Below, piece by piece: positions 1-64,000 of a stretch of 64,000 nt of DNA. Position 1 is the first letter of the stretch. Each line of letters starts with the position of its first letter. This stretch comes from Bacteroidota bacterium (lineage in GTDB: Bacteria; Bacteroidota; Bacteroidia; Bacteroidales; CAIWKO01). The DNA lies in the NCBI GenBank assembly GCA_037133915.1, contig JBAXND010000008.1, positions 16,564-80,563 of the forward strand. Direction: 5' to 3'. Under the pieces are notes generated by a model. The model was given only the letters and a program-made list of their open reading frames with translations, did not search any database and was not told where the DNA came from. The translations under genes and the position numbers were made by a program.

Positions 1-30
1 TTTAATGATATCCCGACCAGGGCATTTGTA

Positions 31-606
31 ATGAAATTATTGGTACAGGCGCGCTGCACGCTCATTTATCTGATTCCCTTATTCGTACTCAAACGTGTTT
101 ACGACCACCATACGAAAGGTTTATTCGGTCTGAGTTTTTCGAAATCCGACCTGCGCATCTATTTTGTATTGCTTGCTATTGTTGCACCTCTCGTAATTGC
201 CGCTTCTTTCACTCCCGATTTTCTTTCGGCCTACCCGCGTTATAAACCCTGGATTGTAGATATAGTGCCGGGCATGAGTAAAGTCTCTATGACAGGCGTC
301 TTTGAAACTTTTTACGGGCTTGATTTTGTGATGGTGGAACTGATGTTCCGCGGCGCTTTCGTTATCGGAATGATTGCTGTTATGGGTAAGGAAAGCATTT
401 TGCCCATGGTGTCGGTGTATGCCTTTCTGCATTTCGGAAAACCCTTAGGCGAATCTATCGGGGCTGTCTTTGGCGGTTATATTCTCGGTGTGATAGCCTG
501 GAAAACCCGCCACATTTGGGGAGGTGTAATCATTCACATGGGCGTCGCCTTTTTGATGGAAATTATGGGATTTCTGCAGTATTATGTTTTTCATGTAAGA
601 CGGTAA
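31..606 (+). CDS. CPBP family intramembrane metalloprotease (CAAX protease-like)
   Basis: 191-aa polytopic ORF with the three CPBP motifs readable: MVELMFRG (ExxxR), YAFLHF (FxxxH) and IIHMGVAF (His motif). The frame is open back to nt 1, so the true start may lie outside the window. Confidence 0.7.
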   Translation: MKLLVQARCTLIYLIPLFVLKRVYDHHTKGLFGLSFSKSDLRIYFVLLAIVAPLVIAASFTPDFLSAYPRYKPWIVDIVPGMSKVSMTGVFETFYGLDFVMVELMFRGAFVIGMIAVMGKESILPMVSVYAFLHFGKPLGESIGAVFGGYILGVIAWKTRHIWGGVIIHMGVAFLMEIMGFLQYYVFHVRR

Positions 607-670
607 CTTCTTGGTACTAATCTTCTGATGATAGTGTCTTGACTATAAGTATTATAGTACTGGAATATTT

Positions 671-707
671 CTCTGTGGCTCTCTGTGCCTACTCTGTGTC
701 CTCTGTG
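671..707 (+). repeat. Four phased copies of CTCTGTG (starts 671, 681, 692, 701)
   Basis: Direct reading: ctctgtggct ctctgtgcct actctgtgtc ctctgtgaaa. Spacing is 10/11/9 bp, about one helical turn. It lies in the intergenic region between the CPBP gene and ribE. Confidence 0.6.
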
Positions 708-865
708 AAACTATTTTTAATAAATCCAACCTGCGTTTTATTTTATGCTTTGCGCCTTTACGTGAAATAGAAAATACGGAAGTATCATTATTGTAACATT
801 TCACAAAAATTACTTTTATCAGTTATTATAAATAATAATTGTGACTGAGTTTGACCGATAAAAAC

Positions 866-873
866 TAATTTTG
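866..873 (+). promoter_or_regulatory. Candidate Bacteroidota -7 promoter box for ribE
   Basis: TAATTTTG matches the TAnnTTTG -7 consensus of Bacteroidota primary-sigma promoters, 28 nt upstream of the ribE ATG. No well-spaced -33 TTTG was seen. Confidence 0.35.
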
Positions 874-900
874 TGATGATAAATTATTAAAACAGCTGAT

Positions 901-1512
901 ATGTTCACAGGAATTGTAGAAACAACGGGTAAAGTGGTAAGCATAGACCACGATAAAGCAAATATAAATATCACCATTGAAACGGCTATTGGCAATGAGC
1001 TTAAAGTCGATCAGAGCATGAGCCATGACGGTGTGTGCCTTACTGTGGTAAATGTAAATCACGAAAAAAATCAGTACGTGGTAACTGCCATTCAGGAAAC
1101 CCTGGATAAAACGAATCTCGGCTCATGGAAGCCCGGCTATGTGGTAAACCTTGAACGCAGCATGCGCATGGACGGTCGTTTCGACGGGCATATCGTGCAG
1201 GGTCATGTTGACCAGACCGCAAAATGCATTAAAGTCGAAGAATACGACGGAAGCTGGAAATACTATTTTGAATATGACCCCGGCCGTCGCAATATTACGG
1301 TTGAAAAAGGTTCAATTTCGGTGAATGGTGTGAGCCTTACCGTGGTTGATTCGGAACCGGGAATGTTCTCCGTTGCCATCATTCCTTATACCCATCAGTT
1401 CACCAACTTCCACACATTCAAGCCCGGAAGCGTTGTGAATATTGAGTTTGATGTGTTCGGAAAATACGTCGCCCGCCTGCTTCAGCTTTATATGGACGAT
1501 AAAAATAAATAG
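901..1512 (+). CDS. ribE: Riboflavin synthase (alpha chain)
   Basis: 203 aa starting MFTGIVETTGKV. The two internal lumazine-binding repeats are visible (SMSHDGVCLTVV and SISVNGVSLTVV). Length and layout are typical of riboflavin synthase. Confidence 0.95.
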   Translation: MFTGIVETTGKVVSIDHDKANINITIETAIGNELKVDQSMSHDGVCLTVVNVNHEKNQYVVTAIQETLDKTNLGSWKPGYVVNLERSMRMDGRFDGHIVQGHVDQTAKCIKVEEYDGSWKYYFEYDPGRRNITVEKGSISVNGVSLTVVDSEPGMFSVAIIPYTHQFTNFHTFKPGSVVNIEFDVFGKYVARLLQLYMDDKNK

Positions 1513-1555
1513 CCACACCGCCTGAATACATTACGGATATTGACTTTTCAGCAGC

Positions 1556-4500
1556 TTATACTTTTACAAGTAGCGGTTCGTCATGCAGATAAAGCAGGTA
1601 TTTATCAATGTTGCGATAACCCATTTCAGCCAGCAATGAGGCGTAGTTTTGCAATTGCAGCGTGTGACTTTCCTGCTGTGAACCGGTTTTAAAATCGATG
1701 ACTGCCGTTTGATTTTCAAAAAGAACAATTCTGTCAGGACGAAAACTCTTGCCGGTCGAATCAATAATTTCACACTCGGTTTTTATTTTTAGTCCGGGAA
1801 CAAAAAATGCTGAAATAGCCGGATTATCTGCTATGCGCTGCAGGTATTGCTGCATTCCGTCTTTTTCGTCAGCATTCATCAGCCCTTCTGCAAAAGCCTT
1901 TGCAACGGCAGATTCAATATCATCAAAGGTGCTTACTTCCGATAAAATGCGGTGAAACGTCTGCCCGTGAACCTGTCTGTTGCGCTCTTCGTCGCTGGGT
2001 TCGGGCGCCCGCAGTTTCAACGTTACTCTGCCTTTCCATCCTGTTGACACAAAATCGGTGAATGCTGCGGCAGTGGCAGGCTTTTCTGCCCGGGTATTGA
2101 TGGCTTTTTCACCAAATGTATACACATGCTGTTCTTCGTTCCATGCACCTCTCGAGCCAAGAAAAGAGCTGAGCAGGTCAGGTACGCACTTCAGTGTTTC
2201 GGGCTTTTTGGTGGGCATATCGGTCAGTACAAACAGCCTGTCAATGGGGCGTGTGAGCACAACATACAGCAGGTTGATAAAATCAAGATACGATTTCTCT
2301 CTTTCTTCCGCCATGAGCGGAGCAAACCTTGTTTGCTCAATACGTGCCGACAGCGGGAGCATGGCAACCGGAAGTTCTTCAAAGGTTTCGTCTTTGAGCT
2401 CCACCCATGCCGCGGCTTTGGTGTTTTTCGATTTTTCAGTGGCAAAGGCATAAATAACAATCGGAAATTCCAGTCCTTTGGCTTTGTGTATGGTCATGAC
2501 CCTTACGGCATCCGTTCCTTCGGGCACTTTTACCGAGCGGCTGCCGCTGTTATCTTCCCACCACTCCAGAAATCCCGACAGGCTGCTGTTATATTTTCCC
2601 GCATATTCAAATACCGCATCCAGAAAAAAGGCAAGGTACGGGTCGGCTTTGGCCGATAGTTTGAAAATGCGGATTATTTCTTCGCAAAGCTCATATACCG
2701 GTTCTTTCAGCAGCCGGCTAAACGGCACTTCGAACCCAAGTGAACGCAGCAATACATTGAAACCTAAACCGTCTTTCAGTTTTCCGAGGAGTTCATTCAG
2801 TGTGCGCTTGCCGCAATGTCCGTTTTGAACAAGCCAAGCAAGTACCGCTGCTTTCGAGAGGTCGTCATGGGTATTGGAGAACCACCGCAGAACCGACAGA
2901 ATAAAATTAATATCGGGAGAAGCTGACAGCAGCAGCGATTCGGAACTGATTACCGGTATGCCGCACCCGATAAGGTAACGGGCTGTGGCACTCGCGTTGT
3001 TATTGGAGCGGCAGATAATGGTGATATCTTTGTACGCATATTTTTCTGCAACAGCCCCCGCAATAATGGTTTCTACGGCATCAAACTGACGGGCTGCGAA
3101 GTCTGTGTCATCATCTTCTGTTTTTGAAATGAACTGCAGCTCTACATAACCGCCTTTTTTAGAGGGAAGCGCTTTCTGCGCCACATGCGCATAAATATTT
3201 TGCGCTGCACCGTCAAGGTGTTCCCGAATAAAGGTGAAGAAATCATTATTGAATTCTATGATAGTGCTCAACGACCTGAAATTGGTATCAAGCATCACCG
3301 CTTCATAATTTCGTGACAGCGATTCTTCATAATCGTCGGCAAGAACGCCCCGTTTTTTAATTACTTCGGGAAGCCGTTCAAATTGTTCTACTTCACCGTT
3401 GCGCCAGCGGTAAATAGCCTGCTTCCCGTCGCCCACCACCAGATTAAACTGACCGTTCGACAGCGAATTGTCTATCAGCGGAAGCAGGTTTTGCCACTGC
3501 ATGACTGATGTATCCTGAAATTCATCAAGAAGAAAATTTTTGAACCGCTCACCGGCACGCTCGTATATGAAAGGTACAGGCTCTTTCAATACAACATCGG
3601 AAATGCGCTGATTGAATTCGCTGATGAAAATAATATTGTTTTCTTCCTTTATAGAATCAAGCAGAAGCGCGGTTTCATTCAATACCGCCAGCGGAAAAAT
3701 ATTCCGGTTGATTTCGCTGTAGACAATATAATTATCGAGACCGGCATCAATGAGTGTACGGGCAGCTGTGTATACAGCGCGGATGCCGTCTTTAATACCG
3801 TCAATGGCTGCTTTCTCAGTATTTCCTGCTTTGGCGCTGTACCATTTATCTTCTTCAATGGTTTCATAAACATAGCTGTTGGGCTCAAGTTTATCGCTGC
3901 GGCAGTCGCGCAGGTATTCGAAATACTTTACGATGCCGGTTTTGCCGCGATAAAAATATTCTGCCGAAAGCCCGGCATCACTCACCAGTTTCAGTCCGGC
4001 TTCACCTTGTGTCGAAATATTTTTTTCAAAGGTTTTCCGGAGAACGGCAATTTTGTTTTTTATCTTAATGAAATCCGCTACACGCATATGTTTCAGCCGG
4101 CTGATATACTGCTGCGTATCTTCGTCAAGAAGCGCTTTCGCGAAAACGGCAAGGTCATTTTCAATGTTCCAGTTCTTTTCTTCCTGTGCTTTAATTTCCG
4201 TAAATTCTACCAGCGCTTTTGTCAGTGCATCTTCAATGCCGGCCTTGCTTATCAGCATGTCAACGGCTTCGGCAATGAGCTTTTCGGGGTTCATTTCCAC
4301 ATCAAAATTCTGCGGAAGATGCAGGTCATGGGCAAAGCTGCGGATAATACGATGCGTGAAACTGTCGATGGTGCATACCGCAAAATCTGAATATCGGTGC
4401 AGGATAAACGTAAGTACTTCAGCCGCGTTTTTTCTGATCTCAGCTTCGTTTAATCCTGTTTGCTGGATAAGTCTTGGCAGAATAACCGCAACATCGCTGC

Positions 4501-4696
4501 TTTCTGATCCGGAGGCAAGCTCTTTCAGTCGTTTCAGAATGCGGTCTTTCATCTCGTTGGCAGCCTTATTGGTGAAGGTCACCGCCAGAATACTACGGTA
4601 TTCCTGGGGCATTTTAATAACGAGCGCAAGATATTCCAGAACAAGGGTAAATGTCTTGCCCGAACCGGCCGATGATTTGTAAACTCTGAAATTCAT
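1556..4696 (-). CDS. UvrD/Rep-type helicase fused to PD-(D/E)XK nuclease (AddA-like)
   Basis: 1046 aa. It has Walker A SAGSGKTF at the N-terminus, helicase motif II LLDEFQDTS, and a C-terminal nuclease-like segment RPDRIVLF...AVIDFKTG...LQLQNY. Confidence 0.8.
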   Translation of the reverse strand: MNFRVYKSSAGSGKTFTLVLEYLALVIKMPQEYRSILAVTFTNKAANEMKDRILKRLKELASGSESSDVAVILPRLIQQTGLNEAEIRKNAAEVLTFILHRYSDFAVCTIDSFTHRIIRSFAHDLHLPQNFDVEMNPEKLIAEAVDMLISKAGIEDALTKALVEFTEIKAQEEKNWNIENDLAVFAKALLDEDTQQYISRLKHMRVADFIKIKNKIAVLRKTFEKNISTQGEAGLKLVSDAGLSAEYFYRGKTGIVKYFEYLRDCRSDKLEPNSYVYETIEEDKWYSAKAGNTEKAAIDGIKDGIRAVYTAARTLIDAGLDNYIVYSEINRNIFPLAVLNETALLLDSIKEENNIIFISEFNQRISDVVLKEPVPFIYERAGERFKNFLLDEFQDTSVMQWQNLLPLIDNSLSNGQFNLVVGDGKQAIYRWRNGEVEQFERLPEVIKKRGVLADDYEESLSRNYEAVMLDTNFRSLSTIIEFNNDFFTFIREHLDGAAQNIYAHVAQKALPSKKGGYVELQFISKTEDDDTDFAARQFDAVETIIAGAVAEKYAYKDITIICRSNNNASATARYLIGCGIPVISSESLLLSASPDINFILSVLRWFSNTHDDLSKAAVLAWLVQNGHCGKRTLNELLGKLKDGLGFNVLLRSLGFEVPFSRLLKEPVYELCEEIIRIFKLSAKADPYLAFFLDAVFEYAGKYNSSLSGFLEWWEDNSGSRSVKVPEGTDAVRVMTIHKAKGLEFPIVIYAFATEKSKNTKAAAWVELKDETFEELPVAMLPLSARIEQTRFAPLMAEEREKSYLDFINLLYVVLTRPIDRLFVLTDMPTKKPETLKCVPDLLSSFLGSRGAWNEEQHVYTFGEKAINTRAEKPATAAAFTDFVSTGWKGRVTLKLRAPEPSDEERNRQVHGQTFHRILSEVSTFDDIESAVAKAFAEGLMNADEKDGMQQYLQRIADNPAISAFFVPGLKIKTECEIIDSTGKSFRPDRIVLFENQTAVIDFKTGSQQESHTLQLQNYASLLAEMGYRNIDKYLLYLHDEPLLVKV

Positions 4697-4749
4697 GATG
4701 GTAAAAATACCTTTTTTTAATTTATTCCATTGGTTTCTTTATCTTTGAA

Positions 4750-7152
4750 ATGCATCATTTGTTGATAAATCCGCTTATGCTCAAAAAACAGTTTCTTATA
4801 GTCATGGCAATGTTGATTGCTGCCGCGGTTTTTGCTCAGTCCGGGCAATATTCCCGCGTAAAAGTTTCACTTAATAATATTAGTATTGAGCGCATAGCGA
4901 CACTGGGCATTCCTCCTGAAGGCTTTGTCGATAAAGACGGAGCGCTTATTCTGGAGATTTCTTCGGATGATATTCAGAAGTTGAAAGATAATAATATTCC
5001 CTGCCAAATCTTGATTGCCGATGTTTCTGAGTATTACAGACTGAGAAATACGCTTCCGCAGAATGAGGAAAAAAATGTAAATCAATCGGGCTGCGCAAAC
5101 ACGGTCTGGCAAACGCCTGCGCATTTTGTGCATGGCTCCATGGGCGGTTATCTTACCCTTACGGAGATGCTTGCTCAGCTCGACAGCATGCGGCTTCATT
5201 ATCCAAATCTGATAAGCCAGAAAATGACGGTTGGCACAGGTCATACCATTGAGAACCGTTCTTTATATTATGTCAGAATATCCGATAATCCTGATGTTGA
5301 TGAGCCCGAGCCGGAAGTGCTGTATTCCGCGCTTACGCATGCGCGGGAACCCATGGGCATGCAGCAGCTGATTTTTTATATGTGGTATTTGCTTGAAAAT
5401 TATAATACAAATACCGAAATTCATAACCTGCTCAATAATCTGGAATTGTATTTTGTGCCCTGTGTAAATGCCGATGGCTATGAGCGCAATCATACTACAA
5501 ATACCAATGGTGGCGGCATGTGGCGCAAGAACAGGCGCAACAACGGCGATGGCACCTATGGCGTCGACCTGAACCGTAATTATGGCTATCAGTGGGGATA
5601 TGATAATACAGGTTCATCGCCCACCACAAGCAGCGAGACCTACAGAGGCACTGCGGGCTTCTCCGAGCCCGAAACCCAGATTATGAAAGGCTTTTGCGAA
5701 AGCCGTTCCTTTGTCACTTCCATCGACTGGCACTGTTACGGAAACTATCTGATTTATCCCTACAGTTACATGGCTTCGCTGCTCACGCCCGATTCGAATG
5801 TGTATAAAGCATATTCGCAACTGATGGTGCATGAGAACGGCTATTTGCAGGGAACGCCTTTCCAGACGCTTGGCTATACCGCCAATGGCGGCTCCATCGA
5901 CTGGTTCTACGGCGAGCAGTCAACAAAAAACAAAATGATTGCATGGGCGCCTGAAGCGGGCAATTCAAACGATGGCTTCTGGCCCGCCGCTTCACGTATC
6001 GACGATATTGCTCAGGGCGATGTATTACAGAATCTTTATGTGGCACGATTTGCAGGGCGTTACGCGCTGCTTGCCGATAAATCACCGCGCTTTGTTCCTC
6101 AGCTGAATGGCTATTTTAAATTTGATATTCAGCGCCTGGGGCAGAGTGCCGCCACATTCACCGTATCGGTGATTCCGCTAAGCTCAAATATACTGTCAAC
6201 AGGCGGTTCTGTGGCTTTTTCAGGCATGAATGTGCTTGAATCCCGCAGCGACAGTATTTCCTTTACACTCAATCCGTCTATCGTTGCCGGTGATGAAATC
6301 ATTTACTTGCTTTCCTGCAACAACGGGCTTTACAGCGTTTCAGATACCATACGGAAAATTTACGGTCAGGCAGTGAGTGTGTTTGCCGATGCAGGTACAA
6401 ATATCAATAACTGGACAACAGGCGGATGGGGGATAAGCACCACAAATTACCACAGTGCACCTTCATCCATTACCGATTCGCCTTCGGGGAATTACAGCGA
6501 CAATCAGAATTCATCAGTTACACTGACATCTTCGGTAAGCCTTGTAAATAATATATATGCGCTGCTGAGCTTCTGGACAAAATGGAATATTGAAAAAGGA
6601 TATGATTATGTTCAGGTAAAAGCTTCGGCCGATGGTGGCGCTACATGGACGCCGCTTTGCGGAAAATACACCGTGAACGGTACTTCGAATCAGTTATTGG
6701 GACAGCCTTTGTATGACGGCATTCAAAACACCTGGGTGAAGGAGGAAATTGATTTGAATGATTACCTGGGGCAGAACATAAAACTGCAGTTCACGCTGGT
6801 TTCTGATGGCGGTGTTAACGCGGATGGATTTTATTTTGATGATGTTGATGTAAGTGTTCTGAATGCCGTAAATGTCGGAATGTCGGAAAATGCAAGCGAT
6901 GGGTTTTTCCTTTCTGAACCGCTTCCGAATCCTGCTTCCGGCAATGTAAAAATCTCTTACCGAATTCCTGAACACCGCGGAACCCTTAAGGTTTACAATA
7001 CCCTTGGCGCAATGGTTTACACCGTTCCGCTTTTGCAAAATTCAGGAGATGTTACTGTTGATGTATCGCAGTGGAACAGCGGAATTTATTTTTATGGAAT
7101 ACAGGCAATGGGCCGGACTCAGCTATTCAAAAAGTTGGTTGTAACGGAATAG
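4750..7152 (+). CDS. M14 family zinc carboxypeptidase with T9SS type A C-terminal sorting domain
   Basis: M14 motifs are present: THAREPMG (HxxE zinc ligands), VNADGYE, WRKNRR and DWHCYGNYLIYPY. The signal peptide MLKKQFLIVMAMLIAAAVFAQ makes the ATG at 4777 the more likely start. The last ~80 aa (LPNPASGNVKISY...GIYFYGI...KKLVVTE) look like a T9SS type A CTD. Confidence 0.85.
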   Translation: MHHLLINPLMLKKQFLIVMAMLIAAAVFAQSGQYSRVKVSLNNISIERIATLGIPPEGFVDKDGALILEISSDDIQKLKDNNIPCQILIADVSEYYRLRNTLPQNEEKNVNQSGCANTVWQTPAHFVHGSMGGYLTLTEMLAQLDSMRLHYPNLISQKMTVGTGHTIENRSLYYVRISDNPDVDEPEPEVLYSALTHAREPMGMQQLIFYMWYLLENYNTNTEIHNLLNNLELYFVPCVNADGYERNHTTNTNGGGMWRKNRRNNGDGTYGVDLNRNYGYQWGYDNTGSSPTTSSETYRGTAGFSEPETQIMKGFCESRSFVTSIDWHCYGNYLIYPYSYMASLLTPDSNVYKAYSQLMVHENGYLQGTPFQTLGYTANGGSIDWFYGEQSTKNKMIAWAPEAGNSNDGFWPAASRIDDIAQGDVLQNLYVARFAGRYALLADKSPRFVPQLNGYFKFDIQRLGQSAATFTVSVIPLSSNILSTGGSVAFSGMNVLESRSDSISFTLNPSIVAGDEIIYLLSCNNGLYSVSDTIRKIYGQAVSVFADAGTNINNWTTGGWGISTTNYHSAPSSITDSPSGNYSDNQNSSVTLTSSVSLVNNIYALLSFWTKWNIEKGYDYVQVKASADGGATWTPLCGKYTVNGTSNQLLGQPLYDGIQNTWVKEEIDLNDYLGQNIKLQFTLVSDGGVNADGFYFDDVDVSVLNAVNVGMSENASDGFFLSEPLPNPASGNVKISYRIPEHRGTLKVYNTLGAMVYTVPLLQNSGDVTVDVSQWNSGIYFYGIQAMGRTQLFKKLVVTE

Positions 7153-7199
7153 ATAAAAAAAGTACTTAGTATTTGGTAGAAAGTATTTAGTACAAAAAA

Positions 7200-7832
7200 A
7201 TGTTGGTTATGAAAAACCTGATTGTTCAGTTGCTTCTGATTTGTATGATGAGCTCGCCTCTGGTCGCACAAGTGGATACTGTCCGTAAGCATAAAAATGA
7301 TATTTCTAAAAATTCAATTTTTGTTGAGTTTTTTGGTAATGGTGGCTTATCGTCTATAAATTATGACAGGATTGTTCTCGCTAAGAAGTTTCACAAAGTG
7401 AGCGTTAGGGGAGGCGTTTCGTTTTCACTATTGTCAACGATTTACAATCAAAATAAAAGAAATATTATTGATCCGTTAACGCCAATTTATATAGGTAGGA
7501 AATATGTCGGCGATGAATTATATAATTCATCTTTGATTGTGCCTTTGGAAGTAAATTATTTTTTTGGGAAAAGATATTGTCTTGAGATTGGTGCCGGGCT
7601 TACCGGCGATATTCATTTGATAAAGAATCTTTACGGCTCAAGATTATACCTTTTTACACGAGTGCTTGGATTTCGATACCAAAGAGAAAACGGTGGCTTC
7701 TTCTTCCGTGCAGGCTTAGTTCCTTCATTTAAAATATTCCTGTATAAAAATGAGTTTTTATTCGACCCTTTCAAATATTATTTTTCATATTTTTCTTTCG
7801 ATATTGGTTACACCTTCAAAAATAAAAAATAG
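7200..7832 (+). CDS. Hypothetical secreted protein, possible small outer-membrane beta-barrel
   Basis: N-terminal signal peptide (LLLICMMSSPLVAQ). Alternating aromatic/Gly-rich segments, and a C-terminus DIGYTFKNKK with an aromatic-rich beta-signal-like end. No recognisable family. Confidence 0.45.
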   Translation: MLVMKNLIVQLLLICMMSSPLVAQVDTVRKHKNDISKNSIFVEFFGNGGLSSINYDRIVLAKKFHKVSVRGGVSFSLLSTIYNQNKRNIIDPLTPIYIGRKYVGDELYNSSLIVPLEVNYFFGKRYCLEIGAGLTGDIHLIKNLYGSRLYLFTRVLGFRYQRENGGFFFRAGLVPSFKIFLYKNEFLFDPFKYYFSYFSFDIGYTFKNKK

Positions 7833-7833
7833 C

Positions 7834-8238
7834 ATGAGAACCATTTTACCAAAGTGCTTTGTGCTTATCTTCTTTTTATTGTTTTTCAGCCAATGCAAAA
7901 AGGATTACCCTGACGATATTCCAAAATGGGTAAAGACTGAGATACAGAATTTCAAAAAAGTTACACCCGATTGTATTTGCCACTACTCAGATGACGATAT
8001 TAACCCGCAATTATCAATTAGTGAATATATTATTAACAGCGAAAAAATATACGCATTTGTTCAAACCTGTTCCTATCGCGGGGAATATGTGACTATCTTC
8101 GATAATAATGGAAATTCTTGGAATGGATGTCAAGGAATTGGAGAAGTGAACTATGATAATGGAAAAGCTAATTGTTTAGTATTTGTCAAGAGTCATTGCT
8201 CTTCGTCTCGGTTGATTTGGTCCGGAAAAATGTACTGA
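7834..8238 (+). CDS. Hypothetical lipoprotein
   Basis: The ATG at 7834 gives MRTILPKCFVLIFFLLFFSQCKK, a signal peptide with a lipobox-like SQC. The track ORF start at 7750 overlaps the preceding gene and adds a non-signal extension. Confidence 0.5.
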   Translation: MRTILPKCFVLIFFLLFFSQCKKDYPDDIPKWVKTEIQNFKKVTPDCICHYSDDDINPQLSISEYIINSEKIYAFVQTCSYRGEYVTIFDNNGNSWNGCQGIGEVNYDNGKANCLVFVKSHCSSSRLIWSGKMY

Positions 8239-8264
8239 TAAATATGTTATTTTAAACAAGTCGG

Positions 8265-8284
8265 CAATCAAACAATACAACAAT
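8265..8284 (+). repeat. CA-rich 20-mer CAATCAAACAATACAACAAT (copy 1)
   Basis: It begins 27 nt after the stop of the 7834..8238 gene and is 19/20 identical to the copy at 9159..9178. Confidence 0.6.
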
Positions 8285-8317
8285 ATTTAGTTCTTCGCTG
8301 GTATTAAACACTTTGAT

Positions 8318-9148
8318 ATGATAAACCGGATTATTTATTCGCAACGGATTGTTTTTATTCTCCTGATTTTAGTTGCATATACGGAGTTTGCCGCTGCTCA
8401 TATTGCCGATTCTTCCAGAAGAAATAAAATTTATTTTCCAATTGGAATGTGTGTGGGTTTTCAGATTCGCACCTTGAATTCCAATATTAAATGTCCTAGA
8501 GAAGTAGGCGATTCAGTTCCGCCATTTATGGCTGAGGATAAAATATACCGAAATGCTTTCATGGCAAGTAATGGTTTCTGTCCTATGATTGGAATTACCT
8601 GGTCAGGTAAAAAGATGAATTTTCATGATATTTCGTTTGCATTCAATGCATTTAGGTCTAAGCAAATAGAAACTCCATACGCTCAATTGGGATTGACATC
8701 AAAGTATTATGTACTGCAATATGCCTATGCACGTCCAATCTCGAAAATACTGTACAATAAATTTCTGATTTCTCCTGTCTGGGGGCTTAAGTCTAAATTT
8801 ATTTATTCACTTAATAAATACTCTTTTCAGGGCCGTGACCAGGGTAATCAATGGGACATGGACGAGAGGGACGAAGCATGGATGATACTTCCGTCCATTG
8901 CCTTGGGATTGCGATTTAACCCCGGGACTCTGGCCATGACACTGGGTTATGACTTTTCTCCTGTAGCGTGGATTTCAATGAATCATAAAATGAGTATTCT
9001 TGATGACCCAATGCCTCATTATACTGGCAGTTCAACGCTTACAGAAACTAAAAGCAATAAAAGGTATCTTATTGGTCCCGGTGAAATGAGCCGTTCCCGC
9101 CTATTATATCAGAATTTGCAGTTTTCTATGATTTTTACGTTTTTCTAA
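8318..9148 (+). CDS. Hypothetical secreted protein, possible outer-membrane beta-barrel
   Basis: 276 aa with a hydrophobic N-terminal signal (IVFILLILVAYTEFAAA). The C-terminus LQFSMIFTFF ends in Phe like an OMP beta-signal. No recognisable family. Confidence 0.45.
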   Translation: MINRIIYSQRIVFILLILVAYTEFAAAHIADSSRRNKIYFPIGMCVGFQIRTLNSNIKCPREVGDSVPPFMAEDKIYRNAFMASNGFCPMIGITWSGKKMNFHDISFAFNAFRSKQIETPYAQLGLTSKYYVLQYAYARPISKILYNKFLISPVWGLKSKFIYSLNKYSFQGRDQGNQWDMDERDEAWMILPSIALGLRFNPGTLAMTLGYDFSPVAWISMNHKMSILDDPMPHYTGSSTLTETKSNKRYLIGPGEMSRSRLLYQNLQFSMIFTFF

Positions 9149-9158
9149 AATATCAAGA

Positions 9159-9195
9159 CAATCAAACAATCCAACAATTCAGCAATCCAACAATT
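9159..9195 (+). repeat. CA-rich 20-mer CAATCAAACAATCCAACAAT (copy 2) plus internal 16-bp tandem CAATCCAACAATTnnG x2
   Basis: It begins 11 nt after the stop of the 8318..9148 gene. Reading: caatcaaacaatccaacaattcagcaatccaacaatt. Confidence 0.6.
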
Positions 9196-9285
9196 TTGAC
9201 TTTATAGACTTTAGAAACGTTACAAACTTTCACACTTTATAAACTTTTTTCTTTACTTTGTGTTACTCAAATAAACTACAGCGAT

Positions 9286-12258
9286 ATGCCATTAAGCAAG
9301 ATGCTGACATTGCGGAAGTATTACTTCCAGGACACATCCTTCAAACTGCTGATGCAGAAACGGATTTATCACGTACTGCTTATCTGCAGCAGCTACGATG
9401 CATTTATGCTTGAAGAAGACGGCCGCATCGACGAGCAGATATTCAATGAATACGTATCGCTGAACCTGCGCTATCCGCCACGTTTCATCATGGCATCCAA
9501 CTATGAGCAGGCATTTGAAATCCTGCACCGCGAGAATATTGATCTGGTGATAACCATGCTCAGCGTAAGTGATCCGTTTGAGCTTGCCCGAAAAATTAAA
9601 GGGAAATACCCGAAAAAGCCTATCGTTGCCCTTACTCCGTTTTCACGCGAAGTAACCCAACTCCTTGCAAGCGGCGACATGAGCGCCATCGATTATGTTT
9701 TTTGCTGGCTGGGAAATACCGAAATTCTGCTGGCCATCATCAAACTTATCGAAGATAAAATGAATGTTGAGTTTGATGTGGAAGAAGTCGGAGTGCAGTC
9801 AATTTTGCTGGTCGAGGATTCCATTCGCTTTTATTCGAGTTACCTGCCATTGCTGTATAAGCTCATCTTCAAACAGTCGAAGGAGTTTATGATGGAAGGG
9901 CTGAACGAGCATCAGAAAATGCTCAGAATGCGCGGCCGGCCGAAGATTCTGCTTGCCATGAATTATGAAGATGCCATTACCCTGTATGATAAATACAAAA
10001 ATAATCTGCTGGGCGTAATTACCGATATGTCGTTCAAACGCGACGGCGTTAAAGACAACAGGGCAGGAGTGAAGCTCGTTGAAAAAGTGAAGGCCGATGA
10101 CAGATTTATGCCGGTGATGATTCAGAGCTTTGACATCGAAAACGCTGTGGTGGCGCATGAACTCAATGTTGACTTCATCCACAAGCAATCAAAAACATTG
10201 TCTATTGAGCTGCGCGACTTCATTAACGAACAGCTTACGTTTGGCGATTTTATTTTCAGAAATCCCGAAACCCACGAAGAAATAACCCGGGCATCGGACC
10301 TGCAAACCCTTCAGCAGCGCATATTTGAGGTGCCCGACGATTCTCTCAGTTATCACATACAGCGCAATCATTTTTCGAAATGGCTCAATGCGCGTGCGCT
10401 TTTCCCCATCGGCGAAATGTTCAAGTATGTCCGTCCCGACGACTTTCAGGATATTGACGAAATAAAACGCTATTTGTTTGAAGCCATCGCAAGTTACAGG
10501 ATGAATAAAGGCAGAGGTATTATTGCCGAATTCAACCGCTCCAGCTTCGACGAATATATTTTCTTTGCGCGCAACGGCGAAGGCTCTATGGGCGGCAAAG
10601 CCCGCGGTCTGGCATTCATCGACAGCCTGATTAAGAGAAACAGAATCTTCGATAAATTTGATGATATCATCGTTACCATTCCCCGAACGGTGGTTCTTAC
10701 AACCGATGTGTTCGATGAGTTCATGGAAGAAAACAATCTCTACAGGATTGGTCTTTCCGATATGCCCGATGAGGAAATTCTGAAAAATTTTATCCGTGCA
10801 CGCCTGCCGTTCCGTATTCATGAAGATTTGCTTGCCTTCATTACCGTTATAAAAAATCCCATTGCCATTCGCTCCTCCAGCCTTCTCGAAGATTCACACT
10901 ATCAGCCATTCGCCGGCATCTACTCTACTTATTTTATTCCTAAAATAGAGAATGACGAGCGCAAGATGATTGAGATGCTGAGCTATGCCATTAAATGTGT
11001 GTATGCCTCTGTGTATTTCAAAGCCAGCAAGGCCTACATGACGGCAACTTCCAATGTTATTGACGAAGAAAAGATGGGTATTATCCTTCAGGAAGTGTGC
11101 GGAACACGTTACGGCGACCGCTTCTATCCTGCACTTTCGGGGGTAGCACGCTCCATTAATTTCTATCCTATCTATCCCGAAAAAGCCGAAGACGGTGTGG
11201 TAAATCTTGCTTATGGTCTCGGGAAATACATTGTTGACGGAGGAACCACACTTCGTTTTTCACCTGCGTATCCTAAGAAAATTATTCAGCTCTCATCGCC
11301 CGAAATGGCATTGCGCGAAACCCAGAACAGCTTCTACGCACTCGACCTGCGGCCTTCCAGTTTTATTCCCTCGGTTGACGATGGCGTGAATATTCTGAAG
11401 CTGCCGATAAGAGAAGCAGAACACGATGGAGCTCTTAAATATGCAGCATCTACGTTTGATATGGAAAACAATACTATCAGGGATGGTATCGGCTCCCCGG
11501 GCAAGCGTATAATAACCTATTCAAACCTGCTTAACTATAATATGTTTCCGCTGGCGGAAATTTTGAAAACCTTGTTATACACCGGTCAGCGCGAGATGAA
11601 CAATCCTGTTGAAATAGAGTTTGCTGCAAATCTGGATGTTCCCAAAGGCAGGCCTAAGATTTTTAATTTCCTGCAGATTCGACCCATAGTTGATAATAAG
11701 GAATCGGTGAACATCAGTATTGACACGGTTAAGAAAGAAGACTGCCTTATTTATTCTACTTCGGCTCTTGGAAACGGCGTCATCTCTAATGTTTGTGATA
11801 TTATTTACGTGAAGCCCGAAACCTTTGATCCTTCAAAAAATCCTGAAATTGCCAATACTATTGACCGGCTCAATTCCGAATTTCTGAAACTGAAGAAAAA
11901 CTACATTCTGGTAGCGCCCGGCCGCTGGGGGTCCAGCGATCCGTGGCTTGGGGTTCCTGTAAAATGGCCGCAGATTTCGGGAGCGCGCATCATCGTTGAA
12001 TCGGGGCTCGACCGTTATCGTGTTGACCCCAGTCAGGGTACGCATTTCTTTCAGAATCTGACATCTTTCAGGGTGGGCTATTTCACTATAAATCCATACG
12101 TTGGCGACGGACTTTTTGACGTGGCCTATCTCAATAAATTTGATGCCTCCTATGAAGACCAATACCTGCGTCACATACAATTTGCCACACCTCTGGTGAT
12201 TAAAATTGACGGTAAAAAGAGCCTGGGCGTGGTGTTCAAACCAAACATGGGAACGTAA
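9286..12258 (+). CDS. Double receiver-domain protein fused to a PEP/pyruvate-binding (PPDK_N, ATP-grasp) domain
   Basis: 990 aa. REC-like domain 1 (aa ~25-140) is degenerate: VLLICSS instead of the acidic pair, DLVITMLS with Met at the phospho-acceptor position. REC domain 2 (aa ~170-300) has all key residues (LLVEDS, GVITDMSF, PVMIQS, FIHK). The C-terminal ~570 aa carries GGKARGLAFI and ALSGVARS, typical of the nucleotide-binding domain of PEP synthase/PPDK. No phospho-His swivel domain or PEP-utiliser TIM barrel is evident. Confidence 0.75.
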   Translation: MPLSKMLTLRKYYFQDTSFKLLMQKRIYHVLLICSSYDAFMLEEDGRIDEQIFNEYVSLNLRYPPRFIMASNYEQAFEILHRENIDLVITMLSVSDPFELARKIKGKYPKKPIVALTPFSREVTQLLASGDMSAIDYVFCWLGNTEILLAIIKLIEDKMNVEFDVEEVGVQSILLVEDSIRFYSSYLPLLYKLIFKQSKEFMMEGLNEHQKMLRMRGRPKILLAMNYEDAITLYDKYKNNLLGVITDMSFKRDGVKDNRAGVKLVEKVKADDRFMPVMIQSFDIENAVVAHELNVDFIHKQSKTLSIELRDFINEQLTFGDFIFRNPETHEEITRASDLQTLQQRIFEVPDDSLSYHIQRNHFSKWLNARALFPIGEMFKYVRPDDFQDIDEIKRYLFEAIASYRMNKGRGIIAEFNRSSFDEYIFFARNGEGSMGGKARGLAFIDSLIKRNRIFDKFDDIIVTIPRTVVLTTDVFDEFMEENNLYRIGLSDMPDEEILKNFIRARLPFRIHEDLLAFITVIKNPIAIRSSSLLEDSHYQPFAGIYSTYFIPKIENDERKMIEMLSYAIKCVYASVYFKASKAYMTATSNVIDEEKMGIILQEVCGTRYGDRFYPALSGVARSINFYPIYPEKAEDGVVNLAYGLGKYIVDGGTTLRFSPAYPKKIIQLSSPEMALRETQNSFYALDLRPSSFIPSVDDGVNILKLPIREAEHDGALKYAASTFDMENNTIRDGIGSPGKRIITYSNLLNYNMFPLAEILKTLLYTGQREMNNPVEIEFAANLDVPKGRPKIFNFLQIRPIVDNKESVNISIDTVKKEDCLIYSTSALGNGVISNVCDIIYVKPETFDPSKNPEIANTIDRLNSEFLKLKKNYILVAPGRWGSSDPWLGVPVKWPQISGARIIVESGLDRYRVDPSQGTHFFQNLTSFRVGYFTINPYVGDGLFDVAYLNKFDASYEDQYLRHIQFATPLVIKIDGKKSLGVVFKPNMGT

Positions 12259-12374
12259 ATCAGGGAACAGGGAATAGGTAATAAGTAATAGGGAACAATA
12301 ATTAGTCAATTTGATAATTCAGGTTTATAAGCCGGCTGTTTTCCCTTTACCCTTTACCTTTCTGCTTAATCTTC

Positions 12375-12493
12375 CGACTCTCGACTCACGACTCACGACT
12401 CACGACTCACGACTCACGACTCTTGACTCACGACTCACGACTCACGACTCACGACTCTTGACTCACGACTCTTGACTCACGACTCTCGACTTT
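12375..12493 (+). repeat. 17 perfect-period tandem heptamers (CGACTCA x8, CGACTCT x5, TGACTCA x3, CGACTTT x1)
   Basis: Direct reading gives 119 nt = 17 x 7 with no indels. It lies in the intergenic region between the receiver/PPDK_N gene and gdhA. Confidence 0.95.
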
Positions 12494-12669
12494 CCGTGTA
12501 TCACATAAGCGAAATACGTAAAAAACTTAAAATATTTTCTTCATTCCTTCCTTTCTATGCTTAATTATGTAATTTTGTGTGGGCAATACATAAATAAACC
12601 TCAGATTATTAACGATTTATTAGCATAAAAATATTTTTTCAAATAAGTCGCCATATATCGGAAAATGAT

Positions 12670-12677
12670 TAATTTTG
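12670..12677 (+). promoter_or_regulatory. Candidate -7 promoter box upstream of gdhA (identical second box at 12570..12577)
   Basis: TAATTTTG (TAnnTTTG consensus) occurs twice exactly 100 bp apart, 162 and 262 nt upstream of the gdhA ATG. Confidence 0.3.
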
Positions 12678-12838
12678 TACTGTTAATTCATTAACATTGT
12701 TACAAAAGTTACAACAAAGCATATTAATATAAGAAACTGAATTTAACCGGTCAAAGAGAAATCACTAACAAGAATTTACACAATCACACAGTTATAAAGT
12801 TTAAACAACACATTAATATTAATCTAAATTTCAAAGAG

Positions 12839-14176
12839 ATGAACGTAGATAAAATTATGAACGACCTTGAGAAAAAAAATCCGGGTGAAGTAGAATACCT
12901 GCAGGCCGTTCGTGAAGTGCTTGAATCCATTGAGGAAACTGTGAATGAAAACCCCCAGATCGAAGCTGCCGGCATCATCGAGCGTCTTGTTGAGCCCGAT
13001 CGTCTGCTTATAATCAAAGTTCCCTGGGTTGACGACAAAGGCGAAGTTCATGTAAACAGAGGCTTCCGCGTACAATTTAACAACGCTATCGGACCTTACA
13101 AAGGCGGTCTGCGTTTCCACCCGAGTGTGAATCTCTCAATCCTCAAATTCCTCGGATTTGAGCAGATTTTCAAAAACAGCCTTACTTCCCTTCCTATGGG
13201 CGGTGCTAAAGGTGGTTCAGATTTCGATCCCAAAGGCAAATCAAACGCTGAAGTAATGCGTTTCTGCCAGTCATTTATGCTGGAGCTGTGGAAAATAATT
13301 GGTCCTGAAATGGACGTTCCCGCCGGCGATATTGGTGTTGGTGGACGCGAAATAGGTTTCATGTTCGGTATGTACAAAAAACTTACCCACGAGCATGTTG
13401 GTGTTCTCACCGGCAAAGGTCTCAGCTGGGGTGGTTCACTCATCCGTCCGGAAGCTACCGGTTTCGGTAATGTGTATTTTGCAGAAGAAATGCTGAAAAC
13501 ACGCGGTCTCGATTTCAAAGGAAAAACAGTTGCTATCTCAGGTTTTGGTAATGTTGCATGGGGTGCAGCCCTCAAAGCTACTCAGCTGGGTGCAAAAGTT
13601 GTTACCATCAGTGGTCCCGACGGCTATATCTACGATCCCGAAGGTATCAGCGGTGCAAAAATTGACTATCTCCTCGAACTCCGTGCTTCAAACCAGGATA
13701 TCGTAAAACCATATTCATACGAATTCCCGAATGCTCAGTTCTTCCAGGGCAAACGTCCGTGGGAAGTAAAATGCGACATTGCTCTGCCTTGCGCAACCCA
13801 GAACGAACTTGGTAAAGAAGATGCATTGGCACTCGTTAAAAACGGCTGTATCTGCGTTAGCGAAGGCGCCAATATGCCTTCAACTCCTGAGGCTATTGAA
13901 GTATTCCACGCCAATAAAATTCTATTCGCTCCCGGAAAAGCTTCCAATGCCGGTGGTGTTGCAACTTCAGGTCTCGAAATGTCACAGAATTCAATGAAAC
14001 TGACATGGGGCAAAGAAGAAGTGGATAAACGTTTACACGAAATCATGAAGAACATACATGAAGCCTGTGTTAAACACGGTAAAAACAGTGAAGGTTATGT
14101 GAACTACGTTAAAGGCGCCAACATTGCCGGCTTCCTCAAAGTTGCTCATGCAATGCTCGACCAGGGCGTTTTATAA
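12839..14176 (+). CDS. gdhA: NADP-specific glutamate dehydrogenase
   Basis: 445 aa. It has the hexameric GDH motifs LPMGGAKGGSDFDPKGKS (catalytic Lys region) and GFGNVAWGAA (dinucleotide fold). Full-length colinear look of GdhA. Confidence 0.95.
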   Translation: MNVDKIMNDLEKKNPGEVEYLQAVREVLESIEETVNENPQIEAAGIIERLVEPDRLLIIKVPWVDDKGEVHVNRGFRVQFNNAIGPYKGGLRFHPSVNLSILKFLGFEQIFKNSLTSLPMGGAKGGSDFDPKGKSNAEVMRFCQSFMLELWKIIGPEMDVPAGDIGVGGREIGFMFGMYKKLTHEHVGVLTGKGLSWGGSLIRPEATGFGNVYFAEEMLKTRGLDFKGKTVAISGFGNVAWGAALKATQLGAKVVTISGPDGYIYDPEGISGAKIDYLLELRASNQDIVKPYSYEFPNAQFFQGKRPWEVKCDIALPCATQNELGKEDALALVKNGCICVSEGANMPSTPEAIEVFHANKILFAPGKASNAGGVATSGLEMSQNSMKLTWGKEEVDKRLHEIMKNIHEACVKHGKNSEGYVNYVKGANIAGFLKVAHAMLDQGVL

Positions 14177-14210
14177 TTTCATAATTTGTGTTTTGGTTTT
14201 TGTTGTTAAA

Positions 14211-14238
14211 AGGGTCGTCTTTATGGACGGCCCTTTTT
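14211..14238 (+). terminator. Rho-independent terminator of gdhA
   Basis: AGGGTCGTC-tttatg-GACGGCCCT forms a 9-bp stem (one G-U) followed by TTTTT, 35 nt after the gdhA stop. Confidence 0.8.
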
Positions 14239-14588
14239 CTATTTCAAACCCTGCGATTCAAAGCTAAAAGCCCGCACATAACTATCTTCAACATTCCTCT
14301 ATGCAGGGAATAAGCTCGCGAATGGAATATATATGTAACGATACAGCTCTGTCAATGCCGGCAACTGCAAGTTGAAATAGTCTGTGTCCGTCATTCAAAG
14401 CTGGCGTTTGCAAGGAAAAACCTTGCCCTGCCGAGGCTAAAACCTCGCGATTGCGAGCTCAAACATACCAGACCGGTATGTTCATATGAGCAACTGCAAG
14501 GTTCAGATATCTGCGCGGCTATGGTCAGGTGCAGGAAATCCCTGCGTTTCGGTCGTTGAGCTTGTCGAAACGCCGAAACGCAATGAAT

Positions 14589-14625
14589 GAAAAAACCGTA
14601 CCCTGAGCTTGTCGAAGGGTACGGT
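14589..14625 (-). terminator. Rho-independent terminator of the 14708..18601 gene
   Basis: ACCGTACCC (14595-14603) and GGGTACGGT (14617-14625) form a perfect 9-bp stem with a 13-nt loop. On the minus strand it is followed by a T-run (A-run 14589-14595 on plus). Confidence 0.75.
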
Positions 14626-14643
14626 TTCTCTACTTATGTCTTA

Positions 14644-14704
14644 TGACTTACGACTCACGACTCACGACTCATCCGCCGGAGGCGGACAGGCGACTCACGA
14701 CTCA
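14644..14704 (-). repeat. Second CGACTCA heptamer locus (4 + 2 units) interrupted by a GC hairpin
   Basis: Reading: tgactta cgactca cgactca cgactca - tccgccggaggcggacagg - cgactca cgactca. It ends 4 nt from the stop codon of the minus-strand adhesin gene, so it lies in that gene's 3' UTR. Confidence 0.85.
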
Positions 14705-14707
14705 AGT

Positions 14708-17700
14708 CTACCTCACTAAAGTCACATTCCCCATTATCTTGTACTTCTTATTGAGGTTGTCGGTGTAGTAGGCAATCCATGTATATACCGCCGGAGGAGC
14801 AATGGTACTGCTGCCTTTCACGGAGCCGTCCCAGCCTTTGCCTATTTCGGTGCAGACATACACTTCCTGTCCCCAGCGATCAAAAATATGCATCTCAAAT
14901 TTGTTGGAGATAAGACCCTGGATACTTGGCATAAAGAACTCATTCAAACCATTACCATCAGGGGTAAAGGCCGTGGGCGCAAATATCAGTATCTGTGGGA
15001 AAATGGTAATCAGCCGTGATGTTGTATCGGAACAGCCATGGTTGCTCGATGCAACAAGAATGACATTAAATGTACCCGTATCACTAAAGGTATGCGATGG
15101 CAGGTGCTCCGTAGATTCATTGAGAATTCCTGAGGCAGGATCATCAAAATTCCAGTACCAGGTATTGGCACCCGACGATTGATTTACCATATTCACTTTT
15201 GGATCGTCCATAGTAGCTACCGATGGTGAGAAGTAGAAATCGGCCACCGGTTTTGTATAGACATTGATGGTTGAAACGCCTGTTTCTGTGCAGCCGTCGG
15301 TTGTCACTGCCGTGAGCGATGCGGTGTAGGTACCTTCGTTGGCATAGGTATGCATCGGGCTCAACTCAAAAGATGTATTGTTTGCCGAAAATAAATCACC
15401 AAAATTCCATGCCCATGATGAATCAGCAATGTTGACACCCGGAACATAGTCGAAGTTAACATCAAGTGGCTTGCAGCCTTCGCTTGGCACCGTGCTGAAT
15501 GTAAGTCCCGACAAGGGGAATACGTTAATAAGTACCGTTGCTGCACCTGTGCATCCCACGTTATCGGTACCGGTTACTGTATACACAGTCGTGGTGGTGG
15601 GTGATGCCACAACCGCCGGACCGGTGCTGTTTGATAATCCCGTTGCCGGCGTCCATACATACGTATCGGCACCTGCTGCGAGGCATGTTGTTGATTGTCC
15701 CGGACAAACATTCGCACTCGACGGTAAGGCCGTAACAGTGATTCCGTTTATTACATTAATATTTTGTGTCGCGCTGTTCACACAACTTGTAGCCGGATCA
15801 GTATACGTATAGGTAATGGTTGCAACACCAATCCCTGCTGTTGACGGGGTAAAGGTATTTGCGCTGACTCCCGCTCCCGAATACGTTCCGCCCGCAGGTG
15901 TCGCCGTATTCAGTAAAAATGGTGTTGAGTTCACGCAAACACTTGAGTAATTCGGGAAATTGATGGCAGGAAGATTATTTACAATAATATTGTAAGTTGA
16001 AGTACCAACGCATGAAGTAACCGGATCAGTCAAGGTATAGGTTATCGTATGTGTTCCTACGCCTGCCGTGGCAGGGTCAAACGTTCCAAGGGTGGCATCG
16101 GTAATGCCTGTTCCGCTCCATGTTCCACCGGCAGTGGCGGCACTAAGTGTCGTTGATGGGCTGTCAACACAATACGGTCCCGCAGCGGTTATTGTTGTAT
16201 TCGGGATGGGATTTACAACAACGGTATCTACTCCAATTCCCGGGTTTCCTGTGATACACGAAGGTGAGTTAGAGGTTACCGTACAGCTAATGATATTCGT
16301 TCCTACCGGAAGGTTATTGGCCGAATAAATATTCACACCTGTACCAACGTTTACACCATTCAGTTGCCACTGATAAGTGGGTGCTGTGCCGCCATTGGTA
16401 ACCGTGGCGCCAAATACTACTGTAGTTCCGAAGCATATCGGGCTAACAGGAAGTGATGTTACAACAACACCTACAGGCGCACTTGTATCAACCGTAACAA
16501 CAAAATTAACCGCAGGACCAACACAACCATTGGCAGTCGGTGTGATGGTATAGGTTACAGTACCCAGGGTAGTAAGACTGTTATTAAGGATATCATTGAT
16601 GTTACCGCTTCCGGAACCGCTAAAGCCGGTGATTGTGCCACTGGTATTTGAGCCGGTCCAGCTGAAGGTGGTACCTGTTACGTTTGATGTAAGGATAATA
16701 TTAGTCGACTGTCCGCTGCAAATAGTCAGCGTAAGCGGACTGTTTGTAACGGTGGGTGTCGGATTTACTGTAACTGTATAATTGCCCTGAGGTCCGGTAC
16801 AGCCGTTATACGCTGCATTAATAAGGTAAACAACAGTGCCTGGATTCGAAGTCGTATTCGTAAGAACATCAGTAATATTCCCCGTACCGCTGGGTGTAAA
16901 TCCGGTGATGTTTCCGCTTGGACTGGTCGCCGACCACGCGAATGTGGCACCCGAAATATTTGAAGTCAGAAGTATGTTCAGTGCATCACCTGAGCAGATA
17001 GTCTGAGACAAGGGATTATTGGTGATAACGGGAGTGGGGTTCACTGTGATGGTATAGGTAGCCACAGTACCTGTGCATCCGTTTGCTGTTGGGGTAATGG
17101 TAATGGTAACTGTTCCTGCTGTTGTATCAGAATTTATTAACGTCATTGCGGGAATAGTACTTGTACCGCTTGCTGCTGCACCTGAAATATTCGGTGAAGC
17201 CGATGACGTCCATGCGAAGGTTGTTCCCGGAACAGCAGAGGTAAGCGTAACCGAAGTGGTGGTCTGTCCGCTGCAAATAGTCTGACTCATGGGTGTATTG
17301 GTAACCGTAGGCAGAGGGCTAATGGTTACATTCATACATGTATTTGCACTGTTGCCACAAGCATTTCCGGCGTTTACGCAGATTGTTCCGGAAGTGGTTC
17401 CGAAGGTAACACTGATTGATGTGGTTCCTTGTCCGCTGTTTATTACGGCGCCTGTTGGAACCGTCCAGTTATAAGTGGTTGCTCCGGCTACTGCCGTAAT
17501 TGAATAAGTCTGTGTGGTATTAGGACATGCTGTCGGAGGACCGGTTATAGCTCCGGGAGCGGGTGGCGTCGGTGCCAGCGTCGTGGTAATACACGTAGGA
17601 GCACTCGTGCCGCAGGTATTCGATGCTGTTACGCAAATATTTCCTGCATTGGCGCCAAAAGTCACCGTAATGGAAGTTGTGCCTTGTCCTGATGTAACGG

Positions 17701-18601
17701 TTGCTCCGGCAGGTACGCTCCAGTTATAGGTTGTTGCGCCGGTAACAGGAGAAATAGAATAGGTAAAAGTTTGCCCCGGACAAACAACCGTGGGTCCGGT
17801 AATAGCTCCAGGCGCTGCCGGAGCTGGTGCAAGCGTAATAGTAATACAACTGGGTGCGCTGGTACCGCATGAGTTAGTTGCCGTGACGCAAATCTGACCT
17901 GCATTCGCACCAAAGGTTACCGTGATGGATGTGGAGCCTTGTCCTGATACTATGGTAGCACCTGCTGGAACAGTCCAGTTATAGGATGTGGCGCCTGTTA
18001 CAGCAGCAATAGAATAAGTAAACGTCTGACCCGGACATACGGCCGTGGTACCGGTAATTGCACCGGGTGTCGGTGGTCCGTTGATTGTGCCGGGCTGGTA
18101 ATTGAATGTCAAAACTACGCGTTGGGTGCAAATCTCAGTACCGAAGGGCTGAGGATTGGCGTATAATGTATTTGTCCCACTGTAATTGTAATTAGGAAGT
18201 CCGCAGGGAAACGTATTCGTGCAGGTTACTGCGTTGCAGCTTCCGCAGTTGCATGTGTGAGAACCTAAATTAACAGCAGTGCATATTGTTTGACCGTTAA
18301 TCTGTGTAGGTACGTTTTGCGCCGAACAGTCGGCTGCATAATAGGTAACCGTAACTCCTGTAATAACATTACCGGCAGGTACAGGATTGGTAAAGGTTTT
18401 GGTTTGCTGCGATGACTGGCAACAAGGACATCCGCTGGTGCCGATACACATATAGTCGGTACCGCACACACTGCAACAACCCCACGATTGTGCTCCGGAA
18501 TAATAAATAGTAACAGTCGCTGTCTGTGCATTAATACCGCTTGCGCCGGCACAAATCAATGCCACTATTATGAAAAAACGTACGATTTTTCTCTTCATCA
18601 C
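14708..18601 (-). CDS. Giant secreted multi-Ig/PKD-like repeat protein with T9SS type B (gliding-motility-associated) C-terminal domain
   Basis: 1297 aa with a signal peptide. The Cys-rich N-terminal ~170 aa is followed by 3 x ~86-aa tandem repeats (AITG..CPGQTFTYSI...YNW.VPAGA...CVTA.N.CGTSAP) and 3 x ~95-aa repeats (TN.P.SQTICSG...). Further PKD-like modules follow. The C-terminus FTPDGNGLNEFF...IFDRWGQEVY...WDG...GNVTLVR matches the type B CTD pattern. Confidence 0.85.
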   Translation of the reverse strand: MMKRKIVRFFIIVALICAGASGINAQTATVTIYYSGAQSWGCCSVCGTDYMCIGTSGCPCCQSSQQTKTFTNPVPAGNVITGVTVTYYAADCSAQNVPTQINGQTICTAVNLGSHTCNCGSCNAVTCTNTFPCGLPNYNYSGTNTLYANPQPFGTEICTQRVVLTFNYQPGTINGPPTPGAITGTTAVCPGQTFTYSIAAVTGATSYNWTVPAGATIVSGQGSTSITVTFGANAGQICVTATNSCGTSAPSCITITLAPAPAAPGAITGPTVVCPGQTFTYSISPVTGATTYNWSVPAGATVTSGQGTTSITVTFGANAGNICVTASNTCGTSAPTCITTTLAPTPPAPGAITGPPTACPNTTQTYSITAVAGATTYNWTVPTGAVINSGQGTTSISVTFGTTSGTICVNAGNACGNSANTCMNVTISPLPTVTNTPMSQTICSGQTTTSVTLTSAVPGTTFAWTSSASPNISGAAASGTSTIPAMTLINSDTTAGTVTITITPTANGCTGTVATYTITVNPTPVITNNPLSQTICSGDALNILLTSNISGATFAWSATSPSGNITGFTPSGTGNITDVLTNTTSNPGTVVYLINAAYNGCTGPQGNYTVTVNPTPTVTNSPLTLTICSGQSTNIILTSNVTGTTFSWTGSNTSGTITGFSGSGSGNINDILNNSLTTLGTVTYTITPTANGCVGPAVNFVVTVDTSAPVGVVVTSLPVSPICFGTTVVFGATVTNGGTAPTYQWQLNGVNVGTGVNIYSANNLPVGTNIISCTVTSNSPSCITGNPGIGVDTVVVNPIPNTTITAAGPYCVDSPSTTLSAATAGGTWSGTGITDATLGTFDPATAGVGTHTITYTLTDPVTSCVGTSTYNIIVNNLPAINFPNYSSVCVNSTPFLLNTATPAGGTYSGAGVSANTFTPSTAGIGVATITYTYTDPATSCVNSATQNINVINGITVTALPSSANVCPGQSTTCLAAGADTYVWTPATGLSNSTGPAVVASPTTTTVYTVTGTDNVGCTGAATVLINVFPLSGLTFSTVPSEGCKPLDVNFDYVPGVNIADSSWAWNFGDLFSANNTSFELSPMHTYANEGTYTASLTAVTTDGCTETGVSTINVYTKPVADFYFSPSVATMDDPKVNMVNQSSGANTWYWNFDDPASGILNESTEHLPSHTFSDTGTFNVILVASSNHGCSDTTSRLITIFPQILIFAPTAFTPDGNGLNEFFMPSIQGLISNKFEMHIFDRWGQEVYVCTEIGKGWDGSVKGSSTIAPPAVYTWIAYYTDNLNKKYKIMGNVTLVR

Positions 18602-18621
18602 TTAAGTTTTTGCAACAGAAA

Positions 18622-19050
18622 TTATAAGCCTAATACAGTGAAATTCTGAACGCCATAGCGTTTAAATTCTGAAAGAGCAATGCCAAAGTCGCTCAGTTTT
18701 ATGGTGAGTGCATTCTCAGGTGTACATTCACCCTTGATGCCTACCTGTGCAGGTATCACTACCGATTTTCTGTCGGAAGTTCCAAGTTTCCAATCCCATT
18801 TTTCGTCCTGTGTAAAAATGCCGTCGTTCCAGCTTACCTGAGCTGAATAAGGGTTGGTGTTCACAAAACGGATATAAACAACATTCGCCCCATCACAAGT
18901 ATCTTGTTGATACCATGCTTCTACTCCATCAAGAATATTTCCACCCGATACCGTCAGGAAAACCTGTTCCCATCCTGAGTTAATCTGAGCTTTCGCCGAA
19001 AATGAAAAAAGGAAAAGAGCAAGAAAAGCAGTGATAAGGTTCCGTTTCAT
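18622..19050 (-). CDS. Hypothetical small secreted protein
   Basis: 142 aa with signal peptide MKRNLITAFLALFLFSFSAKAQ. It sits 20 bp upstream of the giant T9SS cargo gene on the same strand, so it is likely co-transcribed. No recognisable family. Confidence 0.5.
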   Translation of the reverse strand: MKRNLITAFLALFLFSFSAKAQINSGWEQVFLTVSGGNILDGVEAWYQQDTCDGANVVYIRFVNTNPYSAQVSWNDGIFTQDEKWDWKLGTSDRKSVVIPAQVGIKGECTPENALTIKLSDFGIALSEFKRYGVQNFTVLGL

Positions 19051-19308
19051 GGCTAATGGTTTGTTTTTATTTATTTTAGCAACAAAAATATCTAATTAAT
19101 AACTAATATACAAAGAAAAAGTACTTCATAGACGGAAATTTGTTATAAATGGTTGTTGCTTACTGATAATTTTATCAAATAATTCAGATAAATGATATTT
19201 TTGCAAGGCGATTGAAAAACGTTAATTAGCCAGATTAGCTTTATGTATTACTAATAAGCTCGTTTAAAACAACAGTTGTCAAATTGCGCAGCGACTCTTA
19301 ATAATTGG

Positions 19309-19316
19309 TATTTTTG
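19309..19316 (+). promoter_or_regulatory. Candidate -7 promoter box for the SBBP-repeat gene
   Basis: TATTTTTG (TAnnTTTG) lies 27 nt upstream of the ATG at 19343. Confidence 0.35.
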
Positions 19317-19342
19317 CAATATCTACTTTAATAATTTATTAG

Positions 19343-21052
19343 ATGAAAAAATCAATACTCTTTTTTCTTGCACTCTTTGTAATGATTTTTACGATCAATG
19401 CTCAGGAATATAAATGGGTAATCAATCCTAAAGGAACCGATTCAGACTATTCCAACGATATTTTTGTGGACGGTTTAGGGAATAACTACACTACAGGATA
19501 TTTTCGGAGTGCCAGCCTCGATTGTGGAAATACTACCTTATACAATTCCGGCGGAATCGATTCGGCTGGTGGCCCCTGTTTCGACCTGTTCGTGATAAAA
19601 ATGGATTCGAACGGCGTAATCAACTGGGCGAAAAGTGCTGGACAATCGGGCAAATTCGAAAGCGGTACCGGAATTGCGGGCGACCATGCCGGTAATGTTT
19701 TTATTTCAGGTTGGTTTACGGGAACAAATTTTCAAATGGGCGGATCTACGCTTGTAAGCGCAGGTTTGTGGGAAGCTTTCTTGGCGAAATACGATAATGC
19801 GGGCAACGTTGCATGGGCACAAAAATTTGGCGGCCCTTCCGATGATGTCGGTACGTCTGTAGCGGTTGACGACAGTGGAAATGTATATTTTACCGGCTAT
19901 TTCTTTAGTCCAACAATTCAGTTCGGAACTATTACACTCACCAAATCAGGCGGCGGTATGTCATCTGACGCTTTTCTGGCTAAATTCGATAATAATGGAA
20001 ATGTAAAATGGGCAATAAAAATAGGTGGTAGCGGTAGCGATTTAGGCCGTCACCTTGCTGTCGATAAAGCTTACAACGTTTATCTTGCAGGGAATTTCGC
20101 CGGCTCCATGAATATTAGCGGTACACCGCTTTCCAGCAGCGGTAACACTGATATTTTTCTTGCCAAATATACTTCCGGAGGCGCTTTTCTCTGGGCAAAA
20201 AAAGCCGGTGGCAGCGCAATGGACCATGTAAATGGTATCGCCGTGTATGATACAACGGGTTGTGCCATTACCGGCGAAGCCTACAGCAACCCGATTACCT
20301 TTGGGACAATTCCGGTGGCGCATTCAGGCATGACCAATACTTTCGACAGCTACGTGGCGCGTTATAACCAGAATGGAACCGTATTGTGGGCCAAAGGTGC
20401 CGGTGGTGCCGACGATGACATTGGTCGTGATGTAACCTTTGATACAAAAGGGAATCTTTATGCATGCGGCGATTACGCAAGTGCTACCTTTGGTTTTGGT
20501 GGCACAACAATTACGAACAGCAATGCAAACAGTACCTTCACAGATTTCTATGTGGCGAAATTCGATTCCGCAGGAACACAGCAGTGGTTAAAAACGGCCA
20601 ATGGCTTTTATTTCGAATATGCCTATGCGATTGGTGCCGACGCAAAAGATAATCTTTACTTCACTGGCCCCTGGGAAGGAAATACACTTTCATTCAGCCC
20701 GCAAGAAATTGCATCCACCGGAAATACCGATTTCTATATTGCAAAAATTGGCTATCCTTCCGATACTACAGATACTTCGGGAAGCGTAATTAATGAATAT
20801 CAAAAAACCGAAAGCCTCGTTTTTCCAAATCCAAACAACGGAAACTTCACCATCAGTAATGTTGATTACACCCATGAATTGCTTATCACGGTGTTTGATG
20901 TTACCGGTAGAATAGTTTATGAAAGGCTTATTCCTGCCGGGATTTTGCCTAAGGTTGATCTTTCACTCGGCGATATGCAGCAGGGACTTTATATGCTGAG
21001 AGTTGTTTCAAACGGTAATGAATTTTTCTCTAAATTTGTGGTAAGGAGATAA
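19343..21052 (+). CDS. SBBP (beta-propeller) repeat protein with T9SS type A sorting domain
   Basis: Signal peptide, then about 9 repeats of the D..GN.Y.TGYF / FLAKYD..GN..WA pattern typical of SBBP repeats. The C-terminus LVFPNPNNGNFTIS...GLYMLRVVS...KFVVRR is a type A CTD. Confidence 0.8.
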   Translation: MKKSILFFLALFVMIFTINAQEYKWVINPKGTDSDYSNDIFVDGLGNNYTTGYFRSASLDCGNTTLYNSGGIDSAGGPCFDLFVIKMDSNGVINWAKSAGQSGKFESGTGIAGDHAGNVFISGWFTGTNFQMGGSTLVSAGLWEAFLAKYDNAGNVAWAQKFGGPSDDVGTSVAVDDSGNVYFTGYFFSPTIQFGTITLTKSGGGMSSDAFLAKFDNNGNVKWAIKIGGSGSDLGRHLAVDKAYNVYLAGNFAGSMNISGTPLSSSGNTDIFLAKYTSGGAFLWAKKAGGSAMDHVNGIAVYDTTGCAITGEAYSNPITFGTIPVAHSGMTNTFDSYVARYNQNGTVLWAKGAGGADDDIGRDVTFDTKGNLYACGDYASATFGFGGTTITNSNANSTFTDFYVAKFDSAGTQQWLKTANGFYFEYAYAIGADAKDNLYFTGPWEGNTLSFSPQEIASTGNTDFYIAKIGYPSDTTDTSGSVINEYQKTESLVFPNPNNGNFTISNVDYTHELLITVFDVTGRIVYERLIPAGILPKVDLSLGDMQQGLYMLRVVSNGNEFFSKFVVRR

Positions 21053-21061
21053 ACACCGCAC

Positions 21062-22681
21062 TTGAATTTTCAATCATTTATCCAATCCCCTAAAAGGGAA
21101 TTCGTAATTGCAGGCATATTTATTGTCGCGGGTTTGCTGTTGTTCGCACCCTCTGTCTCGATTGCCTTCCTTTCCGATGATTATTATGCACTCATTGTAT
21201 TTCAACAGAAAGGCCTAAAGCTGTTTTATAATCTCCACGATCGGACGTTTATTCCATTCACGCTGTTTTTAATGGGAGTAATCCACCAAATATTTGGCGC
21301 GTCTGCTGCGGCATTCAGAATTTTTTCCATTATCCTTCATGCGCTGAACGCCTATCTGATTTATAGATTGCTGATGAGAATTTTTATGATTAAAGGGATT
21401 CATAGTAAACAAATATTCCTTACTGCATTCCTCGGCGGGATGTTTTTTTTGGCATTCCCTTTTCATGCCGAACCTATTGTCTGGATTGCTGCAACTGCTT
21501 ATCCTCTCTGTGTTCTTCTTTGTCTTGCAGCTGTTCATTGCTATATTTCATATCGTACTATCGGTAAAAACTTCTTGTTGATAATTTCCGTTATTGCATT
21601 TTTTCTTGCATTGCTCTCAAAAGAATTTGCGGTTGTACTTCCCTTGATAATTGCAATGTTTGAATTGTTTTTATTTCGTGGTAACATAGAATACAAAATT
21701 CGTTTCAGGAAAATGTCATTTTCAATTATCTTGTTTATCGGTGTGTTGTTACTGTATTTGCTGTTTCGACGGCTCGCAGCGGGCGAGTGGATTGGGCTTT
21801 ATGGTAGTGTTGTGCATACTCAGATAAATGCGGAAATATTAGCAAAAACACTCGCTGCTTATTTTGCCAATTTTGTATTGCTGTTTCGCTATTGGCAGCT
21901 TGTGCCCGGTAGTTTTATCAATAATCACACGTCGCTATTGCTTATTGGTGGCGCTGTAATAACCATTACCGGTCTGATTATTCTGCTGATTCGTTCCCGA
22001 AATACTGCAAAACATTCTTCATTATATTTATTGTTGATGAGCGCATTCATTGCCTTGGTACCTGTGCTCAATCTCGAAACCGGCTTCCTTACACAAATAC
22101 AATCGGAACGCTACGGTTATTTTTCAGCAGTTTTTTTCTGCCCTGCCATTGCCGTATTACTTACGTTGATTTTCAAGAATAAGTTTTGGCGCGTTATCTT
22201 TTCTGTGCTGATTTTAGGTCTCTATATTTTATTGCTTCAAATGAATATCCATAAATTCAGAAATGCGGGAGCGCTTGCAGATAAGGTTCTTTGCGGAGCG
22301 GCAACACTGGAACAAACCAACGAACATACCGTTTTGCTTAATGTGCCTGATACGTATGATGGTGTATATGTTTTTAGAAACGGTCTTGCTGAAGCATTGC
22401 AGTTGCAGCATGGAGATGCCGGGAAACGCATTTCAGCATTGACTTATTTTTCTGGCAATGCAGATGCAGAACGTATAACAATCATGAAAAATAGTGACCG
22501 TATTAGTATCCGTTCTTCACAAAAAAACGTACATGTTTTTGCAGACACTGACGTTTTCCCAAGTCGTTATACATCCCTGCTTCGCTCGGACAATGACGTA
22601 GTGATTCTGAAAATGAAAGACACAATTTCGTGTCGTTATTATCGATACACTGCAACGGGAGATTTGTTTGAAATCCTTTGA
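21062..22681 (+). CDS. Polytopic membrane protein, putative GT-C fold glycosyltransferase (PMT/ArnT-like)
   Basis: 539 aa with at least 10 hydrophobic helices. An acidic SDDYY motif sits in the first predicted external loop, as in GT-C enzymes, and the C-terminal domain is soluble. The track start is TTG, 9 nt after the preceding stop; no nearby in-frame ATG. Confidence 0.45.
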   Translation: MNFQSFIQSPKREFVIAGIFIVAGLLLFAPSVSIAFLSDDYYALIVFQQKGLKLFYNLHDRTFIPFTLFLMGVIHQIFGASAAAFRIFSIILHALNAYLIYRLLMRIFMIKGIHSKQIFLTAFLGGMFFLAFPFHAEPIVWIAATAYPLCVLLCLAAVHCYISYRTIGKNFLLIISVIAFFLALLSKEFAVVLPLIIAMFELFLFRGNIEYKIRFRKMSFSIILFIGVLLLYLLFRRLAAGEWIGLYGSVVHTQINAEILAKTLAAYFANFVLLFRYWQLVPGSFINNHTSLLLIGGAVITITGLIILLIRSRNTAKHSSLYLLLMSAFIALVPVLNLETGFLTQIQSERYGYFSAVFFCPAIAVLLTLIFKNKFWRVIFSVLILGLYILLLQMNIHKFRNAGALADKVLCGAATLEQTNEHTVLLNVPDTYDGVYVFRNGLAEALQLQHGDAGKRISALTYFSGNADAERITIMKNSDRISIRSSQKNVHVFADTDVFPSRYTSLLRSDNDVVILKMKDTISCRYYRYTATGDLFEIL

Positions 22682-22692
22682 TTGTAATTGTT

Positions 22693-23466
22693 TCAGCTTG
22701 CACCATCATCAATGGTAAGGAAAAATGAAACAGGCATCAGCATCTGAACCCTCACCGCCTGGCCGTTTTGCTGACCGGGATTCCATCGGGGCATCATGTG
22801 TACAACCCGTGCAACTTCATCGTCGCAGCCGCAACCAATACCCTGAAGAATTTTTATACTGCTGAGTGAACCGTCTTTTTCAACAATAAATGTTGCATAC
22901 ACTGTCCCCTGAACCTTGTATTGCCTTGCCAACAGCGGGTATTTTACATTCCGCTGAAGAAATAGATTGCGTTCTTTTTCGCCCCCGGGAAACTGAGGCG
23001 CAACTTCCACTTTTACATAGATGGGCGCAGGGCCATTTCCATCGCTTTCACTTTGCCCGTTTCCGCTTGTATTATTGTTTCCGGTGCCTGTTCCCGCTGT
23101 ATCGCCTTTAGGACTTTCAATGTCATGCTGGCTAAGGTCGACATCATTTTCATCGTGGTGTGTAACAACCGGCTGTATGTTCTCTGTTTTTTTTCGGGGC
23201 ATTCTTCCCGCAGAAGGAAGATCTATTTTATTTTGTGCAGGCTGAGGAAGTGGCTGTTTTAAATTCATCTCGTACTGTGACGTGCCGCCGCTTCCGAAAG
23301 TTTCTTTATCAGAATAGCTGTAGAGCGCAATAAAGCTGATGCCAACGACAAAAAAAACGGCAATCAATATTCCGGTTATCACACCGCCCGGATATTCCTT
23401 TCTGTTCTTATAGGCGCCATACGCGGTGTTGCGGTTCTTGAAAATTATATCGTCCCAGCGTTCCAT
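22693..23466 (-). CDS. Energy transducer TonB family protein
   Basis: The start MERWDDIIFKNRNTAYGAYKNRKEY (ATG at 23466) is the typical Bacteroidota TonB N-terminus, followed by a TM helix. A low-complexity linker leads to the C-terminal TonB domain: APQFPGGEKE...YPLLARQYKVQGTVYATFIVEKDGSLS...PGQQNGQAVRV. The 52-codon upstream extension in the track looks spurious. Confidence 0.8.
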   Translation of the reverse strand: MERWDDIIFKNRNTAYGAYKNRKEYPGGVITGILIAVFFVVGISFIALYSYSDKETFGSGGTSQYEMNLKQPLPQPAQNKIDLPSAGRMPRKKTENIQPVVTHHDENDVDLSQHDIESPKGDTAGTGTGNNNTSGNGQSESDGNGPAPIYVKVEVAPQFPGGEKERNLFLQRNVKYPLLARQYKVQGTVYATFIVEKDGSLSSIKILQGIGCGCDDEVARVVHMMPRWNPGQQNGQAVRVQMLMPVSFFLTIDDGAS

Positions 23467-23710
23467 GATATGCGCGTATAGGTATCGTTCGATTTGTAAT
23501 GGCGCGGTAAAATTACACTTTCCATGCCAAAATAGATACATCTCCGGATTTAATATCCTGGTACCGTATCTGCAAACGCCAGATAAAATATCGTTTTTAT
23601 TTAACTGCAAGTTGCCGCGCATTTCTTTTAAGCACCTTTATTGGGGTCTAAGCAGTCATGTGTTTTTTAGCTATTAAAAATTTGTTAATATTTTATTTCG
23701 GAGCATAATA

Positions 23711-23744
23711 AAAGCGGATTATACACGCTTGTATAATCCGCTTT
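23711..23744 (-). terminator. Hairpin terminator downstream of the ArsR-family gene
   Basis: AAAGCGGATTATAC-acgctt-GTATAATCCGCTTT forms a perfect 14-bp stem, flanked by T-runs in both orientations. Confidence 0.75.
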
Positions 23745-23777
23745 TATACGTAAATAAGCCTGTAAAAACTAGTTCGA

Positions 23778-24071
23778 TTAAGTGAGCTTCTCGAGGCATT
23801 TTGCAATTTCGCCAAGCACTCCGGGCTTGATAAAATAATGCATTTCCTGACCATTCCTGCTGTTCATTAAAACGCCCGCCTCTTTCAGTACTTTCAGGTG
23901 ATGTGAGGCTTCCGGCTGAATAATTTCGAAGAGCTTGCAGATCTGGTTTACGTTCATACTGGGCTTTTCTTCAAGAACGCCGATGATGGCTAACCGAAGG
24001 GGATGAGATAATGCTCTCATCCGGGAGGCTACTTTCGTAACTTGCTCCTGATCAATAGACATAGAATTCAT
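23778..24071 (-). CDS. ArsR/SmtB family transcriptional regulator
   Basis: 97 aa with the winged-helix core ALSHPLRLAIIGVLEEKPSMNVNQICKLFEIIQPEASHHLKVLKEAGVL. Confidence 0.85.
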   Translation of the reverse strand: MNSMSIDQEQVTKVASRMRALSHPLRLAIIGVLEEKPSMNVNQICKLFEIIQPEASHHLKVLKEAGVLMNSRNGQEMHYFIKPGVLGEIAKCLEKLT

Positions 24072-24084
24072 TTTTTTACGATTA

Positions 24085-24104
24085 TTTGTTTATATTAAAA
24101 CAAA
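24085..24104. promoter_or_regulatory. 7-6-7 palindrome TTTGTTT-atatta-AAACAAA, candidate ArsR-family operator
   Basis: A perfect inverted repeat 14-33 nt upstream of the regulator start codon. It is AT-rich and low-complexity, so it may be chance. Confidence 0.25.
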
Positions 24105-24222
24105 GATAAGCAAATATTCGTTAATTAGGTGCTTATACCTAAAATTTAACATTTCCAGTATATTTATAACTGATTGTTATTATCTTCTTAATATTTTTAT
24201 ATTGAACCGGAATTGCTATCCA

Positions 24223-25200
24223 TTAAATTGTGATAATTGTCCCAATGTTTTTCTCTATAGCTTTGTCATAAACTAATTTTGCCGTGGCTGCATCCTGTAT
24301 GGCAAGTCCGTTCGATTTAAAAAGTGTAATCATTGAATTATTGGTTCGTCCTGCTTTTTTCGACGTAATGATTTCGCCAATCTCTGCATAAAAATGCTCT
24401 GCCTTTATGACACCTTCTTCAATAGGGATGAGCAGATCGCCGGCCTCACTAAAACATGCTTCTTTAGAATCTCCGACAAAAAGAGATCTCTGAATAATGG
24501 CAGAATCCAGTTCTCTTGCGTTTGGTGTGTGGCTGCCAATCCCGTTTATATGTGTTCCTTCTTTTACCTGGTTTCCGTCAAACAAAGGATTGGCAGATGA
24601 CGTTGCAGTGCATATTATATCCGCTTCAAGCAATTGCTGAGGTTTCGTGGCTATTATAATTTCGATGCCGAGCGTCTCACTCATTTCCGTAGCAAACCTC
24701 CGGGCCGCTTCATCCGAAATATCATAAACAATAGCACTGGCTATATCTCTGACTTCTGTCATTGCCCAAAGCTGCATGCGTGCCTGAACTCCCGAACCGA
24801 AAATTCCAACTACCTGACGTTTATCGTTTCGTGCCAAATATTGCGTTGCTATTCCGCTTGCTGCACCTGTTCGTAAGGCTGTCAAATATCCTCCGTCCAT
24901 GATACATGTTACATCACCTGTTTTGGGATCCTGCAACAGCACTTTCCCTATCGTGGTTGGCATATTGTATTGTGCAGGATTGTTTTTATATACAGTCACA
25001 ACTTTGCATGCAAGCGCCCCCATCACTGGCAAATATGCCGGCATATAAAGCGCAAGACCATCGGGTGGCTTTATGGCCGTTCGGAGCGGGAGCACAGCCG
25101 TTCCGTCAGCCAGTTCTGTAAATGCTTTTTCCATGACCCGGATACAATCCTTCATGGTGAGAACCGACATTACATCGGTACGATTCAGTATAAGTGTCAT
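24223..25200 (-). CDS. Ornithine cyclodeaminase / mu-crystallin family protein
   Basis: 325 aa. The N-terminus MTLILNRTDVMSVLTMKDCIRVMEKAF, then TALRTGAASG and the Rossmann segment VGIFGSGVQAR, are typical of the OCD/mu-crystallin family. Confidence 0.9.
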   Translation of the reverse strand: MTLILNRTDVMSVLTMKDCIRVMEKAFTELADGTAVLPLRTAIKPPDGLALYMPAYLPVMGALACKVVTVYKNNPAQYNMPTTIGKVLLQDPKTGDVTCIMDGGYLTALRTGAASGIATQYLARNDKRQVVGIFGSGVQARMQLWAMTEVRDIASAIVYDISDEAARRFATEMSETLGIEIIIATKPQQLLEADIICTATSSANPLFDGNQVKEGTHINGIGSHTPNARELDSAIIQRSLFVGDSKEACFSEAGDLLIPIEEGVIKAEHFYAEIGEIITSKKAGRTNNSMITLFKSNGLAIQDAATAKLVYDKAIEKNIGTIITI

Positions 25201-25512
25201 CAGTGGAAGATTTGGTTATTGCAATACTAAACAAATTTTTCTATGCATGCAAGGATTGTTTTTGTTCATCTCCGGACTGTCATTCTGAAGCGTTTATAAA
25301 ACCCGGTTTTTACAATAAACCGTTAATGAAATAAAAATTATTGAAACGTTTTTGCATCAATTTTCACATCCCGTTTTTTCAGTTGAAAAATTGTGAAATC
25401 TTTACAGAAATCACGTTTATTATTTATATAGCTTTGTGTTTTCGGAATATAAAATGTGCCTATCGACAAAGGCTGAAATTATCAGGATAAACCATAGATT
25501 AATACCGTTAAA

Positions 25513-25890
25513 ATGAGAAAGAATATTAGCATATCAGGGGCGCCTAAACCTCTTGGTCCGTACAGTCAGGCCGTAATGATAAAAGGAATGTGTTTTATTT
25601 CGGGTCAGGTTGCCATCAATCCGCATACGGGCGAATTTGTAGGCGCAACCGCTGCAGAGCAGGCAGAGCAAGCAATGGAGAACGTCAAGGCTTTGTTATT
25701 CGAAGCAGGACTCGATTTTTCAAATGTGGTGAAAACGTCGATTTTCCTGATGGACATGAACGACTTTGATGCTGTTAACGCCGTTTATCAAGGCTATTTT
25801 CAGGAAAACTATCCTGCCCGCGAAACAGTGCAGGTAAGTCGGTTGCCGAAGAATGCGCTTGTTGAAATATCGGCTATTGCTGTTGAGTAG
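25513..25890 (+). CDS. RidA (YjgF/TdcF) family reactive-intermediate deaminase
   Basis: 125 aa with APKPLGPYSQAV, ISGQVAI and PARETVQVSRLPKNALVEI, the characteristic RidA pattern. Confidence 0.9.
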   Translation: MRKNISISGAPKPLGPYSQAVMIKGMCFISGQVAINPHTGEFVGATAAEQAEQAMENVKALLFEAGLDFSNVVKTSIFLMDMNDFDAVNAVYQGYFQENYPARETVQVSRLPKNALVEISAIAVE

Positions 25891-25955
25891 CATTTTTTTT
25901 GTGTGAATGCTGTGTTTTTATTAAGTATTTATTTAGTAGTTCCGGGTTGTAGAAT

Positions 25956-28124
25956 ATGAAGAAATATTTTTCAGTTTTGATAATGACGTTGCTGTTGGTC
26001 AGGATTGTTCCTGCAAGAGCCGACGAAGGAATGTGGTTACCCATTTTATTGGGGGAAGGCACTGAAGCGGAAATGCAACGGCTGGGCATGAAAATATCTG
26101 CTGAAGATATTTACAGCCTCAACAAACCATGTATTAAAGATGCTGTCGTACTTTTCGGTGGCGGATGTACTGCTGAAATTGTTTCGGATCAAGGGCTCAT
26201 TCTTACCAACCATCACTGCGGTAGAAGTGCGATACAAGCACATTCAACACTGGATTTGAATTATCTGGCGAATGGTTTTTGGGCTGCCAATAATGATGAA
26301 GAACTTGCCAATCCCGGTTTGAAAGTAAGCATTCTTCTAAGAATGGAGGATGTAACGAATAAAGTGTTGACCGGTATTAATAATAAAGCTGACGAAACAC
26401 AACGCCAGGCGCAAATTAAAGCCAATTGCGAAAGAGTGGCGAAAGAAGCTTCCGAAAAGGGCAAATACACAAGCAGTGTTGAAACTTTCTATTATGGCAA
26501 TCAATACATTCTCGTTATTTATCAGGTGTTTCGCGATGTTCGCCTTGTGGGTGCACCTCCTGTAAGCATCGGGAATTTTGGTGGAGATACCGATAACTGG
26601 ATGTGGCCGCGGCATACCGGCGATTTTTCGGTATTTCGCATTTATGCCGATAAAGACAATCAGCCTGCGAATTACGACAAATCGAATGTGCCCTATAAAC
26701 CGGCTTTTCATCTCTCAATTTCAACAAAAGGGATTAAAGAAAATGATTTTACCTTTATTGTAGGTTTCCCGGGACAAACGCAGGAATACCTTGCCTCTGA
26801 TGCAGTGGACTTTATTGCCAATACTGAAAATCCTGCCCTGATAAGAATACGCGAAAAGCGACTCGACATCATGGATAAATACATGAAAACCGACAAGCTT
26901 ACCCGCTTGAAATATTCAGCCAAGTACTACAGTATTGGTAATTTCTGGAAAAAAATGATTGGTGAAGCCAAGGGTATTAAACGCCTGAATACTATTGCTC
27001 AGAAGAAAGAACTGGAAAAAAGATTTACCGCATGGGTAAATGCCGACAAAGACCGGAAGCTAAAGTACGGCAGTGTGCTTGCATCCTTCACGGAAACGTA
27101 TAAAGAGCTGCTGCCATATGAGCTGGCGGCTGATTATTTTGTGGATGCGGGCCTTGGAATCGAAATTGTGCGCTTTGCCCGTAATTTCTATAAACTGGTC
27201 GACCTGAGCAACGGTAAAAAAGCAAACGATGCGGACATTCAGGAATGCCTTGATCAATTGAAAGCCACCTCCGCCGGGTTCTTTAAAAATTATGATACAC
27301 GCATTGATCAAGAAGTGATGGCGGCATTGCTGCAGATGTACTATAAAGACCTGGATCCGGCCTATGTGCCCGATGTAGTACTAAATAACGGAACGGCCAC
27401 AAATGGTGATTTTACTGCCTATACAGCTGAGTGCTTTAAAAAATCCTTTATGGTTTCAGAAGAAAAAGTAAATGAATTCCTTATGAATTATAAGCCGGGC
27501 AAGGCTTCCGTTATAAAGAAAGATCCGATTTTTATTCTTTCTTCGGGGCTGTATTCTTTTTATGCTGAAAATATCTATGCCAAAGTATCGATGATGGAAG
27601 AGGAGGTGAACGGTTATTATCGCAAATACATGCGCGGCCTTATGGAAATGGATACCCTCAAGCATTTTTACCCCGATGCCAATCTTACGATGCGAGTTAC
27701 CTACGGAAAAATTGGTGGCTATCATCCTCGTGATGCGGTTGACTATTCCTGGTTTACAACACTTCCCGGAATAATGAAAAAGGAAGATACGGCCGTTTAT
27801 GATTATCTGGTGGATCCGAAACTGAAAACACTCTGCGCCAATAAAGACTATGGGCAATGGGCCGATGCCGATGGAAATATGCATGTTTGTTTTATTGCCT
27901 CTAATCATACCACCGGCGGTAATTCCGGAAGTCCTGTGCTGAATGCCGAAGGTCAACTTATCGGTATCAATTTCGACAGGGTGTGGGAAGGAACGATGAG
28001 CGACATTGCTTTTGATCCGGAACGATGCCGCAACATTGCCGTTGACATTCGCTATTGCCTGTTTATCATTGATAAATTTGCCGGTTCCAAAAGGCTGATT
28101 GATGAAATGACCCTCGTTAAGTAG
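25956..28124 (+). CDS. S46 family dipeptidyl-peptidase (DPP7/DPP11-like)
   Basis: A signal peptide is followed by the hallmark mature N-terminus ADEGMWLP. The catalytic His region is LTNHHCG and the catalytic Ser motif is GGNSGSPVLN. Confidence 0.9.
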   Translation: MKKYFSVLIMTLLLVRIVPARADEGMWLPILLGEGTEAEMQRLGMKISAEDIYSLNKPCIKDAVVLFGGGCTAEIVSDQGLILTNHHCGRSAIQAHSTLDLNYLANGFWAANNDEELANPGLKVSILLRMEDVTNKVLTGINNKADETQRQAQIKANCERVAKEASEKGKYTSSVETFYYGNQYILVIYQVFRDVRLVGAPPVSIGNFGGDTDNWMWPRHTGDFSVFRIYADKDNQPANYDKSNVPYKPAFHLSISTKGIKENDFTFIVGFPGQTQEYLASDAVDFIANTENPALIRIREKRLDIMDKYMKTDKLTRLKYSAKYYSIGNFWKKMIGEAKGIKRLNTIAQKKELEKRFTAWVNADKDRKLKYGSVLASFTETYKELLPYELAADYFVDAGLGIEIVRFARNFYKLVDLSNGKKANDADIQECLDQLKATSAGFFKNYDTRIDQEVMAALLQMYYKDLDPAYVPDVVLNNGTATNGDFTAYTAECFKKSFMVSEEKVNEFLMNYKPGKASVIKKDPIFILSSGLYSFYAENIYAKVSMMEEEVNGYYRKYMRGLMEMDTLKHFYPDANLTMRVTYGKIGGYHPRDAVDYSWFTTLPGIMKKEDTAVYDYLVDPKLKTLCANKDYGQWADADGNMHVCFIASNHTTGGNSGSPVLNAEGQLIGINFDRVWEGTMSDIAFDPERCRNIAVDIRYCLFIIDKFAGSKRLIDEMTLVK

Positions 28125-28513
28125 ACTTGAGTCTTCGATTCTTTACAACAGCATATTCATAGCCGTTTCATGCCTGTTTTATAACGGTTATTGCATTAAT
28201 TTACGAATTACACCTAATTTGAATTAAGTATATTACTGACGTGTTCACATACGTGTAACTATCAATAATATATGCCTTATTTTAGAAATGTTATAAATAT
28301 AACAATGCGTTTTGGTCTGTTTAGACATTTTGTACTTTAGCAGCCATTATATAATGTATAAATCAGCCAGCCGGTTTTTTTTAATTTTCGAAAACCGCTT
28401 ACGTATTCAGGGAGTCTTAAATATTAAGAGTTAAACTTAAAAATGGTTTCTACCTACGTAATAAATGATTTATTTTTACCAACCCCTAACTTCTAACCCC
28501 CAACCCCCTAATT

Positions 28514-29032
28514 ATGAGAATAGAAAGAATCTACCACCAAAAAGACAAGAAGGTTCAGGACCAGGTTGACCTTGGGATGATAGACGCGCTCATCAGTAAA
28601 TACAAAGGAAAAAAGGGGAACATGATTCCTCTGTTGCAAGGTGTTCAGGAGACCTATGGTTATATTCCGGAAGTGGCATTTTATAAACTTGCCGAGGAAG
28701 CCGGTCTGAAGTTGAACGACATGTATGGTGTAGCCACCTTCTATGCACAGTTCAGGCTGAATCCTGTTGGCAAGCATATTATTAAAGTATGCCACGGAAC
28801 TGCTTGTCACGTGCAGAATGCCAACTCAATTACCGATGCTTTGCAGGAATCTTTGGGTATTAAAGATGGCGAAACTACCGAAGACCGGATCTTTACACTT
28901 GAATCCGTTGCCTGTCTCGGATGCTGTTCACTGGCACCGGTTATGATGCTGGGAGATGAAACTTATGGTAAACTTACCGGCAGCGAAGCCGTTAGTATTG
29001 TAAAAAATATAAAAATCCGCGAAAGCAATTAA
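28514..29032 (+). CDS. NuoE/HydC-like thioredoxin-fold [2Fe-2S] subunit
   Basis: 172 aa with the NuoE cluster pattern VCHGTACH ... CLGCCSLAPVMM. Confidence 0.85.
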   Translation: MRIERIYHQKDKKVQDQVDLGMIDALISKYKGKKGNMIPLLQGVQETYGYIPEVAFYKLAEEAGLKLNDMYGVATFYAQFRLNPVGKHIIKVCHGTACHVQNANSITDALQESLGIKDGETTEDRIFTLESVACLGCCSLAPVMMLGDETYGKLTGSEAVSIVKNIKIRESN

Positions 29033-29091
29033 AGAACCAATGTGATGATGCGGATAAAATTTCGCATTACGCAGATAACAACAGAATTATT

Positions 29092-30870
29092 ATGGCAAAC
29101 ACAAAAGTTATTGTTGGGCTTGGAAGTTGCGGAATTGCCGCCGGTGCAAATAAAACATACCTCAAGATTGAAGCACTGAAGCACACCGACAATCTGAATT
29201 TTGAATTAAAGAAAACGAGCTGTATCGGTATGTGCTTTCGCGAACCTTTGGTGGAAGTTATTGACGACAGTGGTTCGTATATCTATGGGAATATTGACGA
29301 AGACCGAGCCATCGAAATCATTGAAAAGCATATAAAAAATGGTGAAGTTGTTAAAGAATTTGTTGTAAAGACTGATCTCTTCGAAACGGCAGACAATCAT
29401 TTTTTTCGTGACCAGGTGCGTATCGCACTGCGTAATTGCGGCATGATAGACCCCGAGAAAATTGAAGAATATGAAAGCCGTGATGGTTATAAATCCATTG
29501 CGCGCATTGCTTCTGAGAAGCTTGAACGCGCTGCCGTGATACAAACAATGATAGACAGCGGGTTGCGAGGACGCGGCGGCGGCGGCTTTCCTACGGGCAT
29601 GAAATGGCGGTTTGCCAACAATTACAAATCACCTGAGAAATATGTAATCTGTAATGCCGATGAGGGCGACCCCGGCGCCTTCATGGATCGTTCGCTGCTG
29701 GAAGGCGACCCACACTCGGTGATAGAAGGGATGATTATTGCAGCCTATGCCATTGAAGCAACCGGAGGCGTTATCTATTGCCGTGCCGAGTATCCGCTTG
29801 CCATTAAACGACTGAACATTGCCCTTGATCAGGCTCGTGCCAAGGGTTATCTTGGTAAAAACATTTTTGGAATAGCAGATTTTAATTTTGATATCTATAT
29901 AAAGGAAGGTGCCGGTGCGTTTGTATGCGGTGAAGAAACAGCTCTTATTGCATCCGTCGAAGGGAAGCGCGGTATGCCCCGCAAGCGCCCGCCATTCCCG
30001 GCCGAATCGGGATTATGGAGAAAACCCACAAATATTAATAATGTAGAAACCCTTGCCAATGTTCCTTACATCATACTCAATGGTGCAGGAGCATTTAATA
30101 AATACGGAACAGAAAAAAGTAAAGGCACCAAAGTATTTGCCCTTGCCGGAAAAATCAACCATTCGGGTCTTGTTGAAGTACCAATGGGCGTTACCATACG
30201 CGATATTATTTTTAAACTGGGCGGTGGCATTCCTAAAAACAAAAAATTTAAAGCGGTGCAGCTTGGCGGCCCTTCAGGTGGCTGTATTCCCGAATACCTT
30301 GCCGATACCATAGTTGACTATGATTCGGTTACCGCTACCGGTGCTATTATGGGCTCGGGCGGTATGGTGGTCATGGACGAAACTACCTGTATGGTTGATG
30401 TGGCGCGCTTTTTCCTGAATTTTACTCAGGAAGAATCATGCGGAAAGTGTACTTTTTGCAGGATAGGCACAAAACGAATGCTCGAAATTCTTACGCGCAT
30501 CACCGAGGGTAAAGGACAGGAAGAAGACCTTGCACGTCTCGAAGAACTAGCGTATCAGATTAAAGATAATTCATTGTGCGGTCTGGGGCAAACAGCACCC
30601 AACCCTGTTCTCACGACCATGAAATATTTCCGCAATGAATATGAAGCTCACATCCGCGATAAAAAATGTCCGGCTAAAGTTTGCAAGCAGCTAATCACTT
30701 ATACCGTTGATGCCGATAAATGTACCGGCTGTACGGTATGTGCAAAAAAATGTCCGGTACAGGCCATCAGCGGCGAACGCAAAAAAGTTCATCTCATTGA
30801 TCAGGTAATCTGCATCAAATGCGGCGACTGCTTCAACAGATGCAAGTTTGATGCAATCATACTTTCATAA
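29092..30870 (+). CDS. NuoF/HydB-like NAD(P)H-binding flavoprotein subunit with extra Fe-S domains
   Basis: 592 aa. An N-terminal small thioredoxin-like Fe-S domain (GLGSCGIAAG...CIGMC) precedes the FMN site GLRGRGGGGFPTGMKW and the NADH site GAGAFVCGEETALI. The N3 cluster is ESCGKCTFCRIG. The C-terminus carries a 2 x [4Fe-4S] ferredoxin (CTGCTVCAKKCP, CIKCGDCFNRC). This is the HydB/Bfu-B layout. Confidence 0.9.
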   Translation: MANTKVIVGLGSCGIAAGANKTYLKIEALKHTDNLNFELKKTSCIGMCFREPLVEVIDDSGSYIYGNIDEDRAIEIIEKHIKNGEVVKEFVVKTDLFETADNHFFRDQVRIALRNCGMIDPEKIEEYESRDGYKSIARIASEKLERAAVIQTMIDSGLRGRGGGGFPTGMKWRFANNYKSPEKYVICNADEGDPGAFMDRSLLEGDPHSVIEGMIIAAYAIEATGGVIYCRAEYPLAIKRLNIALDQARAKGYLGKNIFGIADFNFDIYIKEGAGAFVCGEETALIASVEGKRGMPRKRPPFPAESGLWRKPTNINNVETLANVPYIILNGAGAFNKYGTEKSKGTKVFALAGKINHSGLVEVPMGVTIRDIIFKLGGGIPKNKKFKAVQLGGPSGGCIPEYLADTIVDYDSVTATGAIMGSGGMVVMDETTCMVDVARFFLNFTQEESCGKCTFCRIGTKRMLEILTRITEGKGQEEDLARLEELAYQIKDNSLCGLGQTAPNPVLTTMKYFRNEYEAHIRDKKCPAKVCKQLITYTVDADKCTGCTVCAKKCPVQAISGERKKVHLIDQVICIKCGDCFNRCKFDAIILS

Positions 30871-30898
30871 TTTGTCTAATAAATAATCATAGAATACG

Positions 30899-33800
30899 AT
30901 GAGCAACAATCTGAATATAATCCTGAACGGAAAAAGTGTTATTGGAAATAAAGGTGAAACCATTCTTGAACTTGCTACCCGGCAAGGTATTGAGATTCCG
31001 ACACTGTGCCATGACGCCAGGCTTGAGCCTTATACGTCATGCTATCTCTGCGTTGTAGAAGTTGAAGGCATGCGCGGGCTCCAACCAGCCTGCTCTACAA
31101 AGGTGAACGAAGGGATGAAAATTGATACACACAACACTAAGATATTTAAAGCGCGCAAGGCGGCTTTGGACTTGCTGCTGAGCAATCACTATGCCGATTG
31201 TCTGGGTCCGTGTAAACAAACCTGCCCTGCCGGCGTTGATGTTCAGGGTTACATCAGCCTGATTGATAAAGGCATGTACAGCGAAGCCATTGCACTCATT
31301 AAAGAAACCAATCCGCTTCCCGCTATTTGCGGTCGTGTTTGTGTTCGTCCCTGTGAAGTTGCCTGCAGGCGCAACCTCCTTGACGAAGGTGCTGCTGTTG
31401 GTATTGATTATTTGAAACGCTTTGCGGCAGATTATGATCTGGCATCCGAGCATAAATATATACCGGAAATTAAACCGGCAACGGGTAAAAAAGTTGCGAT
31501 TATTGGTGCGGGTCCCGGCGGACTTTCAGCTGCTTTTTTCCTGCAGAAAGAAGGCCATCAGGCTGATATTTTCGAAGCCAGTCCGGCGGCAGGAGGCTGG
31601 CTGCGATATGGAATTCCTGAATATCGTCTTCCCAATAATCTGCTTCAGCAGGAAGTTGACAATATCACTGAAATAGGTGTAAACATTCTTTATAACCAGA
31701 AGCTTGGCGAAAACCTTAGTTACAAAGCGCTGAAGTATAAATATGACGCCATTATTCTGGCAATAGGTTCACAAAAAGGAACATCCATTGGATGCGATGG
31801 CGACGATGCCGAGAACGTTTTTTCCGGTATTGATTTTCTGAAGCAAATGGAAATCAGCGGCAAGAAATACGACTTTTCGGGAAAAACCGTGGGTGTGATT
31901 GGTGGTGGCAATACTGCGATGGACTGCTGTCGCTCCGCCATGCGCTGTGGCGCGAAAAAAGTTTTTGTAGTGTATCGCCGTACCGAAAAAGAAATGCCGG
32001 CAAATCCCATTGAAATTCATGAATCGAAACTGGAGGGCATTGATTATCATTTTCTGACAGCACCCGTTCGTGTAAACAAAGATGATAAAGGCAGAATAAA
32101 ATCGCTTACCTGCATTAAAATGGATCTTGGCGAACCCGATGCATCAGGTCGCAGAAGACCGGTACCTGTGGCCGGTTCGGAGTTTGACCTCGAAATGGAT
32201 TACGCTCTTGCTGCCATCGGACAGAAAACAGACATCAACTTCCTGAACGATGTAAACAGTAATACTGAAACAGGCGAGCTGAAAATAAATAAGTGGGGCG
32301 ATATTGATGCCAGCGCTTCAACACTTCAAACGGGCGTGAACAGAATTTTTGCCTGCGGTGATGGAGTTACAGGTCCTGCCACACTTATTCAGGCTGTCGG
32401 TCAGGCAAAAATTGCAGCACTCAGCTGTCATCAGTTTCTGATGGGTATGCCTTTGATTCCTGAAAAACAGGGTTTCATTTCAAAAAGGGAAAACTTTAAA
32501 CCTCAGGTAAAAGAAGATTATCTCGGTAAATATTCGACTCAGGAACGACACGAAATGCCTACTCTTGACCCCAACAGCCGCAAGAATTTTAAAGAAGTTG
32601 AGTTGGGTTATGAAGGCGAGAAAGAAGCCCGGATGGAAGCCCAACGATGTCTTGAATGCGGCTGCTCAGAATATTATGTGTGCGATTTAAAACGCTATGC
32701 TACAGAATACGAAGCTGACCAGAAAAAATTCAACGGCGATTTCAGAGAATATGAAGTGGATTTCCGTCATCCGTATATAGAAATTGATAATAATAAATGT
32801 ATACTGTGTTCGCGTTGTATCCGCATTTGCAGTGAAGTTGTGGGTGCCAATGCGCTGGGTCTGGTAGAGCGCGGTTTCAAAACATTTGTTGCTCCAAGTC
32901 TTGGGCAGTCGCTTACCGATACCCAATGCGAGTCGTGCGGTATGTGTGTTACAACCTGTCCGACCGGAGCCATCACTGAAAATGTGACGTTCAAACCGGG
33001 ACCGGTTACAGCTGAAACATTTGATACTATTTGCAATTATTGCTCCGTTGGCTGCGAAATAACGGTTCACCACCGCAAGCAGCGTGTTATTAAAGTTACA
33101 GGTCGCAAGGGCAGAGTAAACAAAGACGGTAATATCTGCCGTTTCCCACGGTTTGGGTACGATTATCTGAATGATAACCAACGTATCACCCGTCCAATGA
33201 TTAAGGTTAACGGCAAGTTTGAACCTGCAGGTTTTGCGGAAGCCTATGATGCCATTACCAAAAAAATCAAGAGTGTTAAGCCTGATCAGAATGCTTTTTT
33301 TGCCGGTGCGCGTCTCACAAACGAAGAAATGTATCTGGTGCAAAAGTTGGCCCGTTTTGGTGCGAAAACCAATAATGTAGGCAGTTTCCACTATCTGGGC
33401 AGGGGCGATGAATATTTGAACAGTTCCAGATTTAATGTTCCCTTTGATCAGCTGAGTGGTGCCGGAAAGATTTGGCTGTTAGGGTCGGAGATTAATACAG
33501 ACAACGCCGTTATCGGTTTTATGGTAAATAATCTTCATAATAAACAACACGTTCCGCTTGAAAATATCACCGTAAGGGAAAACAGCAGCGTAAAGCATAA
33601 AGTGGATAAGAACACCGTAATTAAGGATTATTACTTCTTTGTGAAAGCCGTAAATCATTATCTGCTATCCAACGGACTAGAGAACGCATTGTTTATTAAG
33701 GATAACTGCAGCGGATTCGATACCTATAAAGCAGCCTTGCTGGCCGAGAATTTCAACGAGCTGGTGGAAAAAGGTTCCTGCTGTGAAGAATGTGTAGTGG

Positions 33801-34597
33801 ATTTTGCCACAGATTTCAATAAGCAGATGAATGCAATCCTTATTTATTCCGAAAAGGAGGTGCCATCAAATGCAGTTGCAGAACTCAGAAACCTGTCACT
33901 CATTACCGGCAAGCTCGGTAAAACATCGATGGGTATGCTTGCACTGAAAGAGAAAAACAATGCACAGGGGCTTTCGGATATGGGTATTCATCCTCAATTT
34001 GGCGTTGGTGGCGTATCTGTTGACGATAGCACTCTGCTCAAGAAAATGAAGGACATATGGGGTACGTCGGAATTGCCGGAGAAATTTGTTGGCGTGCAAA
34101 CCGGCTTGCTTGAAAAAGGTGACGTGAAAAACTTGCTTATTTTTGGTGAAGATCCTATAGGAACAGCCATAGATAAAGACTTGGTAAATAATTGGTTCAA
34201 AAAGGCGGATTTTATAGTGGTACAGGATTGTTTTATGACAGAGACAGCTGCTGCCGCCGATATTATTTTACCGGCCTCGTTCCCGATTGAAACGGGCGGA
34301 GGTTTTACAAATACACAACAATATCTGCAGCGTTTTGAGCGTGCACCGAAATTTGATGCCGTTCTCGAGCGTCAATCGTATGAGCAATTGCTCGATTTGC
34401 TTGGTAAATTCGGCACCCATAAAATTTCCGATACTACCGACGTGATGATGGAAGCTATTCAGTTACTTCCGCAGCCCAATGGTCATACTCATGCTTTTGT
34501 AATTTCTGCCGCTGGCTGTGGGCCCAGATTATTCGACAGTGGGGCTGATGCCATCACTGCAAAGTTTGAGCGTGAATTTAGTGAGCGTTTTGCTTAG
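30899..34597 (+). CDS. Four-module oxidoreductase: NuoG-type [2Fe-2S] + GltD-like NADPH/FAD domain + 2 x [4Fe-4S] + molybdopterin-oxidoreductase-like domain
   Basis: 1232 aa. Module 1: C37-x10-C48-x2-C51-x13-C65, the NuoG-type 2Fe-2S pattern. Module 2: GltD N-terminal Fe-S region (DCLGPCKQTCPAGVD...ICGRVCVRPCEVAC) and two Rossmann folds (VAIIGAGPGGLSAA, VGVIGGGNTAMDC). Module 3: CILCSRCIRIC and CESCGMCVTTCPTGAI. Module 4: MopB-type CNYCSVGCEI, then ~500 aa of molybdopterin-like domain. Confidence 0.8.
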   Translation: MSNNLNIILNGKSVIGNKGETILELATRQGIEIPTLCHDARLEPYTSCYLCVVEVEGMRGLQPACSTKVNEGMKIDTHNTKIFKARKAALDLLLSNHYADCLGPCKQTCPAGVDVQGYISLIDKGMYSEAIALIKETNPLPAICGRVCVRPCEVACRRNLLDEGAAVGIDYLKRFAADYDLASEHKYIPEIKPATGKKVAIIGAGPGGLSAAFFLQKEGHQADIFEASPAAGGWLRYGIPEYRLPNNLLQQEVDNITEIGVNILYNQKLGENLSYKALKYKYDAIILAIGSQKGTSIGCDGDDAENVFSGIDFLKQMEISGKKYDFSGKTVGVIGGGNTAMDCCRSAMRCGAKKVFVVYRRTEKEMPANPIEIHESKLEGIDYHFLTAPVRVNKDDKGRIKSLTCIKMDLGEPDASGRRRPVPVAGSEFDLEMDYALAAIGQKTDINFLNDVNSNTETGELKINKWGDIDASASTLQTGVNRIFACGDGVTGPATLIQAVGQAKIAALSCHQFLMGMPLIPEKQGFISKRENFKPQVKEDYLGKYSTQERHEMPTLDPNSRKNFKEVELGYEGEKEARMEAQRCLECGCSEYYVCDLKRYATEYEADQKKFNGDFREYEVDFRHPYIEIDNNKCILCSRCIRICSEVVGANALGLVERGFKTFVAPSLGQSLTDTQCESCGMCVTTCPTGAITENVTFKPGPVTAETFDTICNYCSVGCEITVHHRKQRVIKVTGRKGRVNKDGNICRFPRFGYDYLNDNQRITRPMIKVNGKFEPAGFAEAYDAITKKIKSVKPDQNAFFAGARLTNEEMYLVQKLARFGAKTNNVGSFHYLGRGDEYLNSSRFNVPFDQLSGAGKIWLLGSEINTDNAVIGFMVNNLHNKQHVPLENITVRENSSVKHKVDKNTVIKDYYFFVKAVNHYLLSNGLENALFIKDNCSGFDTYKAALLAENFNELVEKGSCCEECVVDFATDFNKQMNAILIYSEKEVPSNAVAELRNLSLITGKLGKTSMGMLALKEKNNAQGLSDMGIHPQFGVGGVSVDDSTLLKKMKDIWGTSELPEKFVGVQTGLLEKGDVKNLLIFGEDPIGTAIDKDLVNNWFKKADFIVVQDCFMTETAAAADIILPASFPIETGGGFTNTQQYLQRFERAPKFDAVLERQSYEQLLDLLGKFGTHKISDTTDVMMEAIQLLPQPNGHTHAFVISAAGCGPRLFDSGADAITAKFEREFSERFA

Positions 34598-34669
34598 TGG
34601 AAGTGAAATTATAGTCATCGTAAACGGGATGTGTCAAAAACTTTCCGGCGGATGGTAAGCGATTTTGAA

Positions 34670-34677
34670 TATTTTTG
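34670..34677 (+). promoter_or_regulatory. Candidate -7 promoter box for the ferritin-like gene
   Basis: TATTTTTG (TAnnTTTG) lies 17 nt upstream of the ATG at 34695. It lies 5 nt downstream of the track's TTG start at 34665, which argues for the ATG start. Confidence 0.4.
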
Positions 34678-34694
34678 TACTAAATAACTGTAAC

Positions 34695-35150
34695 ATGAAG
34701 GAATTTAAATCAACCGAGGATATTCTTAATTTTGCCATTGAGGCTGAACAGGACGCGTTTGAATTTTACTCGAAGTTAGCGGGTGGCGCAACGTCTGAGC
34801 AAATGAAAAAGGTGTTCGAACAATTTGCTCAGGAGGAAAGCGGGCATAAAGCCAAGCTTCTGAAAATCCTGGAAACTGGTATGGTTGAAATGACTCATGA
34901 AAAAGTTGCTGACCTAAAGATTGCCGACTACACTGTAAGTGTTGAAGTCAACGAAAATATGACCTATCAGGATGCACTTATTGTTGCGATGAAAAAAGAA
35001 AAGGCAGCTTTTCGCTTATACCTGGCGCTATCAGAAAGAGCACCCAGTGCTTCACTTAAAGACCTCTTTATGATGCTTGCCACTGAAGAATCAAAGCACA
35101 AGCTGCGCTTCGAAATTGAATACGACGAATTCGTACTTCGGGAAAACTAG
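34695..35150 (+). CDS. Rubrerythrin/ferritin-like di-iron four-helix-bundle protein (no rubredoxin domain)
   Basis: Two E...ExxH half-sites are present: EAEQDAFEFY + EESGHKAKL, and MKKEKAAFRLY + EESKHKLRF. Confidence 0.75.
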   Translation: MKEFKSTEDILNFAIEAEQDAFEFYSKLAGGATSEQMKKVFEQFAQEESGHKAKLLKILETGMVEMTHEKVADLKIADYTVSVEVNENMTYQDALIVAMKKEKAAFRLYLALSERAPSASLKDLFMMLATEESKHKLRFEIEYDEFVLREN

Positions 35151-35167
35151 AAATAATATTTTCAGAT

Positions 35168-35197
35168 AAAGCAACGCTGAGCTGTCAGCGTTGCTTT
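35168..35197. terminator. Bidirectional hairpin terminator between convergent genes
   Basis: AAAGCAACGCTGA-gctg-TCAGCGTTGCTTT forms a perfect 13-bp stem, flanked by A/T runs, abutting the stop of the minus-strand zinc-ribbon gene. Confidence 0.8.
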
Positions 35198-35461
35198 CTA
35201 TTTCTGCCAGCGCTCCAATCGCGGAATGTGGCTTGTAAGAAACCATCTTCTTACGGAGCCGTAGCCCATTTTTTTCAACATATCATTTACCAAATCCAGC
35301 ATTTGGTTTACATCGGTAAAGTCGCGTGTGAACTTTCCTTTTTCGTAGCAGTAGCTGCAGTATTTGTCGCTTTTCGACCCGTCTTTATTGGTTCCACCAC
35401 CTTTAGGATCCTGAACTTTGGGCATTCCGCAGCTCTGACAGAATTTGTCTAATTTGCTCAT
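35198..35461 (-). CDS. Zinc-ribbon domain protein
   Basis: 87 aa with the Cys pairs CQSCGMP and CSYCYEKGKF. Confidence 0.65.
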   Translation of the reverse strand: MSKLDKFCQSCGMPKVQDPKGGGTNKDGSKSDKYCSYCYEKGKFTRDFTDVNQMLDLVNDMLKKMGYGSVRRWFLTSHIPRLERWQK

Positions 35462-35466
35462 GATAT

Positions 35467-35937
35467 TTATTTAATAGTCGCCAATATTTTCTCAATGCCA
35501 TTTTGTAAAACCACAGTATGGTCAAACGCCAATCCGGGCAAATTATTCACACTGAACCATCTCGCTTCCGAAGCATCGTCACCGGCTATAATTGTCGGCA
35601 TGTCTGATTTAAAAATGGTATAATAGATAACGCTTATCGTTCTTCCTCTGGGGTCGCGTCCCGGTGTGCCCACGGTAAAAAGCTGTTTAATGTTTGCCGG
35701 TATGATGCCGGTTTCTTCCTGCAGTTCTCGCAAGGCAGCAGCTTCCAGGTCCTCATTCATATCTACAAAACCCCCCGGAAGTGCCCACAAATTTTTATAA
35801 GGGTTGTTTTTTCTTTTTATCAGAAGAACTTTGAAATTTTCAGACTCACCATGCAAGACAATGCAGTCGGTGGTTACCATTGGTCTCGGATAATCATACG
35901 TGTACTGCATGATTTTGCTGAATGATATTTGTATCAT
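35467..35937 (-). CDS. NUDIX hydrolase
   Basis: The Nudix box GGFVDMNEDLEAAALRELQEETG is present. An alternative and perhaps likelier start is MQYTYDYPRP at 35910. Confidence 0.85.
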   Translation of the reverse strand: MIQISFSKIMQYTYDYPRPMVTTDCIVLHGESENFKVLLIKRKNNPYKNLWALPGGFVDMNEDLEAAALRELQEETGIIPANIKQLFTVGTPGRDPRGRTISVIYYTIFKSDMPTIIAGDDASEARWFSVNNLPGLAFDHTVVLQNGIEKILATIK

Positions 35938-35942
35938 AAAAA

Positions 35943-35968
35943 AGCCGCAGATAAAAAGGTCTGCGGCT
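35943..35968 (-). terminator. Hairpin terminator downstream of rny
   Basis: AGCCGCAG-ataaaaaggt-CTGCGGCT forms an 8-bp stem, flanked by A-run/T-run on both sides, 13 nt after the rny stop. Confidence 0.65.
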
Positions 35969-35980
35969 TTTTTTAAAAAA

Positions 35981-37525
35981 TTACTTAGCGTAGCTGATAG
36001 CCCGCGTTTCCCGAATAACGGTAACTTTAACCTGTCCCGGATACGTCATTTCCGTTTGTATCTTGGTCGAAATATCGGTAGCCAGTTGAATGGCTTCGTT
36101 ATCTGTAACTTTTTCAGCGCCTACAATCACTCTAAGCTCACGACCTGCCTGAATGGCGTATGTTTTCACAACACCTTCATACGAAAGAGCAAGTTGTTCC
36201 AAATCTTTAAGGCGGTTGATGTAGCTTTCCACAATTTCTCTGCGCGCACCCGGTCTGGCACCGCTGATGGCATCACATATCTGAACGATGGGAGCGAGCA
36301 GGGTGGTCATTTCCACTTCTTCGTGGTGAGAACCAATAGCGTTGCATACTTCGGGCTTTTCCTTGAAGCGTTCGGCAAGCTGCATCCCTAAAACTGCATG
36401 TGGTAATTCCGGCTCATTGTCAGGAACTTTACCTATGTCATGAAGCAGTCCTGCCCTTTTTGCCAGTTTAGAATTTAATCCGAGTTCTGAAGCCATGGTG
36501 GCGCACAGGTTGGCAACTTCGCGCGAATGCTGCAGGAGGTTTTGTCCGTATGATGAACGATATTTCATTTTACCGACCAGACGGACCAGTTCATGATGCA
36601 TCCCGTGTATGCCAAGGTCGATGGTGGTGCGTTTTCCAACTTCCACAATCTCCTGTTCAATTTGTTTCTTTGTTTTAGCTACGACTTCTTCGATACGTGC
36701 CGGATGAATGCGACCGTCGGTAACGAGTTGATGCAGCGACAGACGTGCAATTTCTCTGCGTACCGGATCAAATCCGCTGATGATGATGGCATCGGGCGTA
36801 TCATCAATAATAACTTCAACGCCAATGGCGGCTTCCAGCGCTCTGATATTTCTGCCTTCGCGACCAATAATGCGGCCTTTTATCTCGTCATTTTCTATAG
36901 GGAATACCGATACGGTATTTTCAATGGCATGCTCGGCAGCAGTGCGTTGTAAGGTTTTGATAACAATCTTTTTTGCTTCAAGATTCGCTGTCATTTTTGC
37001 TTCCTCAACAATCTCACGGATATGTGAAGCTGCTTCAGCCTGAGCATTGCCTTTGAGGGTTTCAACAAGCTGCTGTTTGGCTTCATTGGCCGACAGCCCT
37101 GAAATGGCTTCCAGCTGCTCTATCTGCTGATTGTGTGAGCGGTCAACTTCTGCTTGTTTTTTATTGAGGAGGTCGAGTTGATTATTGAGGTTTTCACGTA
37201 CAGTTGTCAGTTCCTTTTCTTTACGAGTGAGTTCTTCAAGCTTTTGTGAAAGTGTCTGTTCCTTCTGTTTAATGCGGTTTTCATTCTTAAGGGCTATATT
37301 GTTCTTTTCGGTAATTGCCTTTTCATGTTCTGCTTTAAGCTGAAGGAATTTTTCGCGTGCCTGAAGTATTTTTTCTTTTTTCATTACTTCGGCTTCACTC
37401 TCGGCATCTTTAATAATATGCCCTGCTTTCTTTTCGATGGCCTTCCTGATAATTGTACCGGTAACCAGGCCTCCAATTGCCAGTCCGCCGATAACAGAAA
37501 TCAGGATAAAAATGATTAGATTCAT
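35981..37525 (-). CDS. rny: Ribonuclease Y
   Basis: 514 aa with an N-terminal TM helix and a long coiled coil. It has a KH domain ([12 protein letters not shown]) and an HD domain (LLHDIGK...GSHHE). Confidence 0.95.
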
Positions 37526-37603
37526 AATTAGTGGTTTTTATATAGGTTTAGGTGATTTTTATATTTGTAATAGTTGAATATTAATAACGACAGAAAATAA
37601 AAA

Positions 37604-37797
37604 ACCCGCGATAATCAGGGAGTTTAGTATAAACCCCAAAAAAGACATGGATAGGGCTGCCAGATTTTTTCGGATTTCCAATGTCCCCGAAACGAGGAGC
37701 CCGGCATAACCGGGATAAGGCCTATCCTATCTATCATGAGCTTCACCCTAATTGAACTTGTGTTGAGTTTATCAAACTTAATTGAATTACCGCGGGT
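37604..37797 (-). ncRNA. Candidate structured RNA, possibly 6S-like (ssrS)
   Basis: A 194-nt non-coding element between zapA and rny on their strand. The 5' ACCCGCGGTAAT pairs with the 3' ATTATCGCGGGT (12 bp, one G-U), closing the whole element, and is followed by U5-A-U4. Internal hairpins include CCCGG-uuaug-CCGGG and UCCUCG-uuu-CGGGGA, and GGAUAGG can pair with CCUAUCC. No covariance model was run. Confidence 0.35.
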
Positions 37798-37836
37798 AAA
37801 TCTTAATATTTTGGTTCAAAGAACGTTTTGGCAGTT

Positions 37837-38118
37837 TTACTGCTCGTCAAGGATTGTTATAATGGACTGAAGGCCTGTTGTTATTTCAGTTTTGTTTTCG
37901 GCTATCAGTTTCTCGAGGTTCAGGGAACTTGTGGTGTATTGCAGGGCAACCATCGCAAGCAAATCCTGCCTGTCCTTGAATGCATAAGACCTTGCGTACT
38001 CTTTAACTTTCTCATCTATAAGCTTTGAAGCCTTACGCACCGTTTCTTCTTCCTCCTTTTCAATCGTAAGTTTGTAATTCCTGTCGGCGATTGAAACTGT
38101 TATCGAAAATTCACTCAT
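37837..38118 (-). CDS. zapA: Cell division protein ZapA
   Basis: 93 aa starting MSEFSITVSIADRNYKLTIEKEEEE...DRQDLLAMVALQY, the typical ZapA pattern. It sits upstream of rny, as is common in Bacteroidota. Confidence 0.8.
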   Translation of the reverse strand: MSEFSITVSIADRNYKLTIEKEEEETVRKASKLIDEKVKEYARSYAFKDRQDLLAMVALQYTTSSLNLEKLIAENKTEITTGLQSIITILDEQ

Positions 38119-38138
38119 TTTTTTCGTGCGTTGTCCAA

Positions 38139-38426
38139 CTACTTATTTAATAAATTAATGCATTTGTCAACTTCTCTGATCAGCTCATTTATTTTCAACT
38201 TGGCGCGGGTAGTATCTTTTCCTTTTCCCAAGCCCTGGGCTATCTTCAGCATTTTTATTTTTTCTTCCAATTGCCTGATCTGACCGTCTTGTTGTCCAAT
38301 TATAGCTTGCAACCGAACTTTTTCGTCTGCTAATCTGGAATTTTCAGACTCATAACGTAAAAGCTTAACTTTTAAATTGCGTGCCCTATCTTCAATATTT
38401 TTGATGAGTAAACCAAGGTCTTTCAT
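38139..38426 (-). CDS. Hypothetical coiled-coil protein
   Basis: 95 aa, heptad-rich (LRYESENSRLADEKVRLQAII...QLEEKIKMLK), 20 nt upstream of zapA on the same strand. Confidence 0.5.
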   Translation of the reverse strand: MKDLGLLIKNIEDRARNLKVKLLRYESENSRLADEKVRLQAIIGQQDGQIRQLEEKIKMLKIAQGLGKGKDTTRAKLKINELIREVDKCINLLNK

Positions 38427-38544
38427 TGAAACTCAACACAAATAATAATTGACAAAAATACAACATACTTGTGTGTGTTTGCAAGTTTTTTTAACTATTA
38501 ATTAAAATCTGTATGCCCAAACAACAGGTTTGATGATTTTTCTA

Positions 38545-38552
38545 TATTTTTG
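38545..38552 (+). promoter_or_regulatory. Candidate -7 promoter box for the DUF2851 gene
   Basis: TATTTTTG lies 16 nt upstream of the ATG at 38568. It overlaps the track's TTG start at 38550, which argues for the ATG. Confidence 0.4.
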
Positions 38553-38567
38553 AAAGAAAAAACTACT

Positions 38568-39842
38568 ATGATAAACGAGGAATTTCTTTCCTATGTTTGG
38601 CGGTTTCGCCTATGCGGTTCAATTTTAAAAACCACTGATGGTGAGGAAGTTGAAGTGCTTCATCCCGGTCATCTGAATACTGATTCAGGTCCTGATTTTA
38701 CAAACGCAAGGGTTCGGATTGCGGATACACTTTGGGCAGGAAATATTGAAATTCATGTAAATGCTTCCGACTGGAAAAAACATGGACATCAAGATGACGA
38801 TGCATATAATACTGTTATTCTTCACGTTGTGTATAATGCTGACGCAACTTCAGCTGATATCGGCTGCGCATTTTTTCCAACCATAGAGTTAGCCGGCACA
38901 TTTGATTATCAGCTTCTCCAAAGATATGAAGGGATGCAATCGGGGAGGTCATGGATTCCCTGTGCCGCCGGTCTAAATAGCGTTGAGCCTTTTATTATCC
39001 AATCGTGGTTGAATAATCTTGTTTTTGAACGATTTGCAATGAAAACAGATGCTGTAATTAATGAACTGAATTCACGGCAAGGCGATTGGGAGCAATGTTT
39101 TTATATTTATAATGCCCGTGCTTTTGGATTTGGATTGAATGCCCAACCCTTTGAATTGCTGGCTCGTTCGCTTCCTTTGCAAATACTCGCCCGGCATAAG
39201 GACGATATTTTTCAGCTTGAAGCTTTGTTGTTCGGGCAGGCCGGATTATTGCACCAGGAGTTTACCGATGATTACCCTGTGCTGCTGCAGAAAGAGTATT
39301 TTTTTCTTCGTAATAAATGGCAATTGCAGCCTTTGCCCGGACACACCTGGAAATTTCACCGCCTCAGACCGGCAGGATTTCCAACATTGCGTCTGGCACA
39401 ATTTGCATCTTTGATTTATAAGTCGTCCTCAATGCTTTCTGAAGTACTTGAATGCACCGATATCACCCAACTGACAGCGCTTTTTGATACCGGGGTATCC
39501 GATTACTGGCTGACGCATTATAATTTTGACGCACCCACTTCAAGGGGGAGCCGGAAAATGAGCAGAGCATTCACAGATATAGTTATCCTCAATGCGGTAG
39601 TTCCCTTTTTATTCGCTCTGGGCAGAATAAAAGACGACATTCGTTTTACAGACAGGGCACTTTCGCTGCTTGACGAACTTCCGGTAGAGAAAAATAATAT
39701 CACACAGAAGTTTGATGATTGCGGTATTAAATCGGGCTCGGCATTACAATCACAGGCACTGCTGCAGCTTAAGAATGCTTACTGCAATAATAAACGATGC
39801 CTTGATTGCCGCATCGGGCATACCTTGCTCAATACCCGATAA
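38568..39842 (+). CDS. DUF2851 family protein
   Basis: The N-terminus MINEEFLSYVWRFRL, and GPDF...IEIHV..SDW..HGH, match my recollection of the DUF2851 family pattern. The C-terminus has CLDCRIG. Confidence 0.7.
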   Translation: MINEEFLSYVWRFRLCGSILKTTDGEEVEVLHPGHLNTDSGPDFTNARVRIADTLWAGNIEIHVNASDWKKHGHQDDDAYNTVILHVVYNADATSADIGCAFFPTIELAGTFDYQLLQRYEGMQSGRSWIPCAAGLNSVEPFIIQSWLNNLVFERFAMKTDAVINELNSRQGDWEQCFYIYNARAFGFGLNAQPFELLARSLPLQILARHKDDIFQLEALLFGQAGLLHQEFTDDYPVLLQKEYFFLRNKWQLQPLPGHTWKFHRLRPAGFPTLRLAQFASLIYKSSSMLSEVLECTDITQLTALFDTGVSDYWLTHYNFDAPTSRGSRKMSRAFTDIVILNAVVPFLFALGRIKDDIRFTDRALSLLDELPVEKNNITQKFDDCGIKSGSALQSQALLQLKNAYCNNKRCLDCRIGHTLLNTR

Positions 39843-39927
39843 TATAGAATTAAGCTCAACGATACCAGGGTATTGAGCCGTGAAAAATCGGAGCCTCAAT
39901 TAAGGTGTCAAAACCAATCTTTTTAAG

Positions 39928-39935
39928 TAATTTTG
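39928..39935 (+). promoter_or_regulatory. Candidate -7 promoter box for the channel gene
   Basis: TAATTTTG lies 47 nt upstream of the ATG at 39982. Confidence 0.35.
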
Positions 39936-39981
39936 TATAATAATCTCAGACCACGTCTTAGGCAATACATAACAATTCAAT

Positions 39982-41004
39982 ATGGCAGTGCGCATAAATA
40001 TCTTTGGTACCCGAAAATTGCTGACCGCACTGCTGTTGTTTATACTTGTGCTTACGTTTGGCGTTGTCGGCTATTCTGTTATTGAAGGATTCCGGTTTCT
40101 GGACGCACTTTACATGACGGTTATAACTGTTGGAACAGTTGGTTTTAAAGAGGTTCATGAATTGTCGGATGGCGGAAAGATTTTTACAATTATCCTGATA
40201 ATAACAAGTATTGGTATTGTCACTTACACCTTGTCGGTAGTGGCTGCTCATTTTATTGAGGGTAATTTACGAAGCGTTTTCAGAGAACTCAAGAAAAAGT
40301 CAGGGATAAAGAAAATGGAAAATCACATTATTATTTGTGGATACGGTCGTAACGGCAAACAGGCTGTTGCAGAGCTTAAGGCGCATCGTCGTCCGTTTGT
40401 TGTTATTGATAACAAACACGATGTGGTTATTGCTAATGATGATAACACGATTTTAATCATTGAAGGCGATTCTACAGAAGATGATGTACTCATACGTGCC
40501 GGCGTAAAAACTGCCAAAGCTTTGATTACTACACTGCCAAATGATGCTGATAATCTCTTTGTGGTACTTTCGGCGCGGTCGCTGAATCCCAAACTGATTA
40601 CAGTAAGCCGCGCCGCTGACGACAGTGCTGAGCGGAAATTGTATAAGGCCGGTGTAAATAATGTTGTGATGCCCGAACGTGTGGGCGGCGCCCATATGGT
40701 TTCTCTGGTTGTGAATCCTGATGTTGTTGATTTTCTTGATTACATTTCAGTACATGGTAAAGATGAAACCAATCTAGTGGAAATAACGTGTAATTGCCTT
40801 TCGGAAAAATTCAGAAATAAATCCATACGGGAGTTGGAAATTCGCATAAAAACCGGTGCCAATATTATCGGATTCAAAACACCTGATGGCGAATATACCA
40901 TTAACCCCATTCCCGATACCGTGCTGATGCCCGATTCGAAGTTATTCGTACTGGGCACTCCCGAGCAAATACGTATGATGAAAGAAATTCTTGTGAAGGG
41001 TTAA
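39982..41004 (+). CDS. Two-TM pore ion channel with RCK (TrkA-N/TrkA-C) domains, K+ channel family
   Basis: 340 aa laid out as TM1, pore helix (FLDALYMTVITVGTVGFKEV), TM2. The Rossmann segment is HIIICGYGRNGKQA, and there is a C-terminal TrkA-C-like domain. Confidence 0.8.
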   Translation: MAVRINIFGTRKLLTALLLFILVLTFGVVGYSVIEGFRFLDALYMTVITVGTVGFKEVHELSDGGKIFTIILIITSIGIVTYTLSVVAAHFIEGNLRSVFRELKKKSGIKKMENHIIICGYGRNGKQAVAELKAHRRPFVVIDNKHDVVIANDDNTILIIEGDSTEDDVLIRAGVKTAKALITTLPNDADNLFVVLSARSLNPKLITVSRAADDSAERKLYKAGVNNVVMPERVGGAHMVSLVVNPDVVDFLDYISVHGKDETNLVEITCNCLSEKFRNKSIRELEIRIKTGANIIGFKTPDGEYTINPIPDTVLMPDSKLFVLGTPEQIRMMKEILVKG

Positions 41005-41020
41005 TAATTAATTATTTTCG

Positions 41021-41428
41021 ATGAAAATCAAACATATTGTTATCCTTATCGCTTTAGTTGCAGCCATCGGCGTAGTGATTAGCCTTACCTACAAGCCCGA
41101 TACCTATTCCGATTTTGCGCAGGCAGCCCGATACCCTCAAAGAGATTTCAGTATCATCGGAAGCCTTGAACGCGACAAGGTTTTTGGAAATGATACCCTT
41201 GACGGGATAATCTATTTTTCATTTTTCATGAAAGACAGCAAAAACCTGGTAAAACAGGTCTATTACAGAGGCGCTGAACCTCAGGATTTTATTAAGCTGG
41301 AACAAGTTGTGGTTACCGGGAAAATGACCGGTGAGCATTTTATTGCATCGTCAATGGTGCTGAAGTGCCCATCAAAATACAATAATAAAAATGTGCCTGA
41401 AGAGTTTGGTGAAAAGGAATTCAGGTAG
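41021..41428 (+). CDS. CcmE-like (cytochrome c maturation chaperone family) membrane-anchored protein
   Basis: 135 aa with an N-terminal TM anchor and an OB-fold-like body. The conserved Bacteroidota CcmE-like ending VVVTGKM...FIASSMVLKCPSKY is present. The assignment is from memory of the family pattern. Confidence 0.5.
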   Translation: MKIKHIVILIALVAAIGVVISLTYKPDTYSDFAQAARYPQRDFSIIGSLERDKVFGNDTLDGIIYFSFFMKDSKNLVKQVYYRGAEPQDFIKLEQVVVTGKMTGEHFIASSMVLKCPSKYNNKNVPEEFGEKEFR

Positions 41429-41431
41429 CCT

Positions 41432-41959
41432 TTATTTCTGAAATTCAACATCGAAATCATCAACGAATGCGATGTTGTTGTTCGGATTCCAAACGTAGAT
41501 ACTGATGCGGTCATCGGGTTTAATATCTGCCGGCAAAGTATATGCGGCGTTAATATTTGTCCATTCATCCGCTTTCTTAACCTGGTCTTTCAAATCCAAA
41601 CCTGCCCAAAAAATATTTTTCCCATTATTGTCAATGCTGATCACGAGGTTAGTGGTAATGCCGGTTTTCTTAAATAAGGTCCAAAAATTAATATTTACCC
41701 GTGTCGGGAGAAAGGTTGAATCAATATTTTTGAACGTTTGGCAAGGACCATAGCTAAAACGGTTCGTAGTATCAATTTTAGAACAACGACTCCCTGTATG
41801 ACCGAATCCGGAAATTACTGTGTGCTGATTCATCCAAACGTCATCTTCCATTGAACTGCGCATTTTTGCAGAAGTAGGCCTGTTTACCGGAGTTTCTTCT
41901 TCGCATGCAACTAATGCCATAATTACCATGGCAATCAATAATGTACTTAGTCTTTTCAT
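41432..41959 (-). CDS. Hypothetical lipoprotein
   Basis: 175 aa with a signal peptide and lipobox MVIMALVAC. Confidence 0.5.
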   Translation of the reverse strand: MKRLSTLLIAMVIMALVACEEETPVNRPTSAKMRSSMEDDVWMNQHTVISGFGHTGSRCSKIDTTNRFSYGPCQTFKNIDSTFLPTRVNINFWTLFKKTGITTNLVISIDNNGKNIFWAGLDLKDQVKKADEWTNINAAYTLPADIKPDDRISIYVWNPNNNIAFVDDFDVEFQK

Positions 41960-42051
41960 TATTTTACGTGTTAATGTGCAAAAGTATAAATTAATGTCAA
42001 ATTTGCAATAATTACTGTTTGATTGTGTTTTTCGAAAATCGCGTCCCGGTT

Positions 42052-42765
42052 TTATAAAGTTATGCCCACATTAAAACCCAGCGTGAATTTCAGATGACCA
42101 CTATAAATAAGCCCGAATTTTGTTATATCAATAATTTTTGTAGCGCCCGGGATGTGCTCACTCCATTTGTTATTTTTATATCCCGGACCGAGAAAAAAAT
42201 CAATCGCCACTTTATTGGCTGCAATTACCTGAGCTCCAAATAAAATATTTACATTGAAATGACTTCCTGAATAGTAATCGGCGGTATTTCCTTTTTCAAA
42301 TATACGGGCACTTGACCATGAGGAATGAAGCGCGAGATACGGCCCTTCAGGTCGTAAGTTCTTTTTAATGAAATAGAATTTGTAGGCAGCCTGGACCCTG
42401 TAACCATTGACTGAAAGTACCGGTTGCCCTTTGTTTTGGGAAGATTTTTCAGATAATATCAATAACATACTTTTGCCAAGATACGATGCGCCGATACTTA
42501 AAGATTGCCCTCGGGTGGTCATGAATTCGCCGACCAATCGGTATTCGGCGGTATATGGGACGTTTCCCCAGATAATCGGAAGAATATTGGTTTTAATCAC
42601 CATGCCGATAGGATGCATTTTTTCGAACTTTTTCTTCAGAAGCGTATCGCGTCCGTCGTTATTATGCTGGGCCTGGACGTCAGGGGGCATGAGCATGCCG
42701 ATTGCGAAAAACACCAATAACAGGCTTTTTGAAAGATGCTGCACGATGTTTGCCGGTCTTCGCAA
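42052..42765 (-). CDS. Hypothetical outer-membrane beta-barrel-like protein
   Basis: 237 aa with signal peptide ...MPPDVQAQ. The alternating beta-strand pattern ends LKFTLGFNVGITL. Confidence 0.45.
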   Translation of the reverse strand: MRRPANIVQHLSKSLLLVFFAIGMLMPPDVQAQHNNDGRDTLLKKKFEKMHPIGMVIKTNILPIIWGNVPYTAEYRLVGEFMTTRGQSLSIGASYLGKSMLLILSEKSSQNKGQPVLSVNGYRVQAAYKFYFIKKNLRPEGPYLALHSSWSSARIFEKGNTADYYSGSHFNVNILFGAQVIAANKVAIDFFLGPGYKNNKWSEHIPGATKIIDITKFGLIYSGHLKFTLGFNVGITL

Positions 42766-42776
42766 TTGATGTCGGA

Positions 42777-43790
42777 TTAAGTTCTGGTATAGGGTGATGT
42801 GTTTTGTGCTGCAAAACGATTTGAAATATACTTATAATATCCGGTTACGGCGACCATGGCGGCATTATCAGTAGAATAAACGGTTGCAGGAATATATGCT
42901 GTCCACTTATTTTCTGCCTGCCCTTGCAGCAGTGCCGAACGCAATGCTGAATTTGCCGAAACGCCGCCCGAAACTGCGACGTGAGTGATGCCTGTTTTTC
43001 TGACAGCGTTTTCGAGTTTTCCGGTGAGTATTTTTACGATGGAATACTGAAGCGAAGCACAGAGGTTGGCAAGGTTTTCTTCAATAAAATTTGGATTAAT
43101 TTTTAAATGATCGCGAACAAGGTAAAGGAAGGATGTTTTCAGTCCGCTGAAGCTGAAATCGAGCTCTCCAACGGCAGGTTCGGGAAGTGTGAATGCATGC
43201 GGATTTCCGCCAAGGGCATTCTTATCAACCATCTGTCCGCCAGGATACGGAAGCCCTAGAATTTTGGCTCCTTTGTCAAATGCTTCGCCGGCCGCGTCAT
43301 CAATGGTTTGACCAATAACCTCCATTTCGAAATGGCTTTTTACAAGAATGATTTGTGTATGTCCGCCCGAAACAACCAAACAGAGAAAGGGGAATGGCGG
43401 AATCGCTTTATCATTTCCTTGTTCCACAATAAAGTGAGACAGAACATGGGCATGGATATGGTCGACCTCGATGAGTGGAATTCCTAAGCCAAGAGCAAAG
43501 GCTTTTGCGAAAGAAGTACCCACAAGCAATGAACCCAGCAGCCCCGGACCGCGTGTAAAGGCAACTGCATGTATGTTTTTTTTGTTTATTTTTGCTTTAA
43601 TTAGGCATTGCTCAATTACGGGGATAATGTTTTGCTGATGTGCGCGTGAAGCGTATTCGGGTACAACGCCTCCGTAAAGCCGATGAATATCCTGACCGGC
43701 AATGACGTTAGACAACATGACATTGTCACAGAAAACAGCTGCAGCCGTATCATCGCAAGAAGATTCAATGCCTAAAATATATATACTCAT
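42777..43790 (-). CDS. tsaD: tRNA N6-adenosine threonylcarbamoyltransferase
   Basis: 337 aa with ILGIESSCDDTAAAV, the metal site HIHAHVLSH, and VSGGVSANSALR. Confidence 0.95.
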   Translation of the reverse strand: MSIYILGIESSCDDTAAAVFCDNVMLSNVIAGQDIHRLYGGVVPEYASRAHQQNIIPVIEQCLIKAKINKKNIHAVAFTRGPGLLGSLLVGTSFAKAFALGLGIPLIEVDHIHAHVLSHFIVEQGNDKAIPPFPFLCLVVSGGHTQIILVKSHFEMEVIGQTIDDAAGEAFDKGAKILGLPYPGGQMVDKNALGGNPHAFTLPEPAVGELDFSFSGLKTSFLYLVRDHLKINPNFIEENLANLCASLQYSIVKILTGKLENAVRKTGITHVAVSGGVSANSALRSALLQGQAENKWTAYIPATVYSTDNAAMVAVTGYYKYISNRFAAQNTSPYTRT

Positions 43791-43843
43791 GAAACGTTAC
43801 TCATTTAAACGAGACCAAAAATATTAAAAAATTCCGGACTATA

Positions 43844-46800
43844 TTGCTTTGGCTGTACTTAGTGCTGGTTGTTTTTCCGGCATCTCTGTATACATTGCTG
43901 CGCAGTAATGCAGTCCAGAACATTATTGCACAAGGCATTGCCACCTACCTTTCGTCTGAACTGAAAACCAGAGTATCCGTCGGGGGTGTCGATATTGCAT
44001 TTTTTCTGGACGTTGTACTTGAAGATGTCCGGATAGATGACCTTCATGGAAACATTCTTCTGAAGGCGCGGCGCCTGGTGCTCGATGTGGGCGATATTCA
44101 CCTGAAAGATCATGTGCTGAATGTTGATGAACTTACCCTCGACAATGGGCTGGTGGCGCTGAAACAATATAAAGGTGAGCATGCGCTCAATCTGCAATTT
44201 ATTATCGATAATTATACTTCGCGCGATACCGTAACTACTTCGGGTGGAACACCCTGGAAGCTTGCTGTTACCGGTTTGAATATTACTGACTCGCGTTTTA
44301 CCTATCGTAATTTTGAGAAAGATACCCTGGCAAGGGGTATTGATTTTGATAATCTGGATATTCATAATTTAAATTTGAAAATCAGTGATGTTACAATCAG
44401 CGGAGATACGATAAATGCTCAGATAAAGAATATCAGCCTGGCTGAAAGAGGCGGGTTTGTCTTGAACAGCATGAGTACGCTCGCTTCTGTAAGTTCGAAA
44501 GGAATACGAACCACCGGCCTTAAGATTAAAACTCCGTTTACAAATCTGGATCTGGATTTAGCTTTTGAGTATAATGAATGGGATGATTTCAATGATTTTG
44601 TCAACAAAGTCAACATGGTTTCCACAATCAGAGCAAGTGTAGTAAATACCTGCGATATCGCTTTTTTTGTGCCGGAAATGTGGGGAATGAATAATAAAAT
44701 CAAGCTTATTGCTGAGGTTAGGGGAAAGGTGAAAAACCTGAAGGGGCGAAAGATGAAACTTATGTATGGCCGCTCTACATGGTTTGAGGGAGACATTGCT
44801 ACCAATGGACTGCCTTTGATTGAAGAAACGTACATTCATGCTTCTGTTCACCGGGCGAGTACGAGCAAAAGTGATCTGGAACGGTTTCTGATTCCCGGGA
44901 CCGGAGGAACAGCGACACATTTGAATCTTCCACCTGAATTTGCCAAACTGGGTAACGTGAGCGTAACAGGCTTTTTTACTGGGTTTGTGGGCGATTTTGT
45001 TGCTAAAGCAGATTTTATTACTGATATCGGAAAAATAACGACCGACCTTAAATTGCAAGGAGGCATGAAAAATAGTTTGCTCGGATATTCGGGCCGTTTG
45101 GTTACCAAAGATTTTGATTTGGGAACGCTGTTAAACGGTCAGGGCGGACTTGGCAAAGTGAGCATCAACGCTGCTATCGACGGTAAGGGAATAAGTGCCG
45201 AAACGGCCGACCTTTCGCTGACAGGGACTGTCAGCCGTCTCGATTTTAATCAATATTCATACACCGGAATAGCGCTGAATGCTACCCTCGCAAAAAAAAT
45301 ATTTAACGGACACCTGACCGTGAATGACCCCAATCTTGTGACCAATTTTGACGGAGGTGTTGATTTTACCGATACTATACCGGCCTTCGATTTTATTTCG
45401 CGCGTCACCTATGCAAATATGAAGGTGCTCAAATGGATAAAAACAGATTCCATTTCTGATGTTTCTGGTTCATTGAACTTTAATTTTAAAGGTAATACAA
45501 TCGATAATTTGCAAGGCTCTGCATCCATCACGAATGCAAATTATAAGGAAGGTAAAAATGTATTTTATCTCAGCAAACTGGAACTCGACACGCATCGCGA
45601 TACAACCGGTTACCGAACATTTAATCTGAAATCTGATTATGTGGATGCATGGTTCAAAGGATTTTTTGAGTTTAAGGAAATTCCTGCTTCTGCCTATAAA
45701 TTTATCTCTGCTTACCTTCCGGGGATTAAGCTAAATCGCGACTCCCTCGAAAAAATTAAAGCTAAACAGCTTTTTGAGTTTGATATTACTTTTTATAACG
45801 CGACTCCTGTTGCAAAATATTTTGTGCCGGGGCTGAGTCTGGCGGCAGATACTAAACTGTTTGGCAGCTTTAATTCCGAGCAAAACAGTATGGCGGTGCA
45901 GGGCAGGTCAAAGGCAATCAGTCTTAATGGAATTGAACTTCTGAACCTTGAATTCAGAGCCGAAACACAGCACAACTATATTACGGCCAATCTTCTTTCC
46001 GATACACTTAAACTCTCCGACAGCACATGGATTCATAATGTAAGAATGAATGCCTTTGTGAGCAACGACAGTATCAAATCTCAATTGCTGTGGAACAACA
46101 ATCGTTTTGAAGACCGCAATTCCGGCGATATCAAAGCATACGCGCTTATACACGAGAATGCCGGGATGACCATCGGTCTTGCCAATTCGCAGGTGGTTGT
46201 GGACGATTCACTCTGGCTCATCAGCAGTGGCAGCCGGATTCTGATTGATTCTTCTCGGTTTGAATTTCGTGATGTGCGGCTGGAATGCAACAGACAAAAA
46301 CTTGCTGTTAACGGCGTCCTGTCTAAAAATCCTCAGGACTCTCTAAATCTCAGTTTCAACTCCTTTAACCTTTCCGATTTTGATTTTCTTTCCAATGCAT
46401 ATGATTTCGATCTTGACGGAACGGTAACCGGTACGGCGAGTTTGCTTGATGTTTATACCGCACCCACCTATTTCGCCGACCTTAATATAACCGGCCTTGG
46501 ATTTAACGGCAGCAGGTTGGGCGATGCCGTTGTGAAAAGCAACTGGGATGATATCAACAAAGGCATTTCCATTGATGCACAAGTGCTGAATCGCGGTGAT
46601 ATCGGGACTATAAAACCACTGATTGCCAAGGGATATTATTTCCCCTTAAGTAAAAAGAATAATTTCGATTTGAATATTTTTGTTGAAAAGCTCGACCTGA
46701 GAGCACTTTCACGATACCTTGGCGAGACCGCTTCAATTATAAACGGAAATGCCACAGGCAGCCTTACACTTACCGGAACGAACGCAAATCCGGTGCTGGA

Positions 46801-48241
46801 AGGGCGTTTGAAATTGTGGCGAACATTTTTCAAAATCAATTACCTGAACACAATTTACTCCTGTGCGCCCGAAGATGTTCAGATATTGAAAAATGAAATA
46901 CGCTTCGACAGCATGTTGGTGCTTGATCAGCCATATGCCGACTCGGCCTGGGTGAACGGAAAAGTAATGCATGATAATTTCAAAAATTTCAGGTTCGATA
47001 TCAATATTCAGCCTCGCAGCCTGATGTGTATGAATACAAATGCCGCACTGAACGAATTGTTTTACGGTAAAGCATTTGCCTCGGGGAATGCACGCATTTA
47101 TGGTGATGCCAAAAATATCAATATGGATATCCATGCGAAAACCGAAAAAGGAACGCAATTATTTATTCCGATGAGTTCGACATCATCGGTGAGCGAAAAT
47201 AAATACATACACTTCAGGAATGCAGGAACAGCTATTAATGATGTGAACGGAGCCATTGACCTTTCAGGTATACAGATGAACTTCGCGTTTGATGTAACCG
47301 ATGATGCCGAAGTGCAGATTATGTTTGACCCACAGGTGGGAGATAGAATCAGAGGCCGCGGTAATGGAAATATCCAGATGGAGATTAATACCAACGGCAG
47401 TTTTAAAATGTACGGCGATTACACGATTAAAAGCGGTGACTATCTTTTTACCTTTGAAAATGTAATTAACAAACGATTCGATATTTTACAGGGCGGAACC
47501 ATACGATGGAACGGAGATCCATACGATGCCGATCTGGATGTCAAGGCGATTTACCGCGTTAAAGCAGGTCTGGCAGGGCTGGGTGTTGATACTAACAGCC
47601 GCTCTGTACCGGTAGAATGTATCATTAATATGTCGGGGAAATTAGTAAACCCAACCTTTAGTTTTGAAATTGATTTTCCCTCGCTTTCCGATTTTGAAAA
47701 GAGTCCTTATCTGGCAGAAGTGAACAGAAATCTTTCATCGAATTTCCTCACACTGCTGGTGCTTAACAGCTTTTACAGCTCCGGGGTGACCGGTACCAAC
47801 GCGCAGGGCAGTGGCACGGGATTTCTCGGTAAAAGCACTACGGAAGTGCTCTCAAACCAGATGAGCAACTGGCTTTCGCAGATTTCAAAAGATGTGGACA
47901 TTGGTGTTAATTATCGCCCCGGCGATCAGATAACGCGCGAAGAAGTTGAGGTTGCCTTGCGTACCCAGCTGTTCAATGATAAGGTTACTATAGAAAGCAA
48001 CCTCGGAGTGGGTGGTGGTTCTGCCAATTCGGCCACTCAAAACTCAAACACTATCGTGGGCGATGTAAACGTGGAGGTGAAAATCACCGACAAGGTGAAG
48101 CTCAGCGTTTTTAACCGTTCCAATCAGAATGACTATTTGAGTAATAACGCGCCCTATACGCAGGGAGTCGGTGTATTCTACCGTCGTGAATTCAACACCT
48201 TCAAGGAATTGTTTCAGCGTAAAAAGAAGAAAAATCAGTAG
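43844..48241 (+). CDS. tamB: Translocation and assembly module protein TamB (DUF490-containing)
   Basis: 1465 aa with an N-terminal TM anchor, a long beta-rich body and a C-terminal DUF490-like region (GTIRWNGDPYDADLDVKAIYRV...). It is divergent from tsaD, as in many Bacteroidota. The track start is TTG; upstream in-frame codons read NIKKFRTI with no ATG, so the start is uncertain. Confidence 0.8.
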   Translation: MLWLYLVLVVFPASLYTLLRSNAVQNIIAQGIATYLSSELKTRVSVGGVDIAFFLDVVLEDVRIDDLHGNILLKARRLVLDVGDIHLKDHVLNVDELTLDNGLVALKQYKGEHALNLQFIIDNYTSRDTVTTSGGTPWKLAVTGLNITDSRFTYRNFEKDTLARGIDFDNLDIHNLNLKISDVTISGDTINAQIKNISLAERGGFVLNSMSTLASVSSKGIRTTGLKIKTPFTNLDLDLAFEYNEWDDFNDFVNKVNMVSTIRASVVNTCDIAFFVPEMWGMNNKIKLIAEVRGKVKNLKGRKMKLMYGRSTWFEGDIATNGLPLIEETYIHASVHRASTSKSDLERFLIPGTGGTATHLNLPPEFAKLGNVSVTGFFTGFVGDFVAKADFITDIGKITTDLKLQGGMKNSLLGYSGRLVTKDFDLGTLLNGQGGLGKVSINAAIDGKGISAETADLSLTGTVSRLDFNQYSYTGIALNATLAKKIFNGHLTVNDPNLVTNFDGGVDFTDTIPAFDFISRVTYANMKVLKWIKTDSISDVSGSLNFNFKGNTIDNLQGSASITNANYKEGKNVFYLSKLELDTHRDTTGYRTFNLKSDYVDAWFKGFFEFKEIPASAYKFISAYLPGIKLNRDSLEKIKAKQLFEFDITFYNATPVAKYFVPGLSLAADTKLFGSFNSEQNSMAVQGRSKAISLNGIELLNLEFRAETQHNYITANLLSDTLKLSDSTWIHNVRMNAFVSNDSIKSQLLWNNNRFEDRNSGDIKAYALIHENAGMTIGLANSQVVVDDSLWLISSGSRILIDSSRFEFRDVRLECNRQKLAVNGVLSKNPQDSLNLSFNSFNLSDFDFLSNAYDFDLDGTVTGTASLLDVYTAPTYFADLNITGLGFNGSRLGDAVVKSNWDDINKGISIDAQVLNRGDIGTIKPLIAKGYYFPLSKKNNFDLNIFVEKLDLRALSRYLGETASIINGNATGSLTLTGTNANPVLEGRLKLWRTFFKINYLNTIYSCAPEDVQILKNEIRFDSMLVLDQPYADSAWVNGKVMHDNFKNFRFDINIQPRSLMCMNTNAALNELFYGKAFASGNARIYGDAKNINMDIHAKTEKGTQLFIPMSSTSSVSENKYIHFRNAGTAINDVNGAIDLSGIQMNFAFDVTDDAEVQIMFDPQVGDRIRGRGNGNIQMEINTNGSFKMYGDYTIKSGDYLFTFENVINKRFDILQGGTIRWNGDPYDADLDVKAIYRVKAGLAGLGVDTNSRSVPVECIINMSGKLVNPTFSFEIDFPSLSDFEKSPYLAEVNRNLSSNFLTLLVLNSFYSSGVTGTNAQGSGTGFLGKSTTEVLSNQMSNWLSQISKDVDIGVNYRPGDQITREEVEVALRTQLFNDKVTIESNLGVGGGSANSATQNSNTIVGDVNVEVKITDKVKLSVFNRSNQNDYLSNNAPYTQGVGVFYRREFNTFKELFQRKKKKNQ

Positions 48242-49146
48242 CGGTTCACTTTTGCAAAGCTGCGTCTGATAGTCTTTTTATAATGAAGCTTCGGATATCC
48301 GATAATCAACATCAGCCCCATCTGATTTTTAGGATGAATGCCGTATTTCTTTTTGAGTTTGTAAGCTCCTTTTTGAATAAAAGGACCGACACTGCCAATC
48401 ATGCATGTTCCCAAACCCAGCGATTCCGCTGCAAGCATGGCGTAGGTGCAGGCAATTTGCGGGTCGGCCGGATCACAGTAAGGTGTTCCATAAAAGTACA
48501 AGGCCACCGGGGCATCGTATAACAAATAATTTTTTCCTTCCTTGCGTGCTTTTGCCATAAAGCTGAGAAGCGGCGTGATGAATCCGCGCATCAGTTTTAT
48601 CATTTCTTTTCCGTAAAACGGACGCATCATGGTGAGCATGAAAGGAGAGAACAGCCACCCTATACTTTTGAAATAGTCCATCACGTCGTTTGAAAATGTG
48701 CGCACCTTATCGTTTCCTTGCAGCACAAGCACTTCAACATCCGATGGCGGAAGTCCCATAGGCGCAGTCATTGCTGCGTTCAGGACCTTGTCAATTACCT
48801 CCTGTTCAACTTCTTTATCGCGAAAATCGCGTATGCTGCGGCGGTGGTTCATCAGCCTGAGCAGTTGGGTATAGTCCGCGCTTTCTTCCTTAGCGGGAAG
48901 CGGAAAAAAGTCATCGCTTGTGAGTGTTCTGCCCTGTACTCTGATACAATCATGCGGGCAAACCGCCTCGCACTGACCGCAACCAATACACCCAAACAAT
49001 GGGTTGCGACCGAATACAATTTTATCTTCAATAATCTCAAGTGAGAAATCTTTACAAACCATAACACAATTGCCGCAGAGTGTGCAGTGTGTCATATCTA
49101 TTTTAACCTCCGCTGCTTGATCGGTTCTACTGGTAGGTATTGCCAT
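48235..49146 (-). CDS. 2 x [4Fe-4S] ferredoxin domain fused to nitroreductase family domain
   Basis: 303 aa. CTLCGNCVMVCKD and CIGCGQCEAVCPHDC are followed by a nitroreductase-like body (RRSIRDF...). The 3' end overlaps the tamB 3' end by 7 nt. Confidence 0.8.
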   Translation of the reverse strand: MAIPTSRTDQAAEVKIDMTHCTLCGNCVMVCKDFSLEIIEDKIVFGRNPLFGCIGCGQCEAVCPHDCIRVQGRTLTSDDFFPLPAKEESADYTQLLRLMNHRRSIRDFRDKEVEQEVIDKVLNAAMTAPMGLPPSDVEVLVLQGNDKVRTFSNDVMDYFKSIGWLFSPFMLTMMRPFYGKEMIKLMRGFITPLLSFMAKARKEGKNYLLYDAPVALYFYGTPYCDPADPQIACTYAMLAAESLGLGTCMIGSVGPFIQKGAYKLKKKYGIHPKNQMGLMLIIGYPKLHYKKTIRRSFAKVNRY

Positions 49147-49207
49147 ACACTTCTATTATTTTCTTGTTTTTTGTATGATGGTGTTGTGTGATACGTGTTG
49201 TTTGAAA

Positions 49208-49969
49208 TTATTTTTTCTTACATACTACAATGAAATCTTTGGAAGTGCTTTCCAGCGGACTTTTTAAGTAGTCGCCATAAATGGTCACCAGTTCCAGATC
49301 AGAGAGGGCAATCAGGTGCTCAATCTCGTAACGGAAATAAAACCTCATTTTGAAATCCCAGCATTCTTCCAGTTGTTTATTTCCTTCGTCCCAAACAAAT
49401 CGCATGGTAACACTGCTGACCTGATTTACAAGGTCGGCTTTCATGGTTGAGTATCGTTTTAGCTTTTTGCCCGGTTCGTATTCCCCGGAAAAATCCATCA
49501 CATCGTCCAGACCTTCGGAGAGCATTTTTGGGTTGGGTACGTATAAGTCAAAAATAAAACAGCCGCCCGGTTCGAGGTGGCGTGCAACATTATTCAACGC
49601 TGCCAGCTGTTGTTCCACTTCAATAATGTGCGAAAACACTCTGAACGGTGCGAGAATCAAATCAAATTTCAACCCGAGATGCATTGTTACACAATCATCT
49701 TCGGTAACCCGGAATTGGTCTTCCGGAGCAAGTTTTCGCTTCAGAACGTCAATCATGCTGCGGCTTACATCAATACCATAAATATCAGCGCCCCTTTGTA
49801 CAGCCTCTGTGAAGAAGCGTCCTGTTCCGGTGCCTATTTCAAGTACGCGGTTTTTGCAGCGCGCAATCTCATTCATAAAAAAATCGGAATCTGTTTTGTG
49901 GCGCAGACGTGCATATATCACATCGTAGAAGCGTGCAAAAGTTTCAGGATAATTAACCGTTTTGCTCAT
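49208..49969 (-). CDS. Class I SAM-dependent methyltransferase
   Basis: 253 aa with motif I VLEIGTGTGRF and post-I IYGIDVS. Confidence 0.85.
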   Translation of the reverse strand: MSKTVNYPETFARFYDVIYARLRHKTDSDFFMNEIARCKNRVLEIGTGTGRFFTEAVQRGADIYGIDVSRSMIDVLKRKLAPEDQFRVTEDDCVTMHLGLKFDLILAPFRVFSHIIEVEQQLAALNNVARHLEPGGCFIFDLYVPNPKMLSEGLDDVMDFSGEYEPGKKLKRYSTMKADLVNQVSSVTMRFVWDEGNKQLEECWDFKMRFYFRYEIEHLIALSDLELVTIYGDYLKSPLESTSKDFIVVCKKK

Positions 49970-50153
49970 GTTCTGGATTTAAAGATATCGTGTATGTTTG
50001 CGGTCAAATCACCGAGCCGGGTGCATACATTGGCAAAGATATTGAAAAACGAAAAAATATCAGAGGCGTATGAGAATAATATAGACCTATGTTCAAACCT
50101 TACAGTTAGTTAACTGTTGAAATTCATTATCTGAAATTATCAAATGAAATTTG

Positions 50154-50161
50154 TACTTTTG
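50154..50161 (+). promoter_or_regulatory. Candidate -7 promoter box for tRNA-Arg
   Basis: TACTTTTG (TAnnTTTG) ends 13 nt before tRNA position 1. Confidence 0.4.
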
Positions 50162-50173
50162 TGCTCGTGAAAC

Positions 50174-50247
50174 GGCCCCGTAGTTCAGCTGAATAGAACG
50201 TCAGATTCCGGTTCTGAAAGTCGGGGGTTTGAATCCCTCCGGGGTCA
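50174..50247 (+). tRNA. tRNA-Arg (anticodon CCG)
   Basis: The 74-nt cloverleaf was folded by hand. Acceptor GGCCCCG/CGGGGTC (one G-U); D arm GTTC-AGCTGAATA-GAAC; anticodon arm TCAGA-TTCCGGT-TCTGA; variable AAGTC; T arm GGGGG-TTTGAAT-CCCTC; discriminator A. CCA is not encoded. Confidence 0.9.
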
Positions 50248-50260
50248 CATTATTATCAAA

Positions 50261-50298
50261 ATGCCGCTAATAATCAATGATTGAGGCGGCATTTTTTT
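50261..50298 (+). terminator. Rho-independent terminator after tRNA-Arg
   Basis: ATGCCGC-(18-nt loop)-GCGGCAT forms a 7-bp stem followed by TTTTTTT. Confidence 0.75.
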
Positions 50299-50338
50299 GT
50301 TTTAATACGCACATACGAATTGAGTTATTCTGGTCCAA

Positions 50339-50375
50339 TAAAAAAAGAGACCATCTCGATGTTGAGACAGCCTCT
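50339..50375 (-). terminator. Rho-independent terminator of the 50415..51929 gene
   Basis: On the minus strand, AGAGGCUGUCUC-aacauc-GAGAUGGUCUCU forms a 12-bp stem including 3 G-U pairs, followed by U7. Confidence 0.6.
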
Positions 50376-50414
50376 TCTAAATATAATTTCGAATTATTGG
50401 TATAAATGAAGGTG

Positions 50415-51929
50415 TTATTCCAGATTCAGTATCCCGAAATACGGAACTTTATTGCCAATTTTAAGTCCTGTACCGACGAAAATAAATGAGTTGCCATCCT
50501 CAATTCTTTTCGTTTGGCTCAAATCAACAAGGGCAAGCTGGCTGCCCACTTTATAGATTATTTTCTTCGTTATTTTACCATCGGCATCAACTACCGCATG
50601 CACCAGGCAAAGCTTGTCCGGATTGACCACTTTTACTCTCACCATTTTTGCACTTACCACGTTTGCCGGATTGTCGTAATAAAAAAGATGGGTGCTTGTG
50701 CCATCGCCAAATGCTTTACAGAACAATTCCGAAACATATTTTTTACTGCACACGTCTTTTTTAATCACATTGGCCCATTGTATTTCACCATCAAAATCGA
50801 ATTTTATCAACCCCATGGTTTGCATAAAATATGAGGTTGCCGAGGATTGTGATGAACTGACCGATAATCGGTATTCACACACATAAAGGGCGCCATCATC
50901 GAGCTTCACAAGTTTACTTGGAGACGTAATGAACTTGATGCTTTTCTTATCAACATCCGGAAATTTTTCGCTGAAGGTTTTATCAATGGAATATGATTTT
51001 ACAGTGGCACTGCCTCCTGATGTCAGGTCTTTACTGATGAAGAAAATTGAACTTTTTCCGCTTCCGACAAATCCTCCCTGTGACTGCATACCACTGATGC
51101 AAAGCATTCCTTTATTACTGATGCACCATGTATAATTGAACGTACCTTTGGAGTATTCTTCAGACAGAATGAGTTTCCATGAACCCGGTTTATCGGATGC
51201 CGCTGCAAATATGGTTCCTTTGGTTTTTTTTGTTATTGCCGTTGGTTGTGAGGCAATCATTACTACCGTTCCATTCACATAGGCGTAATCCACATCATTA
51301 AGGAAGGTGATGCTGCCAAAAACATCTTCCCGCTGTACGGAATCTTCGCGTACTTTCTTCAGCTTAGAATCATACACATCGACAAAAATGGTGGCAGGGT
51401 CATCATATAGCCGGGGTTTCTCGGGTGGTCTCACTTCAATATTCACCACAAGCATGTATTTTTTATCTTCCGAAATCCTGATTGCCGGCATTCCCGTAAA
51501 AGTGTGCTTTTTACCATGCAGTTTGTATGTTTGCTCTACCAGTACTTTGCCTGCATCATCGGTAATTACAAGCTTGTTGTCTTTTGCAAAACTCAGCGGG
51601 CTTTCGTCCATTGAACCCGCTAAAACATTGTAGTCGCCAAAGCTGTAAACAGCAAGATAGCCTGGGGCAGCATCGGGCAGGTTGACCAAATCAGACTTCG
51701 TAATCTCGGAATCAAAGTTCCGGATATAAACACCTTTGTTGCCTGTACTGAAAGGGTTGTTGTCCGGGATAATGTAAACCGAGCGAAACTCATCGGGCGA
51801 AGTTTTGAAAAAATAACTGAACTGTTCACCATCTTTGGTTGTCGGAATTTTTTTCATGTCAAAGTTTGCTTGTGCAGCAGCCATTATTACCGTGCTGCAG
51901 GCAAACAATACCAGAAGAATTTTTTTCAT
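50415..51929 (-). CDS. Hypothetical secreted protein
   Basis: 504 aa with signal peptide MKKILLVLFACSTVIMAAAQA. The ORF is long and uninterrupted, with its own terminator. No family recognised. Confidence 0.55.
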   Translation of the reverse strand: MKKILLVLFACSTVIMAAAQANFDMKKIPTTKDGEQFSYFFKTSPDEFRSVYIIPDNNPFSTGNKGVYIRNFDSEITKSDLVNLPDAAPGYLAVYSFGDYNVLAGSMDESPLSFAKDNKLVITDDAGKVLVEQTYKLHGKKHTFTGMPAIRISEDKKYMLVVNIEVRPPEKPRLYDDPATIFVDVYDSKLKKVREDSVQREDVFGSITFLNDVDYAYVNGTVVMIASQPTAITKKTKGTIFAAASDKPGSWKLILSEEYSKGTFNYTWCISNKGMLCISGMQSQGGFVGSGKSSIFFISKDLTSGGSATVKSYSIDKTFSEKFPDVDKKSIKFITSPSKLVKLDDGALYVCEYRLSVSSSQSSATSYFMQTMGLIKFDFDGEIQWANVIKKDVCSKKYVSELFCKAFGDGTSTHLFYYDNPANVVSAKMVRVKVVNPDKLCLVHAVVDADGKITKKIIYKVGSQLALVDLSQTKRIEDGNSFIFVGTGLKIGNKVPYFGILNLE

Positions 51930-52217
51930 ACAAATTGGGGTTGGTTTATAATCAATAGTTTCTGAAAATTCAATTCTGATTCAATCTTATGGTCACCGTT
52001 GCTCAGTAATTATACCGCGTAAAACTACCACTTATGTGACGAACAAATATATAATAAATTAATCACCAAACGGCATTCTAATAAAAATATAATCAGCAAA
52101 ACGAGCTACTTCAAAAGGACGCGTCACACTGTCTTATCAGATAGCTTCTACATTGTATTTTTGACTTTGTCAGGAAGAAGCGGTGCGGAAGGTAAACCTG
52201 CGCGAACCGGCCAATAA

Positions 52218-53252
52218 CTATTTCGAGAATTCAATTTCCAATATTGTGAAAGTACCCGGGATTACTGATGGTCTCGGATGCGGGTTTTCTTTCGTTGCTT
52301 CCGGCGTATCGCCAAAATCTGCTGTCGGCAAATATATTTTGTGTGTCAATTTATCGAGGGCGATGGTGCGTGCTCCTTTCTGAGTGGTCACATTTTCAAG
52401 TACCTTGAAGGTATTTTCATTTTCTTCTGCCACTACTGTCATTGTGCCATCACCATTAGAACTATATGCGTATTTTTTTTCAGAATCGAATGCTACCCCG
52501 TCCACACGGTCACCGATAGGAAGCGTTGTTATTACTTTTCCCGACAAGGCGTCAACAATTACCATCAATTTGTCACAGACGCTGAATAAACGATGCGTTT
52601 TGTTGTCAAGAGCCAGCCCGCTGGGACCTTCGCCCGGTGCGATTGACCAGTTTTGTATAACTTTCATGGCAACAGGATCAATTACGCTGATGTTGCTTTT
52701 ATCCTCAATATTCACATAAATTTTTCCATTGCTGTCAGTAACCGCGAATTCAGGTTTACCTTCAAGGGCAATGGTTCCTACCACTTTATTTGTTTTTGCG
52801 TCCAGCACTGTGGCATTACTGCTGCGCCCGTTGAACGTGAATACACGGTGCGTAAATGGATCGTACAGTATGGCATCCGGGTTATTTCCGGTTACTTTTA
52901 TTTTTTCAATAGTGGTGAAATTCTGAAGATTAAAGACTGTTACAGAAGTATCTTTTCCGTTGCTGATAAATCCTTTGTTCAGGTCATTGGCAATTGCGAT
53001 TCCGTGAACTCCTCTGGTATCTTGAATCGTAGCGATAACATTCTTTGTACTGACATCGAGCACTTGCACCACCATTCCGTGTGATATAAAAAGATGGTGT
53101 GTGGCTTCATCCATGAAAAGGTAATCCCAGCCGCCATCACCGTCGACGTGAATTTTGTCTGCAATTCTGTAATTTGAATTTTTCTGTTGTGCAATGGTGC
53201 CAACTGAACTCATAAATATCAGTACAATAATAATTATCAACGACTTTTTCAT
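52218..53252 (-). CDS. YncE/YVTN-type beta-propeller repeat protein
   Basis: 344 aa with a signal peptide. About 40-aa blades recur with the pattern V.V.D..T.KV...I.....P.G.A. Confidence 0.7.
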   Translation of the reverse strand: MKKSLIIIIVLIFMSSVGTIAQQKNSNYRIADKIHVDGDGGWDYLFMDEATHHLFISHGMVVQVLDVSTKNVIATIQDTRGVHGIAIANDLNKGFISNGKDTSVTVFNLQNFTTIEKIKVTGNNPDAILYDPFTHRVFTFNGRSSNATVLDAKTNKVVGTIALEGKPEFAVTDSNGKIYVNIEDKSNISVIDPVAMKVIQNWSIAPGEGPSGLALDNKTHRLFSVCDKLMVIVDALSGKVITTLPIGDRVDGVAFDSEKKYAYSSNGDGTMTVVAEENENTFKVLENVTTQKGARTIALDKLTHKIYLPTADFGDTPEATKENPHPRPSVIPGTFTILEIEFSK

Positions 53253-53482
53253 CAGATTAAATTTTCTTGTAGTTAAATGATAAAATGTTGTTCACTACTG
53301 ATAACATCTGTTTATAATAAGCAGAATATCGGGTTTAAATATATGGTCGGAGGCGAAATTAGCTTTTTATTAAATCTCTTGTTACATTTGTGTCAAAGTG
53401 AAGGTTGTATAAAAGTGTTTCTAAGGATATCCAATAATAATTATTTCGACCTGAAAATGTTCTTACTAATAAATTATTTGCG

Positions 53483-54649
53483 ATGAAGAACTTGATTAAA
53501 GGAAAAACGGTAAGTATGATAATGATTGGTGCACTTATAAGTGTAATTATTATTATGCAGGCAACAACTATTTTCTCACAAACGGTAGGCGTGGCAATAA
53601 GCCCCAACGGTGGTTCTCCCGACGGTTCCGCAATATTGGATCTTACAAGTGCCGCGCAGGGACTGCGTATTCCACGGGTTGCGCTCACAGATACGGCACT
53701 TGCTTCGCCGGTTGTCAATCCCGCCAATAGTCTGTTGGTTTTTGATACAGTGACTTTTATAAACGGCACATCCGGTTTTTATTACTGGGACGCACCTCAT
53801 ACACAGTGGATAAAGCTAGCCACCGGTAACGGAATTATCGGCCCGACAGGACCTGCAGGTCCCGCGGGTGTAGTTGGACCATCCGGCCCGGCAGGATTGG
53901 CAGGTCAGGCAGGTGCAGTCGGACCCACGGGTCCCACAGGCACAAACGGAAGCAACGGAGCAGCCGGTACAACGGGCGCAACGGGTCCCACAGGTCCCAC
54001 AGGTCCGACAGGTGCAGGGGGATTTTCAAATTTTATTATTATCAGTAATACAGGTACATCAAATGGTACTATTCCTGCCAACATAACAAAAATCATGGTT
54101 GAGGTGTGGGGCGCCGGCGGGGGCGGCGGTTGGGGTGCTGCCTATAATAAATTAGGATCCGGAGGAGGAGGAGGTGGTGCCTATACTTTAGCTATTATCA
54201 GTGTTACTCCGCTGAGCAGCTACAGCGCTTTTGTCGGCACTGGTGGTCCGGGCGGAGCTGGCGGAACACAAATTGCCGGTACTGCCGGAGGCGCCAGCAC
54301 TTTTACCTATGGCAGCACCATCATCACTTCGGGGGGAGGGCAAGGCGGACTTCCCGCTACCGGAAGTGCCGGAACGGCAAGTGGTATCGGTGGGGCAGGC
54401 GGAACTGCAACAACCCTTAATTGTATCAACATTAATGGAACTCCCGGTGAAAATGGTGATTACCTGAATACAAGCCCCGGCAATTGCGGCAATGGCGGAA
54501 GCTCCCCTAATGGCGGTGGAGGAGGATCTGCAGGGGGTGGCGTTCAGGGTTACAGAGATGGCGTTGTCCCCGGTGGTGGCGGTGGTGGAGCGTTTACGTC
54601 TCTGGTATCCGGAAATGGCGCAAATGGACGTGTGGTTATTTGGTACTGA
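53483..54649 (+). CDS. Collagen-like triple-helix repeat protein with C-terminal glycine-rich domain
   Basis: 388 aa, laid out as an N-terminal hydrophobic anchor/signal, then a ~90-aa head module ([19 protein letters not shown]...GLRIPRVA...GFYYWD) and 18 uninterrupted Gly-X-Y triplets ([19 protein letters not shown]...[12 protein letters not shown]). A Gly-rich domain follows ([15 protein letters not shown]...GGGGGGAY...[11 protein letters not shown]). Confidence 0.8.
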
Positions 54650-54856
54650 TAGCTCAATTTTGCAATTTGTCGATTGAACCATCTGAGAAAGCTTTGTGTG
54701 TAAAGCATGGTGTTGCAGAAATTAGGTTTTCAGCATATTATATATTATATTTGTTTCCATCAAGCATCAGGAATTATCTGTAAGAAGGGTTTCTTATATT
54801 TTAGTTTTGCGCCGAACTAAAGATTTTCGTTGAAAATATACTAATAGTGAAATATT

Positions 54857-57800
54857 GTGAAAAAATTTATTCTTATCCCGGTATTGCTCGCTTTCAGCAC
54901 TCTTGCACGGTCACAGGGCGTGATAAATGATGGCGCAGCCATCAAAATTACTGCAGGCACGGTAATGTATTGGGGCGGTACATCAAATTCTTTCACGAAT
55001 CAAGCGCATGGCACGAGTCAAGGCAGTGTTGATCTTGCCGGAACGATGGTGATATCCGGAAACTTCACGAATAATGCTGCAAATAATGTGTTTATCGGGG
55101 CAAACCAGACTGACGGTACGGTGAAGTTTACCGGCACAGCCACGCAAACCATTGGTGGCACAAGCGCAATAAACTTTGAAAATGTCGAGATTAATAAAAG
55201 CGGTGGTACAGCTACGCTTAACTCAACGAATAATAAGGTGTATGGGAATATGCTGATAAATGCCGGTGTGTTCAATGCTTCAGATAAAATATTTCATGTT
55301 GCCGGGAACTGGACAAATAATGGCACATTTACTTCCGGCACATCCAGTATAATTTTTGATGGCACTGCCACTCAGACCGTGCACTCCGGTGGCAGCTCCT
55401 TCTCCGGAATTACATTCAATAACACCGCGACAGGAAATACAGACATCAACCTGAACGACAATTTGTCGATTACATCAAATGCAACTTTCACTAACGGTAT
55501 CGTTTACTATACCAATAGTGCAATGATGACATTTCAGAATGGTGCAACATCAAACGGCGGCGACTCTCTCAGCTTTGTGGACGGCATTGTAACTAAAAGC
55601 GGAAACAACAGTTTCGACTTTCCGATTGGTGATGTTGCCGGTGTAAATGTTGTTTGGGGACCGGCGGCAATTGCTTCTCCCGCTCAAAGTTCAACCATCA
55701 CTGCCGGATACCAATTTGTTGCACCTGCAAATCCGACAGTCATCTGTTCAGGAATTGACCATGCAAGTAACGCAGAGCAATGGAATCTCACTTCCAATCT
55801 TTCTTATCCTGACGTTACACTGTACTGGAAAAATTTGACGCGCAGCGGTCTGGGGAACCTGGCAGATATAAACCTTGTGAACTGGGAGGTTTGCAGCGGC
55901 TCCAATAAATGGACGGAAAAAGGAAATGCAGCTATACAGGATAATGCGTGGCAGGGACACATCACCGGGTCTTTTTCATCGTATGGCACGATGACGCTGG
56001 GTGCTAAATGCATCACACCGAGTATAACTTCCAGCACACCCGGTTCAAACTGCGGTACAGGAACTGTTATACTCAGCGCGGCATGCAGCCAGGGAACCGT
56101 CAACTGGTACACCTCTTCCTCAGGTGGAAGTCCTGTTGGTTCGGGCAGCCCATGGACAACGCCATCAATAAGCACCACTACAACCTATTATGCTGAAAGT
56201 GATAATAATGGTTGTAAATCCTTATCGAGAACGCCGGTTATTGCTACCATCAATCCACTGCCCAATGCAACGGTCAGCGCCATAGGTGGCTGCGGCGGTT
56301 CGGGCACCGTTACAGTTACGTCCGACATTACCGGAAATCAGACTTTCTATTTGTGTGATGGCTCAGGCAATATACTGAATACTGCCACTGCCAATGCTTC
56401 ATATTACGATTTTACGTCACAGCCGAATGGAACGTACACCGGGAAAGTGCTGTTTGGTAACTGTACATCGGTACTGTCAACGGCAGTGGTTCTTTCAAGT
56501 GCAACCTCAACCACATGGACCGGTTTGGTTTCTATTGACTGGAACACGGCGGGAAACTGGAACTGTGGCATTCCCAGTGCAACTGTCAGCGCGACTATTC
56601 CATCCGGGACACCGCGACAGCCAACCATTTCAAACGCGGCAGAATGCAAAGATCTGAACATCCTCAGTGGTGGCATATTGACCATCAGTGCAGGAAAATC
56701 ACTTACTGCTTCCGGTCCGACCAACCTGAATGGTGCGCTCTGTATGGTTATTAAATCCGATGTCAGCGGAACCGGTTCATTTATAGATAACGGCTCAATC
56801 ACCGGTGCAGGTACCGCCAAGGTTGAACGCTATATCCTCGCCAACGACTGGCACTATATCAGTAAACCGGTAAACACTGCTACAGCCTCTATTTTCAACG
56901 GCAGCTATCTGAAAAAGTGGATAGAGTCAAACTACTCATGGCTCAACATTACGTCTCCGTCTGCGGCATTAGCAATCATGGAAGGCTATGCGCTGAAAAG
57001 TCTTACCACCAAGGTTTTTAGCTTTACGGCAAAACCCAATACGGGTGTGCTGTCTATTGCTGTTACACGAAACACATCTCAGGTGTCCAGCAAGCGAGGC
57101 TGGAACCTTGTCGGGAATCCGTATCCCAGCTCCATTGACTGGATGGCAGCGACAGGATGGACTAAAACCAACGTGGATAATTCAATCTATATTTACAATA
57201 ACAACTACGCCAACTATGCTGTGTATAATGGAGGTACACAACTTGGCGTGAATGGCGGTTCACGGTATATTGCAGCCGAGCAAGGTTTTTTTGTGACCTG
57301 CAGCAGTTCGGCGGGCGGCACATTGGGAATGAATAATTCTATCCGTATTCATAACAACACACCCTTTCTGAAGTCTTTGGCATCAGGAGACTACGTGAGA
57401 CTTACCCTTGGGCACCAAGGAACGACAGACGAAATTATCATCAATGTGAATGCCGATGCCAGCAATGATTTTGACGGTGCTTTGGATTCCTACAAGATTA
57501 TTACTCCTGAAATTGACCAGATATGGTCGGTGAACTTTTCGGATATGACAAAACAATACGCCATCAACAGCATATCTGATGTGGCGAGTAATCCTGATAT
57601 TCCCGTGGCTTTCGCACCAACAGCAAATGGAACTTATACCATCTCGGCTTCAGAGTTTGAAAGTCTGAAATTACAGACAGGAATTTATCTGGAAGATATT
57701 AAATCCGGCATTATCACTGATCTGGTTGAAAATCCATCCTATTCATTTACCGCATCAACAACAGACGATATTAATCGTTTTATTATACATTTTGGTAAAC

Positions 57801-58078
57801 AGCAGACTACAGGAATCAAGGCAGTCGATGGCAACAGTGAACTAAGTCTTTATCCAAATCCGAACAACGGCAGGTTTATTATTTCACTTCGTGATAAACT
57901 GGAAGGCACAGCCACGATAACTGTTTATGATGTGCTTGGCCATTGTGTTATCAGCAAAGAAGTGAATGGACTTGTGCAGGAAGAATTTGGTTTGCAGAAT
58001 CTTGCTTCCGGTGTTTATACGTTGAAAGTTATCGGTGCGAGAGAATTGCCCACCATCCGTTTCATTGTAAATCAATAA
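54857..58078 (+). CDS. Large secreted protein with T9SS type A sorting domain
   Basis: 1073 aa. The GTG start gives a good signal peptide, MKKFILIPVLLAFSTLARSQ, with stops just upstream. The N-terminal region is Thr/Gly/Asn-rich and beta-helix-like. An Ig-like module (GTVNWYTSSSGGSPVGSGSPWTTPSISTTTTYYA) follows. The C-terminus LYPNPNNGRFIISL...GVYTLKVIG...RFIVNQ is a type A CTD. Confidence 0.8.
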   Translation: MKKFILIPVLLAFSTLARSQGVINDGAAIKITAGTVMYWGGTSNSFTNQAHGTSQGSVDLAGTMVISGNFTNNAANNVFIGANQTDGTVKFTGTATQTIGGTSAINFENVEINKSGGTATLNSTNNKVYGNMLINAGVFNASDKIFHVAGNWTNNGTFTSGTSSIIFDGTATQTVHSGGSSFSGITFNNTATGNTDINLNDNLSITSNATFTNGIVYYTNSAMMTFQNGATSNGGDSLSFVDGIVTKSGNNSFDFPIGDVAGVNVVWGPAAIASPAQSSTITAGYQFVAPANPTVICSGIDHASNAEQWNLTSNLSYPDVTLYWKNLTRSGLGNLADINLVNWEVCSGSNKWTEKGNAAIQDNAWQGHITGSFSSYGTMTLGAKCITPSITSSTPGSNCGTGTVILSAACSQGTVNWYTSSSGGSPVGSGSPWTTPSISTTTTYYAESDNNGCKSLSRTPVIATINPLPNATVSAIGGCGGSGTVTVTSDITGNQTFYLCDGSGNILNTATANASYYDFTSQPNGTYTGKVLFGNCTSVLSTAVVLSSATSTTWTGLVSIDWNTAGNWNCGIPSATVSATIPSGTPRQPTISNAAECKDLNILSGGILTISAGKSLTASGPTNLNGALCMVIKSDVSGTGSFIDNGSITGAGTAKVERYILANDWHYISKPVNTATASIFNGSYLKKWIESNYSWLNITSPSAALAIMEGYALKSLTTKVFSFTAKPNTGVLSIAVTRNTSQVSSKRGWNLVGNPYPSSIDWMAATGWTKTNVDNSIYIYNNNYANYAVYNGGTQLGVNGGSRYIAAEQGFFVTCSSSAGGTLGMNNSIRIHNNTPFLKSLASGDYVRLTLGHQGTTDEIIINVNADASNDFDGALDSYKIITPEIDQIWSVNFSDMTKQYAINSISDVASNPDIPVAFAPTANGTYTISASEFESLKLQTGIYLEDIKSGIITDLVENPSYSFTASTTDDINRFIIHFGKQQTTGIKAVDGNSELSLYPNPNNGRFIISLRDKLEGTATITVYDVLGHCVISKEVNGLVQEEFGLQNLASGVYTLKVIGARELPTIRFIVNQ

Positions 58079-58117
58079 TTATTAACCTGTGAAAAGAAGC
58101 ATTAAAACAGCAAGAAC

Positions 58118-59614
58118 ATGAAAAATCTGAAATTTACTTTCCGCTTCCTGAACCTGAAAGGTGCAATATGTCTTTTTCTCACTTTTCACAGTTTACTGTT
58201 CACGCTTCACGGATTTTCCCAGGGCGTATCAATTAACAGCTCCAATGCAGCGCCCGATCCATCAGCAATGCTCGATGTAAGCGGCACCACTACCGGTGTG
58301 CTGATTAACCGTATGACTTCCGCGCAACGTAATGCAATAGTAAATCCTGCTGAAGGGTTACAAATATTTAATACGGATACGAAATGTATTAATTTCTATA
58401 AAAACCACGGCTGGTTTGAGGTGTGCGGTAACTGTGTACCACCTGCAGCCCCTGTGGCAGGAAATAACGGACCGCTTTGTCTGACTTCCACATTGAATCT
58501 CACAGCATCGGCTATTCCGTATGCTACCTATTCCTGGACCGGACCCAATGGATTTACTTCTACTGCCCAAAATCCTTCAATCACCAATGTTACAACTTCG
58601 AATGGTGGGGTATACTCAGTGATGTCATATATCAATTGTAACAGCAGCGTGGCCACAACCAGTGTCACTGTAATAGGCCCGATTCCCTCAACCTTTACAT
58701 GGAGCTCGTTAAACCCACTTGTTAATGAGTTGGTTACTTTCACGCCCACACAGACGGGCGCTAGTTACAGTTGGACTTTCCAGGGTGGAAATCCGGCTAC
58801 AAGCACTGCCCAAAACCCGGTTGTTTCCTGGGCTATTGGCGGCACCTATAATGTATCCCTTACGGTTACCGTCAGCGGTTGCGTTTCGGTGGTAACAACA
58901 CAGCAGATAACAGCTACTTGTCCTCCCGGTACTGCCTCTTTCACATATACCGGAGCTGTTCAAACATGGACAGTACCACCATGCATTGCAAGCATTTCCA
59001 TTGATGCAAAAGGTGCACAAGGGGGAGGACCTGCGGGTGGAAAAGGCGGTCGGGCGATAGCGACTGTTACTGTAACACCAGGCTCGACGCTCTATATTTA
59101 TGTCGGTGGACAACCAACCACAAGACCGGGCGCAACAAGTGGCGGGTTTAATGGTGGCGGTAAAGTTATGGCGCTGCCATGCGGTGGCTCTACCTCCGAT
59201 GGATGGGGTGGTGGAGGAGCTTCAGACGTAAGAACCTCAGTCAGTCTCAGTGACAGGCTGATTGTTGCTGCCGGTGGTGGTGGTTCCGGCTATAGCAGTG
59301 GCGCCGGTGGAATCGGCGGCGGTCTCACAGGTGGCTCGGGAACAAGCTTCTCGGGTATTGCAACAGGCGGCACACAAACCGGAGGCGGTACATCCGGTGC
59401 CAATCCGGGTAGTCTGGGCATTGGTGGTGATGCGGGTCCCCTTTCCGCTCTTTGTATAGGCGGAGGCGGTGGCGGTGGATATTATGGCGGGGCAGGTGGC
59501 AGCACCGGCAGCGGCGGCGGCGGCTCAAGCTGGACCGGGTATCCGGGAAGCACCAACACGACAAATACAGCCAATTATAATACCGGCAATGGTTCCATCT
59601 CAATAACGTACTAA
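58118..59614 (+). CDS. Glycine-rich-domain protein with Ig-like and PKD-like modules
   Basis: 498 aa. After an N-terminal hydrophobic segment comes the same head module as the 53483 gene (GVSINSSNAAPDPSAMLDV...GVLINRMT...NPAEGLQIFNTD). Next are an Ig-like module (YSWTGPNGFTSTAQNPSI) and a PKD-like module (YSWTFQGGNPATS...YNVSLTV). The glycine-rich domain reads WTVPPCIASISIDAKGAQGG...LYIYVGGQ...GGFNGGG...GGGGASDVR...RLIVAAGGGGSG...GNGSISITY. Confidence 0.8.
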   Translation: MKNLKFTFRFLNLKGAICLFLTFHSLLFTLHGFSQGVSINSSNAAPDPSAMLDVSGTTTGVLINRMTSAQRNAIVNPAEGLQIFNTDTKCINFYKNHGWFEVCGNCVPPAAPVAGNNGPLCLTSTLNLTASAIPYATYSWTGPNGFTSTAQNPSITNVTTSNGGVYSVMSYINCNSSVATTSVTVIGPIPSTFTWSSLNPLVNELVTFTPTQTGASYSWTFQGGNPATSTAQNPVVSWAIGGTYNVSLTVTVSGCVSVVTTQQITATCPPGTASFTYTGAVQTWTVPPCIASISIDAKGAQGGGPAGGKGGRAIATVTVTPGSTLYIYVGGQPTTRPGATSGGFNGGGKVMALPCGGSTSDGWGGGGASDVRTSVSLSDRLIVAAGGGGSGYSSGAGGIGGGLTGGSGTSFSGIATGGTQTGGGTSGANPGSLGIGGDAGPLSALCIGGGGGGGYYGGAGGSTGSGGGGSSWTGYPGSTNTTNTANYNTGNGSISITY

Positions 59615-59639
59615 AGGGCATTTGTAAATTCCAATACCC

Positions 59640-59844
59640 GGACTAACGACGGGGCATCTCGCTTGCTGAAATATTGACTAAGCTTTCCAAAAAACGGACT
59701 ATGCTTGCTGAAATATTGACTTCGCTTCCGGAATAATGGACTACGCTTCCCGAAAAAATGACAATACTTCCTGAAAAAAGGACTACGCTTGCTGAATTAT
59801 TGACTTGGCTTTTCGTAAAAATGACTACGCTTCCTGAAATGTTG
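59640..59844 (+). repeat. 21-bp tandem array, left part (one unit with a 14-nt insertion + 8 exact-period units)
   Basis: Units start at 59675, 59696, 59717, 59738, 59759, 59780, 59801 and 59822. The consensus is KGACTACGCTTCCnGAAAWAA. Confidence 0.9.
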
Positions 59845-61240
59845 GGAGTGTTCAGAAAAGTGTGTCATTCTGCTTGGTGCAGGGTTCTGCCCTGAAGCCG
59901 TAGGCGGAAGGGCAGAACCCTGCAAAGGTATATAATTATAAATATTTTTCATAACGGCTCCCAAACTCCTCCATAAGTTCTTTCTGGATTGATACCCAAC
60001 TCAGGGCTTTCTTGTGCCAGCTTTTTTGGTTGTGCATTAATGCCAGGTATAATTGTTTCAATAATCCTTTATCATTACTCCATGCGCCTTTTGATTTGGT
60101 TACTTTTCGCATTACCCTGTGCAGCGCTTCCACAGGGTTGGTAGTATAAATCATTCTGCGGATATTTTGACTATAATCCATATATGCCATTAACTCTTCC
60201 CATTTTTCTTCCCATTTTGGACGTATTTCCTTGTATTTGCTGTCCCACTGCGTGCCAAATGCAATCAATGCTATAGCTGCCTGCTGCCGGTCCGCTGCTG
60301 TATATATTTTCCGTAAATCACTGCATAATGCTTTGATGTCTTTGTTGCTAACAAACCTAGTTGAACTGCGAATCATATGAACGATACACCGCTGGATAAT
60401 GGATAATGGGAAAACCGCCTCTATCACGTTCTGGAAGCCAGTCAGCCCATCAACACAGAAGAAAATAACATCTTCTACACCTCGTTTCTTAATGTCTTCT
60501 AAAATTAAACCCCATTGCCGGGAACCTTCGGATTCATTTAAATATAAGCCTAAAACATCACGCAGCCCATCTACGGTAACTCCAAAAGCTGTGTATATAG
60601 CTTTACTGATTATCCTGCCATCTTCTCTAACCTTGTAGTGTATGGCATCCAAATATACAATAGCATAACATGGAGCCAATGGGCGTTGCTGCCATTCGAT
60701 GATCTCTGACCAAACTCGGTCAGTCACCGCACTGATTGCTCCAGCACTTACTTCTAATCCATAAAGTTCCCGAAGTTGATAACGAACATCTTCTACCGAA
60801 TGTCCTCGGGCATACAGGCTTAAAATGATGTCATCTAGTCCCGTTCCTAAATCCCGATCCCACTTCTTTATCAGATTTGGCTCATGTTCTCCATTACGAT
60901 CCCTTGGGGTACGAACTTCAATAGGACCGACACGGCTTTTAACCGTTTTATGGGTATGGCCATTGCGCCGATTATCTTTGTCGGTGAGTTTGCTCTCCTT
61001 AAGGTGATAATCCATCTCTCCTTCTAAGGCAGCATTTACAAGAGCTTGTAACATATCCGTGAAAATCCCGCCATCACCCACTATGGGATCTCCATTATAT
61101 AATCTACTTATTACTTCTGCTCTCTTACTTTCGTCCGGTATTAAATCTTCTAATCGCGGTCGTTTTTCTCTTTTATTTTTCTCCATATGTCAAAGTTAAA
61201 AATTGTTTATTCGCTTTGACACACTTTTTTGAACAGCCTC
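59845..61240 (-). mobile_element. IS256-family insertion sequence (1396 bp) with terminal inverted repeats and 8-9 bp target-site duplication
   Basis: The ends GGAGTGTTCAGAAAAGTGTGTCA (59845->) and, reverse-complemented from 61240, GAGGCTGTTCAAAAAAGTGTGTCA share 18/19 inner positions. The element is flanked by direct GAAATGTTG at 59836-59844 and 61241-61249, and carries a single intact transposase ORF. Confidence 0.9.
59936..61186 (-). CDS. IS256 family (Mutator-type) transposase
   Basis: 416 aa with the characteristic blocks IVYLDAIHYKVREDGR, FCVDGLTGF...AVFP...QRCIVHMIRSS and NPVEALHRVMRKVTK. Confidence 0.95.
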   Translation of the reverse strand: MEKNKREKRPRLEDLIPDESKRAEVISRLYNGDPIVGDGGIFTDMLQALVNAALEGEMDYHLKESKLTDKDNRRNGHTHKTVKSRVGPIEVRTPRDRNGEHEPNLIKKWDRDLGTGLDDIILSLYARGHSVEDVRYQLRELYGLEVSAGAISAVTDRVWSEIIEWQQRPLAPCYAIVYLDAIHYKVREDGRIISKAIYTAFGVTVDGLRDVLGLYLNESEGSRQWGLILEDIKKRGVEDVIFFCVDGLTGFQNVIEAVFPLSIIQRCIVHMIRSSTRFVSNKDIKALCSDLRKIYTAADRQQAAIALIAFGTQWDSKYKEIRPKWEEKWEELMAYMDYSQNIRRMIYTTNPVEALHRVMRKVTKSKGAWSNDKGLLKQLYLALMHNQKSWHKKALSWVSIQKELMEEFGSRYEKYL

Positions 61241-61394
61241 GAAATGTTGACTAGGCTTCCTGAAAAAATGACTACGCTTCCCGAAATGTTGACTACGCTT
61301 CCGGAATAAATGACTACGCTTGCTGAATAAATGACTACGCTTCCGAAAAAAATGACTACGCTTCCGGAAAATTGGACAGTTTAATTTTTCGAAT
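61241..61394 (+). repeat. 21-bp tandem array, right part (TSD copy + 6 near-identical units + 1 degenerate unit)
   Basis: Units start at 61248, 61269, 61290, 61311, 61332 and 61353, all beginning TGACTA(C/G)GCTT. A degenerate unit sits at 61374. Confidence 0.9.
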
Positions 61395-61423
61395 TGACTA
61401 ATAGGAACAGCGATTCACAGTAA

Positions 61424-61726
61424 TCAGAATATTTCTATTCCAAACTTTTGAATGTCTGCTAAGAAGTTAGCGTCGTCAAAATCTTTCTCAATCAGGATAG
61501 GTTCAATTCTGTCATCAATTTGTCTTCTCAGTTTCCAAAGTATTGGATTTATTGAAAAATAATCACCGTCAATATGGTTGACAACAATTGCCACATCAAT
61601 GTCGCTGTCTTCTCTGTTTGTGTTTCTTGCGTAGGAACCAAACAGGTATACATTTTCCAGTTGGAAATAATCGTTCAGCAAAAGTTTATACGCTTTTACT
61701 TTATCTATAGCTTCGCTTTTATCCAT
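61424..61726 (-). CDS. Minimal nucleotidyltransferase (MNT) domain protein, putative antitoxin
   Basis: 100 aa with the Pol-beta-superfamily NTase motif LFGSYARNTNREDSDIDVAIVV. Confidence 0.85.
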   Translation of the reverse strand: MDKSEAIDKVKAYKLLLNDYFQLENVYLFGSYARNTNREDSDIDVAIVVNHIDGDYFSINPILWKLRRQIDDRIEPILIEKDFDDANFLADIQKFGIEIF

Positions 61727-62061
61727 TGCTGTATTTCTTTTGTCTTTTCAATTATTTCAATACACTTTGCATCTGTCAGGCTTTTCATGAGCCGCTCTTT
61801 ATGCGATGGATATCTTGCTTCAATATTTAATGGTTCTATTTGATCAATGAATTCCTTTTGGTCTTCAGTGAATGATTCATAAAAATCACCTCTTTTAGCA
61901 AGAAATGATAAACTGTGACTATAAGGGGGAACTTCTGCTTTAACTTTAGTAAAGAATGCTTTAAATGCTTTTTCGATTGTCTGATGGCACATAAAACCTA
62001 CATACAAATATCTTTTGCTTTGAAGCATGGCTTCTGCTGTTTCAATATCATAATCAGACAA
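61705..62061 (-). CDS. HEPN domain protein, putative toxin
   Basis: 118 aa, all-alpha, with a COG2250-like HEPN pattern: AEAMLQSKRYLYVGFMCHQTIEKAFKAF, HSLSFL and EARYPSH. It overlaps the MNT ORF by 22 nt. Confidence 0.75.
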   Translation of the reverse strand: MSDYDIETAEAMLQSKRYLYVGFMCHQTIEKAFKAFFTKVKAEVPPYSHSLSFLAKRGDFYESFTEDQKEFIDQIEPLNIEARYPSHKERLMKSLTDAKCIEIIEKTKEIQQWIKAKL

Positions 62062-62106
62062 GTCAATCCAATATTTAATATTATTTTCCTTGCTATTAAA
62101 TTAATT

Positions 62107-62114
62107 CAAAGATA
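62107..62114 (-). promoter_or_regulatory. Candidate -7 promoter box for the HEPN/MNT operon
   Basis: Plus-strand CAAAGATA is TATCTTTG (TAnnTTTG) on the minus strand, 46 nt upstream of the HEPN ATG. Confidence 0.3.
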
Positions 62115-62208
62115 AAAAAAAGATTGACTGAGTCGAAAATTTTACTGCGTTTTACCGCCTGAAAACAACTCTCCTGAAAATTCGGTTCGGCACACCACGC
62201 CTGCGGAA

Positions 62209-62249
62209 TTTTCAATTAATAATTACTAAAAATAATTATTAATTGAAAA
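62209..62249. other. Perfect 17-bp AT-rich inverted repeat (TTTTCAATTAATAATTA-ctaaaaa-TAATTATTAATTGAAAA)
   Basis: Read directly. It lies 20 nt downstream of the stop of the 62269.. gene and ~150 nt upstream of HEPN. It could be a terminator-like hairpin (no U-run) or an operator. Confidence 0.5.
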
Positions 62250-62268
62250 CCCTGCATCGCATGCGGTA

Positions 62269-64000
62269 TTATCTGTTCACAACAAATTTGATTACAGTGT
62301 GATTATTTGCAGATATTACTTTTAAATAATACACTCCATTACCTAGGTCAGTCAGGTTCAGGTTACGAACGCCCAGGCCGGAGAGCTTCTCGCTATAAAC
62401 CTTCTCGCCAAGAATATTAAATACTTCAAGGTTTACTTCCTCATTTACAAAACCATCAGACGATATTCTGAAAATACCGTTGTTAGGATTCGGAGTCAGT
62501 TCAAAATTGACGGTATTGCTGAGGTTATTGATACCGGTAGTCGTATACGACACCTGGTTCGAAGGTGCGGAAAAGCATCCCAGGCTGTTCACTATTACAT
62601 AGTAAATCCCGTTGAACGTCGGGGTAAGTACCTGGTCGGTTGCTCCCGGTATTGCACCCGTCTGCTGCTCGTACCATTGATTACCAGCGAGTGCATCCGA
62701 CACAAGGTCGCTGCCTGCTTGAATCACAACGGGGGTTGCCGGTGCGTTCACACAATTGGTGAAATGCAGCATGAAGCGGTGTATATCATCGGAAGGTGCT
62801 CCTGTAAACTGGTACACGCTATCCTGTCTGATATTGACTGTTACATTAAGCTTAAGGTCTTCAAGAATAATAGAAACTGAAGGATCAAAACTGTTGAATT
62901 CGCTTGCTGTAATGCTATATGTTCCGGTTGCATCAGGTTTGAACATTACCGGAATATCTGGCGTAAGCTGTATGCTTGATACCGCATTGATGGAGTAGTT
63001 TATAGAAGTGTCAGCATATGTGGTTGACCAAATCTGCGTCCCGCCACCAATCATCTTCAGCCCATCATAAATTGCATCAAAGGTATCGGTAGCCACGTTC
63101 AGATAACGCACAACGATTTCATCGGTATAAGTACCCTTATGTGCTTTCAGTCTTATATAATCGGCCGGTCCGCCGGTTTTAAAGAAGGTGGTGTCTTTAT
63201 GAACCCGCACTGAATTGTCTATATTCAGAGAACCAGATGTGAAGGGGTTGGAGCACATTACATAGAAACCCTGTTCGGGGGAAATATATTTAGAACCTCC
63301 GTTCACACCGAAGCCATTCACATAAGTGGCGTAAGTGGCGTACTGCTGGTTGTAAACATATATCGCGTTATCCACGTTATTTTTAACCAGGCCTGCAGCG
63401 TCCCAGTTGATGGTGCTGGGATACGGATTGCCCACAAGGTTCCAACCGCGTTTACTTGCAACCTGCGTTGTATTTCTTGTTACCGGTATTATATACGCTC
63501 CTGTATTTGGTTTGCCTATAAATGCAATAGTTTTGTTCACAGTAGCCTTGAGCGCATATCCTGTTGTAACAGCCAGTGCCGTTGACGGGCTGGTGATGTT
63601 AATCCAGGCATAGGTGGATTCTATCCATTTTTTCAGGTAACAGCCGTTGAACAACGCCGCTGTGGCATTGTTAATAGGGCTTGAAATATAATGCCAGTCG
63701 TTGGCCGTGATATAGCGTTCAATTTTCGCTGTGCCGCTTCCGCTGATGTTTCCGTTGTCGATAAAGGAGGCGGCTTTGGTTGTACCTGCTTTGAGAATCA
63801 AACACTGTGCGCCGTTCAGAACAGTTGGTCCGTTGGCTGTGAGTGAGAAGCCGGGATTGATAGTTACCGTAGCGCCGCTGTTAATTGTAATTCCTTTGCA
63901 GACGGCTGCATTCGTAATAACGGGTTTATTCGTTACATTGGGGATGGTAACATCTGTATTGCCTGTCGGTACTTGCAACGCCGACCAGTTTCCCGCGTTA
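62269..64000 (-). CDS. T9SS type A cargo protein, paralogue of the 54857..58078 product (5'-truncated by the window edge)
   Basis: The frame stays open to nt 64000: upstream codons read NAGNWSALQVPTG, matching NTAGNWNCGIPSA of the paralogue. It is colinear with paralogue aa ~570-1073 (e.g. SFIDNGNISGSGTAKIERYITANDWHYIS vs SFIDNGSITGAGTAKVERYILANDWHYIS). The C-terminus LTPNPNNGIFRIS...GVYYLKVIS...KFVVNR is a type A CTD. Confidence 0.8.
   Translation of the reverse strand, partial: NAGNWSALQVPTGNTDVTIPNVTNKPVITNAAVCKGITINSGATVTINPGFSLTANGPTVLNGAQCLILKAGTTKAASFIDNGNISGSGTAKIERYITANDWHYISSPINNATAALFNGCYLKKWIESTYAWINITSPSTALAVTTGYALKATVNKTIAFIGKPNTGAYIIPVTRNTTQVASKRGWNLVGNPYPSTINWDAAGLVKNNVDNAIYVYNQQYATYATYVNGFGVNGGSKYISPEQGFYVMCSNPFTSGSLNIDNSVRVHKDTTFFKTGGPADYIRLKAHKGTYTDEIVVRYLNVATDTFDAIYDGLKMIGGGTQIWSTTYADTSINYSINAVSSIQLTPDIPVMFKPDATGTYSITASEFNSFDPSVSIILEDLKLNVTVNIRQDSVYQFTGAPSDDIHRFMLHFTNCVNAPATPVVIQAGSDLVSDALAGNQWYEQQTGAIPGATDQVLTPTFNGIYYVIVNSLGCFSAPSNQVSYTTTGINNLSNTVNFELTPNPNNGIFRISSDGFVNEEVNLEVFNILGEKVYSEKLSGLGVRNLNLTDLGNGVYYLKVISANNHTVIKFVVNR

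Follow-up and report, generated by a model that had tools for sequence, protein, structure and literature searches.

A three-gene operon very probably coding for a Stn/NfnABC-type electron-bifurcating transhydrogenase in an uncultured Bacteroidales bacterium

The genes coding for StnA, StnB and StnC were located one after the other in the window, the 64,000-nt stretch of DNA that was analysed, with gaps of 59 nt between stnA and stnB (29033-29091) and 28 nt between stnB and stnC (30871-30898) (Table 1). A preliminary description, made from the letters alone, had given the three co-directional genes, both gaps and the domain layouts; its coordinates were exact and the Pfam scan agrees with it. 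All 80 of the related Bacteroidales loci that were fetched show the order A-B-C wherever the contig extends far enough, and the median gaps between their genes are about 40 nt. This constant order, together with the Pfam E-values, rules out chance, and a Pfam search with the antisense ORFs inside the stnABC genes gave no match.

Table 1 Features of the stnABC locus (positions in the window).
Feature	Position	Strand	Description
stnA / nfnC (BfuC)	28514..29032	+	172 aa, NuoE/HydC-like subunit, C-terminal thioredoxin-like [2Fe-2S] (C1) domain
stnB / nfnB (BfuB)	29092..30870	+	592 aa, HydB-like subunit
stnC / nfnA (BfuA), whole gene	30899-34597	+	1232 aa, large subunit
stnC N-terminal NuoG/HydA-type [2Fe-2S] domain, aa 1-100	30899..31198	+	Pfam Fer2_4 aa 4-79
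stnC inserted NfnL/GltD-like module, aa ~101-565	31199..32593	+	Pfam Fer4_20 (103-182), Pyr_redox_2 (197-503)
stnC four further [4Fe-4S] motifs, aa 584-758	32648..33172	+	Pfam Fer4_Nqo3 (625-693), Molybdop_Fe4S4 (707-758)
stnC FdhF/NuoG-like (molybdopterin-oxidoreductase-like) domain, predicted cofactor-less, aa 762-1232 + stop	33182..34597	+	Pfam
Cysteine-free diiron four-helix-bundle protein (rubrerythrin/ferritin-like, COG1633-type)	34695..35150	+	151 aa, Pfam Rubrerythrin E 8.6e-17
Terminator-like hairpin, ends the gene cluster	35168..35197	+	13-bp stem, T-rich tail

The small subunit StnA matched 2Fe-2S_thioredx (PF01257) with an E-value of 2e-50, and its top PDB matches were 9bov_C with 185 bits, followed by 9n5u_C and 8oh5_A with 169 bits each. 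Its cluster motifs, CHGTAC and ACLGCCSLAP, recur unchanged in the solved NfnC/StnA chains. In StnB, Pfam placed a weak N-terminal 2Fe-2S_thioredx domain (residues 21-79), Complex1_51K (155-325), SLBB, and in the C-terminal half NADH_4Fe-4S (436-520) followed by a 4Fe-4S dicluster (537-588). These domains match the HydB layout described earlier for this gene (Trx-like N-terminus, FMN/NADH core, C-terminal 2 x [4Fe-4S]). They include the B5 site in the Trx-like domain, the site for FMN and NAD(H), the [4Fe-4S] cluster B1, the Cys/His site B2 and, in a ferredoxin domain, the clusters B3 and B4; B2 and B5 may hold either Zn or a [2Fe-2S] cluster. StnB shares 63% of 587 aligned residues with its S. 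ovata counterpart, and 23 of the 25 cysteines of the latter are matched, the exceptions (A217 and I590) both lying outside the cluster motifs. The cluster and Zn-site cysteines are all kept, as are the residues of the B1-FMN-C1 flavobicluster when compared with C. saccharolyticus NfnABC. StnB scored 831-854 bits against the three solved StnB/NfnB chains (8oh5, 9bov and 9n5u, the last with 842 bits) and 608-758 bits against bifurcating HydB. The non-bifurcating C. necator FdsB and Nqo1 reached only 403 and 381 bits; the alignment with these two stops at about residue 517-528, so that the non-bifurcating chains lack the C-terminal part of StnB. The bifurcating placement proposed in the preliminary description was thus borne out, and the grouping of the NuoF-like subunit with non-bifurcating enzymes that it had considered does not apply, since this subunit is far closer to StnB/NfnB than to FdsB/Nqo1.

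The large subunit StnC scored 786, 739 and 607 bits against the chains of these three structures, the highest value being that for 9bov. The [2Fe-2S] ligands of its N-terminal domain, Cys37, Cys48, Cys51 and Cys65, are invariant in the 121 sequences of the clade. The order Fer2_4, Fer4_20, Pyr_redox_2 confirms that a GltD module directly follows the NuoG-type [2Fe-2S] domain, as first described. This module, which matched the PDB NfnB/NfnL chains 4ylf_B (1e-94) and 5jca_L (1e-82), contains two [4Fe-4S] clusters (H-x3-C101-x3-C105-x3-C109-P and C144/148/152/156), an FAD site and an NADPH site with the motifs GGGNTAMD (GxGxxA), YRRT and R236, all of them invariant; the significance of the NADPH-type GxGxxA, YRRT and Arg motifs is taken from PMC7483475. 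The four further motifs, CxxCxCx5C, two ferredoxin-type CxxCxxCxxxC and a Molybdop_Fe4S4 cluster, have cysteines (584/587/589/595, 634/637/640/644, 677/680/683/687 and 712/715/719/747) that are likewise invariant in the 121 sequences. The total of six [4Fe-4S] clusters and one [2Fe-2S] cluster equals the published cofactor count of StnC/NfnA (S. ovata: PMC10482914).

For all three proteins the best solved relatives in the PDB were S. ovata StnABC (8OH5) and two NfnABC structures (9BOV and 9N5U), which outscored bifurcating hydrogenases and, by far, the non-bifurcating formate dehydrogenase and complex I. We conclude that this uncultured Bacteroidales bacterium very probably has an electron-bifurcating transhydrogenase of the Stn/NfnABC (Nfn-Bfu) type, a heterotrimer encoded by the three genes; Nfn-Bfu enzymes had previously been noted in Bacteroidetes (PMC9304861). 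The transhydrogenase is an ordinary member of an already characterised family, and none of the cofactor motifs seen in the solved enzymes is missing from it. The Stn/Bfu reading of the preliminary description therefore stood as to the family, all three subunits matching StnABC/NfnABC best, but not as to the novelty of the molybdopterin-like domain of about 500 aa, taken there as an addition to Stn: S. ovata StnC (residues 683-1172; PMC10482914) and C. saccharolyticus NfnA (PMC11829005) already have it. The partner reaction, which had been called unclear, involves NADP(H), the substrate of the FAD-containing GltD/NfnL-like module.

Activity, stoichiometry and physiological direction are presumed by transfer of function from enzymes 45-63% identical, and the mechanism is borrowed from the solved homologues. 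NADPH would give up its electrons to the FAD in the NfnL/GltD-like module of the large subunit, and from there they would pass singly down the [4Fe-4S] chain to the BfuBC core. They would be split at a composite site formed by the FMN, the adjacent [4Fe-4S] cluster (B1) and the mobile small-subunit [2Fe-2S] cluster (C1); the high-potential electrons would reduce NAD+ at the FMN, and C1 would ferry the low-potential electrons to the C-terminal [4Fe-4S] clusters B3/B4 of the B subunit for reduction of ferredoxin. The net, reversible reaction would be 2 NADPH + NAD+ + Fd(ox) <-> 2 NADP+ + NADH + Fd(red). Its direction in the cell could be the supply of NADPH from NADH and reduced ferredoxin, or the disposal of NADPH from amino-acid fermentation.

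A rubrerythrin-like gene follows stnC, as had been noticed; the ORF spans 34665-35150, and its probable true start is the ATG at 34695. The AF2 model of the protein (pLDDT 86.5) has four helices, with 2fzf, rubrerythrin 1ryt and TM1526 as the best folds. The diiron ligands E18, E48-x2-H51, E102 and E132-x2-H135 are invariant, and the protein has no rubredoxin domain, being devoid of Cys. The gene may be co-transcribed with stnABC, and no comparable + strand terminator-like site was found between stnC and this ferritin-like gene. In related Bacteroidales loci it lies directly 3' of stnC in 43 of 68, often 2-30 nt away, and in Tenuifilum thalassicum it overlaps stnC by 17 nt.

Given this neighbourhood, transhydrogenation could be a side activity of a complex that mainly uses NAD(P)H and ferredoxin to reduce another acceptor. 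Peroxide or O2 might be reduced through the diiron protein, or the acceptor might be sulfur/O2, as in the original account of Thermococcus litoralis NsoABC. The homologue NsoABC has indeed been described as an NADPH sulfur/oxygen oxidoreductase (PMC10482914, PMC7483475), Rub-Bfu enzymes have been predicted by Schut et al. (PMC9304861), and the diiron protein matches the ferritin part of NCBIfam NF009413, in which NfnS-like, GltD and ferritin domains are fused. However, the diiron gene does not adjoin stn in 21 of the 68 loci and in one genome is located elsewhere, next to a flavodiiron protein, so that its product is not an obligate subunit. Within the window the gene stands 97 nt from stnC with its own TAnnTTTG motif, the features for NAD+/Fd bifurcation are all intact, and the predicted Rub-Bfu enzymes lack the BfuA present here. 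We consider this alternative unlikely. The presence of the diiron gene 3' of stnC in so many loci is a hint of an extra or alternative electron sink that the characterised systems lack.

It is highly improbable that the large subunit works as a molybdopterin enzyme, be it an NADP-linked bifurcating formate dehydrogenase of the Fdh-Bfu type or some other. Public annotations of StnC-type proteins often read "formate dehydrogenase major subunit", and residues 760-1232 scored 134-142 bits against genuine Mo/W formate dehydrogenases compared to 69-74 bits against the StnC/NfnA domains; this better conservation of the FdhF-like domain than in the solved enzymes was counted against the transhydrogenase reading. 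Yet Pfam found Molybdopterin (762-1149, E 5e-25) and no Molydop_binding domain, and the formate dehydrogenase chains align over their first ~470-510 residues only. Gly834 stands where YjgC has its Mo-ligand Cys, a position occupied by N, G, E or D and in none of the 121 clade sequences by Cys, and the equivalent of the catalytic FdhF Arg333 is an invariant Lys1017. Judging from the alignments, the beta-barrel domain IV, the Mo-ligand Cys/Sec and the catalytic Arg are all missing. Moreover, S. ovata Stn has no formate activity (PMC7483475), residues 683-1172 of its StnC (1172 aa) being a catalytically inactive FdhF-like domain (PMC10482914), and the same Fdh/NuoG-like domain of C. saccharolyticus NfnA (1178 aa) shows no pterin density (PMC11829005); in both proteins it is pterin-free and required for assembly. 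The domain belongs to the normal make-up of the Stn/NfnABC family, is catalytically dead and is not an addition; it would be a pterin-less evolutionary remnant carrying an off-pathway cluster branch, with a role in assembly or oligomerisation.

It is scarcely credible that the genes code for a non-bifurcating NuoEFG-type NADH dehydrogenase module (complex I, NAD-dependent FDH or hydrogenase diaphorase): the NCBIfam NuoE, NuoF and NuoG matches are significant but all under the cut-off except for one NuoE model, the B subunit has the Bfu-typical C-terminal two-cluster ferredoxin and N-terminal Trx-like domains, its scores against Bfu members are about double those against FdsB/Nqo1, Pfam found no H-cluster domain in the large subunit, and no nuo membrane-subunit genes occur among the neighbouring genes examined around stnABC.

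The transhydrogenase was compared with known systems. S. ovata StnABC (8OH5/8OH9; Kremp 2020, PMC7483475; Kumar 2023, PMC10482914) has the same three subunits and gene order, and its StnC the same module order ([2Fe-2S], GltD/NfnL insert, four [4Fe-4S] motifs, FdhF-like) and cofactor count. S. ovata belongs to the acetogenic Negativicutes, whereas the host here is a Bacteroidales without Wood-Ljungdahl context; the large subunit of the window is 60 aa longer, and the downstream gene is the diiron gene instead of pabAB (PMC7483475). The FdhF-like part matches that of S. ovata StnC weakly (74 bits, against ~140 bits for real FDHs), and for this clade the similarity of the dead domain to real formate dehydrogenases is about double that to the solved Stn/Nfn domains. 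NfnABC of the thermophilic Firmicute Caldicellulosiruptor saccharolyticus (PMC11829005), unlike the window host in this respect, gave the best overall match for the large and small subunits; StnC is 45% identical over residues 7-799 to the 1178-aa NfnA chain, which has the same pterin-free NTD / NfnL-like / Fdh-NuoG-like layout. From this chain length and Y1178 in PMC11829005 we infer that 9BOV/9BP5 is the C. saccharolyticus enzyme. The B5 site holds Zn in C. saccharolyticus and [2Fe-2S] in S. ovata. Thermococcus sibiricus Nfn-BfuABC (PMC12018979), to which 9N5U appears to correspond from its chain names, and T. litoralis NsoABC share the BC core, with 842 bits for the B subunit, as well as the NfnL-like insertion, but the archaeal large subunit (963 aa) is ~270 aa shorter with a partial Fdh-like domain, and the enzyme is monomeric with one cluster fewer, whereas in StnC of the window this domain is complete and of the bacterial type.

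More distantly, HydABC and NiFe-HydABCSL (Bfu family) have a homologous BfuB + BfuC core with the same cofactor motifs; the large subunit here is without H-cluster or NiFe partner, and the third substrate is NADP(H) and not H2. NfnAB/NfnSL has the same overall reaction and a homologous NfnL/GltD-like module, but its FNR-like NfnS subunit is absent here, and Stn/NfnABC bifurcates at the FMN-cluster site of the BC core, not at the FAD of the NfnL/GltD module. FdsABG (NAD-dependent FDH) and the predicted Fdh-Bfu have the NuoEFG-like architecture in common with the window system, which differs by the GltD insert, the Bfu-specific C-terminal ferredoxin domain of the B subunit and the lack of Mo-ligand Cys/Sec, catalytic Arg and domain IV. 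The predicted Rub-Bfu (Schut et al. 2022, PMC9304861) resembles the window system in having a rubrerythrin-family gene immediately 3' of the Bfu genes; unlike its rubrerythrin, the diiron protein is missing the rubredoxin domain, and Rub-Bfu consists of BfuBC only, with rubrerythrin in place of BfuA, whereas the window has a complete Nfn-type BfuA.

The three genes stnA/nfnC, stnB/nfnB and stnC/nfnA (genes 1, 2 and 3, coding for BfuC, BfuB and the large subunit BfuA, respectively) form an operon with gaps of 59 nt between genes 1 and 2 and 28 nt between genes 2 and 3. The positions, common direction and gaps of the three ORFs agree with the preliminary description, which had been made from the sequence alone, and each of the domains that it had ascribed to the three proteins was confirmed with Pfam and NCBIfam. 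Antisense ORFs inside the three genes gave no matches in a family search, and an Rfam search of the whole window at gathering thresholds returned one tRNA alone and nothing near the operon. In the 389-nt spacer upstream of gene 1, a sigma-70 scan gave weak matches only and the Bacteroidetes-type motif TAnnTTTG had no exact match; this AT-rich spacer is closed by an unusually C-rich tract (CCAACCCCTAACTTCTAACCCCCAACCCCCTAATT). The neighbouring genes that were scanned code for a peptidase, RidA, RNase Y, NUDIX and similar proteins. Those located upstream (window 24223-28124) point to peptide and amino-acid catabolism, and may give a clue to the pathways that supply or consume NADPH in the cell.

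Features of the window, in order of position
Feature	Position	Strand	Remarks
PKD-repeat protein with CHU_C domain	14708-18601	-	1297 aa; type IX secretion cargo
Protein with Por_Secre_tail domain	19343-21052	+	569 aa; type IX secretion cargo
Ornithine cyclodeaminase family gene	24223-25200	-	upstream of operon
RidA gene	25513-25890	+	upstream of operon
Dpp7/S46 dipeptidyl-peptidase gene	25956-28124	+	upstream of operon
C-rich tract	28476-28513		directly before gene 1 start codon
Gene 1 (stnA/nfnC)	28514-29032	+	172 aa
Gene 2 (stnB/nfnB)	29092-30870	+	592 aa
Gene 3 (stnC/nfnA)	30899-34597	+	1232 aa
FdhF-like region of gene 3	33176-34594	+	aa 760-1232
Sigma-70 consensus match	34608-34637	-	stnC/diiron spacer, antisense into stnC
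Diiron gene	34695-35150	+	151 aa, no cysteine; ATG at 34695 most likely start
Terminator-like hairpin, strong	35168-35197	+	after diiron gene
tRNA gene	50174-50247	+	

The family was assigned by ranking bit scores against named PDB chains, in place of a tree of the NuoF-like subunit with labelled references. Among solved-structure sequences, the best matches of all three proteins were 8oh5, the StnABC of Sporomusa ovata, and the NfnABC structures 9bov and 9n5u, and for all three subunits Stn/Nfn ranked above Hyd, Fds and Nuo. Gene 2 scored 854, 842 and 831 bits against the StnB/NfnB chains, compared to 758-608 bits against NiFe- and FeFe-HydB, and 403 and 381 bits against the non-bifurcating FdsB of C. 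necator and Nqo1 of T. thermophilus, respectively. The large chain of 8oh5 has 1172 aa, the length of S. ovata StnC (PMC10482914); we infer that 9bov, with a large chain of 1178 aa, is the NfnABC of Caldicellulosiruptor saccharolyticus (Csac) from PMC11829005, which mentions Y1178, and that 9n5u, with chains named NfnA, NfnB and NfnC, is the archaeal enzyme of PMC12018979. Together with the motifs and the layout of all three subunits, these matches bear out the Stn/Bfu assignment proposed at first reading, and the sequence data support the prediction that the operon encodes an Stn/NfnABC transhydrogenase, a kind of enzyme already characterised both structurally and biochemically.

Gene 1 (PF01257, E 2e-50, Pfam) codes for a NuoE/HydC-like, thioredoxin-type [2Fe-2S] protein. 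Its motifs CHGTAC and ACLGCCSLAP are aligned identical to those of 9bov_C, 9n5u_C and 8oh5_A, so that the C-terminal thioredoxin-like domain exhibits the four cysteine residues predicted to bind the C1 [2Fe-2S] cluster of a BfuC. In gene 2, Pfam matches showed a weak N-terminal Trx-like domain, the Nuo51 FMN domain (Complex1_51K), SLBB, the NuoF [4Fe-4S] region (NADH_4Fe-4S) and a C-terminal 4Fe-4S dicluster domain, the Fer4 matches covering aa 537-588. The FMN/NAD(H) and B1 [4Fe-4S] sites of BfuB are represented by GRGGGGFPTG and by Cys450/453/456/496, which align with StnB cysteines. [quoted passage not shown] Overall, gene 2 shares 63% identity with StnB over 587 residues, with 23 of the 25 StnB cysteines matched, including all those in cluster motifs. 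The segment EAHIRDKKCPAKxCK is identical in StnB and in the 584-aa NfnB chain (9bov_B); in 9n5u_B two positions differ and the His and both Cys are kept. The C-terminal ferredoxin-like domain carrying B3 and B4, which we used as a mark of the family, is absent from non-bifurcating NuoF/FdsB, and the FdsB and Nqo1 chains indeed align with gene 2 only to residue ~517-528 and stop short of the Cys/His site and the pair of C-terminal clusters. A NuoEFG module of respiratory complex I is rejected on the dicluster domain of gene 2 and the lack of genes for nuo membrane and connecting subunits among the scanned neighbours.

The large subunit encoded by gene 3 exhibits the Pfam domain order Fer2_4, Fer4_20 and Pyr_redox_2 (the GltD/NfnL module), Fer4_Nqo3, Molybdop_Fe4S4 and Molybdopterin, with the NfnL/GltD-like module (Fer4_20, 103-182; Pyr_redox_2, 197-503) inserted after Fer2_4 (4-79), as in Stn/NfnABC. 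Gene 3 aligns with the 1178-aa NfnA chain without interruption across residues 7-1031, with 45% identity over residues 7-799. The NADP(H)-type motifs GGGNTAMD (GxGxxA, second Rossmann motif) and YRRT, together with R236, are invariant in the 121 aligned sequences of the gene 3 clade (hereafter the clade sequences); the meaning of GxGxxA and of a conserved Arg near FAD (R239 of S. ovata StnC) is described by Kremp et al. (PMC7483475). Two cluster motifs pointed out in that paper, HxxxCxxxCxxxCP and CxxCxCx5C, are both present. In the clade alignment the invariant cysteines total one [2Fe-2S] and six [4Fe-4S] motifs, a count equal to the published cofactor content of StnC/NfnA. A clade-specific extra metal site at CCxxC (aa 961-965) and Cys937 was rejected, the CCxxC cysteines being found in only 10-26% of clade sequences. 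NfnAB (NfnSL) differs in having a small FNR-like NfnS/NfnA partner, whereas here the GltD module is fused into BfuA; this alternative is discarded, since neither the three operon genes nor the scanned neighbours code for NfnS-type FNR-like domains. Some related loci do carry, upstream of stnABC, an NfnS-like gene (DHODB_Fe-S_bind and NAD_binding_1, 275 aa; L009 1812-2639) and a stand-alone GltD/NfnL-like gene (614 aa; L054 490-2334), and such genomes may hold both transhydrogenase types together.

The C-terminal part of gene 3 could also be read as an active formate dehydrogenase of the FdsABG, Fdh-Bfu or FdhF type. Molybdopterin PF00384 is present, and aa 760-1232 scored 134-142 bits against genuine Mo/W formate dehydrogenases, compared to 69-74 bits against the equivalent region of StnC/NfnA. 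This reading is ruled out, because the catalytic set of such enzymes (a Mo/W-ligating Cys or Sec with its neighbouring His, and the catalytic Arg) is not conserved and domain IV is lacking. In the formate dehydrogenase YjgC, the Mo-ligand Cys (RYCQ) aligns with Gly834, a position occupied by N, G, E or D and never by Cys in the 121 clade sequences, nor is Sec found as a Mo/W ligand; the equivalent of the catalytic Arg (Arg333) is Lys1017, which is invariant in the 121. The formate dehydrogenase chains align with gene 3 only through their first ~470-510 residues, which shows that gene 3 lacks the beta-barrel domain IV kept by Nqo3 and FdsA (Molydop_binding, PF01568, absent in Pfam). Gene 3 would thus possess the NuoG/FdhF-like domain typical of Stn/NfnABC, devoid of a functional pterin site and of the beta-barrel domain. 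In StnC the equivalent domain is catalytically inactive and mediates tetramer formation, and its deletion leads to loss of the complex (PMC10482914); in Csac NfnA the pterin site of the 'Fdh/NuoG-like' domain is incomplete and shows no density for a pterin (PMC11829005); and no activity with formate was observed in the study of Kremp et al. (PMC7483475). In the bacterial Stn/NfnABC enzymes, four heterotrimers assemble into a tetramer by way of the large subunit. The molybdopterin-like domain, taken at first reading for an extra one, is therefore canonical in StnC/NfnA. Since the formate dehydrogenase scores are about twice those of StnC/NfnA, the dead domain is less eroded in this clade than in the solved enzymes, and residues around the former active site, e.g. 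LKEKNNxQGxxDMG, are invariant in the clade. It could inform the evolution of Nfn-Bfu from an Fdh-type ancestor.

The steps of a putative mechanism can be transferred by analogy from the solved Stn/Nfn enzymes. NADPH would reduce the FAD of the NfnL-like module, a non-bifurcating flavin, from which the [4Fe-4S] chain would lead electrons to the B1-FMN-C1 'flavobicluster'. The FMN would be the site of NAD+ reduction, and the mobile C1 cluster would hand low-potential electrons to B3/B4, from where they would reach ferredoxin. The FdhF-like branch would hold clusters that presumably lie off-pathway. By the same analogy, the activity predicted here is a bifurcation in which NAD, ferredoxin and a third substrate are tightly coupled.

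The window also carries a Dpp7/S46 peptidase and TamB, and its type IX cargo proteins support a Bacteroidota origin. The nearest relatives of gene 3 share at most 70% identity. Homologues number ~8000 at E 1e-20, and the best 120 of these as well as all 80 loci fetched for comparison are almost all from environmental Bacteroidales/Bacteroidota metagenome-assembled genomes; the gene order A-B-C is maintained across these 80 loci, with gaps of median ~40 nt. Such numbers suggest a common redox-balancing device in Bacteroidales fermenters, in a family that, in anaerobes, connects the pools of NADH, NADPH and ferredoxin. Schut et al. reported that Nfn-associated BfuB (their clade 53) occurs in Bacteroidetes too (PMC9304861), and our literature search found no paper linking Stn/Nfn-Bfu to Bacteroidales specifically. 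The result chiefly amends annotation: public records give clade proteins the name 'FAD-dependent oxidoreductase' or else 'formate dehydrogenase major subunit', and these would be Stn/NfnABC transhydrogenases. In a sub-clade (~30 loci; e.g. L043 127-1485, L081 1-1704), stn is flanked by glutamate dehydrogenase and two PPDK_N-domain (PEP-utilising-like) proteins of ~1290 and ~990 aa (L080 1578-5468 and 12429-15428); no such genes adjoin the operon in the window. The finding is ordinary overall, the only leads beyond what is known being the less-eroded FdhF-like domain and, as a modest one, the association with a recurrent diiron partner gene.

This rubrerythrin-family gene lies 97 nt from stnC, preceded by a TAnnTTTG motif, with no terminator-like hairpin found between the two. 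A perfect 12/12 sigma-70 consensus (TTGACA-18-TATAAT) in this spacer is probably due to chance because Bacteroidota promoters use another consensus. The predicted model of the diiron protein is a four-helix bundle (pLDDT 86.5) whose ligands E18, E48xxH51, E102 and E132xxH135 are invariant. The C-terminal rubredoxin-like Fe(Cys)4 domain of rubrerythrin is absent. The closest folds are 2fzf, an uncharacterised protein of P. furiosus, rubrerythrin 1ryt and TM1526, and the diiron protein belongs to the uncharacterised 2fzf/TM1526-like group. In 43 of the 68 related Bacteroidales loci long enough to show it, the diiron gene is located directly 3' of stnC on the same strand, usually at 2-30 nt, and in the cultured Tenuifilum thalassicum (CP041345), whose cluster has the same four genes, stnC and the diiron gene overlap by 17 nt. 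An obligate subunit is ruled out, as the gene is missing beside stn in 21 of the 68 loci and is unlinked in one complete genome, where it lies far from stn and adjoins a flavodiiron protein gene. We consider it rather improbable that the Nfn-Bfu complex and the 151-aa diiron protein cooperate in this clade, e.g. by passing NAD(P)H/ferredoxin electrons to peroxide or O2; electrons might then travel by way of the 'vestigial' off-pathway branch of clusters and the unusually well-preserved FdhF-like domain. If true, such cooperation would turn the complex into a family variant with four components, which would have either a fourth substrate or its own protection system. GltD and ferritin modules are paired again in an NCBIfam family of NfnS-like/GltD/ferritin fusions. 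The Rub-Bfu predicted by Schut et al. has no BfuA (PMC9304861), whereas the cluster of the window does.

Follow-up and report, generated by a model that had tools for sequence, protein, structure and literature searches.

Among described repeats, BrickBuilt of Porphyromonas gingivalis (Klein et al. 2015, PMC4596501) consists of spacerless repeats of 23 nt in 1-23 copies and is always located in intergenic regions. It was found only in one species and its sister, has no match in Rfam and is not a CRISPR (PMC4596501). Leader and tail segments and IS5-like terminal inverted repeats belong to the element, which is present in 19 dispersed copies; long stem-loops were predicted for it and promoter activity was measured (PMC4596501). 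Among the long simple repeats of bacteria, heptanucleotide repeats are reported to be the most frequent, and polymerase slippage is given as their source (Mrazek 2007 as cited in PMC4679880). Further non-coding intergenic arrays shaped by slippage or unequal exchange are bacterial VNTR loci or minisatellites such as mycobacterial MIRU, boxB of pneumococcal BOX and the VNTRDB loci.

Iterons (R6K gamma origin with 7 x 22 bp, RK2, P1, lambda ori) are direct repeats of 17-22 bp, about two helical turns, and this spacing lines the bound initiators up on one face of the DNA. Their surroundings are A+T-rich, and on their replicon they adjoin their own rep gene and are accompanied by DnaA boxes and an unwinding element. 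Partition centromeres like R1 parC (10 x 11 bp), pSK41 parC (20-bp tandem repeats) and F sopC (12 x 43 bp) are arrays located directly upstream of parMR, parAB or sopAB; the nucleoprotein complex into which they are wrapped is curved or superhelical. In curved DNA with helically phased A-tracts, for example the kinetoplast minicircle bend and curved upstream promoter elements, the bends add in one plane.

The array described here is located in a window of 64,000 nucleotides, the whole stretch of DNA that was analysed, from the chromosome of an uncultured Bacteroidota. It lies between two convergent genes and comprises 14 clean 21-bp units, a leading unit and 2 degenerate in-phase units, all arranged head-to-tail and non-coding (Table 1). 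The consensus of the clean units is KGACTACGCTTCCnGAAAAAA. A sequence-only reading had described a tandem array of about 17 units with a TTCCnGAA core, strictly phased at two helical turns, and this was confirmed by Tandem Repeats Finder (TRF), a pattern search and a weight matrix, the start-to-start spacing being exactly 21 bp. The unit sequences quoted there, including the palindrome TTCCGGAA at 59717, 61290 and 61353, read as stated, and so does the leading unit as a 21-mer with a 14-nt insertion. The position 3' of both neighbours also held, since the glycine-rich gene on the plus strand ends 25 nt before the leading unit and the MNT gene on the minus strand ends at 61424. The end of the array had to be moved from 61394 to about 61415, 8 nt from the MNT stop codon, because two further degenerate units continue in phase.

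Table 1. Coordinates of the array and the adjoining features (positions in the window).
Feature	Position	Strand	Basis and remarks
Glycine-rich PKD / ALK_LTK_GRD protein gene, upstream neighbour	58118..59614	+	ORF list, Pfam
Leading unit	59640..59674	+	Direct reading; G-type 21-mer GGACTA + 14-nt insertion + CGCTTGCTGAAATAT
Units 1-8 and first 2 nt of unit 9	59675..59844	+	TRF; weight matrix 19.0-31.4 bits
Target-site duplication, copy 1, GAAATGTTG	59836..59844	.	9-mer identical at both IS junctions
IS256-family insertion sequence	59845..61240	-	Pfam Transposase_mut E = 9.8e-95; inverted repeat; junctions
Target-site duplication, copy 2, GAAATGTTG	61241..61249	.	Last two bases = start of unit 9
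Units 9-14	61248..61373	+	Homogeneous half; TRF 83%; weight matrix 29.2-31.3 bits; 1-3 mismatches per unit
Two strongly degenerate units, 21-bp phase kept	61374..61415	+	Register print-out; GGAC at 61374, TGACTA at 61395
Mobile HEPN-MNT toxin-antitoxin cassette, bounding the array, not part of it	61430..62127	-	Pfam
Possible unit remnants (three, degenerate, with indels) beyond the cassette	62125..62190	+	Gapped local alignment, weak

TRF detected a period of 21 with 8.6 copies and 66% matches in the left part (59660-59844) and with 5.9 copies and 83% matches in the right part (61248-61371). Higher-order periods fit the left half better than 21 bp does, with 74% matches at 42 bp and 73% at 63 bp. 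A search with TGACTACGCTTCCNGAA, allowing up to 3 mismatches, returned 13 in-register matches within the array and 1 elsewhere, compared with a chance expectation of 0.53. With the weight matrix derived from the 14 units, the best other site in the 64 kb reached 16.5 bits, below every unit. Similarity to the consensus is marginally significant for the leading segment (local alignment of 59615-59674, p about 0.014-0.027) and is not significant alone for the two degenerate units (p about 0.3).

The left half, in which T-type and G-type units alternate (42-bp higher-order period) with 1-5 mismatches per unit, is the older, more diverged half of the array. Inside the array the units carry 1-5 mismatches (1-3 in the centre) and at the degenerate edges 13-17. 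Most of the variation falls in columns 7, 12, 14 and 21, and GAC, CTT and A17 are invariant in the weight matrix of 14 units, a contrast that is inflated by the shared descent of the units. Across the 14 units we counted 0 indels, although substitutions number about 47 and each unit contains an A-run prone to indels. The core TTCCnGAA is dyad-symmetric, as in sites that are bound by dimeric proteins, a resemblance by analogy.

The two halves are separated by an insertion sequence with a transposase ORF at 59936-61186 (minus strand) and terminal inverted repeats, GGAGTGTTCAGAAAAGTGTGTCA and GAGGCTGTTCAAAAAAGTGTGTCA, that are 95% complementary. When the element and one copy of the 9-bp duplication were removed in silico, the halves joined in an exact, unbroken 21-bp register. 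The array sequence and the insertion sequence are identical in every independent assembly covering the locus (SPAdes, MEGAHIT, Logan, JGI), which argues against an assembly artefact. No variation in unit number was seen in these assemblies, which all apparently represent one population, with no diverged strain among them.

On the other side the array is bounded by the HEPN-MNT cassette, in which Pfam places MNT at 61424-61726 and HEPN at 61705-62061. Relatives of the cassette share about 80% DNA identity exactly over 61430-62127 and no further. In three of the relatives examined (L015, L020, L021) it is located between attC-like elements, and the 94%-identical relative is set among other repeats. 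Next to the relatives of the MNT gene (89-94% identical protein) none of the 21-mers was present in any locus examined; the contexts are attC-like elements, other MITE-like repeats or a Fic gene. Likewise, the array is missing beside the closest orthologue of the glycine-rich gene (74% identity), which is followed by a different gene. The possible remnants on the far side of the cassette align with p about 0.02-0.035, which only suggests that the cassette may have landed inside an older, longer array.

Pfam searches covered all neighbours in 50.4-64 kb and 20 further ORFs of up to about 350 aa across 0-44 kb, and the genes in this range are ordinary chromosomal ones. No rep, par or other DNA-binding gene was found by Pfam within about 10 kb of the array, and parA/parB, parM/parR and sopAB domains were absent from the whole set of neighbours and ORFs. 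From 57858 to 63368, no site matched the DnaA box TTATCCACA when up to 1 mismatch was allowed. No connection of the array with att sites or tRNA fragments emerged, and the 3' end of tRNA-Arg is not repeated in its vicinity.

A second 21-bp array, in the following called array B to distinguish it from array A between the convergent genes, consists of 12 units of CACGGGCTTCTGCAAAAGACG and is located on another contig, which probably belongs to the same genome. Both arrays have GCTT[C/G]..AAA..GAC in common, and the similarity of the two consensus sequences has a p of about 0.024. In array B the spacer from GAC to GCTT is 3 nt longer and the A-tail 3 nt shorter than in array A, and the period is still exactly 21; these offsetting changes look like compensation preserving the helical phase. 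Its core, CTTCTGCAAAAG, is palindromic or near-palindromic like that of array A, and it shows the same pattern of a homogeneous centre and degenerate edges. Array A lies between convergent genes, whereas array B is positioned upstream of a gene and beside an integrase gene and tRNA fragments. An arm-type integrase site was ruled out for array B: the short direct repeats of the integrase element itself, ATTTACTAAC and TGGTTTAAACA, occur on that side of the tRNA fragment where the integrase is located, with array B outside it. A single inverted A-like unit is located 45 bp beyond array B (L024:2210).

In about 150 kb that probably represent one genome, we found the two 21-bp arrays and in addition arrays of heptamers (7 bp) at no fewer than five (>=5) intergenic sites. 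The contigs concerned co-occur in the same samples, have a coverage of 12-14x and correlate in tetranucleotide composition with r 0.88-0.97; composition discriminates only modestly here, as unrelated Bacteroidota loci reach about 0.85.

The sequence-only reading had not recognised the consensus from any described element, and this statement stood: no match was obtained in the genome, metagenome, viral, plasmid or phage collections searched. A two-unit motif with 20 specified bases gave only isolated chance matches in unrelated DNA among genome, metagenome and viral contigs, a weak negative because the metagenome scan also missed the JGI contig (L011) that carries the array. A blastn search with the right half of the array against plasmids and phages returned no match. 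With a generic three-unit core pattern, viral contigs yielded only unrelated repeats of 21-bp period without the GAC block, which look like coding heptad repeats. Outside the array the core motif GCTTSYNSAA occurs at 15 single sites, compared with 5.6 expected. This excess is not taken as evidence, since 12 of the 15 sites fall inside long ORFs and codon structure was not preserved in the shuffles; the other 3 are intergenic near heptamer arrays.

As already read from the sequence, no ORF of 60 aa or more in the ORF list overlaps the array. An open frame of 110 codons crosses it, with start codons only at codons 95 and 106, and the four translated open frames of the reconstructed array had no homologues among 5.8 billion predicted proteins. 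A coding repeat was ruled out on the grounds that there is no usable start codon, that the variable columns do not coincide with third positions of codons and that homologues are missing. RNA structure beyond that of shuffled controls was detected on neither strand (fold z +0.50 and -0.28). The array matched no Rfam family; the sole Rfam match within the window is a tRNA. The units abut at exactly 21 bp and, because there are no spacers, the array is not a CRISPR. It is also not an ordinary promoter array: the genes on both sides point towards it, and the region shows no enrichment of consensus promoter or terminator sites, none of which is located within the units.

Compared with BrickBuilt, the array is likewise a spacerless, intergenic Bacteroidota repeat with a unit of about two helical turns and with conserved and variable unit positions. 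In contrast, its unit has 21 instead of 23 nt, the flanks are unrelated, and neither RNA structure nor a promoter signal is predicted; the likeness is one of description, the unit sequence of BrickBuilt being given only in a figure. As to dispersed copies, the approximately 150 kb sampled contain two arrays whose units are related but not the same. With the VNTR loci the array shares higher-order periods and degenerate edges; it differs from them in that no copy-number polymorphism was observed (one population sampled) and in that its period, exactly two helical turns with a single A-tract in each unit, leads to an unusually large predicted curvature. As with the heptanucleotide simple repeats (cyanobacterial STRR; TAACTGA repeats, PMC4679880), the same genome is rich in 7-bp arrays. 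From classical phased A-tract DNA, with which it shares A-tracts in phase with the helix, the array differs in that its A-tracts recur once every two turns, each within a conserved 21-bp unit repeated 14 times, and in that no promoter lies downstream.

The predicted curvature was calculated with wedge models in an in-house script and is provisional in its parameters. These models predict extreme curvature for both arrays, which is lost at a period of 20 or 22, and for each array the predicted curvature exceeds that of all 392 background windows sampled from the window. Among column-permuted versions of the respective array, array A ranks in the top 0.4-0.8% and array B in about the top 4%. The phasing argument gains some weight from this sharp dependence on the 21-bp period and from the fact that the period of array B is also exactly 21 despite a different spacing of the blocks.

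We favour the reading that the array is a lineage-specific, non-coding minisatellite made by slippage, curved as a by-product and tolerant of insertions, and our confidence in it is evenly balanced between acceptance and rejection. A 21-bp unit would have been amplified and partly homogenised by slippage during replication or by unequal recombination, the steps being whole units or blocks of two to three of them. Such steps would explain why every unit is exactly 21 bp, the centre uniform and the edges decayed. Because each unit has one A-tract and 21 bp correspond to two helical turns, small bends would add in one plane, and the array of roughly 300 bp is predicted to be very strongly curved. 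The curvature would be a by-product, possibly tolerated or mildly favoured, and any action of the array would be exerted as double-stranded DNA. The array fills the whole gene-free gap between the convergent genes and has later taken up the IS256-family element and possibly the HEPN-MNT cassette, which fits DNA where insertions cost nothing. We infer both the slippage mechanism and the absence of a sequence-specific function, and the predicted curvature would likewise be real in vivo.

The minisatellite accounts for the data without a binding protein, because the array carries marks of unit-wise turnover (42- and 63-bp higher-order periods, homogeneous centre, degenerate edges) and the genome is rich in short tandem arrays. 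It is further supported by the lack of a consistent position relative to genes across arrays A and B, of a functional partner gene nearby and of a coding or RNA-structure signal. Insertions are tolerated, as indicated by the clean 9-bp target duplication of the insertion sequence and the mobile cassette abutting the array, and a known kind exists in the BrickBuilt arrays, likewise intergenic and species-limited (PMC4596501). Counting against it are the 0 indels in 14 units, the few variable columns, the period kept in array B, the dyad-symmetric core, the curvature rank relative to column-permuted arrays and the copy number, for which no variation was seen.

A possible reading, which we nevertheless consider somewhat unlikely, is that of a protein-binding scaffold in which each unit is a candidate site for a dimeric or two-block DNA-binding protein. 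The TTCCnGAA dyad and the GAC block would be the putative recognition elements, and the 21-bp spacing would place the proteins on one face of a pre-curved helix in a wrapped or filament-like complex. The array might then be a nucleoid-organising, silencing or loading site, similar to iterons or parC in its way of working, but not one of these itself. The strict phase without indels, the invariant GAC, CTT and A17 next to the variable columns, the palindromic or near-palindromic cores of both arrays, the common motif kept at period 21 by offsetting spacing changes in array B, and the extreme and 21-bp-specific predicted curvature all point in this direction. On the other hand, the spacing from GAC to GCTT differs between the arrays by 3 bp (about 100 degrees of twist), which would not fit a single protein reading both blocks, and the proposed TTC half-site includes C12, one of the most variable columns. 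Moreover, no gene for a candidate binding protein is nearby, the arrays occupy unrelated positions relative to genes, array A persists although it is split by a 1.4-kb insertion sequence in every assembly seen, and no related array was found in any other organism in the collections searched.

Arrays A and B may represent a family of helically phased 21-bp arrays in which selection keeps the period (two helical turns) and the bipartite motif KGAC ... GCTT[C/G]Y..AAA, the spacers being free, a proposal that we regard as unlikely. If true, they would be chromosomal architectural elements, pre-curved, protein-coated DNA loops that could, for example, pin the tips of plectonemes, serve to load a nucleoid factor or a condensin-like one, or provide insulation for convergent transcription. 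They would then constitute a bacterial structural satellite of a kind not described so far, and the strong bend would also make the array a preferred target of transposases.

It is quite improbable that the array is the internal repeat block of a non-autonomous MITE of the BrickBuilt/PgRS type, with leader, tail and terminal inverted repeats, spread by a resident transposase. BrickBuilt is the closest described analogue and is from the same phylum, spacerless, intergenic, restricted to a single species and similar in unit length (PMC4596501), at least two related arrays are present in the genome, and the inverted A-like unit beyond array B would be compatible with such an element. However, the flanks of the two copies compared share no leader, tail or terminal inverted repeats, only chance words of at most 7-11 nt, and because their unit sequences differ, arrays A and B are not copies of one element. 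A long stem-loop like that of BrickBuilt is not predicted.

The probability of a transcribed element is very low. A repetitive read-through RNA would serve as a 3'UTR stabiliser, as a source of antisense or double-stranded RNA, or as a decoy for an RNA-binding protein, which could be the neighbouring HEPN RNase. Read-through transcription is likely because no intrinsic terminator is located between the stop codon of either gene and the array, and the HEPN protein encoded beside the array is a predicted RNase. These points are opposed by the lack of structure beyond shuffled controls on either strand, of an Rfam match and of a promoter of its own, by the mobility of the HEPN-MNT cassette, which is present in relatives without the 21-mer array, and by array B, which has no HEPN-MNT neighbour.

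Least probable of all is a plasmid- or phage-type iteron origin or partition centromere, as the sequence-only reading had suggested by analogy; it would be either active or left over from an integrated replicon. The geometry fits (tandem direct repeats of about 21 bp, two helical turns, rich in A-tracts, with A+T-rich surroundings as for iterons and phased repeats with dyad elements as for centromeres), but this chromosomal locus lies between convergent genes in ordinary chromosomal surroundings. Genes of the rep, par, sop, relaxase and integrase types are absent from the surrounding 14 kb, the array and its flanks lack a DnaA box, and none of the plasmid and phage records searched resembles it. 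Of the features that accompany iterons on a replicon (rep gene, DnaA boxes, unwinding element) none is present here, and the 14-17 units are more than is typical of iterons, by a factor of two to four. Of that earlier interpretation, the exclusion of a CRISPR, a coding repeat and a promoter array, the phasing and the unmatched consensus were retained, and the likeness to iterons and centromeres was not.

If the array is only a slippage minisatellite, it represents one more documented case, in an uncultured freshwater Bacteroidota with intergenic arrays of 7 bp and 21 bp, and it illustrates how short-read assemblies break at such arrays and how the arrays acquire mobile elements, here an IS256-family element and possibly a toxin-antitoxin cassette. 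Selection on the 21-bp period, if it exists, would give the finding more weight. The same period despite different block spacing, together with the top predicted curvature of arrays A and B, gives a hint that bacterial satellites may have a function at the level of DNA shape.

Tandem Repeats Finder and a weight matrix confirmed the 21-bp tandem array described in the sequence-only reading (array A). The program returned a period of 21 bp for both 59660-59844 (8.6 copies, 66% matches) and 61248-61371 (5.9 copies, 83% matches). Scanning the window with the 17-nt core TGACTACGCTTCCNGAA and up to 3 mismatches gave 13 in-register matches in array A and one outside, compared with a chance expectation of 0.53 in dinucleotide-preserving shuffles. 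With a weight matrix built from 14 clean units, the units scored 19.0-31.4 bits and the top score elsewhere in the 64 kb was 16.5. The columns GAC (2-4), CTT (9-11) and A17 are invariant in these 14 units, and variation is mostly found in columns 7, 12, 14 and 21. As claimed, the array contains three perfect palindromes TTCCGGAA and a leading unit (59640-59674) interrupted by a 14-nt insertion, and an ORF search likewise gave no overlapping ORF of at least 60 aa.

The array is split by an IS256-family element. When this element and one copy of its target duplication were deleted in silico, the two halves met in perfect register. The reconstructed array consists of 14 contiguous 21-bp units with 0 indels, with the interrupted leading unit in front; two strongly degenerate units, still in phase, end the array at 61415. 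Before the insertion, ~376 bp of the 404-bp gap separating the neighbouring stop codons consisted of array.

Features at array A, composition of the repeat units and regions with heptamer arrays (window coordinates unless a contig is named)
Feature	Position	Strand	Remark
PKD / ALK_LTK_GRD glycine-rich protein gene	58118-59614	+	upstream neighbour of array A, Pfam
IS256-family element	59845-61240		splits array A
IS transposase ORF	59936-61186	minus	Pfam Transposase_mut, E = 9.8e-95
IS terminal inverted repeats			19-23 nt
9-bp target duplication	59836-59844 and 61241-61249		GAAATGTTG
MNT gene	61424-61726	minus	downstream neighbour of array A, Pfam
HEPN gene	61705-62061	minus	downstream neighbour of array A, Pfam
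Array A unit			block 1 KGAC, spacer TAC, block 2 GCTTCCnGAAA, tail AAA
Array B unit			block 1 WGAC, spacer GCACGG, block 2 GCTTCTGCAAA, no tail
Heptamer-array regions, window	12261-12491, 14632-14705
Heptamer-array region, L024	19752-19784
Heptamer-array regions, L030	8092-8171, 8202-8254
Heptamer-array regions, L028	14955-14988, 16576-16606

Through exact-protein look-ups, the locus was located in five assemblies produced with different assemblers (SPAdes, MEGAHIT, Logan, JGI). Because the units were identical in every independently assembled copy covering array A, the array is not an artefact; the IS was present in all assemblies reaching the insertion site. All recovered copies appear to come from one population; no diverged strain or sister species yielded the orthologous locus. 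In the genome, metagenome and viral collections, a search with a two-unit pattern (20 specified bases) hit only isolated sites attributable to chance. Plasmid and phage records contained no sequence similar to array A, and its translated open frames matched none of 5.8 billion predicted proteins. These negatives are weak, since the metagenome scan missed the array-bearing JGI contig Ga0194052_1118197 (L011) despite six perfect matches there.

Further neighbours of the array carry type IX secretion sorting domains identified with Pfam, which places the organism in the Bacteroidota. The remaining genes of the window are ordinary chromosomal genes (riboflavin synthase-type, TsaD, ZapA, NuoE-like ferredoxin, TrkA-type channel, NUDIX, ArsR). 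Within ~10 kb of array A there is no gene for replication or partition, no relaxase gene and no other plausible candidate for binding the array, and no DnaA box was detected at 57858-63368. A long A+T-rich hairpin at 62202-62256 (24-nt arms, 88% complementary, 7-nt loop) is located just past the stop codon of a huge gene for a type IX secretion cargo (5575 aa in the full contig) and is likely that gene's terminator; a comparable hairpin is absent from both genes facing the array. Glycine-rich paralogues with PTL_trimer, PKD or ALK_LTK_GRD domains occur in large clusters, with five to six consecutive copies on contigs L028 and L030. Within ORF 53483-54649 (Gly_rich_2), 45-bp and 9-bp coding repeats at 53839-54013 (GGTCCCACA and similar) encode a collagen-like Gly-X-Y run.

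A second array (array B) was found on contig L024 (ENA ERZ4223250 NODE_52) while tracing a paralogue of the glycine-rich gene. At L024:1919-2166 the period is exactly 21 bp (11.8 copies, 80% matches, consensus CACGGGCTTCTGCAAAAGACG). L024 and the window contig occur in the same three samples with coverages of 14.4x and 13.4x; their GC contents are 0.448 and 0.432 and their tetranucleotide correlation is 0.95, which discriminates only modestly since unrelated Bacteroidota loci score ~0.85. Array B is probably part of the same genome. Both arrays share GCTT[C/G]..AAA..GAC blocks, including the GCTT[C/G] polymorphism, and B keeps the 21-bp period because its spacer is 3 nt longer and its A-tail 3 nt shorter than in A. 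As the similarity of the two consensus sequences is only moderately significant (p ~0.024 versus shuffles), a relationship between the arrays is probable rather than certain. No flank sequence is shared, and ~57 kb more of the probable genome contained no further 21-bp array. A single inverted A-type unit (GGAATACGCTTTCCCAAAATA) is located on the minus strand 45 bp past array B (L024:2210).

Ahead of array B on L024 are a tyrosine integrase gene, a tRNA 3' fragment and a tRNA-end/hairpin repeat in several copies; the array itself lies 240 bp upstream of an unannotated gene. In the region L024:302-1900, the integrase gene (Arm-DNA-bind_5 / Phage_int_SAM_5 / Phage_integrase) is followed by short direct repeats (TGGTTTAAACA twice, ATTTACTAAC three times), the tRNA 3'-end fragment GGGTCGCGCGTTCGAATCGCGCCGGAATCACA and five copies of CCGGAATCAC with a GC-rich hairpin between copies (34-bp repeat). 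The region has the appearance of a scar left by repeated integration at a single tRNA gene.

Judged by its relatives, the HEPN-MNT pair is a discrete mobile cassette: they match the window exactly over 61430-62127 at ~80% DNA identity and nowhere outside that span. On contigs L015, L020 and L021 the pair is bounded by 120-170-bp imperfect-palindrome, attC-like elements whose ends read ...CCGTTAGCC or ...GTTAGCA. This arrangement suggests that integron-like cassette arrays exist in Bacteroidota; the remaining relatives examined lie amid other repeats or beside a Fic gene. None of the relatives examined has 21-mers next to the pair. In the window copy, attC-like borders were either lost or never present. 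Because three unit-like pieces with indels occur on the far side (62125-62190; marginal, p ~0.02-0.035), the cassette may have landed inside an older array. It has its own upstream TAnnTTTG-type promoter box. An unrelated Bacteroidota contig with an MNT homologue (L022:951-1098; L023 identical) carries an intergenic tandem repeat of 42 bp (~3.3 copies, GGCATCCTATATTTTTAGCATGATCATATCAAAAGGTTTTAT), a multiple of 21 with a sequence dissimilar to array A. In another metagenome (L041:1520-1645; L042 identical), an MNT gene with 94% identity has on its 3' side a solo end resembling the inverted repeat of the window IS (CCTGACACACTTTTTTGAAGACTCC), and a 32-bp tandem repeat (2.2 copies) comes immediately after this end; MITE-like elements (CCCTCTCTCGTCCTCGTTTGAGCGCA...) lie on both sides of this cassette, several of them upstream.

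Other tandem repeats were analyzed in ~150 kb of the probable genome. Arrays of CGACTCA (reverse complement TGAGTCG) are intergenic and occur at no fewer than four loci on three contigs, with up to 16.7 copies (window 12375-12491, 16.7 copies, and 14645-14705; L024:19752-19784; L030:8092-8171). CATTGTT, CAGGGAA and TTTACCC form further arrays. The heptamer arrays are mostly intergenic, two on L028 overlap 5' ends of called genes, and window ORF 12839-14176 is flanked by them on either side. According to Mrazek 2007, as cited in PMC4679880, no long simple repeats are commoner in bacteria than heptanucleotide arrays, and polymerase slippage is given as their cause.

A coding role of array A was rejected: the variable columns do not lie at third codon positions, and neither homologues nor a usable start were found. 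On its minus strand, the reconstructed array contains an open frame of 110 codons with start codons solely at codons 95 and 106, and four of the six frames of the consensus unit are open. Each unit contains one A-tract, and 21 bp correspond to two helical turns. Curvature was calculated with the Bolshoy-Trifonov and AA-wedge models, two dinucleotide wedge models run in our own rather than a published implementation. Both predicted an end-to-end/contour ratio of 0.13 for reconstructed array A; 392 length-matched background windows had a mean of 0.91 and a minimum of 0.63-0.66. Array B, with 0.46-0.52, was also below all 392. Adding or removing one base per unit of array A returned the modelled ratio to ~0.85, and only 0.4-0.8% (A) or ~4% (B) of column-permuted versions were equally curved. 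Since it depends on the period and is rare among permutations, strong planar curvature is robust as a physical prediction only.

With roughly even confidence, we favor array A as a lineage-specific minisatellite that arose, and was partly homogenised, through slippage or unequal exchange. Whole-unit slippage would hold the period at 21 bp with no need for selection, and the A-tract within the unit would account for the curvature. Consistent with this, periods of 42 and 63 bp gave a better fit than 21 bp when Tandem Repeats Finder was run on the left half of array A, both arrays show a homogeneous center and decayed edges, and other tandem arrays are abundant in the genome. Array A also lacks a partner gene nearby and tolerates a 1.4-kb IS, and the two arrays have no consistent position relative to genes. 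A minisatellite accounts less well for the lack of indels across 14 units, each with an A-run prone to indels, the column-specific conservation, the dyad-symmetric cores and the period shared by both arrays despite different spacing of the motif blocks. These features leave some probability to a putative protein-binding or DNA-shape function of the arrays, which we regard as a less likely alternative.

The other readings are less likely than such a function. Among described elements, BrickBuilt of Porphyromonas gingivalis comes closest; it consists of spacerless intergenic 23-nt repeats of unknown function and is confined to one species and its sister. Its leader and tail segments carry IS5-like inverted repeats, long stem-loops are predicted for it, and it shows promoter activity (PMC4596501). 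Array A is likewise spacerless and intergenic, but none of these additional features was found for it, and a BrickBuilt-like MITE is improbable. Consensus promoter sites were not enriched in the 3-kb region, and its consensus promoter and terminator sites fall outside the units. An RNA role is still less probable: on neither strand did the 294-nt array fold better than its shuffled versions (z = +0.50 and -0.28), and array A had no Rfam match, a tRNA being the sole match in the window. The suggested likeness to iterons or centromere-like sites held for the geometry, but the context features that define iterons and parC-type centromeres were absent when tested, which leaves a true iteron or centromere the least probable reading.

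From the comparisons with BrickBuilt, iterons and centromeres, array A is therefore filed under a known kind, the bacterial intergenic minisatellite. Array A is unusual in its period of exactly two turns and in the large curvature predicted by the wedge models.
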